Below, one piece after another: positions 1 to 64,000 of a stretch of 64,000 nucleotides of DNA. The stretch is taken from the NCBI GenBank assembly GCA_965153455.1, contig OZ234493.1, positions 17,350,213 to 17,414,212 on the forward strand. The letters are read 5' to 3'. The notes under the pieces were generated by a model. The model saw only the letters and a program-made list of their open reading frames with translations. It searched no databases and was not told the DNA's origin. The DNA comes from Sphagnum compactum (lineage: Eukaryota). A program made the position numbers and the translations under genes. The number at the start of each line of letters is the position of its first letter. Position 1 is the first letter of the stretch.

Positions 1-3000
1 TAGATGGGAATTTGGAAAAGTTTCTCAGAGTCCACAATTTTTTTATCTAAACAATCAAGGCTTTGATACTAGTGTTGCCCTGTTATTGGGGAATTTTTTT
101 AGAATAAATATGTTGGGTACTAATAGAGGGCACAATGACAGGCTATTTCAACCTACATGCCGAATCTCACTAGCAGCAACATTTATTTTGGAAAAAAAAA
201 AAGGTGAGTTAGAGTTGCGCAATAAGTCCAAGACCATATAATTCACAGGGCTCTTGTGAAAATACCCTCCAATCTCATTTGTATAGTTGAATCCATCAGA
301 GACATGTCTGTGGACATCAGCTGCAGAAGGCGTCCAGGTGGTGAAGAAGACTTGTGTATGCCAGTGATTTTGCAGCTGCTGCTGGCTTGTTTATCAGAGT
401 GCCATGTGGCATCATTTCAAACACTTCCAAAGTAAAGATTTATTTCTTTCGTCGCCTTTCTTTCACAGCACTTGAATGATTTTGTCATAATTACATGAAA
501 AATCCTTAGTTACGTCGACAGTAAAAATATTAATACCTGTCATAATATTGGGCGCTAGGCCTACCTCCACTCCAGGTCCCAGAAGGGACCAACTAGTTGT
601 TTCCAGCAACTACAAACACAGTGAATGATTGCTAGTCACAGTATGAGACTTGGAAAAAAAAAAACAGTACTGATTTGGGACAGTTCGACTATTTACAGGA
701 TCTTAACATACTGTTGTTCTCTAACGTTGTAGACCAAGCTGCCCAGAAAACTGAATACTACTTAGCCTACTACATGGGGGGGGGGGGGATAAACAAGGCA
801 CTAGCAGCAGCAGACATTGACATGGCATTTACATTGACATGGCATTATTTGTCTGAGGTACATAGGGTTCACTTTTCTTTACAAGTTCCTCAAATAGGTC
901 CAATGGGGGGAGGGCCCCCCAACATTTACTACCATTGTTACTGGCAACTGTCATTTGAGGTGGGCTGTAGCATTTTTACAAAATGGGTGGGCCTAGGTCT
1001 AGATATGGGTTATTTATTTATTTTCATTACAAAAAAGGTCCGAAAAATGGCTAAAAAATCACCCAAGTCACTCCTGCCCACCAAGGATGTTCATTGCTTG
1101 GTTAAACAGGAAAAAACATTTGTGCCATATAAAATTTCCCCCCCTTTTTTTTCATGGGCTTGAATGACCCAACACCCACCGGCGCACAAGCCACAAATCT
1201 TGTTTTAGGGTTCAAGGTGGACAAACTTTTCTCCTGGGGAAATTAAAGAACGGGTCGGAGAAAATGGATAAAACATAATTATCAAAGAGGTATATAATAT
1301 GGATTTGTATGGAAGAACTTTAGCCGTATCACAAAATTAATCAAGAATTATTTTTTAAAGTCTGCTTTATTGGACCCCTCAAATGTTTCGGGTATACATG
1401 TGGACCACCCAAGGATTTTTATTTTTTTGTCTGTTTATGTTTTGTGAATATATTTAATAGGGTATAAATATTTAATGTTGTGCAAGGACATATTTTGTTT
1501 TGGGATCGTAATCATTTGCATCTTTTTAGAGTAGGAGTATTGCAAGATTCCTGCCCACCAAGGATGTTCATTGCTTGATTAAACAGGAAAAAAAAATTCG
1601 TGCCATATAAAATTTCCCCCCTTTTATTTTCCTGGGCGTGAATGACCCAACACCCACCGGCGCAGCAGCCACAAATCTCGTTTTAGGATTCAGGGTGGAC
1701 GAACTTTTCTCCTGGGGAAATTAAAGAATAGCTCGCAGAAAATGGATAAAACAATGCTTATCAAATTGAAAACCTTTACCATCAAAGAGGTATATAATAT
1801 GGATTTGTATGGAGAACCTTGAGCCGTATCACAAAATGAATCAAGAATTGTTTATTGAAGTCCGCTTTATTGGACCCCTCAAATGTTTCGGATATACATG
1901 TGGACCACCCAAGGATTTTTTTTGGGTCTATTTATGTTTTGTGAATACATTTAACAGGGTATCAATATTTAATGTTGTGCAAGGAATATTATTGGCTACC
2001 TAATACAACTTATCATAAAAGTTTGGCCAGTGTCTTATAAACTTTTTTTTACCACAAAGTTTGGCCAATTTGGGACCATTTATTTTCCATGAAAAATCCT
2101 TCAAATAGGTTGAAATTTGAAACCATATATTTCAGGTGCAAAATTGGCAATAAAACAATTCCCAGGTTTTAGGGTTTAGGGTTTTGGCAAGTAGGTAGTA
2201 GTATGTACATTACTACACATACTGAGTAGGCCAATCACGTGGTTGCCCGAAAAAGAAACTAAAGAAATATAAAGCCTAAACCCCCCCTGTCGTGCCCCCC
2301 CCTCTTCCCTCTTCTACTTGCGAATGGTCGCCTTCTGTTATTTTTCGTCAAGCCTCACTCATTTTCGCCCTCTTCTTATTCGATTTTCCGTCGCTCGAAT
2401 CATTCATTTTGTTAAGATGTCTTTTTTTTTACCAGCGGTTAAAATCGTTGAACTTTTTCCCTCAGCGAACGAATGTAAACGCGGAGAGCCCAGAGTCCGC
2501 TTTGTGAGACCCCTCAAATTTTTGAAAAATACATGGGAACCCCTTAGGGATTCTTTTTGTCTGTTTATGTTTTACGAATATATTTAACCAGGTATAAATA
2601 TTTAATGTTGTGTAAAGAGGTATTTCGTTTGAAGATCGTCATCATTTGCATCATTTTTTAGCAGGAGTATTGTAGGACTCGTGCCCTCCAGAGGATGTTC
2701 ATTGCTTGATTGAATGGGAAAAGAAAATCGTGCCTTATGAAATTTCCCGGGTTTTTTTTTTTGTTTCCCAGGCTTGAATGACCCAACACCCACCACTGCC
2801 CCATCCACAAATCTTGCTTCAGGGTTTAGGGTTGACAAACTTTTCTCCCGGGGAAATTAATAAATAACTCGAAGAAAAGGGAGAAAATATGCTTGTAAAA
2901 TTAAAAATCTATACCATACAAGAGGTATTTAATATGAATTTGTCTGGAACAACCCAAGCCGCATCACAAAATAAATCAAGAAATGCTTTTTATGACGACC

Positions 3001-4220
3001 AAATAACAATTAGGGTTGTTTTGGGAAAAGGAACATTATGGCAACGCCGCAGGGCATATCTAACCAAATAATAACTAGGGTTGTTTTGGGAAAAGGAACA
3101 TTATGACAAGGCCGCAGGGCAATTTAAAGTATGTCATCGTGGCAAATCGCGGTTAATTTTAATTGGTAAATACCCCATGACATTTCTGGGAAACTACATT
3201 CGAATTTTCACACTTGCACAAAGTTTAATATATCACACATCCTTTTTGATCTATAAACATTCATTATAACAAAGCTTTGTTGGGATGGATGACGAATTAA
3301 ATGTTTATTAAACAATGAAAATAAGAATCGGATCTATTTCCCTCCAAATATACAAAAGATAAATTGGCCATGAATCATGCATGTCCGTAAATGTTATGTG
3401 ATGGCCCACAATTTTAACATAAACCCAACCCCCCCCCCCCAACCCCCCAAAAACACAATTCCATATGCTCCTCCATCCTCTCCCAATGGCCCTTGTAAGC
3501 CCTTAAGTTTCTTGTTATTTTTATATATAATGTTCTATAAAATTGTGTCAATGGTGACATTTTGATGGGTAGTCAAAAGCTAAATAGAATGCAAACGTAG
3601 CTATTAAAGTTGCACACAAAAACGTAAAATAATTCGAACCACACCATGTGAAGTTATACTATAGTGGAACATAGCGAAAAAATAGGAAGAGGAAGTCGAT
3701 TACCGAGCCACGGAGCGAGCTTCCATTTAAAAATTTGGTGGAGTGCTACCCTAAGCCCCAATTTGAACTTTAAAATTTTGCCATCGAAAGAAGTTTTTTT
3801 TAAAAGATTATAATGTGTGGTTTGACGTGATATAAGCCAAACATGATGTGTGATAGCCCCCCGGGGAAACGTTATACAGGATCGTACATTAAGGAACATG
3901 TAAAAATTTATAAAATATGCTTCATATATGGTGCACAGGACAGGCCAACCCTAAACACCTAAAACTGCGTTCAAAAGTTTCCCGGGCGTTATCAATGAAT
4001 ACAAGATTGTATCAAATCCACCACAAAGTAATTTACCTTTTCATAAAATTTATTAGATTTCATTTATGATGATAAATAATATATATGCATGGATGCAAAT
4101 AAAAGGCTGCGCAACGTGCTACGAAGGCCAAGTACATTTAATCATGTCATTTATCAATTCTTCCAAACATAATGAAATTGGAGTGGGGCGCAAAATAAAC
4201 ATACGGGGTTGGAGATTCAT
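1..4220 (+). repeat. Long direct repeat, copy 1 (near-identical to 59787-64000; true boundaries may lie outside the window)
   Basis: TAGATGGGAATTTGGAAAAG at position 1 recurs at 59787 and stays colinear to the window end, with scattered SNPs and homopolymer indels. The ORF track shows paired near-identical ORFs (2318/62099, 2602/62383, 3377/63159). Confidence 0.98.
1070..3000 (+). repeat. Three diverged copies of a ~480-bp unit inside the long repeat
   Basis: AGGATGTTCATTGCTTG...GAATGACCCAACACCCACC...CCACAAATCT recurs near 1073, 1550 and 2680, and again in copy 2. Confidence 0.85.
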
Positions 4221-6018
4221 TTTTTCCGATTCTTTAGTGTGCAGCAGGAATTTCTCTCGCAAAATCTCGTGATTTGGAAACCAGGAGCTGTTCTGAATGT
4301 GCAACCAGGAGCGCTTCACATCACCGAACTCTTGTTCCTAAGGTGAGCAACCTGACATCGGGCTCCATGTAAATTTCAAAGATACATCTTATAATCTTGT
4401 CCGCAAGGTCCGCCCGTCCTTCAAATCACGAACTTTTGGATTGTCATTTTTTGCACATGTTATGCTCGCAGGGGGGATTATAGCACAAACGACAGACTTT
4501 CCACTTCGCACACATGCCAGCTTAATTGAGGGCGGGGAGCGAGCGCAGGTGTCAAAACTGGGACCCATACCAGCATTTGCATTTGTTTTCCTCCGAAAAT
4601 TTCATTTGTTGTCGTTGTGGCTTTCCGGTGTAGCGGATCATACCTTAGGGAACAAAAAGTTCTTTTGTGAATCACGCGGCGTGTTACAAATTCTAACTTG
4701 TTCTCCTTGGGAGATCGCAACAGAACTCGTATGACCCGCCTTGATAAATCCGTAGAAATTCCTGGTGGTTCAAAGACGTTCTCTATGTGGGCGAAATGAA
4801 TGTTTGTCCACACAATCCCCAATTACCATAGTGTGCAAACATTAGTTCACGCTATATTGGTTTGCGCAGCCCCGAACATTTGAAGTGCGTGCATTCCGAG
4901 TCTGTTGTACACATGGAACCTATGCTGTTTTCATCCGTCAACTCCCGCCCTTCACTGTTTTACAGGAGCGAGGAGGCAGAAGGAGCACAGACGTCAGATC
5001 ACATCGCAAGTCCAATTCCGTGTATGTGCGAACTTATCCAAGTAAGCACATGTGCAGAACTACCTTAAAGGCTGTATGCACGAATTTGAACACTTTCCTA
5101 TTGAGGGGATGTCGGTGTTGGGTAAGATCACCAACACCCAGAATTCGATTTCGTGTGTCTGCAGGGTTGATTGAGGTGGATTCGACAAAGCCGGTGTTAT
5201 TGGTATATGGAGCTTCGGTTTTCAATTGTAACCCTGATGCCTGCACAAACATCTGCGTGAGCGCAACGAGCAATATGTATAGGTATCAAAATATCAACCA
5301 TACACCATCATCCGCATTCGTTTCCCTCTCAAAACTTGATTCGGGGTCGTTGTCACAGTGTCTTTGGAGCACAGTGAAAAAGTCGTCGGGAACGGAGAGC
5401 TCTCGTGTGAATGGTGTAGAGGGTTGTAAGATTGAGCTTGTTTTTCATACATGGAATTATGAGATGGCAGGAAAAATTTGTGCGATTGCACCTGATATCT
5501 TTGCAGTGATTTTTTCATGTTTCAATGAAGTCACTTGGTGCCGGCGAAACGGATGTTTGTCGACCCAACACCAAAATAACACAGTGTGCATGCAGACATC
5601 GGTTTAGGATGTATCGGTTTACAGAGCTTTGAGCATTTGGAGGATAGAATCAATGTTGTTTTCGTCTTTCCACTCGCACACTTCCATGCTTTGCAGGGGG
5701 CCACGGGGCGCACGGAGCACGGTGGTTGAATGACATCGCAAATTCGAATGCATATATACGCCTGAACCCTTATTCCGGCATTGAGACCCGGTAAGTGCAC
5801 GAACCAAACATCTTCGGTGTGTGCAGGAATTTGATCTTGTGTAGATGTTCTGTTCGGGAAAATCAATGCGTACATTGAAATCAGAACTGCATTTTCCTAT
5901 GGTTACAGGTTGCAGGTTGGTTTGACTAGGCTCGAGTCATTCGTGTTTTGCCCTAGGACATTGTCGATCACAACTCTTATGCCTTCTCTAAACATCTGTC
6001 GATTACCAACCGATATTC

Positions 6019-9000
6019 ATGGCCGACTTCCGATGCCCCGAGTGTGACATTTGTTTCGTCGCTTCTCATCAACGCGATGGACATCGCCGATCGGTGCATC
6101 GAACAGCTTGTAAGATCCGTACCACCACCGGTGGAATTACTGTCAATCGATCGATCGACGGCAAATATCCTTGCCCCGTGGAGGGCTGCAAGAGCACATT
6201 TGAACGCAGTGACAAGCTCCAGGGCCATTTCAAAGTGCGACATGCGGAACAGAGCGATTCCGCCCTAAATCAAGATCTTGACGACAACGACGCGCAAATT
6301 AGGGCAATGTCCCTGGGCATGTTAATCCAGCCGCCCATCGAACAAACACCGGAACTGCTCCGTGATGTGGGCCTTGCGGTTCTCAACATCGCGGATGGCA
6401 TTTGTCTCCTGTTGTGCAGGGTTTGCGACGTCTGTCTCGAGCCCGAGGCTCGCCGTGTGCATAACCACTTATTGGGGCACGACAATTGGAGAGCTCCCAA
6501 ACGACATCGCAACGGTAGCCTCCGTCGCGTGACTGGGATCCCACCTGTTACGGATTTCGCATCGTCGTTCGACGAGATCGAGTTCACCCAGTTGCAAGAC
6601 CCTCGCCTGGAAAGGTATACCACATCTCCACGGCAGGAGCTTTTGCCGGTGGTCCCAGGGATAAAGGTTGTGAAAGGATATCGATGCGAGGCGGAAGGAT
6701 GTGCATACTATTCCGCCACCAAGAAGATTATGGGCAATCATCGTCGGGCCAAACATTTCTTCTTACCGGTTCATGCCAACGGTCAACCGTGTCAGGTGCA
6801 GCGCCTTTTCAAAAAGGTCGGGTACACCGCGTATTTTGGTGTGGACCACCAAAATGTGGAGCTCGAAGGCGATCCAGCAGGGCTCCATCTGAAGGAGCAG
6901 GTGCACGTTTCGTTACAGGCCCACCAATGTTCCGTGCGGAACGCGGCACCAAATCCATCCATTCGTGAATTGAGTCCATGGCTGAGAGTGTCTCGTTGGC
7001 ATGAGCTCGCCGTCAACCACATCATTCCGGAAGGTACGCCGTTGGACCGCATCAAGCGAGCGAGCGTGCTTCCGAACCCAATCAGCGGGGAATCCAATTT
7101 GGATTGTTTGCCTTCGATGGTCCGAGCGTATTTGGAGAATGCGCAGGCCATGATTGGTCGTGTGCCATACCATCTCAGGCGGTTGGTCGTCTCGGTGGTA
7201 GATTCCCCCCTGGCCGCGGTGGGGCTCAACCAGCTTTGGGTGCCATCCACCATGACCAGATATTGTACGTTGATGACCAAGCTGCTCACTATGATGGTCC
7301 GATCCAGGGACAGCGCCCCAGTGGATGACGAGCCATTCGTCAACGTTCTGGGCGATTTGCATTCGGATCTCGGAGATGCGCTGGAGAATCTCATCTCTCA
7401 CATCCGAAGTCGACGAGACGCGGATGGGGATGACGAAGATCTCGTTCCCATCCACACGGTGTTGCTCCACATTTGCAGACCGCCGACGTGTCCGGTCGTT
7501 CAACACGGGCTCCAAACCGGTTGTCCGATAATCAGGTTCATGATCGTGAACAGCCTGAAGTCGGACCCTTCGTCGAACAACCTCGCTTTCGAACACGTTC
7601 GACGCGTGTCGGGTCCCATAGCCATTCTCCAGTATTGGTGGAGATGCACGATCCTCATGCAGCTGGTGCGTCCGATGTGGCAGCCCGATCACCCCCCCAT
7701 CCCGTGGTGCGAAGCCGACGAGTGGCTCGCTTGCGTTCGCGAGAACGCCAAGGACACACCGTTCAACAGACTGCGGGAGACCATGCGCCTCGCGGGGGCG
7801 GTGTCAGGCGGCGAACCCTGCATCCCGAGACTCGTTCGGATCGGTCCCATGGCGTGCACGATCGTTGGTCAAGCCGTCACCATCGACACTTTACGAAACC
7901 TGGTCAGCGAACTGCTCCGCGAGGCAAATCGGGTGATGAGAAACCAATTGTTGCTAGGACTCCAGACAACCTGGATCGACCGGGTGATAGCGAAGGGTAA
8001 CGTCGTGGACAGGGCGAACGAAGACGAAGTCGGGTATTCTTTCTTGTCGGATGCCCGTAACGAATTTCATCGTCACGGACAAGATCTTGCCATCCACCTT
8101 TTTAGCGATCGGCGTACCCGAGGTCTTTTCGTCAAAGGCACAGAAGGCGACCGATCCATCGCATGGAATCAGAATGCTTTGGCGATGTGGGCCAAGGCGG
8201 CGGATCGTATGCACGCGTTGTTATTTTTGCTCATGCATTTCACCGCCGGCGGTCCTCCTCGCGGCGAGGAGTACAGGAGCTACCTCCTTCGCAACACAGA
8301 GCATTCCGAAAGGACATTTTATTGGTCCGCGGGCACCATCATGACCTTCCAGAGATACCACAAGGGCGCCAACGCAGGGCGGCCGGTCAAACTAATACAC
8401 CGTTTCCTACCCCCGGAACTCAATTCGCTCTTCATCGAATATATGTTGCTAGTGAGGCCGGTGCAATCCTTCATCGCGGGTTTGCGTGGAAACATTGACG
8501 CAGCCCGACAACACATGGACCTTTGGGCCATTGAACGAGATGTCGCCATGGACGGCGAAGATGTTTCCCGTTTGGTGGCCACGGCGTTCCTCGAGCGCGC
8601 AAATCTCGATCTGGGGATCGCGGATTATCGTCACCTGGCCGCTTACTTCGGTGGTGCTATCAAGCAAAGTTATTGCACGGAATTTCCCATCGACGAGACG
8701 TCGGGGCACTCTTCGACCACGGCCGCACGACAGTACGCCAATTGTTCCAACGACCACAGATTCATGGACAGTCAACAGATGTACACGTACAGATTGGCTG
8801 CCGAAGCGTGGCATCGCTTGTTGCAACTCGACCGTAGCCCGGTCCGAAACCCTCCGACCGGCGATTCGACCGACGAGGTTCCTGTGGGTGTCGACCGACC
8901 TGACGGCGGCCATTGTTCGTCGCAACCCCAGTGCGCCTCTCTCCTCGCATCTTTCGTGTGTTCGGTCACACAGACCGTCCCTCAACCGACCTTGCTGCCA

Positions 9001-10785
9001 CCGCCCGAGGATCAAATGCACGAAGTGCGTTCACTGCGAGCCCTTCGTCGACTGGGCCACGCACAGTGGATGTGCAAGGAACAAGGTTTGGCCGTGACGT
9101 TGGTCCTCAAAAACAGGGTCGATGTTTTGGTGGTCATGCCCACCGGACACGGCAAATCGGCTGTGTTCATGATCCCGCCGATGGTGACGGCTCGCACCGT
9201 CATCGTGGTGGTGCCCCTGACGATCCTAGTCCGCGGACACGAAGCGGACGCGACCCGAGCCGGCTTACGACATGCGACCTACGGCGCGGACACGGTCACA
9301 TACGACGATCCTCCGTCAATCTTGTTCGTATCGGTGGAACGTGCGGCCAGTCCCGGGTTCGTGGAACTCGCGCATACGTTGAACCATTTGAAAAAGCTTC
9401 ACTGCGTCGTCGTGGATGAAGCGCATTTGCTGCTGTCGGATTTCAGACCCGTCATGAAGCGCCTTTTGCCGTTGTGGGCCGTGGGATGCCAGCTCGTCGC
9501 GTTGACGGCCTCGCTCTCCCCTTCCGAAGAGACGGACCTCAAGATTGTGATGTCCGCGAGATTCGCCGTCATCCGGATGTCCACGGTGCGCTCGCTGATC
9601 GAGTACGTCGTCGACGAGGTGGCCGACGTGGACGAGGAAATCGTTCAACAGCTCATCGAATGGGATTGCAATGTTTCTTCCGAGACGGACAGGGCCATGG
9701 TGTATTGCTTGACGCGAGAGTCGGTCGAGCAAGTGGCGTCCATGGCCAACAACGTGGCGTGCGTGAGGACCGCTCACCTTCACGCCCATCTCGACGACGA
9801 CGCTAAGAAGGCGCAGTTGCAGTCGTGGCTCTCAGGCGAAGCGCGTGTCATGGTGGCCACTGGGGTCATCGGCTGCGGGTACAACTATCCATCGGTCCGG
9901 CTCGTCATTCATCGCGGATCTTTCAGATCTTTTGCTGCTTTGCACCAAGAGTCCAAGCGACTCGCCCCTGACGGCCGACCGGGTACCAGCAGAGTGATTT
10001 CGAACACGAGATCTAGAGCCGAAGCTCTGCACCTCGATTCCTCCTTCGCCGAGCCCAACGTTTGGATCACGGACACGGAGAATTGTCGACGCCACCATCT
10101 TCATTTGGCTGTGGACGGCCAACCGCAACGATGCAGCCTGATTCCCGTCGCACAACCCTGCGACAACTGTTTGCAGCAATCACGAGCGATGTCGCAGCAA
10201 CCCCCCTCACCATTGCCGATGCTTAGTGCGCGTGGCACGGCGCTCACCTCTTTCGTGAACGAGGATCGCGCAGCCCTGACGAATTTTCGTCGATTCGCTG
10301 CTCCCGAAGAACCCGATTGTCTCTTGTGCTGTGTTTACGGCGGTGATGGAAATGTGCGTCACCCCAGTCAAAATTGTCCGTTGTTGCTGGATGGTCGTCG
10401 ATGCTTCAAATGTCTGGGACCGCATCCTAGGTCGGATTGTCGTAATTCCATTCCCCAATCACCCGACGTTTGTCCCAAGTGCCACCTTTCGCACAACGGG
10501 CCAACGTTGGGCAACGTCCCATTGCACGAAGGAAGGTACGGTGTGGATTGCCCGGGTCAGATCCGGGGCGAACGATATCGAATTCTTATTTGGGCCATTT
10601 GGCGTCGCAACCCGTCGGACGTGCGCAAGGCCATGCCGGAATTGACGAACATCACTCGCGACGAAGAGTTGGCTCGATGGATGGGACTGAAGGCCTTCGG
10701 CCGATCCGTTACCAACTTCGCACGATTGGCGGATGCATGCATTCGAATGCTGGAGCGGGACCACAGATGTAGAAGCCGATTTTAG
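6019..10785 (+). CDS. Intronless 1588-aa multidomain protein: C2H2 zinc fingers, DUF3505-like region, tyrosine-recombinase-like domain, RecQ-like SF2 (DEAH) helicase, RQC-type Zn site and C-terminal Cys/His knuckles; similar in architecture to fungal telomere-linked helicases
   Basis: C2H2: CPECDICF..HRRSVH, CPVEGCKSTF..HFKVRH, CEAEGC..HRRAKH. Helicase motifs: I MPTGHGKS, Ia VVPLTIL, II VVDEAH, III LTAS, IV MVYCLTR, V VATGVIGCG, VI QESKRLAPDG; then CRRHHL..C..CDNC. YR-like motifs: GGPPRGEE, RYHKG, DYRH, GHSSTTAARQY. Confidence 0.92.
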   Translation: MADFRCPECDICFVASHQRDGHRRSVHRTACKIRTTTGGITVNRSIDGKYPCPVEGCKSTFERSDKLQGHFKVRHAEQSDSALNQDLDDNDAQIRAMSLGMLIQPPIEQTPELLRDVGLAVLNIADGICLLLCRVCDVCLEPEARRVHNHLLGHDNWRAPKRHRNGSLRRVTGIPPVTDFASSFDEIEFTQLQDPRLERYTTSPRQELLPVVPGIKVVKGYRCEAEGCAYYSATKKIMGNHRRAKHFFLPVHANGQPCQVQRLFKKVGYTAYFGVDHQNVELEGDPAGLHLKEQVHVSLQAHQCSVRNAAPNPSIRELSPWLRVSRWHELAVNHIIPEGTPLDRIKRASVLPNPISGESNLDCLPSMVRAYLENAQAMIGRVPYHLRRLVVSVVDSPLAAVGLNQLWVPSTMTRYCTLMTKLLTMMVRSRDSAPVDDEPFVNVLGDLHSDLGDALENLISHIRSRRDADGDDEDLVPIHTVLLHICRPPTCPVVQHGLQTGCPIIRFMIVNSLKSDPSSNNLAFEHVRRVSGPIAILQYWWRCTILMQLVRPMWQPDHPPIPWCEADEWLACVRENAKDTPFNRLRETMRLAGAVSGGEPCIPRLVRIGPMACTIVGQAVTIDTLRNLVSELLREANRVMRNQLLLGLQTTWIDRVIAKGNVVDRANEDEVGYSFLSDARNEFHRHGQDLAIHLFSDRRTRGLFVKGTEGDRSIAWNQNALAMWAKAADRMHALLFLLMHFTAGGPPRGEEYRSYLLRNTEHSERTFYWSAGTIMTFQRYHKGANAGRPVKLIHRFLPPELNSLFIEYMLLVRPVQSFIAGLRGNIDAARQHMDLWAIERDVAMDGEDVSRLVATAFLERANLDLGIADYRHLAAYFGGAIKQSYCTEFPIDETSGHSSTTAARQYANCSNDHRFMDSQQMYTYRLAAEAWHRLLQLDRSPVRNPPTGDSTDEVPVGVDRPDGGHCSSQPQCASLLASFVCSVTQTVPQPTLLPPPEDQMHEVRSLRALRRLGHAQWMCKEQGLAVTLVLKNRVDVLVVMPTGHGKSAVFMIPPMVTARTVIVVVPLTILVRGHEADATRAGLRHATYGADTVTYDDPPSILFVSVERAASPGFVELAHTLNHLKKLHCVVVDEAHLLLSDFRPVMKRLLPLWAVGCQLVALTASLSPSEETDLKIVMSARFAVIRMSTVRSLIEYVVDEVADVDEEIVQQLIEWDCNVSSETDRAMVYCLTRESVEQVASMANNVACVRTAHLHAHLDDDAKKAQLQSWLSGEARVMVATGVIGCGYNYPSVRLVIHRGSFRSFAALHQESKRLAPDGRPGTSRVISNTRSRAEALHLDSSFAEPNVWITDTENCRRHHLHLAVDGQPQRCSLIPVAQPCDNCLQQSRAMSQQPPSPLPMLSARGTALTSFVNEDRAALTNFRRFAAPEEPDCLLCCVYGGDGNVRHPSQNCPLLLDGRRCFKCLGPHPRSDCRNSIPQSPDVCPKCHLSHNGPTLGNVPLHEGRYGVDCPGQIRGERYRILIWAIWRRNPSDVRKAMPELTNITRDEELARWMGLKAFGRSVTNFARLADACIRMLERDHRCRSRF

Positions 10786-11050
10786 GATTGCAATCGTAAG
10801 TCCGATGACGGGTAGCCTCCTTCGGGCATATTGTTCGTGCCTCCTTCGGTTGCTGTCGACATCTTGCTTCGTGCGCACCGGCGGGAAGTCGACGAGCGTT
10901 CAACCGTCGGAGTCTATAAATTGGGTGGGGTTGCGACAACGTCGAGAGCTTCTCAGAAGGTCGGATTAAAAAAATCGAAGGGAATTGGATTACAATATGT
11001 GGATATCTGTTGGTTATGCACTAATGACGAGATCATTGTTGATATGGCAG

Positions 11051-11175
11051 CTAGCATTTCCCAACCTGGACTGGCTGCTGCAACCGGAAGACTAAGAGTA
11101 GCACCCAGCACTCCAATAATATTTGACGTTCAATTGTTGTACATACCTAATGTCTCATTTTCTATTGGCGAGTAA
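11051..11175 (+). pseudogene. Isolated last exon of an FKBP-type peptidyl-prolyl isomerase (FKBP16-3-like)
   Basis: After acceptor GGCAG it reads ..QPGLAAATGRLRVAPSTPIIFDVQLLYIPNV, resembling the plant FKBP C-terminus (APGRPRVAPNSPVxFDVxLxxIP). No upstream exons are visible. Confidence 0.6.
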
Positions 11176-12853
11176 AAAGCTGACGACCCGGAGAACCTTC
11201 CGATTGACAGAGGAATCGGCTCACCATTCAGGGAGTGCATTCAAAGATCATCTTTTTCTTAACAATGATGTTGTACAAATCGTGTGGATTCTCTCTTGAG
11301 GTTCTTTTGGCCATTTTCCAAAAGAAATTTGAAAACATTCACCAAAAATATAGAAGGTTGCCTCCCTAAAATCTGCAATTTGTAGAGTTGTCGCCAATGC
11401 ATGTTGGATTCTTTTGGGAATGCTCACCGACGATGCCGCAGCTGCAGGACCGAAAAACAGTGGATTGCACTTGAATTTTGCAGACACATTTTTTTTGCCA
11501 CAAAGCATGCACCTTCTACTTTGCTTTCATGTACCAGGAAATGCAAACTACACGACTGTATCAGCTTCTGCATCCACTTCGTACCTGGAGCTCTCTTAGT
11601 GAATTGTAGATGCTTCGGTGACTCCATTCCGAGAGTTTTCTCATATCTTGCGATCTCCTAGTTTGCTAAACTTCCCCTTCACCTCAATTCGTTACAGATC
11701 GATATCTCCAAGTTCTATCTGCACTCCAAACTTGACTGTTCAAAAAAGGCTGGTCAGTGTTACCAGAATAACTGGCACTGTAACGGGCGTTACCGGTTAT
11801 GTTATTCTTAACTACGCAGAATGTCACAACCGGTTGTGACCACGAATGCTCATGCAACCTCCATTTTGACTTGTGATAGGATAGCCTCACAGAATTCTGG
11901 AAGAATTAGTAAATCGTACAGCAAAAAGATGAGCTGGCTTCACGACCAGCGGCAGCATTGTCTGAGGTGCGTTCCTTGAAGGAGCCTATTGATTCAAAAA
12001 GGTTGAAATTGACTTCAACATGTCATTTTTTAGTGGCGAGTACAAAGCTGACGACCTTAAGACCCTAAACCCGATTGACAGAGGAATCAGCTCACCCTTC
12101 AAGTAGTGTATTCGAAGAGATCGTTTTTTTCTCTTAACAATGGTGTTGTACAAATCTTGTCTCTCCTGAGGTTCTTTTGGCCATTTTCCAAAAGAAATTT
12201 GAAAAACATCCACCGGAAATATTGAAGGTTGCTTCCCTAAAATCTACAATTTGTACAGTTGTCGCCAATGGATGCTAGATTCTGCTGCAAGACCGAAAAA
12301 ATAGTGGATTGCACTTGAATTGCAAGACACATTTTTTTCACCACAGAGCATGCACCCTTTACTTTGTTTTCGTGTACCAAGAAATGCAAACTACACGACT
12401 GTATCAGCTTCTTCATCCACTTCGTACCTGGAGCTTTCTTAGTGAATTGAAGATGCTTCTATTACTCTGTTCCGAAAGTTTTCTCATATCTTGCGATCTC
12501 CTAGTTTGCTAAACTTCCACTTCACCTCAATTCATTACAGATCGATACCTCCAGGTTCTATCTGCACTCCAAGCTTGACTGTTCAAAAAAGCTGGTCAAT
12601 GTTACAAGAATAACTGGCACTGTAAAGGGCATTACCGGTTATGTCATTCGTGTTGTGATCACGAATGCTCATGCAACTTCAATTTCGACTTGTGATAGGA
12701 TGGCCTCACAGAATTCTCGAAGGATTAGTAGACCGTACGGACCCAAGATGAGCTGGCTTCACGACCAGCAGCAGTATTGTCTGAAGTGCGTTCCTTTAAG
12801 GAGCCTATTGATTCAAAAAGGTGGAAATTGACTTCGACGTGTCATTTTCTATT
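11151..12853 (+). repeat. Two-copy tandem duplication (~850-bp unit)
   Basis: GGCGAGTAAAAAGCTGACGACC near 11168 and GGCGAGTACAAAGCTGACGACC near 12036; colinear through GGAGCCTATTGATTCAAAAAGG near 11980 and 12800. Confidence 0.9.
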
Positions 12854-13124
12854 GAAACTGGACGTTCGAGGGAGCGACTCACATAAACATTCACATTTCA
12901 CCGAGGTGGGAAAGAGCCAGCAACGAATCAAAGTTCTCGTTCAAGGTGAAAGTACCACGTCGTCAGGTCAAATGGTAGGCTGGGCAATCTCTGAATCGAT
13001 GCACCAAGAAGATGCGACTGGTGATCTAATTTCTCCGGCCCCAGCCAACACGACTTACTCCTGCGATGTGTGCGGTCCCTTCAGTTGCCATACCGGCAAG
13101 GATTCCTCCTTCGTCGAACCGAAC

Positions 13125-16100
13125 GTTTGTGGACATTTTTTGTGGAGAGATTATGATATACTTGTCCATACTACTTTTGTTTTTTCACAAGCTCCGGTCT
13201 TTTACTTCTGCTTCTAGAACCAACACTAAGTTTGGTTCGAGTTTTGCCTCTAGAGTCAAGACTAAGTTTGGTTCGGGTTGTAGCTGCAAACCTTGTTTGG
13301 AACCCGGATTCCGATATCAGACTGCAGCTCGAATGAGGACCCTAGTGATGTTTTGGATTCGCTGATGTATCATGAGTGCTTGTCAACATGTTTATTGAGT
13401 CTCAGATTGCTGCCAGAATAATGCAAGAGAATTAATGTAGGATGCAGATTTTGTAGAGCTGTCTGTGGACATTTTTTGCGGAGAGATTATGGTATACTTG
13501 TCCGTACTACTTTTGTTTTTTCAAAAGCACCGGCCTTTGACTTTTGCTTCTAGCACCAACACTGAGTTTCGTTTGAGTTCTGCCTCTAGACTCAAGACTG
13601 AGTTCGGTTCGGGTTGCAGCTGCGGATCTTGTTGGGAACCCGGATTCGGATATCAGACTGCAGCTCGAATGAGGACACTACCGATGTTTTGGATTAGCTA
13701 ATGTATCATGAGTGCTTGTCAACATCTTTATTGAGTCTTCGGATTGCTGCCAGAATAATGCAAGAGAAATGCTGGATGCTGGATGCTGATTTTGTATAGT
13801 TGTTCCTGGACATTTTTTGTGGAGAGATTATGGTATACTTGTCCATATTACTTTTGTTTTTTCAAAAGTTCCGGCCTTTTACTTCTGCTTCTAGAACCAA
13901 CACTCAGTTTGGTTCGAGTTTTGCCTCTAGACTCAAGACTAAGTTTGGTTCGGGTTGCAGCTGCGAATCTTGTTTGGAACCCGGATTTGGATACCAGACT
14001 GCAGCTTGAATGAGGACCCTAGTGATGTTTCGGATTGGCTAATGTATCATGAGTGCTTGTCGACATCTTTATTGAGTCTTCAGATTGCTGCGAGAATAAT
14101 GTAAGAGAATTCATGCAGGGTGCACATTTTGTACAGTTGTTTGTGGACATTATTTGTGGAGAGATTATGGTGTACTTTTCCATACTACTTTTGTTTTTTC
14201 AAAAGCTCCGGCCTTCTACTTCTGCTTCTGGAACCAACACTGAGTCTGGTTCGAGTTCTACCTCTAGGCTCAGGACTAAGTTTGGTTTGGGTTGCAGCTG
14301 CGGATCTTGTTGGGAACCCGGATTCGGATATCAGACTGCAGCTCGAATGAGGACCCTAGTGATTTTTTGGATTGGCTAATGTATCATGAATGCTTGTCAA
14401 CATCTTTATTGAGTCTCAGGTTGCTGCCAGAATAATGCAAGAGAAATGCAGGATGCAGATTTTGTATAGCTGTTTGTGGACATTTTTTGTGGAGAGGTTA
14501 TGGTATATTTGTCCATACTACATTTGTTTTTTCAAAAGCTCTGGCCTTCTGACTTCTGCTTCTAGAACCAACGCTAAGTTTGGTTCGAGTTCTGCCTTTA
14601 GACTCAAGACTAAGTTTGGTTCGCGTTGCAGCTGCGGATCTTGTTTGGAACCCGGATTTGGATACCAGACTGCAGCTTGAATGAGGACCCTCGTGATGTT
14701 TCGGATTGGCTAATGTATCATGAGTGCTTGTCAACATCTTTATTGAGTCTTCAGATTGCTGCGAGAATAATGCAAGAGAATTAATGCAGGGTGCAGATTT
14801 TGTATAGTTGTTTGTGGACATTTTTTGTGGAGAGATTATGGTGTACTTTTTTCATACTACTTTTGTTTTTTCAAAAGCTCCGGCCTTTTACTTCTGCTTC
14901 TAGAACCAACACTCAGTCTGGTTCGAGTTCTCCTTCTAGACTCAAGACTAAGTTCGGTTCGCGTTGCAGATGCGGATCTTGTTTGGAACCTAGATTCGGA
15001 TATCAGACTGCAGCTCGAATGAGGACCCTAGTGATGTTTTGGATTGGCTAATGTATCATGAGTGCTTGTCAACATCTTTATAGAGTCTCAGGTTGCTGCC
15101 AGAATAATGCAAGAGAAATGCAGGATCCAGATTTTGTATAGCTGTTTGTGGACATTTTTTGTGGAGAGATTATGGTATACTTGTCCATACTACATTTGTT
15201 TTTTCAAAAGCTCCGGCCTTTGACTTCTGCTTCTACCACTAACACTGAGTTTGGTTCGAGTTCTGCCTCTAGACTCAAGACTATGTTGGGTTCGGGTTGT
15301 AGCTGCGAATCTTGTTTTGAACCCGGATTTGCATATCAGACTGCAGCTTGAATGAGGACCCTCGTGATGTTTCGGATTGGCTAGTGTATCATGAGTGCTT
15401 GTCAACATCTTTATTGAGTGTTCAGATTGCTGCCAGAATAATGCAAGAGAATTAATGCAGGATGGAGATTTTGTATAGTTGTTTGTGGACATTTTTTTGT
15501 GGAGAGATTATGGTGCCCTTTTTCCATACTACTTTTGTTTTTCGAAAAGCTCCGGCCTTTTACTTCTACTTCTAGAACCAACACTCAGTCTGGTTCGAGT
15601 TCTGCTTCTAGACTCAAGACTAAGTTGGGTTCAGGTTGCAGCTGCGGATCTTGTTTGGAACCCAGATTCGGATATCAGACTGCAGCTTGAATGGGGACTC
15701 TACGGATGATTTGGATTCGCTAATGTATCATGAGTGCTTGTGAACATCTTTATTGAGTCTTCAGATTGCTGCCAGAATAATGCAAGAGAATTAATGTAGG
15801 ATGCAGATTTTGTAGAGATGTCTGTGGACATTTTTTGCGGAGAGATTATGGTATACTTGTCCGTACTACTTTTGATTTTTCAAAAGCTCCGGCCTTTCAC
15901 TTCTGCTTCTAGAACCAACACTGAGTTTGGCTCCAGTTATGCTTCGAGACTCAAGAGTAAATTTGGTTCGGGTTGCAGCTGCGAATCTTATTTCGAACCC
16001 AGATTCGGATATCAGACTGCAGCTCGAATGAGGACACTACTGATGTTTTGGATTCGCTGATGTATCATGAGTGCTCGTCAACATCTTTATTGAGTCTTCA

Positions 16101-17020
16101 GATTACTGCCAGAATAATGCAAGAGAAATGCAGGATGCAGATTTTGTAGAGCTGTCTCTGCACATTTTTTTGTGGAGAGATTATGGTATACTTGTCCATA
16201 CTACATTTGTTTTTTCAAAAGCTCCGGCCTTTGACTTCTGCTTCTACCACCGACACTGAGTTTGGTTCGAGTTCTGCCTCTAGACTCAAGACTAAGTTCG
16301 GTTCGGGTTGTAGCTGCGGATCTTGTTTGGAACCCGGACTCGGATATCAGACTGCAGCTTGAATGAGGACACTAGTGATGTTTCGGATTGGGTAATGTAT
16401 CATGAGTGCTTGTCAACATCTTTATTGAGTCTTCGGATTGCTGCCAGAATAATGCAAGAGAAATGCAGGGTGCAGATTTTGTAAAGCTGTTTGTGGACAT
16501 TTTTTGTGAAGAGATTATGGTACACTTGTCCATACTACATTTGTTTTTTCGAAAGCTCCGGCCTTTTTCCTTCTGCTTCTAGAACGAACATTAAGTTTTG
16601 TTCGAGTTCTACTTCTAAACGCAAGAATAAGTTTGGTTCGGGTTGCAGTTGCGGATCTTGTTTTCAACCCGGATTTGGATATCAGACTGCAGCTTGAATG
16701 GGGACTCTACGGATGATTTGGATTCGCTAATGCATCATGAGTGCTTGTGAACATCTTTATTGAGTCTTCAGATTGCTGCCAGAATAATGCAGGAGAAATG
16801 CTGGATGAGGATTTTGTATAGCTATTTGTGGACATTCTTTTTGGAGAGGTTATGGTATATTTGTCCATACTACTTTTGTTTTTTCAAAAGCTCCGGCCTT
16901 TCACTTCTGCTTCTAGAACCAACACTGAGTTTGGCTCAAGTTATGCTTCGAGACTCAAGAGTAAATTTGGTTCGGGTTGGAGCTGCGGATTTTGTTTTGA
17001 ACCCGGATTCGGATATCGGA
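13125..17020 (+). repeat. Tandem satellite array, ~335-340-bp monomer, ~12 copies
   Basis: GGACATTTTT..GGAGAGATTATGGT starts near 13131, 13467, 13808, 14146, 14478, 14816, 15150, 15487, 15826, 16160, 16495 and 16829. This explains the repeated short ORFs in the track. Confidence 0.97.
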
Positions 17021-18087
17021 CTCGGAGAAGGTTGTTTGACTTCTCCCAGGGTTTACATTGATCTCATATCTTGGATATCATAATCGTATTGAAAGCACAA
17101 CAGTTTCAGAAAGTCACCGTTTATCCTCCTCCAACTTCGACCGAAGTTCTGGACACCTTGCTTTGGCAACACAAACAGAGATAGGTTTTGAGTATTCAGA
17201 GCATGCATAGTGTCTACATTTCAGCTGACTGCTTGTCTTTCTTGGAGTTTTCTTCTCGTGCTGCGAGCCTGGGAGGACGAGTTTCTCGGAATGGACGATG
17301 TGTTTTTCAGGACTTTTGTTCACAATAGTTGCAACGAGATTTGTTTCTCAGTTATGAGTGAGTGTTTCGACTACTTTGGAGTGGTCGGGTGCTCTTTTCG
17401 TACAACAATTGCTGGGGGTTGGTGCAGGTCGTTGGATTCGTTTATAGCTCTGAGCTATGTGCATCATGTGGATTGTGCTCACATCAATTCCTCCGAGAAG
17501 GTTGAAGACCCTTGTTCATGATCTGCAAGGTCATTTCTGCAACTACCGAGACAGCTGATAGAAGGACCGGTCTTAATTAGTCAACGGCCAGGAAGAAGAT
17601 TTGAAACCTGTATGTTATATGAACTAGGAAAAATGTGGATTTCTGAAAGTACCCAATTGTGCATGGATATGGCGGGTAAGTCAACTTACGGGGAAGGCAG
17701 AGGTCACATTTGCAGAGCGTTTCACGTCCGGTAATCAGCAACAGGCCATGGCAGCACCGCGACTAATTCACCGAATAGTCCCTCACAGTCCGACGTATTT
17801 ACCGGGTATGATAAAAATGATTACCATCATCGAACATGGGTTTGCATTTTTAGTGGTTTTGTATGGAGGCATCCCTTTCACCTTAAAGAGCCAAATCCCA
17901 GTGCATAAATTGTTGTTGTCGGTGCAAAAGGGGTTGATACATTCATAAGGCGAGAAGCATCAGAGCCTCTAATGTTGTGTTGCGATCGTATTACTTACGG
18001 GAAATTTGAAGCTCATTGAGATGCGCCGTAGATTTCTGGTGTACAATTGTGAGTCCTAAATTCTGGTTCCATCTTGCTCTTGCGCAG

Positions 18088-18640
18088 GGTTTTCCACCGG
18101 GCGTTCATCGATACTGATCTTAGCATTTAATTTGGCGGCATACTACAACTAGGTGGGGATTACGGAAAGATAAAATATTTGACTTGTTTGCGGACCATTT
18201 TCTTAACTTTCAGGCACTATCTTATTCCCTTACTCGCGTTGATTTATCCTCTCTACCGACCAATTCACTCAGGGACAATCACCAAATGTTTTGTTTAGGA
18301 AGGCAATTTGTAGCTTTCCTTTCGAAGGTGGACGCTGATAGATAGTCCGAACGTTCCTCTCCTCTGGCGTGCGCGGTCTGATGGGTGCACAGCTCGGTGG
18401 CGCTGGTGCTCATCCATATGTACATGTATGGATGGAACTTGTACATGCGGAAGCGTGCTCGCATGGACTACACCTTCGTCTTCGAGTTTTCCCGTGGTTC
18501 CGAGCTTCACTGTGAGGAAGCCCTCCTAGTCTGCACAGCACTAACCACTGCGCTTATAGGAGCTACGGTGATGCATTTGAGCATCCGTTCAATGTTGTTT
18601 CATGCACAAGCATCCGCTGATGTTGACCTCATTCTTGTGG
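18088..18640 (+). pseudogene. PHO1: PHO1-family (SPX-EXS phosphate exporter) internal gene fragment
   Basis: Exon from ~18393: SVALVLIHMYMYGWNLYMRKRARMDYTFVFEFSRGSELHCEEALLVCTALTTALIGATVMHL, matching the EXS-domain motif HMxMYGxNxxxWxRxRINYxFIFEF. A degenerate upstream exon (GFSTGRSSILILAF) begins near 18088. No SPX domain or C-terminus. Confidence 0.85.
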
Positions 18641-20729
18641 TAGTTACGTTGATCGGTTGCAAAATTGGATATCCTCACGTTCTGAAGAACAAATTTGGCT
18701 CGAAAGACTTCCAAACCAGATTTTGCTCTAGACCAGCCGAATGCAACGCATCTTGCCTCATCATCGTATGTATAGGACTTGGAAACACTTCCTCATGGGT
18801 CAATTCCGGGGTGTCCCACGGTTTCAATGAATTGCAATAGAGTTGCCACCCGTGTTACGTCTATGGCGGTCGTTCGGCGTTCGATTCATTCTCCTTCCTT
18901 GCACCCCCTTAGGAAGGTTTGCTCCTTGCGACTCACACGCAATATTTTCACCAATTGATGGTCGGTCGGTCTAAATGACTAACGAATGGGTGACGTACTC
19001 TATGCTGACTGGTTCCTTCTGAACAAATTTTGTCGCATGATTGATTCGTGATGAAGCTCATAAGCTGGCAAAGTCGGTGGATCTGGCAGTAAACCTAGGA
19101 TAAATCAGAAATCATGTACTTGGGACGATGTTGAATTCGTTACAGGCAACGGTATCCATATCGAGAGCGAAAGTCTTGATTACTAAGATAGGACATTTGT
19201 CCCAGTAGACAAAGTAGTCATCGGATCGATGTTTTGGAACTTCAATTCGTCGGCATGTTTCTTCACATGTTCCTCAGATATCTGGAGCTTGCTGCAGAAG
19301 AAATGCAATGTTCTTTTTTATCGTGCAATGTTCTACGCAGATGTTAAAACTTTGTGAGTTAGACCAAATTTCAATTTTGGACGAAGTGGTAGTTGGTGCG
19401 TGAACCATGTGGCTTGCAATCATGGGGAATTGCGGCGGAGGTTTGAACCAAGGTGTTCTAAACCGTCGCGGAGGCTCTAGGTGCCCGACGTTGCCTGCAT
19501 GAAGTTTTGTAATTCCATAACATGAGTCGTGCTTCTGTTCGACCGGGTTTTAGGGTGCGCCTTGTGAATCGGGTCAGTGGAAACATTCTCCGACGGATAG
19601 CACTGTTTATGGATGATGTAACCCTCGGTATTGATTATCGTTCGTTAAACCTGAGATACGGACACAAAGTTTTTCCCTACATGTTGTTGCGATGTCATAT
19701 GTCTTGCAACCCACGGTGCGCCCTGGGCAATTTACGGATGCTTTTGCTGCGATGTGCCCATAACACGTTTACGACGCCATAAGTTCCACGGTGAATACGA
19801 CATAGACTTACTGTGGAACGTCCTATTTGCAATTGTGTCGTTTGAACCCTAATACAATACATCTTGTTAGTAGACAGCTGCAATCTGCATTGCGCGACGG
19901 TGATCAATCGAGTGCAACATGATTCGTCGAAGAAACAAACATGCAGTCGTGTCTAAAATGAATGAAGGTTGCGTACCCTGGGAAACTTAAAATCCTAGGG
20001 ATAATCTGTGAAACTTGGCTGAGTCTGATGGAGAGAGGATCAAACCCATGACCCCGAGTCATTCCTAGCAAACTGAATGTGACTGGCATTGACTCGAACT
20101 ACTTCTCGTTGCTTATCTCCGTTGATGTTTGTTTGGGCAGTCCGGTGGCTGAACTCTTGGGCTCGCATAACACCGAGGAAGAAGTAGCCCACTACCGAAA
20201 TCATGCACGAGTTCCTTGGGCTCTTTACCCTGGGCTCGATCCATCGAGTTTTGATTTTCCTTTCTTATCGTCTTTGTTCTCGTCGCACCCCTGGCTTAGT
20301 ACAGCCGGAACCCTGGCTGCTTCAAGTCGTATTCTCGGCCTTCCTATCGTGTGTGCTGTGATCGTTGCGGCGGGCATGAACCTTGCAAGCCTGCGTTCAA
20401 ATCTGCGGAGAGATAAAAACAACGATCGAAAAACACTTACGCTTCATAAATTATTTCTCGTTTTGTGGTTATTATTGAAGAACAAGGCTATTCGAAAATA
20501 AAACAAAATAGCCTGAGAAATTGAAAAATGAAAAATAAATAAATAAATAAAAAGGAAAAAAAGAATCATCAGAAAAAATATTAGTAATCTTTTTCGTTCT
20601 GTGGAAATGAAATTTCACTTTCTAATTATTATTTAGAAAACCTTTTTGAAAAAAAATTGAAAAAGAAAAGGAATGCAAAAAACACAAAGAAAGAAAGACC
20701 GAAACAAAAAAAAGATAAAGAAATGGGGA

Positions 20730-21595
20730 TCTTATATTCTTATATAGTAAACGACGTCGTGGACGAGATGAAGCTTTCCATCCATCCGTCCGTCGCGTCA
20801 TCCATCTTCTCATCTGCCCGTCATCCATCCAAACACAACAAATATATATCTTAAAAAGGGACCTTAAATGTACCCATATCCCCGTCCTCCTTCCACCCTA
20901 AACCCATATATCTAGGGGTACCCATTTTCCCCCTCCCCCTCAACAGTAAAAAAAAAAATTAAAAAAATGCATCAAGGTGCACCCCTAAACCCCCCCTCGC
21001 ACAATCAACCCAATATAAACCCTGCCCCTTCTCCACAGTAAAAAGTAATTTCCTAAAACTTACGAGTAGTAAAAAAAGTAACAAAACTTACCCCTTTCAC
21101 CAGTAAAAAGTAACTTACAAAACTTACGACCAGTAAAAAAAGTAACTAAAAGTGAAAAAAGTCAACAAAAACAGCCCGGCATCGCGCGAAAACAGCCCGG
21201 CACTCCTGTGTATTTTCTCTGGTCAAACAGCCCCCAGCCCCCGGCATTACACTCGTAATGCTCCGATTACTAAGATAGGTGCACCCTTTCTCCCCCCCCC
21301 CTCCCACAATGAATAGAATATAAACCCTGGCCCTCCTGGCCCAGTAAAAAGTAATTGTTGAAAGTTACAAGCAGTAAAAAAGTAACAAAAAGTAACAAAC
21401 TTTACCCCTGTTTCAGCAGTAAAAAGTAACTTATAAAAGTTATGCGCAGTAAAAAAAAGTAACAAAAAGTGAAAAAGGTCAACAAATACAACCCCGCACT
21501 AGGCTCAAACAGCCCCGCACTACAGTCTCTTTTTGGTGGTCAAACAGCCCCCAGCCCCGCGCACTGCGAGCGTAGTGCGCAAATCATATGTATAG
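20730..21595 (+). mobile_element. Non-autonomous Helitron-like element with two tandem 3'-end hairpins
   Basis: 5' A|TCTTATAT..., then CCATCCATCCGTCC as in the 48716-49345 element. Hairpin GCATTAC-ACTC-GTAATGC followed by CTAA (21270-21273); second hairpin GCGCACT..AGTGCGC near 21560; internal CAGTAAAAA repeats. Confidence 0.55.
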
Positions 21596-21773
21596 GAACT
21601 TGTCACGGGTCACAAATTTGATTTTCCTGCTCTGTTGAAATGACTTCTTAACATATTGTAAATCGCATCTGTTCTAGGAGCCTCCGCATGCAACAATAAT
21701 GTTGAATGTGATGGTGTCTGGATATTGAACTTCTTGATGAAAGCATCAGCTTTCTTTTCGAGTCTTACTGCAG

Positions 21774-22636
21774 CTGAAGTCAATCTTAACTGAAGAGCAA
21801 GGGTATCCAGCTCAATCGGTTGTGATAGTACATTCACGCCATCATTTTGAATATGAAGGTGGCCACGTCAAGGTACACCTTTCATGGATTACAGCTGCCT
21901 CAGTTTCATTTTCCAGAAACTGATGAAAAGTTTCTATGACCCCGTTGGTGATTACGATGTTTCACCTCTTCGATTCATGGATTGGTTACGATTGATGACT
22001 GTCCTCGTTTACCCTGTCTTGTCAGGGTGCGGTTAATCTTAGAGACCCCGGTGCTATTGAGGAATTCTACTCTAGGAACATCCATGTTGGGAAGCAGATT
22101 GCAATTGTCTTCCACTGTGAGTTCTCTTCCTCAAGGGCACCGAAGCTGTAAGTACACATACATCTTAAACCTTGGCTTCTTGCCTATGAATTGTCATACA
22201 TACCTTCGGTGTTAAGGTGATTAATTGTTCACATAGATATACGTATTTCTGATAGTTCTTGGTAGTGATGATTTTTCTGGTATCTTTGCTTAGGGGTTTT
22301 AGCAACGTATATCACTCCTAATTGGAGACGGTATATGACCTGTGTGCTCCAGCGTGCTTGAGAACTCTCCCGAAAAGTTCCATGTTGCCAAGCTCATAGA
22401 CTTGGTCTCCACGTATTTGGTTTAGTTCATTGCAAGCTGTTTGTATGTAGAAGCTGGGTTCTGCTTTGTGAGTTGCATGTAGACTTTACACTTGTATTTC
22501 TCATATTTTCATTTGCAGTTTTGAGCACATGCGCAACTTGGACAGGCTGGCACATATGGAAACCTATCCAGAGTTGGCATTCCCAAACATGTTTCTTCTA
22601 AAAGGGGGGTACAAGGCCTTCTTTGAGCTTTATTCG
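21774..22636 (+). pseudogene. CDC25: Cdc25 (M-phase inducer phosphatase) catalytic-domain fragment, 3 exons (21774-21872, 22026-22147, 22519-22636)
   Basis: Spliced translation: LKSILTEEQGYPAQSVVIVHSRHHFEYEGGHVK|GAVNLRDPGAIEEFYSRNIHVGKQIAIVFHCEFSSSRAPKL|FEHMRNLDRLAHMETYPELAFPNMFLLKGGYKAFFELYS. It has the HCEFSxxR active-site loop and the EYEGGH.KGAVN and GGYK.FF signatures. The usual DCR motif reads HSR. Confidence 0.9.
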
Positions 22637-25600
22637 GCGAGCCACTTGCAAATTCTCTGCACGAATCTCACACCCTGATTTGTCGTGGTACAGTTATTCT
22701 TTTCTGCCTGTAGCAATTTTGCAATCACAGAAATACCCTATAGGTACAAGAAGTTGTCTACGCGAAGTTTTGTAATTCCATAAGTGGAGTTGTATTTTTG
22801 TTTGACCATATTAGGTGCGCCTTGTGAATTGGGTTAGTGGAACATTCTTTAGTAGCACTGTTTATCAATATTGTCCGATATTGCTTATCGTGTACTAAAT
22901 CAATACCAATACCAAGTTTTTAAACATACCTATGTATGTATATTGATTCATCTTTTGAAAATTCTTCGAAAACTTGTCACCAATCACTATATCTGCCTAG
23001 GGATGTTTAGCATTGTGGCTCCAACATCACATAAATGAAAAAAAAACTAGCAACAACTTGATTTCTGTGCACAAGTAAATGAAGTTTTGGATTGATTGAG
23101 GTGTAGAATTGCATTGTGTGACTTGCATAAACTCAAGGGGAATAAGGGTTAGGAGTATGTTCTACAAAAGATTTTGCACAATCCAAGGTGGAACCTTTTT
23201 TTTTCAAATTGGAAAATTATGTGAATAAACATGTAGAGTCATGTATATTGGTCTTTGGGTAAAAATTATGATTTGATTGGTTATAATTTGATAGGATTAT
23301 GTTTGTTTTCAAAACCAAGATATGATTAATATACAAATATATGCATGTTAATCCTAGGTATTGGAAAATGTTAGGAATAATATAACATATGTACAAGTGA
23401 CTTAAGTATTAATTAATAAGTTAAATTAAAATTTTGGATTCAAAGTTTGGAAAGGTTTTGATTTTTCAAGGTTTAGAATTTGAATTCAATATTTCGAGAA
23501 GGGGGGGGGGATAGTGTCATGAAGGGGTTGGCAAAGTTGCTTGAATGATGAATTAGCAATTATCCCCTAGGATTTCTTCTTGATATTGACATTATATAGT
23601 CTTTGTGAATGTTTTTGTACTCAATGGTTGTTTGCTTGGTATATAATATGAGCATATGAATACCCCATGGTTCCTAGTGACTTTAACTAAAACTAAACTT
23701 CAAACAGATATATGCTACACATATTCAATGCAAATACAAAATTTTAAATAAGTCTAGGGTGGATTAAATACATAAAAAATAGAAATTTAAATAATATTTA
23801 AGCAAGATTTTTTTTTAATTCCCCCACATGACACACCCCAAAAAAATCCTTGTTGATTCATGTAATGTTAAATTTTAACACATAATGTCCGTCCTCAAGT
23901 AAAAGTATGAATACATGATTCACTTTTGACATTTTGAAAAGTCCGCATCTTACATTAGCTAAATTTCCTACAATTATTATAATTATCAAATTATAAATTT
24001 TATAATTGTCCCCTTATATGTTTTTGGTCAAAAATATTGGTAGGCCACCCTATAGATATCATTAAACATGTGATTGGTCAAAAAATCTATATGAAAGCTT
24101 GAAATTTTCAATATCAAATATTTGGAAATGATAAAAAAAAATGATGAAAATCATGGCAAATTCAAAATTTTAAAATCAAAATTTCTATTATTGGAAAAAA
24201 TTTAGTGCAGTTTATTTTTAATTAATTCCTCATTTGATGGTGTTTTACTTTTCAATTGCAAATGAAATGTCTCTTTCAGTGATATTTTTCATAGTACTAT
24301 GACACATTTTGATTTCACAATTTTTATATTGTATGCATGATGGACACAATGTCATAATTTCAAAAGTCTATTACGAGTCAACATTTTTTTCTAGAACTTA
24401 TTCATATTTTTCAATATGACTCCCACTAAAGTCTATTAAAATAAGTATAATTAAAATATTGACAATGTTTATGATGAATATTTCTTTATATTTTAAGCTC
24501 ATTTGTAATCTCACAAAATTGTGATTGTGATAGTGCAAATAATTCATCCAATTGTGCTTTCACCCCTTTGAATGCACATTTGAAAAATATGAAATTGTAT
24601 GTTCATAGGGTACTTAACCAAGTTGACTAGTTTTTAATTTAGAGAGAACCTTTCGGTTTCAATCCTGAAATAAAATAGAATTATCTCAGATTTACTTCCA
24701 CACATAAATGTAATTGGTCTACTTTTCAAAATAAATAGATTATGTTCCAATTCTAGTCCCAATTTTGAAAATGAGACCCAATTTTTATTTAGTTCTTATC
24801 AACTTAGACCAAAATGATTAGTAAATTGTTGTGAACCTTTGGTTTTAGTAATGGCTTCTCAAAACTTTGGTTCCAACTCCAGTTCCACATAACGTAAATT
24901 GAATAATTGGGAACCTTGTAATTTTGGGTTTGGTTATTTAAGAAAATAAAAAACGCTTTCTAGGTTCATGTCCCAATTTTGAAAGTCAAATTCAATTCCA
25001 TAATATGTTTCCACTTAGTTTTATATATGTTACAAATCTTAGTCAAAAACATAAAGGCAAATTGGTCCAAATTAAGTAAAAGGAGCCATTTGCACCAAGG
25101 CCAAGCCCTTAAAAATAAAATAATTTACAAAATATTTTTAAAATCAACTTTAATTTTTTAAAAATTCTTATGACCCAAAAGATGTTCCATGCTATTATGT
25201 AAAGATGCACATAAAAAGATTCCCATCAAAATGTCAGGTTCAAATGATTTGAAATTCATTTTAGAGTCTTCAGGCAACCAAAAACATTGGTTATCATGTT
25301 GAAATGATTTTTCAATACTTTATATTCATCATATTCCTTAAAATTTATCAAAATCATATTTTCATAATACAGTAAGGTTATTTTTGTATAAGTTCATCCA
25401 AACATTTCAACCTCAATTTAAGTTACCACCTATCAAATTATCCCAAAATGGCTCCAACTATGAACAAAAATCAAGAAATGTAGTTCACATGTCCATGTTG
25501 TATATGTATTGAAACATGGATGCAAAATATTAACATCCCCATTCATGTTGGAAGTATTAAACATTCTAAAATCATAATTCAGATATTTTGGAAAATATTA

Positions 25601-25736
25601 TACTACATGTGCCAAAATGCATTTTAATTAATTATTTATTAATTTGGCATCGGGTGCTGAATTCATTAAGCTATGATAGCATTTGTTCAATTTAGTTGTT
25701 AGAAACGTTAGAAACCGGGAGTTAGAAACGTTATTA

Positions 25737-26365
25737 AAAACGTTTCCAGAATGCTGCAGGATCCGCCTTCGCTAAACCACATAGCTGTTTAGCCTTGAGC
25801 ACATCATAAGCACGTTTCTTCCTTTTGTACAATTGTTTCATTTGCTTAAGTCTGACCTGCCTATCTGGGTGTGCATGTGACAATTTAGCAAACTGGCTTT
25901 TAGTCTGGCGACATTCTGTGTCAAACCAGGGTTTGTGGCTGTGCTTTATTGCTTTTCCTAAGGCCACTTGTCTATTTCCAAACACTTCTTCTGCAGATTG
26001 TGTGATGCACTGTTGTAACAGATTGACTGTTGTTTGTACGTCAGATGCATCAAGTACATCTGGGCTTGCCCAGACACCGATGTTATGCTATACACTCATG
26101 CTAAACTTGGCCACTTTGGCAGTGTCATATTTGAAACCTGGTAGGTGTTTGATTGCCTTTTGCTGAACAGGAGGGGGTTGCCACTGTTGTGTGATTGTAA
26201 GTACCGATGGTCTATGATCAGAGTGCGCATCTTTGTGACCTGAGTACTTTTCATCGCAGTTAACCTCTAAGCGCTTGACCCCCTCTAATTGGTCAGCTGT
26301 CGTAAGAAAATAGTCCACAGTGCTAAAACCTTTATTGGATAGGCATGTGTACTCCCCTGACACAT
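25737..26365 (-). mobile_element. LINE ORF2 remnant (APE endonuclease C-terminus and linker)
   Basis: Minus-strand peptides GEYTCLSNKGFSTVDYFL, HSDHRP and HKPWFDTECRQTK..ADPAAFWKRF. Confidence 0.8.
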
Positions 26366-26649
26366 AGTTATGACATTCTTGGTGCGAGAATGTTATGGAA
26401 GCCCAAAGAAGCAAGAATTTTAAAAAAATTTAAAAAAATTTATAGATCAACCAGTGTAATTTGGTAAACATTCGCGGGTAAAGAATGTTATGACAAGGTG
26501 CTAAATGAAGAATTTTAAAGAATTTTAATGTGCAAAATGAAGAATGTCATAACTATGAAATAGCCTGGCATTATTATGCTGGGTTCTTGTTGTCGTCAAA
26601 TGGCCTCCGGCCTCTGACCTTATGAGTGTAATGCCCGGACCGGGAGTTA

Positions 26650-27135
26650 GAAACGTTATTAAAAACGCTTTTGACGTCAACTTGCATCATGACCCAATCA
26701 GGGTGTCGGTTGAGGAAGACTCTAATGCCAAAAATGATGGTCTCGTAGCCTTCAGGGGTCAATATTCCAAACCGAGGGGGGGATAAGTACTTTTGAAAGG
26801 CCCCCTCAAACTATAGGACAATGGAATGATTAATAAATCGAATAAACACTTCACCTACGGCAATAACACGAAGACCTTCGAGTTTGGAGCCTCAAACATT
26901 ACGCTAAAACAGCCTGACATTATCGACTGTAGTGCCCCGACCAGGAGTTCTGTATGTCACCATCACATCTGGCAAAAATGGGGAGCGCCCAATGACATCA
27001 TTCTTTCCTGGCCTTTTGTCATGCTTGGTGAAGCTGTCTTCGAGAGAGAAGTTGACCCCCCTGGAGTCCGAGGGTACTGTAACTTGTTGAGTAATTTGAT
27101 AATTACTCGGGTAATTTGGTTAAAAGGGAAAGTTT
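26650..27135 (-). mobile_element. Degenerate CRE/SLACS-like non-LTR reverse transcriptase fragment
   Basis: TPEGYETIIFGIRVFLNRHPDWVMMQVDVKSVFNNVS resembles the CRE-clade RT motif GxExIxHxxR..PDWVVLQVDxxNAFNxVS. Confidence 0.65.
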
Positions 27136-27479
27136 AGGGGTTAGGTTTGGTCATGGACCCTTGACTTTCACATATTAATGTGGAAGTCATGTGCATCATG
27201 TGAATGTGTATTTTTTTGTTTATGGGGGAATCACATGGGGAACCATGTAGGAGGCTTCTCCTACCCTAGTGATGACATTCTTCATTTTACACATTAAATT
27301 TTTTTAAAATTCTTCATTTAGCACCTTGTCAAAACATTCTTGACCCGCGAATGTTTACCAAATTACACTGGTTGATCTATAAATTTCGTTGAAATTATTG
27401 CTTCTTTGGGCTTCCATAACATTCTCGCACCAAGAATGTCATAACTATGATAATACTTGAAAGTTTGTTGCCACAAATG

Positions 27480-28917
27480 CTCCCCTCGATACCTTCCAAA
27501 CTCACTCGACACAGCAAAAGTGTTTGTTGTTTTATTCACCCCCAATGACGCGCTCCCAAGTCACGGGGTGAAACCCACTTGAGGGTTTCACAAAGTCAAG
27601 TTGCGGAAAGTTGAACTTGGTAGCACGCTGCCGGCTTCCAACTCTAGAAAGGGGTAGAGGGTCGAGTTGGGAGCCCAGGGATTAGACTAGGAAGAGGACT
27701 TAGTAGATCAAGCACGAATCTGCATCAAAACAAACCACCCACGTGGTTAGTTCACATTCCGGGACACCCTTTGGTGTTGGGACAAGCCACGGGCACTTGG
27801 ACACACAAGACTCACCACGGCCCGGACTCGGGAGTATGCCACCACCATACTCCCTATAGTATTCTCTGCACCTCTCCACGGAGGTGGCATCCAAATGGCA
27901 CAAATTCCCGGGACTCCCGAAATGGAGTCCCGAAATTGTCCCAAAACTGTCCCTACGGGACTCCCGGGACTTTGGACGGCCATAACTCCCGACTGCAGAG
28001 TTCGATCGCAACGAGGTCTGAAGCAAAGTTGTAGCCCTCGTCGAGATCTTTCCAACGCCATGTAGCACTCTCAATTCGAACGTCGGGAACAGGTCGATTC
28101 CTGACTTTTAGTGGTCGGGAGTCAAACTGCCAGTTTGACTCCCGGCCCTTCTTTTGCCCCTAACTTGGGCTGCAGATGTCCAAATGGCCAATGCGAGGCC
28201 ATTTTCGATATCTACGCTTCAAGACCTTTCCAACGACACCAAGAACACCCCAAGGCGAGGTGTTTTGCCCCTTGCTGTCGAGCTCTAAACATTCGGGAAT
28301 CCCGGAGGACTCCCAAACCTCACTTTTTCCAAGTGTTGGGCTTCACCCCCACACTTGGCCAAAGTAGGGTTGCGACACCCAATATTCCTCTCAGGAACAT
28401 TCTGTGTACTTGTTCTACTTGTTGCAACCCTTTCGCCCCTGTTCAACCTGTCCACACCTCGCATGCATGGCTCAGTATTGGGCGTACCAGTGAGTCGAGC
28501 AACTGGCACATTACTTCCGGATTTGTTCCTTGCTATTCGTTTTGTACTTGTTCCTTGCTATTCCTTCCCTGCATCTTGCAAACCCAAGAAAAGGATCGAA
28601 GGATAAAGAAATATATACTACGACAAATTGAAAAAAATAGGAAAAGAAAAAATGAATGATAAAAATTAGACAAATAAATAAAAATGAATGAATAAGTAAA
28701 ACCGAGAAACACGACAAAAAAACCAGAAATACTCCGATGGATACCTTCCAAACTCCCCCAACACAGCAAAAGTGCCTGTTGTTTTTTTGACCCCTGATGT
28801 TCCTCTCAGGAACATTATGTGTACTTGTTCTACTTGTTGGAAACCTTTCGCCCCTGTACAACCTGTCCACACCTCGCATGCATAGCTCAGTACTGGGCGT
28901 ACTGGTGAGTCAAACAT
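27480..28917 (-). mobile_element. Two copies of a LINE RT C-terminal fragment, the first interrupted by the solo LTR
   Basis: FDSPVRPVLSYACEVWTGC..QVEQVHIMFLRGTSGVKKTTGTFAVLGEFGRYP at 28735-28917; a matching copy at 28383-28500 plus 27480-27545. Confidence 0.8.
27546..28377 (-). mobile_element. Solo LTR (832 bp) with 5-bp target-site duplication, inserted in a LINE remnant
   Basis: TG...CA termini (TGACGCGC...TTGCGACA), flanked by CCCAA on both sides (27541-27545 and 28378-28382). Removing it rejoins the LINE peptide MFLRGILGVNKTT. The strand call is tentative. Confidence 0.85.
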
Positions 28918-30387
28918 TACTTCCGGATCGGTTTAAGGTTTAGGGTACGACATGAATCCACGATCTTCCAGTTTGGAGCATTTGACCCAGGTCGGACATG
29001 TGATGCCACGTTGCCTGCATCTTTCTCTTTTTCTTTTTATTTAACGTCAATACCCGGACCCGCCGAAGTATGTATCTCTACGAGGCTAAAAAATAAAACC
29101 TGGAACATTCAACACCCTTCGATTGCACAGAACTTAGAGTTGTATGTTCTTTGTCGACCGAATCTTACCGTAAGCGCTGATGATAACGAAAATCTCCAAC
29201 TTACATAATTCCAAGTGTAAGGATGATTTTCAAAAGTGTATGAAATAAAATTTTCTCTCCTAGCTTGCTTGTATTTGTTCCCTGCTATTCTTTCCATGCC
29301 TCCTACAAAGCCAAGAAAAGGGTAGAAGAATAAAAATAACATACTAGCACACATTGGAAAAACAGGGGGAAAAAAAATGATCAAAAGAAGACAAATAAAT
29401 AAAACTAATAAATACGACCAAAACAAAGATAAGAAACATTGGGTAAGAAGAAGATTATGAAAAAATGGGGAAAAACGAGGTTTAGGGAAAAAATAGTGGA
29501 GGATGAAAATAAGGGGAAAAAATGTTTGATGTTATATTCTTCGCATTTCCCACTCCCGTTCTTTAACCCGTCGAGCCCCCCCCTGCCCGGTCCTTTCGAT
29601 CCTTCACATTTCCCACTCCGGTTCTTTACCCAGTCGATCCCCCCCCCCCCCCCCTTTTTTCGCATTTCCCACTCTGGTTCAAGACGCGAAGAGGCAACCC
29701 CTATTTATTTATGCGCTTTTTGAACATTGTTCTTTTAGTTCCTGTAACCCCATATACATGCACTCTGGGAGGGTAACCCTAGGGCGGTTGAGAGCAGTGC
29801 TATATTTAGTTACTGTCCGTTCGGCTTCAGGGGAGGCTTCATTGTCGGTACCATCCTTCCTTTACTATATGTAGTAGCAAAATATTAACCCCGATTCATG
29901 ACGGCGCTATTAGTTGCACATGATTTGGAAAGATATATTGACTTATTGCAGTATTCGGCCTGCCACCTTCCATCAATTAGGACTCCGGACCAAATTATTA
30001 TTGCTGGCAAGGGTGTTCCCAGCATATGTCTAGGGTTTTTGATTGGACCCACCAATTATTCTATGATCTACGGCTGGTGGATAACAACGAGGCGGAAGAG
30101 GGTTTTGGTTGTCCCGCGGGCGTGGGACGGACGCGCGGCCAGAAAAGTGTTTTCTTTTCAGTTCTCTGGTTTTGAAAGTTTGGCGATCCCCCCGCCCAAA
30201 AAAGCAAATCTGGTCCTATTTTTACCTTTTAAAGAGGAAAATTTCCAAACTTTTCCAAAAATCTATTATCGTTGGGCGCTGAGAACTCACCCAAACAAAT
30301 TCACTGTGACCAACAGTTCTTTTTATTCTGATTTATTTCAAAGAACCAGCGGTTCTTCTCTGGTGCTGAAATCATTTAAATAACCGG

Positions 30388-31300
30388 CGACGGCTTCTTG
30401 CCCGACGGATTAGAGGCTGATGAACACCTATAGTCGACGACCGAGAATGGAAGGGTACTCGATTTTCCGTCCCTAATGCATCGATCGGGGAACATGCATC
30501 TATCGATTCTCTTCGTCTGCATATCTCATCCCATGTAATCGCTTTCACGAAGGGAAACGAAAGGTTTTTGAATTCTCATCTGAATTTGGATGGAACGTAA
30601 TTGGATGTGAAAAAAAGACAGACCGGTCGGTGAAGAAGAAAAGTGGGGGGCAGAAGAGATCGACGCCGCCTCTCTTCAGTCTTCTCTCCCTCTCTCGCAA
30701 AGAAACCCACAAAATTGAAGCAAAAACCCTGATCCCAAGTCTCTAGACGAAATCCCGGGCCAATTCCAGGCTCGATGATTGGGGGCCATGGGAACCCCCC
30801 CCCCCCGGCCCGCTCCCTCCCCCGGACCCCATCCAAAATTCGACCCTACCCGCCAATCTCGGTCTCTTGTTTCTGCCCAACAGCTGGACCAGCTTTAGTT
30901 ATCATTGATCACCTAAAATTCGTCTTGAATGTCCGGAAACGGGCACGTTTCGCACTGAACGTCCCTGACCGTTGCCGGCGACGACTTCTTGCCCGACGGA
31001 CGGATTAGAGGCTGATGAACACCTATAGTCGACGACCGAGAGCGGAAGGGTAGTCGATTTTCCGTCCCTAATGCATCGATCGGGGAATATGCATCCATCG
31101 ATTCTCTTCGTCTGCATATCTCATCCCATGTAATCGCTTTCACGAAGGGAAACGAAAGGTTTTTGAATTCTCATCTGAATTTGGATGAAACGTAGTTGGA
31201 TGAGAAAAAAAGACAGACCGGTCGGGGAAGAAGAGGAGCGGGGGGCAGAAGAGAAAGACGCCGCCTCTCTTCATTCTTCCCTCTCTCTCTCGCAAAGAAA
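30388..31300 (+). repeat. Direct duplication of ~310 bp (30388-30700 and 30980-31300)
   Basis: GGATTAGAGGCTGATGAACACCTATAGTCGACGACCGAG...CTCTCTCGCAAAGAAAC occurs twice. Confidence 0.9.
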
Positions 31301-32586
31301 CTCACTTCCTCGCTCGCTCTCGAGGCCGTGCATATTCGTTAGGCAGGCAGCTGCGCCATCGCCATCTGTGCAGCAGCAGCACTTCCTCACTCGCTCTCAA
31401 GGCCGTGCATATTCGTCGGGCAGGCAGCTGCGCCATCGTCGTCTGTGCAGCAGCAGCAAGCTCCAGACAACTTGCTGGGTCTTTGTCTGACATTTTGGTG
31501 GGCATAATATTCTGGGGAGTGCTTTCAGCGCTTTACAACAAACACAATAGTTGCTCAAAGGTTCTTGCACGCTGCAACGTTGTTGTAGGCTGTTGAAATC
31601 ATTCGCAGTAAAGGCAGGTATGTTTTCTCTTTTGCTCTGTGTTTGTGTTTCCCTCTTGCTTGTCGGCTCCTTTTTTTTTTGCCCTCTTCCGGAGCAACCC
31701 CGGAGGAGTATTTTCTGCTCGATGTTATGTTCCGAGTGCATCTAGAGAGTGCATCTAGAGGGTGTTCAGGAGCCACGAGCTCACGAGTAGCTCTAGCCGC
31801 TGAACGGTCGTGGTCAAGATAGTTCACACTTATCGTGGTATCACTCTTACTGACTGCTTCAACAAGCAGTCCAAACCAACATGAAACAGCTGATTAAAAC
31901 AGCTAGTCAAGATAGTTCACACTCTGAAAGAGGGAATCTGGACCCGTCAGAACGCTCGCCGTCCATCACAACCAGGACTATGTCACTGGCAGGACGTTCA
32001 TCTGGCGAGGAGCCGCCGACCGAAACTGGACAAATCCATCGCAGCAATCCCGCTCGGGGCGGCGAGCAATTTCTCGTCGTCCGAGGTGTGAGTCTTGTCT
32101 ATGTTAGAGAACACAGATCAAATGTACGCACTATAGAACAGATCCTGTTCAAGTACAGTCGTGGAGATAATGCCGCTGAACGATCGTGGTCAAGACAGTT
32201 CACACTTATCGTGGTATCGCTCTTACTGACTGCTTCAACAAGTAGTCTGAACCAACATGAAACAGCTGATTAAAACCTTTATCTATCCTGCTCCTCATCC
32301 ACTGTAATTGTCATCTAAACTTACTTCGGAGAGTTGTGGCATTAGGACCCTTGCTGACTTGTGACAAACCCGAATGTGCAAGAATTCAGGGAGGAGAAAG
32401 GGCTCGGTCACCCTCCTTCTCAGGAGCGGTCAGTTGAATTTAACAACCAGACTTATGTTAGCATACCTTGGTAAGCATGTGGAAAGCAGCTCAGATTTTG
32501 TTTTCCAGAAACTGTACGTTCAGATTATTAGAAGGTTTTCTGCAAACATCTATATTTGTGGTGATAGAAGTTGTCATATCCTGCAG

Positions 32587-33119
32587 GATTTCAACCAGAA
32601 ATTGAAGGCGCCATTCTCACTGAAGAGTTCCAGTTCAAGACGGCCTCTACGTGTACAACTTACGAGGGGTGGCGAGCAGTTGCAAGGTAATGAGACCTAA
32701 GCAGTGCCAACTTACTGTAAGATTGTGCAAACCGAGTGCTTATTTGTGTGCTGTGCAAAGTATTTCTGAGTTAGTGCTTGGAATGTCGCTAACTGCCAGG
32801 TTACATTATTCAGAGCAAGTGCAATGCTTCCAATAGGACTTCAGTAACGTGTTTTGTTACTTTTCACAGGAGGAGCTTATACCAGCTGTAGCTCAGCATT
32901 TTGCTGCTCAGGTTTGGCCTCTACGTCCAATTTAACTTGTTTGTGCCTTTTGTGTGTGGTGGGAAGTTAAATACTGGCTTACTATACTTCTTCTGGTTAC
33001 GATAACGCAGCTAACTGGTCATATGTCAGGTCGTGGAGGACAATGAGACACTGTTGTCCTTCGAATTCTTTCTGAAGAAGCGGCATTTGCAAGCTCCACA
33101 ATATCCCAGCATCAGGTAG
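32587..33119 (+). pseudogene. SAP30-like (Sin3-binding domain) histone deacetylase complex subunit, 3' exons, degenerate
   Basis: Spliced ..YNLRGVASSCK|EELIPAVAQHFAAQ (32870-32911)|VVEDNETLLSFEFFLKKRHL..stop (33030-33119), with GT-AG junctions. Resembles the SAP30 Sin3-binding motif KEELxxAVxxHFxxQxVxExExLxxF. Confidence 0.65.
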
Positions 33120-33428
33120 CTGCCCGCACTGTAGCCAAATGATAAACTGCATGCGATGATAATAACCAGTTTAGGACTATGAGACTCTAGAAACTTACTT
33201 GCCTCCGCCAAAATCTTTGAAATGGGTTTGGTGAGGGAGATGTGTGCCTTTGCAACCAATCCTCCTCCTTGTGGCTGATGTTTGATGTATTATTGCTGGC
33301 TGCTGCAGGGAGATCGAATTCTCGGCATTGGGGACACTGCACTGTTTCAGGCAGGAAATGCGCCTCCCTTCATTCAAATATCCTGAAAAGTGCCTGTTGA
33401 GAAAGAGGATAAACTGAAATACAAGGTC

Positions 33429-35100
33429 ATGGCACCTCCGAGTAGAGCGAGCTGTCATTATTGTGAGCTTTGCGACAGGACTCTCGTCCCCGGCGCCAAC
33501 CTCGAGGAGCACAAGGTCGGAGCCATCCATCGAGGCTTGATGGAGGCGTCCGGGAAGATGACGAGACGTCAACTTCAAGTGTTCCGAGAGGAGTTGAAGG
33601 TCGGTCGTCGCAAACAAAAGTTGCCGGCTAAACGGGCCATCCTGGAGGCTCTACGAGAGCCGGTGGAACCCAGCAATTGGTGCGTTCCTTTTTTTCTCTC
33701 AATTGTCTTTTATCGGATTTTTTTTCTTTTCATAGAGCCTTTTTTATTTTTTGTTTGTCCTTTTTAATTTTTTTTTTTGTCTCCTGCCTCATGACTGGGT
33801 TTGTGATCAAAAATTATATCCACCTACTTTTTCCCCTTCGTGCGTAGGAACACGGGCTTGAAACAGACCGTGCATTGGGGGCCTCTCGAGAGCGCTTGGA
33901 TCCTTACCCATTTTCGACGGAAAGGGATCGATATCCCGGACGTTGTGAAAGACGTTGTTGGGCTGGGCTGTGAGACTACGCAGGAGCTGAGGAGGAAAGA
34001 ACAAAACACAACCTTGGACGGTTTCCGAGAGCTCTTGACGGATTGTGTCTTGATTTATGAAGGGGCCGTGGTTGCCATCTTGTTGCACGAGTTGGTTCCG
34101 TCCTATCAAGCCGACGAGTATTTCGCTGCGATGGCCCACATGTGGGAGTTTGGCGGACACATCACCAGGACTTGTTCCCCTGAGACCAGGATGGCCATGT
34201 TTGGACACAGATTCTGCTACAACGACTCTGTCCCTGCCAGGTGAGCTTTTAAACCTTCCATGTACCATCCCCATTTTCCTGGTTTTTCCCCTCGGACGCA
34301 CATTTTGATTTTCCATCTTTTTTTAGGTTCTTCCATAAGCAGCGGAGCAAGGAATCCCTTCTCGCGCACACGGCAGAAGACTTGGAGGCCTACGGCAATG
34401 CTTGGGCCGACAAGTTTGTCGACACCAATTTACGCCCCCACTTGGCGTCTTGGCTTCAGGAACTTGAAGATGTCTATCCCAAAGAGCTCCCTAAACTCAG
34501 GGCGCGTCTGGGAAAGACGCCATTCACTGCCATGGGGGTCACCAGGAATTATGTGTCTGCAGCACACACGGATCGAGACGTCTTGCATTCCGTGATTTCT
34601 TGGTTTATCCGAGGTATTCTTTACTTTTCATCTGTTTTCTTTATTTTTCCCTTTTATCCATTTTGTTTCAGGTTCATATTGTGCTTGTGTGATCCTTTCC
34701 AGGGGACGTGGCGGATGTCGGGAAATTTGTTTTCCCTGGTTTTAGCCTATTTTTCCGACCTCGATCGGGGACCGTGCTCCTTCTGAACTCTTCCCGGTTG
34801 AGCCACTACACGGCGGCAGTCCTAAATCCTGCGCATTGCCAATATGGGTGTGCCTTGTATGTGAGACGGTCCACTCAGACCACTTATGTTAGGAGGCAAG
34901 ATCGCATAGAGCAGATTGGCGATATGTTAGATTCCGCCATGCGTGAGGCGAATGCGGCACGTCGACGAGAGATTATTGCCCCCCTTCCAATTAATTCTGA
35001 AAATGCTCCGCCTCGGAGCGAGGGTAGGAGACAACTTGATGGCGTATTACGTATCAAATTCTCTCCTGTCGGCATCGAGCGATGTGAAGGGGAGGACTAG
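33429..35100 (+). CDS. 4-exon gene (33429-33679, 33848-34240, 34327-34613, 34703-35100; 442 aa): N-terminal C2H2 zinc finger plus TET/JBP-like 2OG-Fe(II) dioxygenase domain
   Basis: Three GT-AG introns join in frame with no stops (1329 nt). Zinc finger CELCDRTL..EEHKVGAIH. Double-stranded beta-helix motifs FTAMGVTRNYVSAAHTDRD (HxD), GKFVFPG..FRPRSGTVLLLNSSRLSHYT (distal His), then YGCALY. Confidence 0.8.
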
Positions 35101-36881
35101 GTCTCTCTCATAATTACCAGATTTAGCATTGTTACACCTTGCACCAGGGATCTAATCACAGTCGGTCAATCATGGACATGTGGATCTTTTTGAGCTTTTT
35201 GAACCCCACTTAGTCCTTGCTTGTTGTTTATCTTTTGTTTCTTATATTATGGTCTTTTCTTCTTTTCTCCTTTCTCTTTTTTGTATTTCATTGGCAAATT
35301 TTATTGCTTAATTGGCTTTTAAAATTGTGATCATGAAGATTTTTTGATTATTGTGAGAGTTATCTGGATTTTGAAGAAAAAGACTTAGTTGTGCCCAATA
35401 CATCTGGTCACATTGACCTGCAACGGGTGAGGTCACTCGCTTTTCAAAGTCTAGTAAATGCATAGTTTGTTGCGTCTTATCTTTGGTTTGTGTCGTGATG
35501 GCATCCTGAATTCCAGTGTTCTCTTAGCGAGTGAAATTTTCTCCATCCTCTCTTGGTGGATTAACAAGATCCGATCAGCCCTTGGATTGCTTGGTCCCCA
35601 CTGGATGGATGCATTCTGTTCTCTCGATGGTCCTACATGCTCTCCTGAGTTTCATTTGTCACGGTTAACCAAGGTCTAAAACCCAAGGACGCACTGTTTT
35701 TTGTCCACAGTCATTCATCCGTCACGGTGGACCGGTGGGTGCTCTGATGCTGATTTTGGCTACATAATCCTACTTTTATGAAGATCTTATTTTTCCAAGT
35801 TTTTAATTGGTGTGAAGTTTGGAAATGAGTTGCAATTTTCTGGTTGGGGGCTTTTGGGGAAAAAATTCAAAGAACTTCTCTTGAAAAAGTAAGGAATTAA
35901 AAGCTTAGTTTGCCATATTTAAACTCTTTGCTCTTATGCGAATTGAAAAAGTTGTAGAAGCATTTTGGAGAAAAAAATCTTAGGTTCCTACTTATCCGAT
36001 AGCTAATGTTGGTGGAATCCTCCGAGATGATGGTTGCTGATGTGGTCCCATCACAAAATTGGAAAAAGAAAAATAATAATAGTGCTCCCAACCTAGTAAC
36101 CGCCTCAAAAAATATCATCTCTTTTTGCCTTCCAAAAAACCGAAGAAAACATTTAATACATGGTAAATTCAATAACACCGTGACCAAAAGTTTGTACTCC
36201 TCCATCGTAATTGACAAACTTGACGAACTTGAATAGAATGCGAAGACCCAAAAAAAAAAAAAACCCGAATATTTAGGCTGTCTAGCCCTGCAAGGTGAAC
36301 TCAGCTCTATTTCCTTACTTATTCTGGTGATTTTTTTGAAAAAATTCCCAAGAACCTTTCAGAAGGTCGACAGCCCATTTCAGATTTTGCAATAATGCAA
36401 AATTTTACATCATGAAAAAAATGCTAATTTATAGGATTTTATATATTTCTTTAGAATAAAACTTGGATCCCCCAAATCAGGCTTGGGAGAACTGCAATAA
36501 TGTTTTTTTTTTTCAATTTTCGAAGCTTGCATCTACTGTGAACACCTCGTATAGGATTTGTGAATAAATTGTAACCTTTTCGTAAAATAAAATAAAACCT
36601 TTTTGTAGGTTGGCTAACTATACCCCGCTTCAATAATAAACATCTGGTTATGTAATCTAACAACTACCCCCACCCCTTTCCCCCAAAACAATTTTTTTTT
36701 AAAAATCCACAAACACCCTCCTCTTGAACCTAGAACCCAAAACCTAAAAAATATATATTTAAATCCAAATGTTAAAAAACGACCGCCGCCGCCGCCCAAG
36801 TCCAAAAGCCCTTTTTCCCCAGACCAATAAAATAAAATATTATAAAAAAACAGTGTGGGGTTTCTGGGCTTTGTGGAGTAG

Positions 36882-36985
36882 TGCTTCGGCATTCTTTCTG
36901 ATGACCACATTGAGGAACTTGTCTAGAGATGGTCCCACTGTGATTGCTTCCATTCATCAACCCAGTAGTGAAGTTTTTGAGTTTC
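36882..36985 (+). pseudogene. ABCG half-transporter nucleotide-binding-domain fragment (ABCG11-like)
   Basis: [35 protein letters not shown] covers the D-loop to H-loop segment typical of plant ABCG/WBC proteins. Confidence 0.85.
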
Positions 36986-37185
36986 CGAGATACACCCTCA
37001 ACAACAAGAGGCTTTCTTTGCAGCTGCAAAAGAATTTGTTTGCAACAGCAAGAGACTTTGTTTGTAGCAACCATAAATTTTGTTTGCAACAACCATAAAT
37101 TTTGTTTGCAACAGCAAGACGTTTCTGAGATTTCTTTGAAGCGGGAGCAGGAGGAGATTATGGTAGTGCTCTTCTATCATCACGG

Positions 37186-38270
37186 GTGGATTGGGAGCTC
37201 AAGGATTGGGAATCTATAACCCTCGCGTACCCAACTTCACATGAGAATTGTTGTAGCAGCAATAGCTTGCCAGAGACAGTAATGGTTTCTGCTGCAGTGG
37301 TGAAGTCGGAGCCACTAGCAGAAGTGGAGGAAAGTGAGGAGGAGGAAGAGGAGGTGGTTCATCAAGCTCCTGAGCAGCAGTAGCAGCTCTTCTCAAGCTT
37401 GGGCTTAAACTCGGCAGACGTAGCAACGGCAGCAGCACCACGGAGAAGAACGAGAAGGAGAAAGAAGTTTCGCAAGGATCTCGTTCAACAACAACTCCTA
37501 CTGCCGCCATTGCTCCTCCTCCGGCAGCAGTAGCAGTAGCAGCAGGTTCTTCTTCTTCTTCACCTCCTTCCACCAAGAAGCAGCGGCTGACGTCTCCCTC
37601 TTCAACGACAGCAGGAGGAGGAGGAAACCAAAACCCTGCTCCTCCTTGTCGTTGTCAAGTGGAAGGATGCACAGCTAACCTAAGCTCTGCCAAAGACTAT
37701 CACCGAAGACACAAAGTTTGTGAGATGCATTCCAAAGCTTCCAAAGCCATAGCTGCCGGATGTGAACAACGCTTCTGTCAACAATGCTCCCGGTTAGCTT
37801 CCCATACCCCACCCATACCCATACATCAACAGCAATAGCAGCAGCTACAGTAGTATTGCTCCGGAGGCAGTCGACTGACTGACGGACAGATTCACTCACT
37901 CACTCCCTTGCATGTTGTGGGTCTTTTGTCTTTCTCTGTTGTCTGCAGGTTTCATGTGTTGACAGGGTTTGATGAAATCAAGCACAGCTGTCGAAGAAGA
38001 CTTGCAGGACACAATGAACGGCGGCACAAACCTCACCCCGAGTCTTCTTCTGCTGCTGCAGCTGCGGCTGCGATCGACCTCTCTTTCAACTGTCGAATCT
38101 CTTCACCAATGCGCAGCACCGATGCCTTCCATATCCACGGAACAGCTGCAGATTCTCTCACTCTTGATGGTACAGCAGCAGAGATACACCTAACCCTGTA
38201 CCCAACCCTTTGCATTCCCACCAGCATACCAACCTCACTGGCTCACATCCTTGTACCTCTGAATGCTACT
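37186..38270 (+). pseudogene. SPL: SBP-box (SQUAMOSA promoter-binding-like) transcription factor, frameshifted and 3'-truncated
   Basis: N-terminus (GTG)DWELKDWE; frameshift near 37370; [13 protein letters not shown] domain [65 protein letters not shown] with an intron at 37793-37948. Confidence 0.92.
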
Positions 38271-38342
38271 ATCAGGCACCCATTTGTTGTATCCACAAGA
38301 ATGATTTGAGCATTTCTTTGTCACCGAATTACAGAATTATCT

Positions 38343-40698
38343 TTGTACCAAAAAACTGCATCTGTCACTGTAACAGAAATTGCCTATAGTGTAAAAGAGG
38401 GGAAGATCAAAGGAGATGTGAGGCGGGAGGTTAAGGTTGTGACTTCATGTGGGGATGAATTTGAAGGTGATGCGGTTTTAGTCACTGTTCCATTGGGCTG
38501 TTTGAAGGCAGAAACCATCCGCTTTGAACCCCAACTTCCTGACTGGAAACTTGCCTCCATCGAGCGTCTTGGGTTTGGACTTCTGAATAAAGTTGTCATG
38601 GAGTTTACTGTCCCATGCTGGGATGAAACTGTTGACTATTTTGGTGCAGCTGCTGAGTGCACAGAATTGAGAGGTCGATGCTTTATGTTTTGGAATTTGA
38701 AGAGAACCGGTGGTGCTCCGATTTTGTTAGCCCTTGTGGTTGGAAAAGCAGCATATGAGGTTGAGCATCAAGAGAGTTCTGATCTTATCGAGCACGCCCT
38801 TATCATATTGAGGAAGCTCTTTGGGGAGACTGCAGTTCCCAACCCAATAGCATCTGTTGTAACCAATTGGGGCTTAGATCCCTTCAGTCGAGGAGCCTAC
38901 TCTTATGTGGCTTTGGGGGCATTGGGTGAGGATTATGATATTCTTGCGAGGCCTGTGGATAACTGTGTTTTCTTTGCTGGGGAGGCAACTTGTAAGCTAA
39001 ACCCAGATACAATTGGGGGTGCCATGATGAGTGGGCTTCGAGAGGCAGTTAGGATTGTGGACATCCTTGAGAATCGTGGACATACAATTGCCGAGGCTGA
39101 AGCTTTAGCAGCTGCTCAGCGCCAGTCAGATAGTGAGAGAAATGAGGTACAACACTTAATGACAAGAAAATCTCTCATCTTTTGTGCCTCTTTTTTTGAC
39201 TGCAATGTCAGCTTTTGAAGTTGAAATAAGTCACTGTTTGTATAGGGTAGGGTGCAACTAGTGCATTATCATAGCAGGTGTGGTGAAAACTGTCCAATTA
39301 TTGGTGTATGCCACCAATTAGTTTATGCAGTGTAAATAGCATCTCTGTGAGGTGTAGGATGAAGTTGTATGAATGCTTCAGGTTCGGGATATGGTCAAAA
39401 GGCTAGCAGCAGGTGAGCTTTCAAATGTACTAAGGGGGGACACAGTTCTGGGTGAGGGTGAACAAGGCCCACTGAGCCGTGCAGATTTAGTGAAAGACAT
39501 GTTTGGGAATGCCAAGACCACAACTGGACGTCTTTTGCTGATCAAAGAGATGCTTCAATTGCCTGAAACTTCTCTGAAGGGCTTTGCTGGCACAAAGTCT
39601 GGTCTCGCTGTCCTCAATAACTGGATTTTGGTATGTTTTTGTTTAAGGATCACAAAATGAGCTTTTCTTTTTCTGACTGGGCCCTGGCTGGCAACTCTTC
39701 ATGCGTGGGCAATTATAAATGTGTATCATAGTAACTGTTTTCTAACATATGGGTTTACATTTTGTTCTCCTGGGTGCAAGCTCACATCAGTTCTTGTCGA
39801 TAGTTTTCTGGTGGATTGGGTGTGAGGATTCTCCCATGTCCATGTCAGGAAACTCCTATGCCGAACAGCCCCTAAATCAACAACTTGGAATCCTCTTGCT
39901 TCTGCTCTATAATGTGACACGGAGTGGCATGGGTGAGCTTCACAGGACTCGATGGGGAAAGATGGAACACAGCTTCTCCGGCACTGTGTGCGCCTGCTTC
40001 TTGTTGTGGCCACTGACCTGCTTTCTATCCGACAATCTGGTACCCATCACCTATGGCCATGTGGTTATGGGCTTTCCTTCCTGAGTTTTGGTCTGTTGGC
40101 TTTCCTTCCAAGTCCTGTGTGGTTTCTGTGCTGTCCATTGACCCACTCTGGAGTAGTGAATAATTTTCACTTCCTACCAAGATCTTTCTTCAAGCTCAGA
40201 AGCTGCAAAGAATTATGTATTATACTTCGCTTATTCCTTGTATCTTGGGCAGAATTAATTAAACCATTCTTTGTTCTCCATGAGAGCTCAGGGCTTGCCC
40301 TTTCAGAAACAGGATGTTGGCACAAAATTATGTGCAATGGTTACATCATCTGCAGACATCCATTATACTGAAAATCTGCAATTGATCTCCTGTATGTTGC
40401 AGGTGTTGGGCGAGCGGTGAAGGAAAAGGTTTGTGTTCACACAAGCCGTGATATATGTGCAGTTGCAGGGCAGTTGGTCAAACTTTGGATTGAAGTTTTC
40501 CGTAAAGAGAAAGCAACCCATGGTTTGATCAAACCCGCCAAGAAGCCAGCCAGTAGCTCACCAAATGCCACAGTTGGCACTGCCAAGGCAAGCTCAAAAG
40601 ACACTCAAAAGACACCTACCATCGGAGATTCAAAGACCTGGCCTTATACCCATTTAGCATCACCATCTAGTGACTCCCTTTCTGCTGGTCAGAGCAAG
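38343..40698 (+). pseudogene. LDL3: Lysine-specific histone demethylase LDL3-like internal fragment (exons ~38343-39146, 39382-39630, 39946-40039, 40403-40698)
   Basis: C-terminal half of the amine oxidase domain (DAVLVTVPLGCLKA, LGFGLLNKV, WGLDPFSRGAYSY, FFAGEATC..TIGGAMMSGLREA), followed by the LDL3-type region DSMGKDGTQLLRHCVRLL..VKEKVCVHTSRDI. No SWIRM domain or N-terminal FAD-binding motif. Confidence 0.9.
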
Positions 40699-41199
40699 GT
40701 AAGATTACTGTAATCCTGATGATACTCTCTATTGATGTTTTAGAGGAACTATTGAGGAGCTTGCATTGTGATTTGCAGATATTTTGAATCATTAGATATG
40801 CTTAGCAATTGTTTAGGGTGGGTTTAGAGTCTAGGGCAACAAAATGTCATCCAAGGGTAGTGGTGACTCTTCACTTGTATAAATTGCGAGCACACTGAAA
40901 GTTCAAACAAGTTAGGATCATCAAGCCTTAGAAGTGTCTATGCATGTTTCTATACTTGTCATCTTGAGTTCTTAGATGGACACATGGAAATTACAAGATG
41001 AAAATATTATGAAGTCAATTACCCATATTTAATGGTTAACAGATGAAAAAATATCCCTGAATCAACCAACCATAATTTGTGAAATAACTCTCCTAAATTA
41101 ACAAATACAATATGAAAAAATAATTTAAATTAATTAATCAACCCTCTTAATTGACTAGTGTTTTAGGTTGATTTAACTGATAGGTGTAATTTCCACCTA

Positions 41200-41540
41200 A
41201 ATTCCCGTTTGGCAATTAAGTAGTTTCAATGGTATTCGATCAGCCAACAAGGGCACAGTGACTTGAGAGCCCTTGGGTGAACCCAGGCCAGTCCGTTTAA
41301 ATTATTTCTAAACATTACAAATACTTAATGCTTAGACTAAATCAGGGTGTCCGAGTTCAGATTTAACATATTTTGGGCTTAATATGGCCACTGAGAGGCC
41401 TCACTCAAAAAGGTCAAGGTACCAACATGGGTGCTGGTTCACCCTGCCTTTGAAGCTGTAAAAAATGATGCCACGTGGCGTTTTGCAATTTCAGATTGCG
41501 TTTTGAGCCTTCAGGCCTACCTCCGCTAACAAAAGTGAGC
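41200..41540 (+). repeat. Dispersed MITE-like repeat; related copies at ~42770-42960, ~45438-45665 and inverted at ~59200-59300 and ~59510-59800
   Basis: CAGGGTGTCCGAGTTCAGATTTAAC..GGCTTAATATGGCCACT..CAAGGTACCAACATGGGTG; its reverse complement lies at 59550-59800. Confidence 0.75.
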
Positions 41541-41544
41541 TCTG

Positions 41545-42756
41545 TCTTTATGTAACGAACCATCTGGTCTCATCCATGAACGAAGGCCTGTTTGTATGTA
41601 ACTGAGTCACCGACCGTCCAGGCTCATCCATGAACGAAGAAGCAGAAGAAGAAGTCCTGTCTGTATGCGAGCGAAGGACCGACCGGTCAAGCTCATCCAT
41701 CCATCATCCATGAACCAAGGACGGCCTGCCTGTTTGCGAACGACCGAACGGCCGGCCGGGCTCATCATCCAGGACCGAAGCCGGCGTAAAAATAGAAAGC
41801 TAAAATTTAGGATTAAATTCAATATGAAAATAAAGATAGAGAAGGATCCTTCCACATTCTTGGGTTTTTACATTTCTACCATAACGTACTATAAAAATTT
41901 AGTGACTTAAATTTTTTTCTCAAAATTAATAGAAGACTTGATGCCACATGGACCAAATGAATTTAGAATCTTTTTCAGTTCTTTGTTTCATTCACACATC
42001 CTTTCACTTTAATGGGAAGCTCAATGATAGGGATTTGCTACCGTTTTTTGGGAGTGTCACAAATAAGGGTCTTCTTTGGATTTAACAACTCTTTGTTCAG
42101 TTTTGCGTTGTACCCCATCATTTCCGCTTGGCATCTCCGCACCATAATCCAGAGTCAAAGGTTAGTTTAGTAAGAGGTCCATAGAACAACTTTAAAGTGT
42201 TTACACCTAAACATGGTTTTGCATAAATTCTAACTTTCTTTAGGGAACCCATCAATATTCTTTTGCCTTTCACTAGGTTCTAGGGAGGTCGCTTTCACTC
42301 TACTACGAACAATGTGAAAAAAATATAGGGTACAATTTATTGAAAAAACTATAAAAAAATAACTTATTTAAACATAAATAGGGTGTCAATAATTCCTTTT
42401 GAAAATAGAATCAAAATGTATCTAAAATATGCTTTAAATATGTCATTATTTCATAGCAAAATACCAAATATATTTTAGCTTCAAGTGGTTCCTAAAATAT
42501 ACAAGGAATCACCTCACTGGACACTTGTCTGGGTACAACAACCTTGATTTGGTTCCAACTTCAGAAACTTTAATCCATTTGGGGATTTGATTTTGGTTTG
42601 AAAGCTAAACTCCAACTTAGGTCAGAGTTCATTTTGAAGTAAGAAAACCCCAGTTGGATTTATTTCAAAAAAATTATAAATGTTTAGCCATACCTTATTA
42701 TCTATTTCCTAAATGTGGGTATGTCACAGTGTCCGGAGGTCACGGGTACCCACTAG
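41545..42756 (+). mobile_element. Possible non-autonomous Helitron-like insertion
   Basis: Starts TCTTTATGTAACGAAC with CATCCATGAAC repeats; ends GGGTACCCACTAG|T, similar to the terminus at 48716. Confidence 0.35.
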
Positions 42757-43182
42757 TAATGCTTATAACTGTTTTTGCCACGGTACCACTGCAAGTGCTA
42801 GTTCATCCAAACCCCTGATTGAGGCCTCTTAGTGCATATATTTAACCTGCAAAATCTTAAATTTGGACTTCAGACCACCCAACCCATCAAATTATGCCAC
42901 GTGGCTCTCTGAAATTTCGGATCGTGTTTTGAGCCCTCAGGCCTACCTCCGCTAACAAAAGTTCCACAAGGGCGATGCGACAGACGACATACAAGATGCA
43001 TTGCAATACCGGATGAACTAGAACAGCAAAACCCACAAGGACAATGTCCATAGAAGTTCCCTTGATATTTTCAAGTCTTTTTCAATGAACCAGACAAGAT
43101 GCAGACTGAATTTAACCAGCCTAATATTATCACCAAGGGCAAACGGGACATTGCTATGAAGTCAGACAGGAACACCACTGAC

Positions 43183-43329
43183 CGTGTCCAATAGGTGAGA
43201 TGCGGTTGCGTGACAAGTTAAGCACCCGCAATCGAGTAAGTTCCCGTAAGCCTTCAATTACTACAATTTTGTTGTGTGACAGGTCAAATGAGTGCAGACT
43301 TTGTGGAAGCGATCCTGGTGTTAGACGGA
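43183..43329 (-). pseudogene. Single exon of an SDS22-like LRR protein (plant 'outer arm dynein light chain 1'-like family)
   Basis: Minus strand, bounded by AG/GT: RLTPGSLPQSLHSFDLSHNKIVVIEGLRELTRLRVLNLSRNRISPIGH. It lies between duplicated ~170-bp segments (42960-43130 and 43805-43975). Confidence 0.8.
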
Positions 43330-44593
43330 CTGCAACAAAACCAAAAATATTTCATTGGATCCCGCAGAGTCTCAAAACCAGTTGTTGGTAAATGTGATCA
43401 GGATCCCCTAGCATCCTCAAATAAACTTGGCACGTCCAGTTCCAGAATGCGGCAGTTAAAACCTAACTCCCACAAGAGGTATATGATAGCTAAGACTTAT
43501 CATCCGACACCACATTTTGATTACGGAGTATTTTGCGATTCTGTTCGTGATATAAAGGGCATAAGCATGTGTTTTGAATATGGATTCTACGTCAGCGACC
43601 TTACATTGGTAATGCTAACCCCAATCATCGTGGCTCAAAACAAATATGATCGTTCAGCTGTCTCACTTATACAAAATAATCTCCCGGAGAGAAGAGCAGC
43701 CTGCCGGACCCGAGGCACTCAATAACCAGATTTGTATAGGTCATCAATAGCCGACCTGATGCTCACAAAGCAGGGAAATGCAGCACAGTTCCAAATAAGG
43801 AAAACAAAAGTTCCACAAGGGCGATGCGACAGACAACATACAAGATGCATTGCAATACCGGATGAACTAGATGAGCAAAACCCAGGAGGACAATGTCCAT
43901 AGAAGTTCCCTTAATATTTTCAAGTCTTTTTTCAATGAACCAGACAAGACTGAATTAAACCAGCCTAATATTCGGCCTGGCACCTTCGATCGTGAAGGCT
44001 GACGAAAACGTCGCCTCGACTCGAGAGGCGAGGCGGCCTCTCACGTGAGGTCCTGAACAGAACGGTCGTAACGGAGTGCTGAACCACCAGCTTCTGGAAA
44101 CGGTGCCGGCGTGGAAAATCCAAATTGATTTGAAATCCAATCGCCAGAGGTTTTGCTAGTGGTCTGTCTCTCACTCGTGGCTGGAAAAGAGTTCTCGTTG
44201 CAAGCATTTCGCACTTTATCACACAGACAGCAGGCTAGGCACTTGTCACGCGCGGGATTTCAAGAAGTTCGTATTGCAAGTGGGGTGGGTTGGGTTGCAG
44301 TGGGGCTGGGGGCCTAGGGTTTGGACGTTTTTGTGAGCGACAAACAAACAAACAAGCAGCGAAAGCACACAGGCTAGGCACTTTCTTGTTGGGCTGGTGG
44401 TGGTGGTGGTGGTGGTGGTGGTGGAGGAGTTCCTTGATCTTTGCACCATCATCGTCTCGGACAGAGCTAGTAGGCTAGGCACTGGAGGATAACCAGGGTG
44501 TTCATACCTTAAGGTGTTTTCCTCACTAACCGGCCAATACTGGTATATGGAAGTATTTAAACTGTATTTGGAGGGTACATTATATTAACGAAT

Positions 44594-44632
44594 GGGTTTA
44601 GGGTTTAGGGTTTAACCTAAACCCTAAACCCT
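44594..44632. repeat. Head-to-head interstitial telomeric repeats, (GGGTTTA)3 followed by ACCTAAACCCTAAACCCT
   Basis: Read directly: GGGTTTAGGGTTTAGGGTTTA|ACCTAAACCCTAAACCCT. Confidence 0.9.
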
Positions 44633-47162
44633 CTTATCCCTCTTGCAAAAGTGCAAGAGTGTTCTTACACCTACTCCACTATAGGTGTAAGATCTCTCAC
44701 ACTTTTTTTCCGGAACATGTGTGACTTCTGTCCCCTCCTATGCCTTGTGAACTGCATATGTTCACCTTCAACCTTGTGCTTTAAAAATGTCGTGTGAATG
44801 TCTTCTACCCAGGTAGTAGACATTCCCACACCATGCGGCCGGTCCTATATGATGTGAACACATAAAACGCATGTAATGTAACCTCCTACACAAAGCTAAT
44901 ATTGTGTAGAGTGCATGCATGGTCAGTTAACAGGGGGCCCTTTAGGAGCACACCCGAGTGATTTACTTCCTGTTGATTCCCCCACTGTGAAGTAAATTGT
45001 GGGCGGGCAATGGTTGTTGCCACCTAAGGTAAACAAATAAAACAAACCATTCGGCTGCTCTTTTCACCTGTAGCTCTGTCTGCTAGTCACAAGTGCCTGA
45101 TTATGTATACACCTACCTTTTTTTTTTACCAGTTACAATCTACAGAAGATTGACAAAAGTCAAAAGACTTCTCCAAGACCGAGAGAGCACACAAGGGTAG
45201 TGCTAGTGAATAAATACTTCTACACTTCTACAGGATGCTGCAAACAGGAGTCTTAACACATTTTGTACCCAGGTTGTTAACGTGCAATTAAAGGAGGGTA
45301 GTTGCCACCATTTAGCGACTTACCAAGGCTGCCTCACCGAAATTCCGTCTCCCCAAGCGCCTGCCAGCCATCCCAAACATGCCACATACCGTCCATTTGA
45401 ATCACATAGTATTTCTGGAGCTGTTGAACCATAAAGCTGTCTGAGTTCAGATTTAACATTTTTTGGGCTTAAGATGGCCACTAAGAGGCCTCACTCAAAA
45501 AGGTCAAGGTACCAACATGGGTGCCGGTTCACCCTGGCCAACTTGTGCCACCTACACCGATGACCGGTTGGTCACCTTCAGGTTTCCTTTGAAAGTGTGC
45601 TAAATGATGCCACGTGGCACTCCAAAAATTTAGATTGCATTTTGAGCCCTCAGGCCTACCTGCACTAAAAATCCTTATATTTGGGATTTTTTATTTTTTT
45701 TAGGGCAAATTTCCCCCCCTAGAAAAAGGATGCCCTAAACTTTTGATAACATTCTTTTTCCAATTTTGCGATGTAGCAGTTTAGCAATGATCCACAGTTC
45801 AATTTAGCAAATTTTGATTATCGACAAAGTAAAGTAAGAAAGTAACAAATCAAAAAGGAATTTTATGGTTTTCTAAATATTTGTTTCCTAGAGTTTTATA
45901 GTTTCCATTTTCATGGGTTTTCTATAAATACTTTCCCCTTGGTTTTATTATTTTCTTTATTTATTTATTGTGCTTGCTCGAAAGGTTGGTTTCATATTTA
46001 ATATTTCATTGGTGGTTTTCGTTTTTTACAATGTTTGCAAAAACTATTTTTTTGTTGTGTATTTTTTCATTTTATTCTATATGGTTGTTTTATAAATTTT
46101 GGGGGTTTAAGTTTTCAAATACAGCATAGTTTCTTCGCCTTCTTTTTCTTCTTGTGATTTTTGTTGTTTATCTCATTTTTTAATGTTTTTTTTTTCTTTT
46201 ACAACCGTTTTTTGGGTATTTATAACTTTTGACAACCTTATATTTATCTTTTTATATTATTAGGTTTTTTTTTTCTTTTATTTTGGTCTTTCACATATGT
46301 AATTAGATTGATAGCACTGATAAGATTTTATACATGTACCTACAATGGTTGCTCTGAGCTATGCTTGAATTTATGATTGCACATAACCTTAAACCCCTTG
46401 GTTTGACTTGTCATTCGCACGAGAGCCAACAAAAATTTCGATAGCGACACGAACTGTATTCAAAAATCAACCTAGATTGCGAGATCTTTTGCGCGACTCC
46501 TACGTCCCATTCCTTTGGCCCTAACATAAAGCATGCCCTATTTATGAGCAAATCCTGACAACATTTATGTTGATAATTCTAGAAAATAATTCAATGACCA
46601 AAAACGTTGCATGCAAGATTTACATAGTGCCAGTGATAACGTCGTAATCAAAATGGATGATCTCACGTAAAGTATTTTCTACCAACTGCAATTAAAAGAA
46701 AATGTGAACGAGATTTTTTGCTTGTCCTTCATAATGCTAGGATCTCACGTGAAAGGAGGTAAATAACCTCTGAGAATCCTATGATCCCGAATGTATCGTT
46801 GCAGGCGGGCCAAGATTTCTTGCCTTAAATGAAACAGACCTCAAGGTAACTCAATGTAATATAAAAGGTTGCATAGGGTGGTCGACTCATTCAATCATTC
46901 ATGTAAAGGTTGTTTTTGGCAAGTAGTTGATACATACTTAAGTCGCACTGCCCTTGTTCTTTCTGTGCTCAACTCTCAAGCTTGTGTGTCTACAAAGGTG
47001 CGTAATTAGTTTTTTTTTTTGTGATCGTCAATCCTTTTGATGGCAATGCGTTCATCATCAATCGTGGTTGGTTTTTCTAGCGTTTATGATCTTACAAGAA
47101 GCGTCAAATTTATATCCATTTGTTTCTAAATATTTTGAGTCTCATAATCATATTTTTTGCAG

Positions 47163-47627
47163 ATGGGAGAACCTGAAGGTACCAACCTGATGGACATGCC
47201 GTTGGAAGTTCGAATTAACATCCTTAAGTTTTCATGGGCCGATGAATATGATGCATGGGAATATAAGGAGGATGGTCGCATTTTAATTGTTGACCTACAT
47301 AAGTTGCTTGCCCCTGCTACTGATGAGTGAGAAAAGCAAATGCCAGACATTCTGGCCCATGTTCACCTCAGGGTGGTTGACCATCTTGTCATCCTGGCAT
47401 ACATAGAAGCCACAGAAAGATATCGAGGACGTTGTTTTACAGTGTATCACCCAATGCGCGTAGAATGGTTCCCAGAACTTGATGATCTGGTCCGCAATCC
47501 ACCTCCGAACATGCTCGTGACCATTAAAACGCATGGAGACGAAATCCCTGAAACGCATCCCGACGACATATATGGAACGCCTGGTGACGACATTGATGAC
47601 AAGAAGGAATATGTTTGGGGGGCGTAA
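47163..47627 (+). pseudogene. Small F-box-like protein gene with one in-frame stop (TGA 47328-47330)
   Basis: MGEPEGTNLMDMPLEVRINILKFS (F-box-like LxDxPxExxxxILxF), continuing in frame into the 47340-47627 ORF. Preceded by TATAAAA (~46860) and a likely 5'-UTR intron (46998-47162, GT..TTTTGCAG). Confidence 0.5.
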
Positions 47628-48339
47628 TAGTAATCGTTCATTTTTGTCGGCATGGTGAGAAAAAAAAGCTTGTGATAGTTTTGTAGTTAATATTTTTGCA
47701 AAGGATTGATTGCAGTGTAGATACTTGATGCAAAAGCCATGCAAAGTTCAAAAAAATGAAGATTGTTAATTGTTGTAAGAATTTCGAAAAAAATACTTGT
47801 AGTGGCTTTGCAGTCAGTTTTTGTTTTGTTTTACATGCATTAAGTGTAATTCTTTAGTGGAAAAACATGTTGTTGTAAAAGGTCCTAGAACATAAATTTA
47901 ACCTTTATTACTCTTAAAATTATTCACCAATTTTTATTTATCCTTTAAAGTTAAGTTTCTTTTTTTGTGTGCTAGTTTTTAAACAATATATATGTATATT
48001 AATGAACTATACCCTAGATGCCATTTGTCAAGTCCATTTTTAGGTTGATTATCAAGTGTCAGATAATAAGTTTACCATCGAAAAACACATATCTACTAAC
48101 CATACGTTTACATATTTTATCGATACCATTCACAACTTATTGTCCCATCATGTTGGTCTCCGAAACCCATTCAAATCAAATTGTTTTCAAGCATTATTCT
48201 CTGAACAAAAAAACATCATAAAAAATAAAGATCTCACCATAAGATGTCAAGAAATCAAAACTTGTCCAACAACCCTAAATTCTACTCCTATTCCATTTTC
48301 CAAAGTTAGACAATTCCCTTCTTTTTGTCTGGCAACCAT

Positions 48340-51025
48340 TACAACCGACAAGTGAACACAATAAGTTATTTATGAAATTAAGAATAAACAAATAATCTGA
48401 CATTCATAGACATTCACAGACATTCACATGGCATTTACAAGTCCACTAGAATTTGAGGAATCCATCTCACTTGAGCATTGATTTAGTGTGATTAAATTAC
48501 ATGCATCGAGGTGAGGAGAAGAGAGTTCGCCAACAATTTGGTGACCAACGAGCCGACGGAATTACCAATGAGCACCGGGAAAAATCCAGCCCCCATCAAC
48601 ATTGCCTAACCAAACAGCTCAAAAACAATGTTCATGGGGCCTCCCCTAATAGCCTCAGAAATTATGCATGTGAGTGAGCTTTTGTTAAAATAGATTTCTA
48701 GATTATTATTCCTTACTAGTGGGTGCCTGTGGCCGATGGCCACCTTGAAGTCCCCCGTGGGTGCCCATGACCTTGGGCCACTGTGAAGTTTTATACGTTT
48801 TATTTTTTCTTATCTTTTACTCTTTATTTGGCCCCTACCCTGCCCGCCCTTTTATTTTTTCTTATCTTTTACTCTTTATTTGGCCCCTGCCCTGCCCGCC
48901 CTTTTATTTTTCCTTATCTTTTACTCTTTATTTGGCCCCTGCCTTGCCCGCCCTTTTATTTTTCCTTATCTTTTATTCTTTATTTGGCCCCTGCCCTTCC
49001 CGCACGGCCCTGCCCCCTGCCCTGCAAGACAGACGGACAGACGGACCCTGCCCTGCCCCCTGCCCCACCCTGCCCTGTCTGGCCGCCCGTTTTTCCGAAT
49101 CCCGTTTTCCGAATTTAGTTTTCCGAATCCCGTTTTTCGAATCCAGTTTTCCGCCGGTCCATTAAAACGCGGAACCATCGTCGGACGCACAGACACTGTT
49201 GTAATTATATACAAAAAAACTCTACTGTCCGCCTAGGACAGTCGCCATTTAATGTAAATTGATGGATGAAGGGATGGACGGATGGACGATGGGACGGACG
49301 GATGGATGGAAAGGATCATTTCATCTCGTCGTCTTTTATTATATATTATTCCTTATAAAAATTTCTTTTCCGGCAAATGTGACGACCAACCAATAAATGC
49401 AATAACATAATTATGAAATTAAGAACAAGACATTCACAGACATTCACATGGCATTTACAGGTCCGACAAAATTCCAGGAATCCATTTTAGTAGAGCATTG
49501 ATTTAGTGTGACTAAATTACATGCATCGAGGTTAACAGAAGAGAGCTTGCCAACAATTCGGTGACCAATCAGCCGACCGAATCACCAACGAGCACTGAGT
49601 AGAACCCGGCCCCCACAAACATTGCCTAACCAAACAGCTCAAAAACAATGTTCATGGGGCCTCCCCGAATAACCTCACAGATTGTGCATGTAATCCAGCT
49701 CCTCTTGAAATGGATTCCTAGAATTAATCCTTATAAAGAAAAGATCATCCGACGACCATGACAACCAACCAGTGAATGCAATAAAATAACCATGAGATTG
49801 AGAACAAACCTGGAATCATACGCACACAGCCATTCCCATGGCATTTACAGGTCCAACAAAATTCCAGGAATCCATTTCAGTAGAGCATCAATTTAGTGTG
49901 ACTAAATTACATGCATCGAGGTCAGCAGAAGAGAGCTCGCCAACAATTCGGTGACCAATCAGCCGACCGAATCACCAACGAGCACCGAGTAGAACCCGGC
50001 CCCCACAAACATTGCCTAACCAAACAGCTCAAAAACAATGTTCATGAGGCCTCCCCGAATAACTTCACAGATTGAGCATGTAATCCAGCTCCTCTTGAAA
50101 TGGATTCCTAGAATTAATCCTTATAAAAAAAAGATCATCCGACGACCATGACAACCATTCAATGAATGCAATAAGATAACCATGAGATTGAGAACAAACC
50201 TGGAATCATACGCACACACGCATTCCCATGGCATTTACAAGTCCAACAAAATTCCAGGAATCCATTTCAGCAGAGCATCGATTTAGTGTGACTAAATTAC
50301 ATGCATCGAGGCCAGCAGAAGAGAGCTCGCCAACAATTCGGTGACCAATCAGCCGACCGAATCACCAACGAGCACCGAGTAGAACCCGGCCCCCACAAAC
50401 ATTGCCTAACCAAACAGCTCAAAAACAATGTTCATGGGGCCTCCCCGAATAACTTCACAAATTGTGCATGTAATCCAGCTCCTCTTGAAATGGATTCCTA
50501 GAATTAATCCTTATAAAAAAAAGATCATCCGACGACCATGACAACCAACCAGTGAATGCAATAAGATAACCATGAGATTGAGAACCAACCTGGAATCATA
50601 CGCACACACGCATTCCCATGGCATTTACAAGTCCAACAAAATTCCAGGAATCCATTTTAGCAGAGCATCGATTTAGTGTGACTAAATTACATGCATCGAG
50701 GTCAGCAGAAGAGAGCTCGCCAACAATTCAGTGACCAATCAGCCGACCGAATCATCAACGAGCACCAGGTAGAACCCGGCCTCCACAAACATTGCCTAAC
50801 CAAACAGCTCAAAAACAATGTTCATGGGGCCTCCCCTAATAACCTCACAGATTGTGCATGTAATCCAGCTTTTCTTGAAATGGATTCCTAAAATTAATCC
50901 TTATAAGAAAAAGATTTTTCCGACAACCATGACAAGGAACCAGCAAATGCAATAAGATAACTATGAGATTAAGAACAAACCAAGAATCATGTGCACACAA
51001 ACATTCACATAGCATTTACAAGCAT
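48340..51025 (+). repeat. Tandem satellite, 390-bp monomer: 4 contiguous copies plus a diverged Helitron-interrupted copy
   Basis: ATGCATCGAG at 48501, 49521, 49911, 50301 and 50691; exact 390-bp spacing for the last four. Confidence 0.95.
48716..49345 (-). mobile_element. Non-autonomous Helitron-like element inserted into a satellite monomer
   Basis: The minus strand ends in hairpin GTGGCC-ATC-GGCCAC + AGGCACCCA + CTAG|T. The 5' region ATATAATAAAAGACGACGAGATGA..CCATCCATCCGTCC resembles the 20730 element. Four internal ~52-bp repeats at 48795-48995. It splits the monomer at CCTTA|TAAA. Confidence 0.7.
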
Positions 51026-52276
51026 TTATGGACATTTACAAGGACTTCGAAAGACGAAGCAAAGGTCATTGCCACGATGTACTTCTAAGAACTCGCGGAC
51101 TCTCTAGAAAGAACATAAAAGAAAGGGAAGAAGATATAACTCCTCGTCTTGTTTCACAAATACTCACCCGATCTCACAAATGCCGGTACTTCGGCATTTT
51201 AGAACCAGTGCAGCTCGAGGAGAATAAGGTTCACCTTCCTCGACTATTTCGGACACATTGTCCTGCAATACACAAGTATCAAAGACTCCGCGAAAGAACG
51301 CCACCACCTGTTTTCCATCTTGGACTGTAGTCAGAAAGTAATGACTACAAGAGCAACAACACTATCTTGACAACAACTTTTCAGAGCTAACACTGCTTCC
51401 TGAGGATTGGCATAAGCTAGATTGGAACATGCACATCAACTCTCAGTGAAAGCAGGAACTAGAGGCCACCAACCAACAGGTTTCTGAGATGGAAGGTTTT
51501 CAGAAACTGGGAAGTTTTTTGAGAAGGAGCATGGAGGGTGGAAAGGAAATTTGGGCAAGAAACCTGTGGTGCAAGTTCATGGATTCCTACTTTCTTAATG
51601 CTCTCACCCTTTCCATTGCATTGACGCACTATCAGAAGCAAAACACAAAACAAACCCATGAGCACATTATGAATGTCTAGCTCTATTCTCTCTAGAAGAC
51701 TCCGTGAGGGCAACAAGCATGGAAACGGCCAATAACAGAATAAAAACAGGGTTTAGTTCTCAAAGACGACATTAAGAAGTATTAAAACTGGAGTCACATT
51801 GCAATACAGCAGACAGTTTCCAAACTGCAACACTGGTTCACAAGATAACCTGGTCACTCATTCACACAGAAATCCAACCATGTGAACCAAAAGGCATCAA
51901 AAGACAGTGTTTCCCCATCATGGTAGCCATCAACAGACATGGCTTCAGAGTGACTCCTACAGAAAGATATGCAGGGCAAACTTTACAAATAGACACAGCT
52001 TCGCAATGTCCAATCAATTGTCGTCTTTGCATAATACAAGATCTCCTGCACAGGTGCCCATAACAAGCAGACAGAAAGAGGGAGGATGTAGTTTGTTGCC
52101 TATACCAGGCTTACAACCAGACAACCAGAGACAGAGAACAACAACAAGGTTTCATATACAACAACGAGGGAGAATTGGAAGAGATGGGGTTGCAATTGAC
52201 CGACAAATAAAGGCCTGTTTAATCAAGAAAGATGCAGAAAGGTTGAGGACAGTGATAGGGGAATGTGGGGACTCAC

Positions 52277-52609
52277 TCTGTCCTTCATCCTCCACTTGGA
52301 AACAACGCCACTCTCCAGCGGCCCAGCCAACGTGACTGGTTCCGCAGCATCATGCCGCAAGTCAGAAAGGTAGAGGTTATGCGGAAAGTGTGGCACGCTG
52401 GCTGCCGCCTCTACTCCTCCTCCTCCCCAGCGGCGCTGCTCCTCAGCAGTATGTTGTGCCTCCTCCTCCTCCACTCGCCCGGTTCCAGTAAGGTGGTCGT
52501 CCATGAGCTGCTGCGGAATTGACGGCAAGCGCCGTGCGGGACCTAAAGTGCCGCCTGAAATGCTTTCCAGGGAGCGCTGCCTACACAAAACAAAGTCTCC
52601 TAGCGCCAT
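52277..52609 (-). pseudogene. RAPTOR: RAPTOR (TOR complex 1 scaffold) first coding exon with its 5' region; the rest of the gene is not found
   Basis: MALGDFVLCR...PHNLYLSDLRHDAAEPVTLAGPLESGVVSKWRMKDR|GTGAGT matches the plant RAPTOR1 N-terminus (MALGDLM...LCELRHDA...VPKWRLKER). The following MKTGCVALVLCLN exon was not seen. Confidence 0.85.
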
Positions 52610-55600
52610 TCGCCCCCCGCCACCTCAAACCCCACCATATCCCACTCTAGTTTTTTTGGGTTTGTGTTGGAAACTCAACGCTCTTCTTCCACTGCCTCCC
52701 TCCTTCCACGGCACCTCAGATCGCTATGGAGGCATCCCAGCCGCGCCACGGAGCTGCAACAAAATTTTGAACAAGATGCTCTCTCTCTCTCTCTCTCTCC
52801 ACAGGGGTCTGATCTACAGGGTTTCAGCAAGGTTTGCATGAAAGGAAACTACGGCAGAGGACACAACATCTGGAGGCCGCCATTGCACAAAAGCAGACGG
52901 CTCTCGAGGTTCAAACATCTCCACGCTCTAAAATCGTGCTACAGGGACGGGAACAGTTCAACCCTTTTAACAAGGAGTTGTTTCTTGTCCTTTTCAGCTC
53001 TCCATCTTTATCCCCCTTCTTCGTTTCCTTCTTTGTTTGTCTCCTGCTTCTTCTTCTTCTTCTTCTTCGTCTCCTTTGGTCTTACAAAAATCCCACGCAC
53101 AGGCGGACAGGCAAGAAGGCAGCTAAACAGAAAGAGGTCTTTCCGGAACAGGAACGAAAAAAACCGAAAAAGACTTCAACAACGAGAAAAGAAACCCACA
53201 AAACAAAAAGCAGAGAACGTCGAGAAGCCCTACAAAACACATCTACTGTAAACTGTTTGTTTCTTGCAGCAACAGACAGAAGAAACGAACACAAAAATAT
53301 TTCCTCCCTTTTGTTGCGTTCCTTCCTTCCTTCCTCGACTTACATCTGTTTGTTTTTTATTCCTGCATTTCATCGGAGGAGTTTTTGTGGAGCAGTTTCG
53401 GCTTGAACTTCTTCCACGAATGATGATCCGTCCGTCACCAACATCAATAGCAACTCCCGTCCGTCCAACAAAACAGCAAAACATACACACAACGACAAAG
53501 AATTCCTGCCGGACGCCAGTGCACGGTACTGACACAACATACTAGGTGTGGAAGCGGGGGAACTCTGACACCGTAAGCAGGAACTGGAAGAAGATAAGAA
53601 AAAGCCCAGCAGCAAAGAAAAATGCTCAGTAAATAGGTAAACTCTACTGATAATTATTGTTTTTTAAAGTGTAATAAATTCGATTAATTTTGCTACAAAA
53701 AAATCATCGTCGTTTTTCAAACCAAAATGCTGTTAAAATTTCTGATAATTGAATTTTTAATTTTAATAAAATTTACTAACTTACTATTAAAAACTCGTAG
53801 TCTTTTTTCAAACCAATAATTCTGGTAAATTTTTGGACAATTGTATTTCGAAATGTAGTAACTTCACCTAATTTCCAATTAAAAAAACATCATTTTTCAA
53901 ACCAGAATTTTGGATGATTGTGTTTTTCGTGTAAAATATGACAATTTTTTCTTTTCTTGAAAAACATTCACCAAATTCTTTACATCACAAAATCTGGAAA
54001 AGAATAAAAACAGCCATAGTAGTTTTTTTATAAGTTTTTCAAAAGAATCCCTCACGTTTGTATCTTCTGTTTGTAAACCCTAAATTAAATTCTTTTTCTT
54101 TCTGTATTTCTTTCTCTCATTTTTTTTGGATTGGAAAAAAAAGCCACAAAGTTCCACAAGTTTTGAAGTTCCACATCAAACAAACTCAACTAAATTAAAA
54201 CTAGATAATTATGTTTACTTGTGTTACTAGACAGTTATGAGTACAGTGAGGTATACATGTACCTTATACTTAACTGGCCAAGTTTATTGAAAGCAGACTT
54301 TTTCTTGCTGGCCAATACAGCCAGAAAGCGAAAATTAAAAATTAAATAAACTAACTAAAGTTAAAAGTTTTTGTGTCTGGTGGTTCCAGTAAGTTGCCAA
54401 AAATATTATATGTTTTTTTACTATTATCATATTTATCTTGTAATCAAATTAGGCTAAATCCGCCTATGGATGACGGTTAGGTTGGCTATATCACAAAATT
54501 GACCCCAAAAAAAACGTTGGTTTGGGGAAAGAGAAAAAAAAAACCCGTTGGTGGCGCACATTAATAAGCAACATTGTCAGGAAATAAAGAAAGAAAAGCT
54601 AACCCGCACCCGATTAGGGAGCTTCTGTCGAAGTCGGGCTGGCAATTTTTTTTTTTTGGGAAGCACAACAACAGACGTGACCTTACAAGAACGAGCGCCC
54701 ACCAGCGCACCGTCCACTGGATGCCCGTTATATACACAGTTGTGGATGAACCTCAAATTGGGTTAACGTTTGGATTCACCTCAGTAACCAATTGTGTAGG
54801 AAATAGCTCTCACACATAGGTAGGTACGTAGGTAGGAAATTACTAGTTGAGTAGATGGTTTATACATGGGAAAGGGTTGTTTTTACTACCTACCTAATAA
54901 CAACCTGCTTGTGGGTTGTTAATAGGTAGGTAGGAAAAAAAAGGGCAACTGAGCTAACTACCATGGTTAGCTGTGGAACTCGAGCCCAACAGAAAACTGT
55001 TTCTGGAACACTTATCATTCATCCGTCATGCTGCATTGGCAGTTGCTGGTTCACCGTGGCCCCTTGATGTATCTTACTACTTATCCCCCAGCGAAAGTTA
55101 CTAAACGAGGTACTAACTGAACCAGGACTCTTGACGGGTGCCGGGTAGCAGGTGATGAGCAGAGGCGGGAAACTTGCAACCCGTTAACTTCCCCCGTCCG
55201 CGGCCGCGCCCTCGCCCGTGCGGTCCATTTCTGGGCGCATTGACCGATGGACCTGCTTTGTCCGACCGGCATGGCAACAAATTTGTCCCCATTTGGGCCC
55301 ACCACACAGGAGCTGACACGTCGTTATTTGGCCTCTCGAATTAGCCATTTGTAGCTGACCTTTTTAGTTGTACGTTCAATTTTATCGCCCAATGAGAACG
55401 CGCCAAGAAGTTGTGCGCCTCCAGATCGAGGAGTCCACCGGACTGGCACCAATGAGAAGGCGGCACCTGAACAAATGGGCTTTTCTTAGGTCGTTGGTTA
55501 CTATCTCCCTTGCTGGCTGTGTGTGAAAAGGGATTCAAATAGTTTCGCATTCAATTTGGGTAGGTAAGTGTGCCCTGGAATGGGCACGCAATTGACTGGA

Positions 55601-58600
55601 CGGAAAAGTGCGGGGTATCCTGGGATTTCATGGCCTAGGGGGAAAAATGATTTTTAAGGGTGAGGGCCAATCGACCTGCGCCAAATCAGCAAAACAGACC
55701 CCCCTTTGGCGCCATCTTAGATGGGAGGTTGCCCATTCGAAAGGTGTAAAAGGCTGAAAAATCAAAAGCCCGCGAAAAAGTAAACAAATACTTACGAGTT
55801 CGCACATAGGGAGCACAGAGATGATGAGGGCAAATTTTTTTGAACTGATGGACTGGGGTTAATTATGAACTGCCACTTCGGCTAGTTTTATTGGCATCAC
55901 TTTTGGCCATCTCCCATTATTTGGCCCCTTTTCGACCCCATTCACGAATAAATTGCCTTTGTTACACTTGCCAGTTCTTGAGTAGTGCCGTTTTATGGTA
56001 AGTGAATGTGAAACGTGTTAAAATTTGGCATCGAGCAACGTCTAGGGGCTTGGGGGTTGGCAATCAAGCCTTTGCTTCTCATCAAATCTGGGTAGTTCAA
56101 AACGGGCTTTTGGCCAGCTCTTTGTGAGGCCAAATTTGGCTCTTGACCAGATTTGTGACGGGAAAAACCATATTGGTATAGGTCAAATGGAAGGGAAAAT
56201 GTTCCCTCCACCCCCCCCTCTTTCGGGCCTTTGAGCTTTATGACCACTTGACCCTAAACCCTCTTTCTTTTCACTCCCATCCTCTTTTCTCGTGTTCTGT
56301 TGTCATAAAGTTTGGTGGGTTTACATCATTCGTCTATGGACATGGGGAAACCCATCCTATCACCTTTGCTGGACGTGTTCATGTTAGGAGTTCCCTCTTT
56401 AATGGTGATTGTCAATTGAGTTTGCGTCTAATGAATGATACGTTGTCAACGTCAGTAGTGAGAGAGAGATAATTAGATGGATGAATAATTTTAAGGTAAG
56501 CTTTCATTTATGTGATACTTTTAAGGTAGGTTTTAATACACATGGACCTCCAACATTTATTTTACATGCAAAAGGATATGCTTTGCATTTCAGGTCATGC
56601 TAGCAAAATATTCAGGAATTCATTGAAGTTGCTCTTGATTTTAAGGACCTTTTTTTGGTAGTAGGTCTTCACTGATATGTAACTTGTTTCTACCAGGGAA
56701 ATTTGCAAAGACTCGGAATATAAATATATATTTGAAATGAATTAAAACTGCCCCCTTTTGTGGAAGAGCCCGACCCTCCTTTATGAAGCTCCCCCGAGGG
56801 AGCCGTTGAGGAGGCTCGCGCCACCCAAACCAAAACCGAAGCCCGACGAAACGTTGGAATCTTCCCTGAAGTCATCCCATCTTTGGGCCTTTGTTCACCC
56901 CCCCCCCATCCTCTATTCGAGGGAGGTCGTAAAGAAAGGATATTTGAATAAATCTGGGTATGAAATGCTAAAACCCAGCATTTAATACACTAGGTTGGAG
57001 GTAATTAGGTTCTTTGATTTTCTGGGAACCGCTTGTGAAGGGTCCCGGGTACTCAAACCTACGCACTAGTTATTTTATTTGAAAAAGGAGAGAACCGCCC
57101 AACACTGGTTTAATATGGAGCACCCAAAAAACACAGATTTCAAGTGGGATCTTTTTTGTAGAACTCAAAATGGAAAAACGAGAAAGAAGAAGAGACAAAA
57201 CCCACTTAAGAAATAGAAATGCTTAGCGACAGGTGCATCACCCCAACATCAGGTAAAGTGGTGAAACCCTGCAAAAACTTTATTAACAAACACAGAGAAG
57301 ATTTCGAAATGTACGGTACAAAGGAATAATTAAAAAAGGAAAATGGAGAAGTTCCAGGATGTCAACTTAGTTCAGGTGAAGTAGTTTTTTTCTTTCGTGG
57401 CTCTGTCTCTCTGAGGGAGGAGGGACCACCCAATAATGTACCTAGTTTTCATTTGGTCCCACATTTTCAGGAATGTCCACCACGTGTCCTAACTTGTGAG
57501 ACTTCATGGAAACATTTCACCGAACTTGCCATAAGGGACAAGGTAATGTGGTTTTGTCTCAATAGGTAGTGTGTAGTTGCAAAGTAGATTACCAAAAGTG
57601 AGCGACTTGGGAGCTGCAAATCTAAAGTACGCACCTACTGGCTAAGTACGCACAAACCATGTAGGTTCAAGTTGTGTACTTAAGCGGGAGACTACTGTAG
57701 GCACAATCTTCTCCGGCCAAGGGGGGGGGGCAAAAATTGATGTGACGTGTAAACTTTTCATTGGCAATGATGTCAACATTCCAACAAATCGCATTGGTTC
57801 CGCCATCATATTTGGCACCCATTCGGACTTCAAGTCCCTTTCAAATGCAAGCGGATCATACCTTAAGGCCTGGTATACAAAATAATACCAATATGGGCCA
57901 TGTATCGGTGACCAAAAATAATCTACCCCATATTGGGGTTGTGTATCGACGATGGACGTGATCCAGGGGGCATTGGGAAAATGAAAATGATCTGCGCAAT
58001 TGGTGTTTTTCCTGGCAGTTAAAAGTGATATCAATAATGTGTGGATGACCAAAAATAATCCACATCGTCCATGCCTTACCAAAAAAGGATCCACCCTATG
58101 GAGTGAATATAAATCATCTCTTTCGTCCACGGGCGATTGAAAATGATCCACTACATCCACGGATGTTTGGAAATGATCTACCCCATCCAATCGGTCGATC
58201 GCAATGGTTACCATGTTATCGCGACCGCTGTGCCCTGGAAATTAAAATAGATGAGAAAAGTCAAAACATGCTGGTTTGGTGCAGCAAAATGGTTTTGGCC
58301 GGGCATTTTTGTACATTTTGCTGAGGCTGGTAAAAGGCACAACAAAGCCTCACACCTGCTCTTGATTGGCTAGATAGTTTGATTGGTCCGGATGGGTCGC
58401 TATTAGCACCCATTCCACCCATTTTCAGTGCTAGTTTTATAGGTATTCTTGAAAAAAATTGTAAACAACCAAAACTTGGATGCCATAAATATATTTTCAG
58501 GGTCACAAACTGAGCACCGCTAGAGATGCCCTTAAATGGAAAATCATAACAAATTTTTATCCCAAAAATGTTGAAGACTGTTAACCACCATTGCAGGATG

Positions 58601-59786
58601 AACAGCCACAGGATGCATTCTTGGGTTCTAAATAAGCAAAGCTGTATATGATGCCAGCAGACTCGCAGAGCTGGAGGGGAAGAAGATCTGCATCTGGCTT
58701 GAAGACTGGGTTTTTAAACATTGACTACAGTAGACTACCAATGCGTACCACTTACCGAACAATGAAGTGAAATGTGCTTGGTGGTTGGTACAAGCCGCCA
58801 CCGGTTGTACTGCAAGTCTATTGGCCAAGAATTTGCTTTTTTATCTGAAATTTGGGTTAAGAATGGTGAGCTCTCTATTGCATTTTCCAAAGCTAATATT
58901 GTGGCCACCATTGTTTAATGAATACCCCACCTCATGGGGATCTCCAGAATGCAACAATATGCATATATTGCTAGCGCATGCAGAGCGTGCCAACAACAAT
59001 GAAAACTTTGAACAGTAGGCGTTGTCTTTTATTGGAGCAACAACACTCTCATATATATATTTTTGTGCAAATGTTTTTCCTGGATAAGGCTTATCCAAAT
59101 TTGATTGTGGGTATTGATGCTCTAGATAGATTACAGCATTGATTTTTATCATTTCTAAACAATACAAGTATCGCTAGTTTTAATATTTAGTGGGCTGGGT
59201 TTGTCAAGTCCAAATTTAAGATTTTGCAGGTTAAATATATGCACTAAGAGGCCTCAATCAGGGGTTTGGATGAATTAGCACCTGCAAAGGTACTGTGGTA
59301 TAAACATTATTGCTTCTAAACATTATAAATACCTGCCTTGGATGAAGGAGCACCAACATTGATGCCATGGTCGAAATTTAAAAAATCATTTGAATCGTCT
59401 CTAAATATTACAAATATCCCATGATTAGACAAAACCACAGGCTCTGATTCCAAATCTAACATCTCTTGGGTTTTAATTTGGCCACTAACCTGCCTCACTC
59501 AAGAAGCTGAAGGTGACCAACCAGTTGTCAGTGTAGGCCACAAGTTGGCCAGGGTGAACCCGGCACCCATGTTGGTACCTTGACCTTTTTGAATGAGCCC
59601 TCTTAGTGGCCATATTAAGCCCAAAAAAATGTTAAATCTGAACTCGGACACCCTGATTTAGTCTAAGCATGGGATACTGTTAATGTTTAGAAATAATTTA
59701 AATGGACTAGCTTGGGTTCACCCAAAGGCTCTCAAGTCACTGTGTGCTTGTTGGTTGATTGAATATCATTGAAACTACTTAATTGC

Positions 59787-62700
59787 TAGATGGGAATTTG
59801 GAAAAGTTTCTCAGAGTCCACAATTTTTTTATCTAAACAATCAAGGCTTTGATACTAGTGTTGCCCTGTTATTGGGGAATTTTTTTAGAATAAATATGTT
59901 GGGTACTAATAGAGGGCACAATGACAGGCTATTTCAACCTACATGCCGAATCTCACTAGCAGCAACATTTATTTTGGAAAAAAAAAAAGGTGAGTTAGAG
60001 TTGCATAATAAGTCCAAGACCATATAATTCACAGGGCTCTTGTGAAAATACCCTCCAATCTCATTTGTATAGTTGAATCCATCAGAGACATGTCTGTGGA
60101 CATCAGCTGCAGAAGGCGTCCAGGTGGTGAAGAAGACTTGTGTATGCCAGTGATTTTGCAGCTGCTGCTGGCTTGTTTATCAGAGTGCCATGTGGCATCA
60201 TTTCAAACACTTCCAAAGTAAAGATTTATTTCTTTCGTCGCCTTTCTTTCACAGCACTTGAATGATTTTGTCATAATTACATGAAAAATCCTTAGTTACA
60301 TCGACAGTAAAAATATTAATACCTGTCATAATATTGGGCGCTAGGCCTACCTCCACTCCAGGTCCCAGAAGGGACCAACTAGTTGTTTCCAGCAACTACA
60401 AACACAGTGAATGATTGCTAGTCACAGTATGAGACTTGGAAAAAAAAAAACAGTACTGATTTGGGACAGTTCGACTATTTACAGGATCTTAACATACTGT
60501 TGTTCTCTAACGTTGTAGACCAAGCTGCCCAGAAAACTGAATACTACTTAGCCTACTACATGGGGGGGGGATAAACAAGGCACTAGCAGCAGCAGACATT
60601 GACATGGCATTTACATTGACATGGCATTATTTGTCTGAGGTACATAGGGTTCACTTTTCTTTACAAGTTCCTCAAATAGGTCCAATGGGGGGAGGGCCCC
60701 CCAACATTTACTACCATTGTTACTGGCAACTGTCATTTGAGGTGGGCTGTAGCATTTTTACAAAATGGGTGGGCCTAGGTCTAGATATGGGTTATTTATT
60801 TATTTTCATTACAAAAAAGGTCCGAAAAATGGCTAAAAAATCACCCAAGTCACTCCTGCCCACCAAGGATGTTCATTGCTTGGTTAAACAGGAAAAAACA
60901 TTTGTGCCATATAAAATTTCCCCCCCTTTTTTTTCATGGGCTTGAATGACCCAACACCCACCGGCGCACAAGCCACAAATCTTGTTTTAGGGTTCAAGGT
61001 GGAAAAACTTTTCTCCTGGGGAAATTAAAGAACGGGTCGGAGAAAATGGATAAAACATAATTATCAAAGAGGTATATAATATGGATTTGTATGGAAGAAC
61101 TTTAGCCGTATCACAAAATTAATCAAGAATTATTTTTTAAAGTCTGCTTTATTGGACCCCTCAAATGTTTCGGGTATACATGTGGACCACCCAAGGATTT
61201 TTATTTTTTTGTCTGTTTATGTTTTGTGAATATATTTAATAGGGTATAAATATTTAATGTTGTGCAAGGACATATTTTGTTTTGGGATCGTAATCATTTG
61301 CATCTTTTTAGAGTAGGAGTATTGCAGGATTCCTGCCCACCAAGGATGTTCATTGCTTGATTAAACAGGAAAAAAAAATTCGTGCCATATAAAATTTCCC
61401 CCCTTTTATTTTCCTGGGCGTGAATGACCCAACACCCACCGGCGCAGCAGCCACAAATCTCGTTTTAGGATTCAGGGTGGACGAACTTTTCTCCTGGGGA
61501 AATTAAAGAATAGCTCGCAGAAAATGGATAAAACAATACTTATCAAATTGAAAACCTTTACCATCAAAGAGGTATATAATATGGATTTGTATGGAGAACC
61601 TTGAGCCGTATCACAAAATGAATCAAGAATTGTTTATTGAAGTCCGCTTTATTGGACCCCTCAAATGTTTCGGATATACATGTGGACCACCCAAGGATTT
61701 TTTTGGGTCTATTTATGTTTTGTGAATACATTTAACAGGGTATCAATATTTAATGTTGTGCAAGGAATATTATTGGCTACCTAATACAACTTATCATAAA
61801 AGTTTGGCCAGTGTTTTATAAACTTTTTTTTACCACAAAGTTTGGCCAATTTGGGACCATTTATTTTCCATGAAAAATCCTTCAAATAGGTTGAAATTTG
61901 AAACCATATATTTCAGGTGCAAAATTGGCAATAAAACAAATCCCAGGTTTTAGGGTTTAGGGTTTTGGCAAGTAGGCAGTAGTATGTACATTACTACACA
62001 TACTGAGTAGGCCAATCACGTGGTTGCCCGAAAAAGAAACTAAAGAAATATAAAGCCTAAACCCCCCCTGCCGTGCCCCCCCCTCTTCCCTCTTCTACTT
62101 GCGAATGGTCGCCTTCTGTTATTTTTCGTCAAGCCTCACTCATTTTCGCCCTCTTCTTATTCGATTTTCCGTCGCTCGAATCATTCATTTTGTTAAGATG
62201 TCTTTTTTTTTACCAGCGGTTAAAATCGTTGAACTTTTTCCCTCAGCGAACGAATGTAAACGCGGAGAGCCCAGAGTCCGCTTTATCAGACCCCTCAAAT
62301 TTTTGAAAAATACATGGGAACCCCTTAGGGATTCTTTTTGTCTGTTTATGTTTTACGAATATATTTAACCAGGTATAAATATTTAATGTTGTGTAAAGAG
62401 GTATTTCGTTTGAAGATCGTCATCATTTGCATCATTTTTTAACAGGAGTATTGTAGGACTCGTGCCCTCCAGAGGATGTTCATTGCTTGATTGAATGGGA
62501 AAAGAAAATCGTGCCTTATGAAATTTCCCGGGTTTTTTTTTTTGTTTCCCGGGCTTGAATGACCCAACACCCACCACTGCCCCATCCACAAATCTTGCTT
62601 CAGGGTTTAGGGTTGACAAACTTTTCTCCCGGGGAAATTAATAAATAACTTGAAGAAAAGGGAGAAAATATGTTTGTAAAATTAAAAATCTATACCATAC

Positions 62701-64000
62701 AAGAGGTATTTGATATGAATTTGTCTGGAACAACCCAAGCCGCATCACAAAATAAATCAAGAAATGCTTTTTATGACGACCAAATAACAATGAGGGTTGT
62801 TTTGGGAAAAGGAACATTATGGCAACGCCGCAGGGCATATCTAACCAAATAATAACTAGGGTTGTTTTGGGAAAAGGAACATTATGACAAGGCCGCAGGG
62901 CATATCTAAAGTATGTCATCGTGGCAAATCGCGGTTAATTTTAATTGGTAAATACCCCATGACATTTTTGGGAAACTACATTAGAGTTTTCACGCTTGCA
63001 CAAAGTTTAATATATCACACATCCTTTTTGATCTATAAACATTCATTATAACAAAGCTTTGTTGGGATGGATGACGAATTAAATGTTTATTAAACAATGA
63101 AAATAAGAATCGGATCTATTTCCCTCCAAATATACAAAAGATAAATTGGCCATGAATCATGCATGTCCGTAAATGTTATGTGATGGCCCACAATTTTAAC
63201 ATAAACCCAACCCCCCCCCCCAACCCCCCAAAAACACAATTTCCATATGCTCCTCCATCCTCTCCCAATGGCCCTTGTAAGCCCTTAAGTTTCTTGTTAT
63301 TTTTATATATAATGTTCTATAAAATTGTGTCAATGGCGACATTTTGATGGGTAGTCAAAAGTTAAATAGAATGCAAACGTAACTATTAAAGTTGCACACA
63401 AAAACGTAAAATAATTCGAACCACACCATGTGAAGTTATACTATAGTGGAGCATAGCGAAAAAATAGGAAGAGGAAGTCGATTACCGAGCCACGGAGCGA
63501 GCTTCCATTTAAAAATTTGGTGGAGTGCTACCCTAAGCCCCAATTTGAACTTTAAAATTTTGCCATCGAAAGAAGTTTTTTTTTAAAAATTATAATGTGT
63601 GGTTTGACGTGATATAAGCCAAACATGATGTGTGATAGCCCCCCGGGGAAACGTTATACGGGATCGTACCTTAAGGAACATGTAAAAATTTATAAAATAT
63701 GCTTCATATATGGTGCACAGGACAGGCCAACCCTAAACACCTAAAACTGCGTTCAAGAGTTTCCCGGGCGTTATCAATGAATACAGGATTGTATCAAATC
63801 CACCACAAAGTAATTTACCTTTTCATAAAATTTATTAGATTTCATTTATGATGATAAATAATATATATGCATGGATGGAAATAAAAGGCTGCGCAACGTG
63901 CTACGAAGGCCAAGTACATTTAATCATGTCATTTATCAATTCTTCCAAACATAATGAAATTGGAGTGGGGCGCAGAATAAACTTATGGGGTTGGAGATTC
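59787..64000 (+). repeat. Long direct repeat, copy 2 (period about 59,786 bp)
   Basis: Colinear near-identity to 1-4220. Confidence 0.98.

Follow-up and report, generated by a model that had tools for sequence, protein, structure and literature searches.

According to the general view, land plants have no enzymes of the TET/CMD1 type that modify 5-methylcytosine (5mC). The question raised by the locus described here, which lies in a 64,000-nucleotide stretch of DNA from the peat moss Sphagnum compactum (hereafter the window), is whether it encodes such an enzyme and, if so, whether the gene is still functional. Oxidised 5mC has repeatedly been reported in plant DNA, the enzyme responsible being not known (PMC13638503), and a literature search that covered papers but not their supplements found none that describes a homologue of TET or CMD1 in mosses or in any other land plants. 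Taken as a whole, our observations are best explained if the window gene is an intact, live (or until recently live) member of a CMD1-related family that acts on 5mC, a reading to which we would assign a probability of roughly 0.6. The evidence for it, and the other readings against which it must be weighed, are set out below.

The initial annotation, made from the sequence alone, had joined four exons at this locus into a 442-residue protein with a C2H2 zinc finger and a TET/JBP-like fold, and had remarked that the open reading frame (ORF) track splits the gene into four pieces. We confirm both points. Joining the window bases on the + strand across GT..AG introns gives 442 codons plus TAG (1329 nt) with zero internal stops, and in a stop-to-stop ORF list the gene is indeed broken into four frames. 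The motifs quoted in that annotation are found in the spliced protein at residues 289 (NYVSAAHTD), 317 (GKFVFP), 333 (GTVLLLNSSRLSHYT) and 355 (HCQYGCALY), and the C2H2 finger can be read directly from the sequence with the spacing given in Table 1. The G+C content of the coding sequence (CDS) is 54%, compared with 31–41% for the introns and 42.7% for the window. An independently annotated 442-aa protein of S. tenellum (CAM6074878.1) aligns with the spliced product from end to end without a gap and is identical to it at 413 of 442 positions; only 2 of the 29 differences fall within residues 275–365. The locus is thus an intact nuclear four-exon gene for a zinc finger plus TET/JBP-superfamily dioxygenase. 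Members of this moss family have so far carried only the database label 'unnamed protein product'.

Table 1. Features of the window that bear on the dioxygenase gene (window coordinates; residue numbers are those of the spliced 442-residue protein).
Feature	Position	Strand	Description
Long direct repeat	left 1-4218, right 59787-64000		98.93% identity over 4220 columns
Three exon-like pieces upstream	31881-32087, 33030-33115, 33309-33389	+	all GT..AG; in frame with exon 2, zinc-finger exon skipped
Stretch common to dispersed copies	33416-35186	+	83-95% nucleotide identity, introns included
Exon 1	33429-33679	+	start codon, U1/matrin-type C2H2 finger C12-x2-C15-x12-H28-x5-H34, then basic helical linker
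Intron 1	33680-33847	+	168 nt, GT..AG, 33% G+C
Exon 2	33848-34240	+	N-terminal portion of dioxygenase fold; family-invariant Arg205 (G-H-R-F); model strands 119-205
Intron 2	34241-34326	+	86 nt, GT..AG
Exon 3	34327-34613	+	helical insert and first half of double-stranded beta-helix; T287, N289, H295-x-D297-x-D299, W307
Intron 3	34614-34702	+	89 nt, GT..AG
Exon 4	34703-35100	+	second half of beta-helix; F319, P330, G333, H345, T347, Q357, Y363, R365
Exon 4, C-terminal end	within 34703-35100	+	long C-terminal helix, weakly conserved tail, TAG stop

To which family does the catalytic domain belong? Tet_JBP (PF12851) is its sole match in Pfam, at an E-value of 5.6e-4 and 19.6 bits, which does not reach the gathering cut-off of 34.9; exon 3 alone matches the same family at E 0.069, and 4 of 13 family members match it at E≤0.01 (best 8e-5). 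Because the Pfam score is sub-threshold, membership in the TET/JBP superfamily rests on a profile match to Chlamydomonas CMD1 and on the modelled fold. The window protein alone finds CMD1 as the best hit among sequences of solved structures (E 0.016), and a profile built from the 13 family sequences matches CMD1 residues ~282–431 with 61.9 bits (E 5.1e-16); Naegleria NgTET1, which ranks second among PDB sequences, follows at E 0.66, 50 bits weaker. The AF2 model used for fold comparison (pLDDT 84.6, pTM 0.76) was made from the S. tenellum orthologue, which is 93% identical to the window protein, and not from the window protein itself. In a Foldseek search with this model CMD1 (five entries), NgTET1, human TET2 and Coprinopsis CcTet took the top ranks, with E-values from 1e-12 to 2e-9, and FTO, ALKBH5 and P4H followed at 4e-6 or worse. 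VIA-align Z scores for the same model give the same picture, with CMD1 at 21.4 (277 aligned residues, rmsd 3.6), NgTET1 at 19.9, TET2 at 19.6 and CcTet at 15.8, as against 13.7 for ALKBH3 and 12.4 for AlkB; hits in the ESM Atlas (scores ≤0.78, to be taken as leads only) were all of TET/JBP type. The structural comparison advocated in the initial annotation, which might have placed the protein with AlkB or the prolyl hydroxylases, thus puts the TET-type enzymes ahead and those two groups behind, and the proposed combination of a zinc finger with a TET/JBP fold stands. By sequence comparison its closest characterised relative appears to be CMD1.

The active-site residues were compared by sequence alignment with those of CMD1, whose roles we take from its published description (PMC7854593). 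The Fe triad H295/D297/H345 of the window protein aligns with CMD1 H345/D347/H397. Also present are D299, Y363 and R365, which align with CMD1 D350, F416 and R418, the residues assigned there to reading cytosine N4, to stacking and to cytosine O2, respectively (PMC7854593); the pairing of D299 comes from the profile alignment. W307 aligns with CMD1 W358 in a column where NgTET1 has Tyr; the CMD1 Trp is described as sterically blocking 2OG and as sitting where the side chain of the 2OG arginine lies in TET enzymes (PMC7854593). The same paper lists R244, H249, S335, T337, T399, S414, V342, I356 and F371 as ascorbate-contacting residues of CMD1 (PMC7854593). In the moss protein T337, T399, I356 and F371 are kept (as T287, T347, I305 and F319), while S335, V342 and S414 are altered (to G285, S292 and A361); R244 and H249 fall outside every alignment obtained, and exon 2 alone gave chance matches only against PDB sequences (a kainate receptor, E 0.03). 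R205-F206 resembles CMD1 R244-F245 by motif, so that R205 might, at a guess, be the counterpart of R244. Across the family R205, D297, D299 and F319 do not vary, and conservation of H295, W307 and H345 is at least 90%. All 11 members that cover position 365 carry R or K there, but an aromatic residue at 363 is not general. Relative to CMD1 the HxDxxD motif has a one-residue deletion.

The position at which canonical TET enzymes hold the C5-carboxylate of 2OG with an arginine (NgTET1 R289 and TET2 R1896; PMC7854593) had been read in the initial annotation as Q, within HCQYGCALY. That reading was borne out by both alignments, Q357 falling opposite CMD1 R410 and the family Q column opposite NgTET1 R289 in the profile alignment. 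It is moreover typical of the family, since the 11 members covering the site have Q in eight cases and K, R and V in one each. As Gln357 stands in place of the 2OG arginine and Trp307 is kept, the co-substrate site is predicted not to be that of a canonical TET; and as CMD1 has an Arg (R410) where the moss family has Gln, neither does it appear to be a copy of CMD1's. Might the protein nevertheless be a canonical 2OG-dependent TET-type 5mC hydroxylase, yielding 5hmC, 5fC or 5caC, in which the C5-carboxylate is bound by some residue that is not the usual arginine? The Z scores for TET2 and NgTET1 are nearly equal to that for CMD1, the family retains R205 as well as the HxD...H triad, and the loss of three CMD1 ascorbate contacts would fit such an enzyme, as would the single family members with Arg and Lys at the Q position. 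However, the prevalence of Gln at that position, the conservation of the Trp that blocks 2OG in CMD1 and the 50-bit preference of the profile for CMD1 over NgTET1 all speak against it, and besides R205 and R/K365 the family alignment has no other conserved basic residue; we consider this alternative unlikely.

If the CMD1-related reading is right, the finger or the basic linker would bring the enzyme to nucleic acid, and 5-methylcytosine would flip into the catalytic pocket, where Asp299, Arg365 and Tyr363 would recognise it; Fe held by His295, Asp297 and His345 would activate O2, and the 5-methyl group would then be modified. Our best single guess for this last step is a CMD1-type reaction, in which ascorbate would serve as co-substrate and a 5-glyceryl-methylcytosine-like adduct would be formed; the second choice would be simple hydroxylation of 5mC by an enzyme that binds 2OG differently.

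The N-terminal finger bears on what the substrate might be. In Pfam the finger of the window protein matches zf-C2H2_jaz at E 0.041, and among the 13 family sequences one member matches zf-met at 3.8e-4 and one zf-C2H2_jaz at 4.3e-4, every one of these matches lying below the Pfam cut-offs; among sequences of solved structures ZMAT2 is matched weakly (E 0.33). The finger plus TET architecture is also found in the distant relatives P0033, P0060 and P0079, and a scan of viral contigs with the single protein P0033, aimed at a viral link of the intronless distant relatives, gave no match. Both finger families named above comprise dsRNA-binding C2H2 proteins, which, together with the recurrence of the architecture and the ZMAT2 match, could mean that a U1/JAZ-type finger guides the enzyme to RNA, where it would act on m5C, or to RNA:DNA hybrids, where it would act on the DNA strand of R-loops, and not to duplex DNA. 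We judge this highly improbable, given that all the finger matches are sub-threshold, that the aligned base contacts are those made by CMD1 with a flipped 5mC in dsDNA, and that a gene model of the type annotated in S. jensenii has no finger at all. That model can also be built in the window: the three upstream exon-like pieces of Table 1 give, when joined to exon 2, a 483-aa product with no internal stop that matches the S. jensenii annotation CAN5950877.1 (439 identical residues over 485 alignment columns, and 104 identical in the N-terminal 125 aa). As judged from the reading frames, the finger-less 5' model is just as open as the 442-aa model.

A polyA-RNA run from a related organism, of which ~12% was read at a 93% threshold, contributed 16 reads, all at 33307–33400 upstream of the ATG and all breaking at the AG acceptor 33307/8, and none in the CDS; relatives in this sample are 90–95% alike, and CDS reads may have dropped under the threshold. 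The window contains no match with ≤3 mismatches to a 30-nt consensus of the upstream reads. Two metatranscriptome contigs, of 151 and 156 nt, lie inside exons 2 and 4 and have no splice joints, and contigs of a further run (X5) pass through intron 2 and are therefore DNA-like. No transcript or splice junction of the gene was thus seen in ~12% of the one polyA run and in the metatranscriptome contigs. The RNA data examined neither show nor exclude expression, and splicing is as predicted from the genomic DNA only.

Is the gene alive? The stretch common to dispersed copies (Table 1) has relatives at 27 metagenome loci, ~17 of them distinct at <97% identity and 8 from contigs with one record prefix. 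Similarity starts 13 nt before the ATG: 15 of the 27 loci begin to match precisely at 33416, another does so one base earlier, at 33415, and in no locus does the match reach further upstream. It ends near 35004 (4 loci), at 35116/35123 (5) or at 35186 (6). The other copies have in common an extra 0.1–2.1 kb of upstream sequence that is absent from the window. All 13 full-length loci are broken, having 1–10 stops each plus frame or splice defects, whereas in the window gene neither a stop nor an indel interrupts the 442 codons and each of the six splice sites is intact. C>T/G>A changes make up 68–89% of the changes in the dead copies compared with 39–50% in the window lineage. Against its closest partial copy (L008) the catalytic core of the window gene has a pN/pS of 0.24, from 6 nonsynonymous and 8 synonymous changes (p 0.009), and the C-terminal tail one of 1.07. 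The values of 0.25–0.6 obtained against decayed copies cannot be taken at face value as a sign of selection, since the transition bias of those copies inflates both synonymous change and significance. These sequence comparisons suggest that within the family it is the window gene that is alive, or was so most recently, and that most of the other copies are pseudogenes decayed through methylation.

Alternatively, the window gene could itself be a recently dead or never-expressed copy, whose frame is open by chance or whose catalysis has been lost. The lack of RNA support in the data described above, the pseudogene state of most family copies and the neutral tail are all compatible with this, and in S. 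jensenii close copies have odd annotated models, 254 aa long and with exon 1 frame-shifted. It would, however, have to be reconciled with an open frame that no full-length sister retains, with intact splice sites, with gapless colinearity with the S. tenellum protein, with a constrained catalytic core in which all catalytic residues are present, and with the absence of the C>T decay signature; we therefore think it quite improbable that the gene is dead.

The initial annotation had further suggested that the gene is borne by a mobile element as a DNA-modifying or anti-silencing factor, and this suggestion fares less evenly. The copies are dispersed, mostly dead and marked by C>T-dominated decay, a pattern that is repeat-like, and the window copy, which is present once, lies within a ~59.8-kb 'unit' bounded by the long direct repeats of Table 1. 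There is also a precedent, since in fungi TET/JBP genes are carried by KDZ, hAT, Harbinger, EnSpm, Plavaka and Helitron transposons and an anti-silencing role has been proposed for them (PMC12730594). The moss gene might thus be cargo of a transposon or of the ~60-kb helicase unit, and act as an anti-silencing factor as in the fungal DNA transposons. Pfam found no transposase domain in 20 window ORFs of at least 100 aa, although split or decayed ones could escape such a search, and no transposase family in 10 flank ORFs (also at least 100 aa) of the related loci. The 1597-aa helicase ORF of the unit has no relatives in the flanks of the 27 loci, just some of which have flanks of at least 5 kb, and its first 1000 aa contain no tyrosine-recombinase domain at E≤0.1. 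Near the gene, none of six inverted-repeat pairs has arms on both sides. The limits of similarity vary from copy to copy at both ends, unlike the termini of an element, and no shared ends were seen on these short contigs. Two groups of copies adjoin the same Sec14-type (CRAL/TRIO) host gene (2.5–2.8 kb at 88–91% identity), and the unit contains pieces of SBP and amine-oxidase genes, as a segmental duplication would. The dispersal and decay are repeat-like, no transposase or helicase link turned up in the ORFs and flanks covered, and we regard carriage by a mobile element as unlikely; an anti-silencing role of the moss gene is something we infer only.

What would a CMD1-related enzyme mean for a moss? 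By extension of the reading preferred here its role would be to counter cytosine methylation. It is conceivable, though we hold this wider proposal as doubtful, that functional CMD1-type enzymes persist in Sphagnum and rely on ascorbate (or, given Gln357, another non-2OG co-substrate) to convert 5mC to a bulky adduct such as 5-glyceryl-methylcytosine, and that the expansion and decay of the family reflect an arms race in which the repeats carrying it are silenced by cytosine methylation. If this were true, embryophytes too would possess a DNA modification that is otherwise known only in Chlamydomonas. The CMD1-like moss family is a concrete candidate for expression and assay, and its co-substrate site, in which Gln naturally stands for Arg while the CMD1 Trp is retained, could help explain the switch between 2OG and ascorbate in this fold. 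Sphagnum is ecologically important, its genomes exist and it has transformation-capable relatives; the question is therefore directly testable.

Comparison with known systems places the moss protein as follows. Like the TET/JBP genes of fungal transposons, it belongs to a lineage-specific expansion, many of whose copies lie decayed in DNA rich in repeats, but its host is a plant, some copies sit beside host genes, and no adjoining transposase, terminal repeats or constant ends were found with the copies examined. With the kinetoplastid thymine hydroxylases JBP1 and JBP2 it shares the superfamily (Pfam Tet_JBP); JBP chains are absent from the structural matches listed, which does not exclude similarity. 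It differs from them in its invariant Asp299, which aligns with CMD1 D350, a residue that reads cytosine N4 and disfavours thymine (PMC7854593), and for this reason a cytosine-type substrate seems more likely than thymine. Human TET2, Naegleria NgTET1 and Coprinopsis CcTet have the same double-stranded beta-helix, TET-type elaborations and HxD...H triad; unlike them the moss protein has Gln for the 2OG C5-carboxylate Arg and no Cys-rich or CXXC domain, and the E-value of its family profile against NgTET1 was given above. From Chlamydomonas reinhardtii CMD1 (PDB 7CY4-7CY8) it differs in having only ~14–15% identity over the fold, in the Gln opposite R410, in G285, S292 and A361, in the deletion within HxDxxD, in its N-terminal C2H2 finger and in being far shorter than the solved construct, whose chain includes a fused maltodextrin-binding protein. 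Nevertheless, CMD1 is its best match by sequence, profile and fold, both proteins come from the green lineage, and they have in common the Fe triad, the aligned 5mC contacts, the 2OG-blocking Trp and four residues of the ascorbate pocket.

The exons of the TET-like gene (table) are separated by introns of 168, 86 and 89 nt, all three of which start with GT and end with AG, and they sum to 1329 nt, or 442 codons plus TAG. The four-piece splice proposed in the initial annotation is thus borne out, with exact junctions and no internal stop, and the motifs it quoted lie at residues 289, 317, 333 and 355 of the spliced product. At 54% G+C, the coding sequence stands above both the introns (31–41%) and the window as a whole (42.7%). 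A search with exon 4 alone retrieved three proteins, and two of these are Sphagnum records that carry a name. The S. tenellum orthologue P0002 (CAM6074878.1), a 442-aa "unnamed protein product", is identical to the window's spliced product at 413 of 442 positions without gaps, including all residues discussed here, and we used it as a stand-in for the window protein in searches and in the structure model.

The sole Pfam match of the catalytic part is Tet_JBP (E 5.6e-4; 19.6 bits, under the 34.9-bit cut-off), and the best match among sequences of solved structures is the Chlamydomonas 5mC-modifying enzyme CMD1 (E 0.016). An exhaustive phmmer search gave 167 relatives at E≤1e-3, mostly exon-sized fragments. 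A family profile made from an alignment of thirteen longer relatives (A1) finds CMD1 among PDB sequences at E 5.1e-16 (61.9 bits), followed by NgTET1 at E 0.66. With the AlphaFold2 model of P0002 (46-row alignment; pLDDT 84.6, pTM 0.76), Foldseek places five CMD1 entries at the top and then NgTET1, TET2 and CcTet (E 1e-12 to 2e-9), with FTO, ALKBH5 and prolyl hydroxylases lower (E 4e-6 or worse). An independent aligner gives CMD1 Z 21.4 (277 residues aligned), NgTET1 19.9, TET2 19.6 and CcTet 15.8, and after a gap ALKBH3 13.7 and AlkB 12.4. Since the same four proteins rank ahead in structure comparison, the possibility raised in the initial annotation that AlkB or prolyl-hydroxylase families would match best fails; the gene is intact and encodes a TET/JBP fold to which CMD1 is closest. 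Literature searches turned up no published TET/CMD1 homologue from a moss.

Named relatives at 35–93% identity come from S. tenellum, S. jensenii, S. compactum, S. fallax, S. troendelagicum and S. balticum, and one distant relative from the chlorophyte Hariotina; organism names were taken from 30 looked-up proteins and 29 profile hits, most hits being nameless, and none of the named ones is from a land plant other than Sphagnum. Intact members of a second lineage, 44% identical, occur in S. tenellum (435 aa) and S. jensenii (427 aa), and the contig of the S. tenellum member is recorded at 23,414,089 nt, the same figure as that of P0002's contig. A scan of JGI metagenome contigs found 27 related loci (about 17 distinct at <97% identity, eight of these from contigs with a common record prefix), which are 83–95% identical to the window in nucleotides, introns counted. 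All 13 whole-gene loci without large deletions carry 1–10 in-frame stops and, in addition, indels that break the frame or splice sites that are lost; L002 and L008, both partial, are the only loci free of defects. Measured against the family majority, C-to-T and G-to-A changes make up 68–89% of the changes in 14 decayed copies, 27–47% of them at CpG sites; for the window copy and the two relatives nearest to it, the share of C-to-T and G-to-A changes is 39–50%. Silenced duplicates whose methylated cytosines deaminate would be expected to decay in this way, and the window lineage has escaped such decay. The copies that bear this footprint of methylation-driven decay belong to a gene whose own product probably acts on methylcytosine. 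Comparison with L008, which is the closest copy and has no defect (204–205 codons compared), gives a pN/pS of 0.24 for the catalytic core (p 0.009) and of 1.07 for the tail, and of the 29 positions that differ from S. tenellum only two lie in residues 275–365; against decayed copies pN/pS is 0.25–0.6, values biased downward because of the transition excess in those copies. Sphagnum thus has a multi-copy family with one undecayed lineage.

In 15 of the 27 loci similarity to the window begins 13 nt ahead of the ATG, at 33416, and in none does it extend further upstream; the other copies have a further 0.1–2.1 kb upstream in common among themselves. To judge from these limits, the 5' flank of the window lineage is evidently a new acquisition, one shared with S. 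jensenii gene models. Its upstream exon-like pieces (table) bypass the zinc-finger exon and give an open 483-aa alternative model, identical in 439 of 485 alignment columns to S. jensenii CAN5950877.1, an annotation without the zinc-finger exon. The pieces could stem from use of an alternative promoter or first exon, or could be an artefact of annotation. A short duplication (31800–31900 versus 32160–32270, about 360 nt start to start) repeats the beginning of the first of them ("ATGAAACAGCTGATTAAAAC..."). A related organism (90–95% alike) contributes 16 polyA RNA-seq reads on 33307–33400, which break off at the AG acceptor 33307/8; the 30 nt that precede this point in the reads do not occur in the window, and the loose ends of the reads behind 33374 resemble, in our reading, window sequence beyond the proposed 33389 donor. 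At most, the reads hint that a relative has a spliced 5' leader. One polyA run, partly read at a 93% threshold, gave no reads on the TET-like coding sequence, and metatranscriptome contigs lie inside two of its exons only, with no exon joints seen.

The first 4218 nt of the window recur at 59787–64000 with 98.93% identity (37 mismatches, 5 gaps), so the TET-like gene is present once in a repeated unit of about 59.8 kb; the window holds one unit and the start of the next, and the unit's ends are not visible within these 64 kb. A tandem segmental duplication and long terminal repeats of something larger look alike at this scale. Fungal transposon-borne TET/JBP genes are the topic of Kojima 2025 (PMC12730594), and the initial annotation took the moss gene to be element-borne and spoke of a "YR-helicase". 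The repeat-like behavior agrees with this; a vehicle does not emerge, as Pfam detects no transposase in the 20 window ORFs tested and none of the 27 loci has a relative of the helicase ORF in its flanks. Pfam does not reproduce the "YR" label either: the first 1000 residues of that ORF show no tyrosine-recombinase or other recombinase domain at E≤0.1. The 3' limits of similarity vary (about 35004, 35116/35123 and 35186), and two groups of dead copies adjoin the same CRAL/TRIO gene over 2.5–2.8 kb at 88–91% identity, an arrangement expected of host loci that are orthologous or homoeologous. The pattern is accounted for as well by segmental or dispersed duplication with subsequent silencing as by transposition, and the gene may serve its host, itself or the 60-kb unit. 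The host-type SBP and amine-oxidase fragments lie within the unit, 2–4 kb downstream of the gene. A repeat of about 0.8 kb (27543–28380) recurs in either orientation within about 1 to 2.5 kb of the TET-like copy in four of the 27 loci (L001, L009, L010 and L025); either this repeat is very common in general or it often neighbors the family. The 390-bp satellite repeat is also found at locus L015, where it lies 3.4 kb downstream of the dead TET-like copy.

Features of the repeated unit, and residues of the TET-like protein mapped to CMD1 by HMMER alignment (residue roles as given in the CMD1 structure paper, PMC7854593)
Feature	Position	Strand	CMD1 residue	Remarks
Helicase ORF	5992-10785	+		1597 aa uninterrupted; OrsD, C2H2, DEAD, Helicase_C (Pfam); 56-58% G+C stretch
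Satellite array	13069-17022			~336-bp units x 12
Upstream exon-like pieces	31881-32087, 33030-33115, 33309-33389	+		all GT..AG; in frame with exon 2
Exon 1, TET-like gene	33429-33679	+		spliced from window bases
Exon 2, TET-like gene	33848-34240	+		spliced from window bases
Exon 3, TET-like gene	34327-34613	+		spliced from window bases
Exon 4, TET-like gene	34703-35100	+		spliced from window bases
SBP-domain ORF piece	37374-37838	+		first 48 of 75 profile positions
Amine-oxidase ORF piece	38310-39218	+		C-terminal half of flavin amine oxidase
Satellite array	48322-51022			~390-bp units x 5; 52-bp sub-repeat 48798-49055
Iron ligands	H295, D297, H345		H345, D347, H397	iron ligands in CMD1
Cytosine N4 reader	D299		D350	role in CMD1
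Base stacking	Y363		F416	role in CMD1
Cytosine O2 reader	R365		R418	role in CMD1
2OG-arginine place of TET	W307		W358	occupies this place, clashes with 2OG
Ascorbate pocket	T287, T347, I305, F319		T337, T399, I356, F371	

The N-terminal finger (C12-x2-C15-x12-H28-x5-H34) matches zf-C2H2_jaz weakly (E 0.041) and a ZMAT2 finger at E 0.33, and two family members match zf-met and zf-C2H2_jaz, one each, at about 4e-4; from its spacing and these weak matches the finger would belong to the U1/matrin/JAZ class. The same order of finger and TET domain occurs in P0033, P0060 and P0079, distant relatives at 23–30% identity from metagenome and Logan records, each called as one uninterrupted ORF. The protein P0033 is rich in Lys, Asn and Ile, members of its cluster lie on contigs of up to 477 kb, and no relative of it was found in viral_contigs.

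By residue alignment, the active site retains the iron and cytosine contacts of CMD1 (table) and looks like a cytosine-reading, iron-binding pocket of the TET type. The TET-like protein would modify 5mC in nucleic acid and therefore oppose cytosine methylation. Q357 stands opposite R410 of CMD1, and the family's Q column at this site aligns with R289 of NgTET1, the canonical binder of the 2OG C5-carboxylate, so the initial annotation was right to read Q for R here; Q is a family trait, found in 8 of the 11 members that cover the site. The co-substrate half of the site appears non-canonical and closer to that of CMD1 than to that of TET2, and the co-substrate is most likely ascorbate or another non-2OG compound. 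CMD1 R244 and H249 lie outside all alignments obtained, and the invariant R205-F206 resembles R244-F245 by motif alone. The ascorbate contacts differ from those of CMD1 at three sites, where S335, V342 and S414 are replaced by G, S and A.
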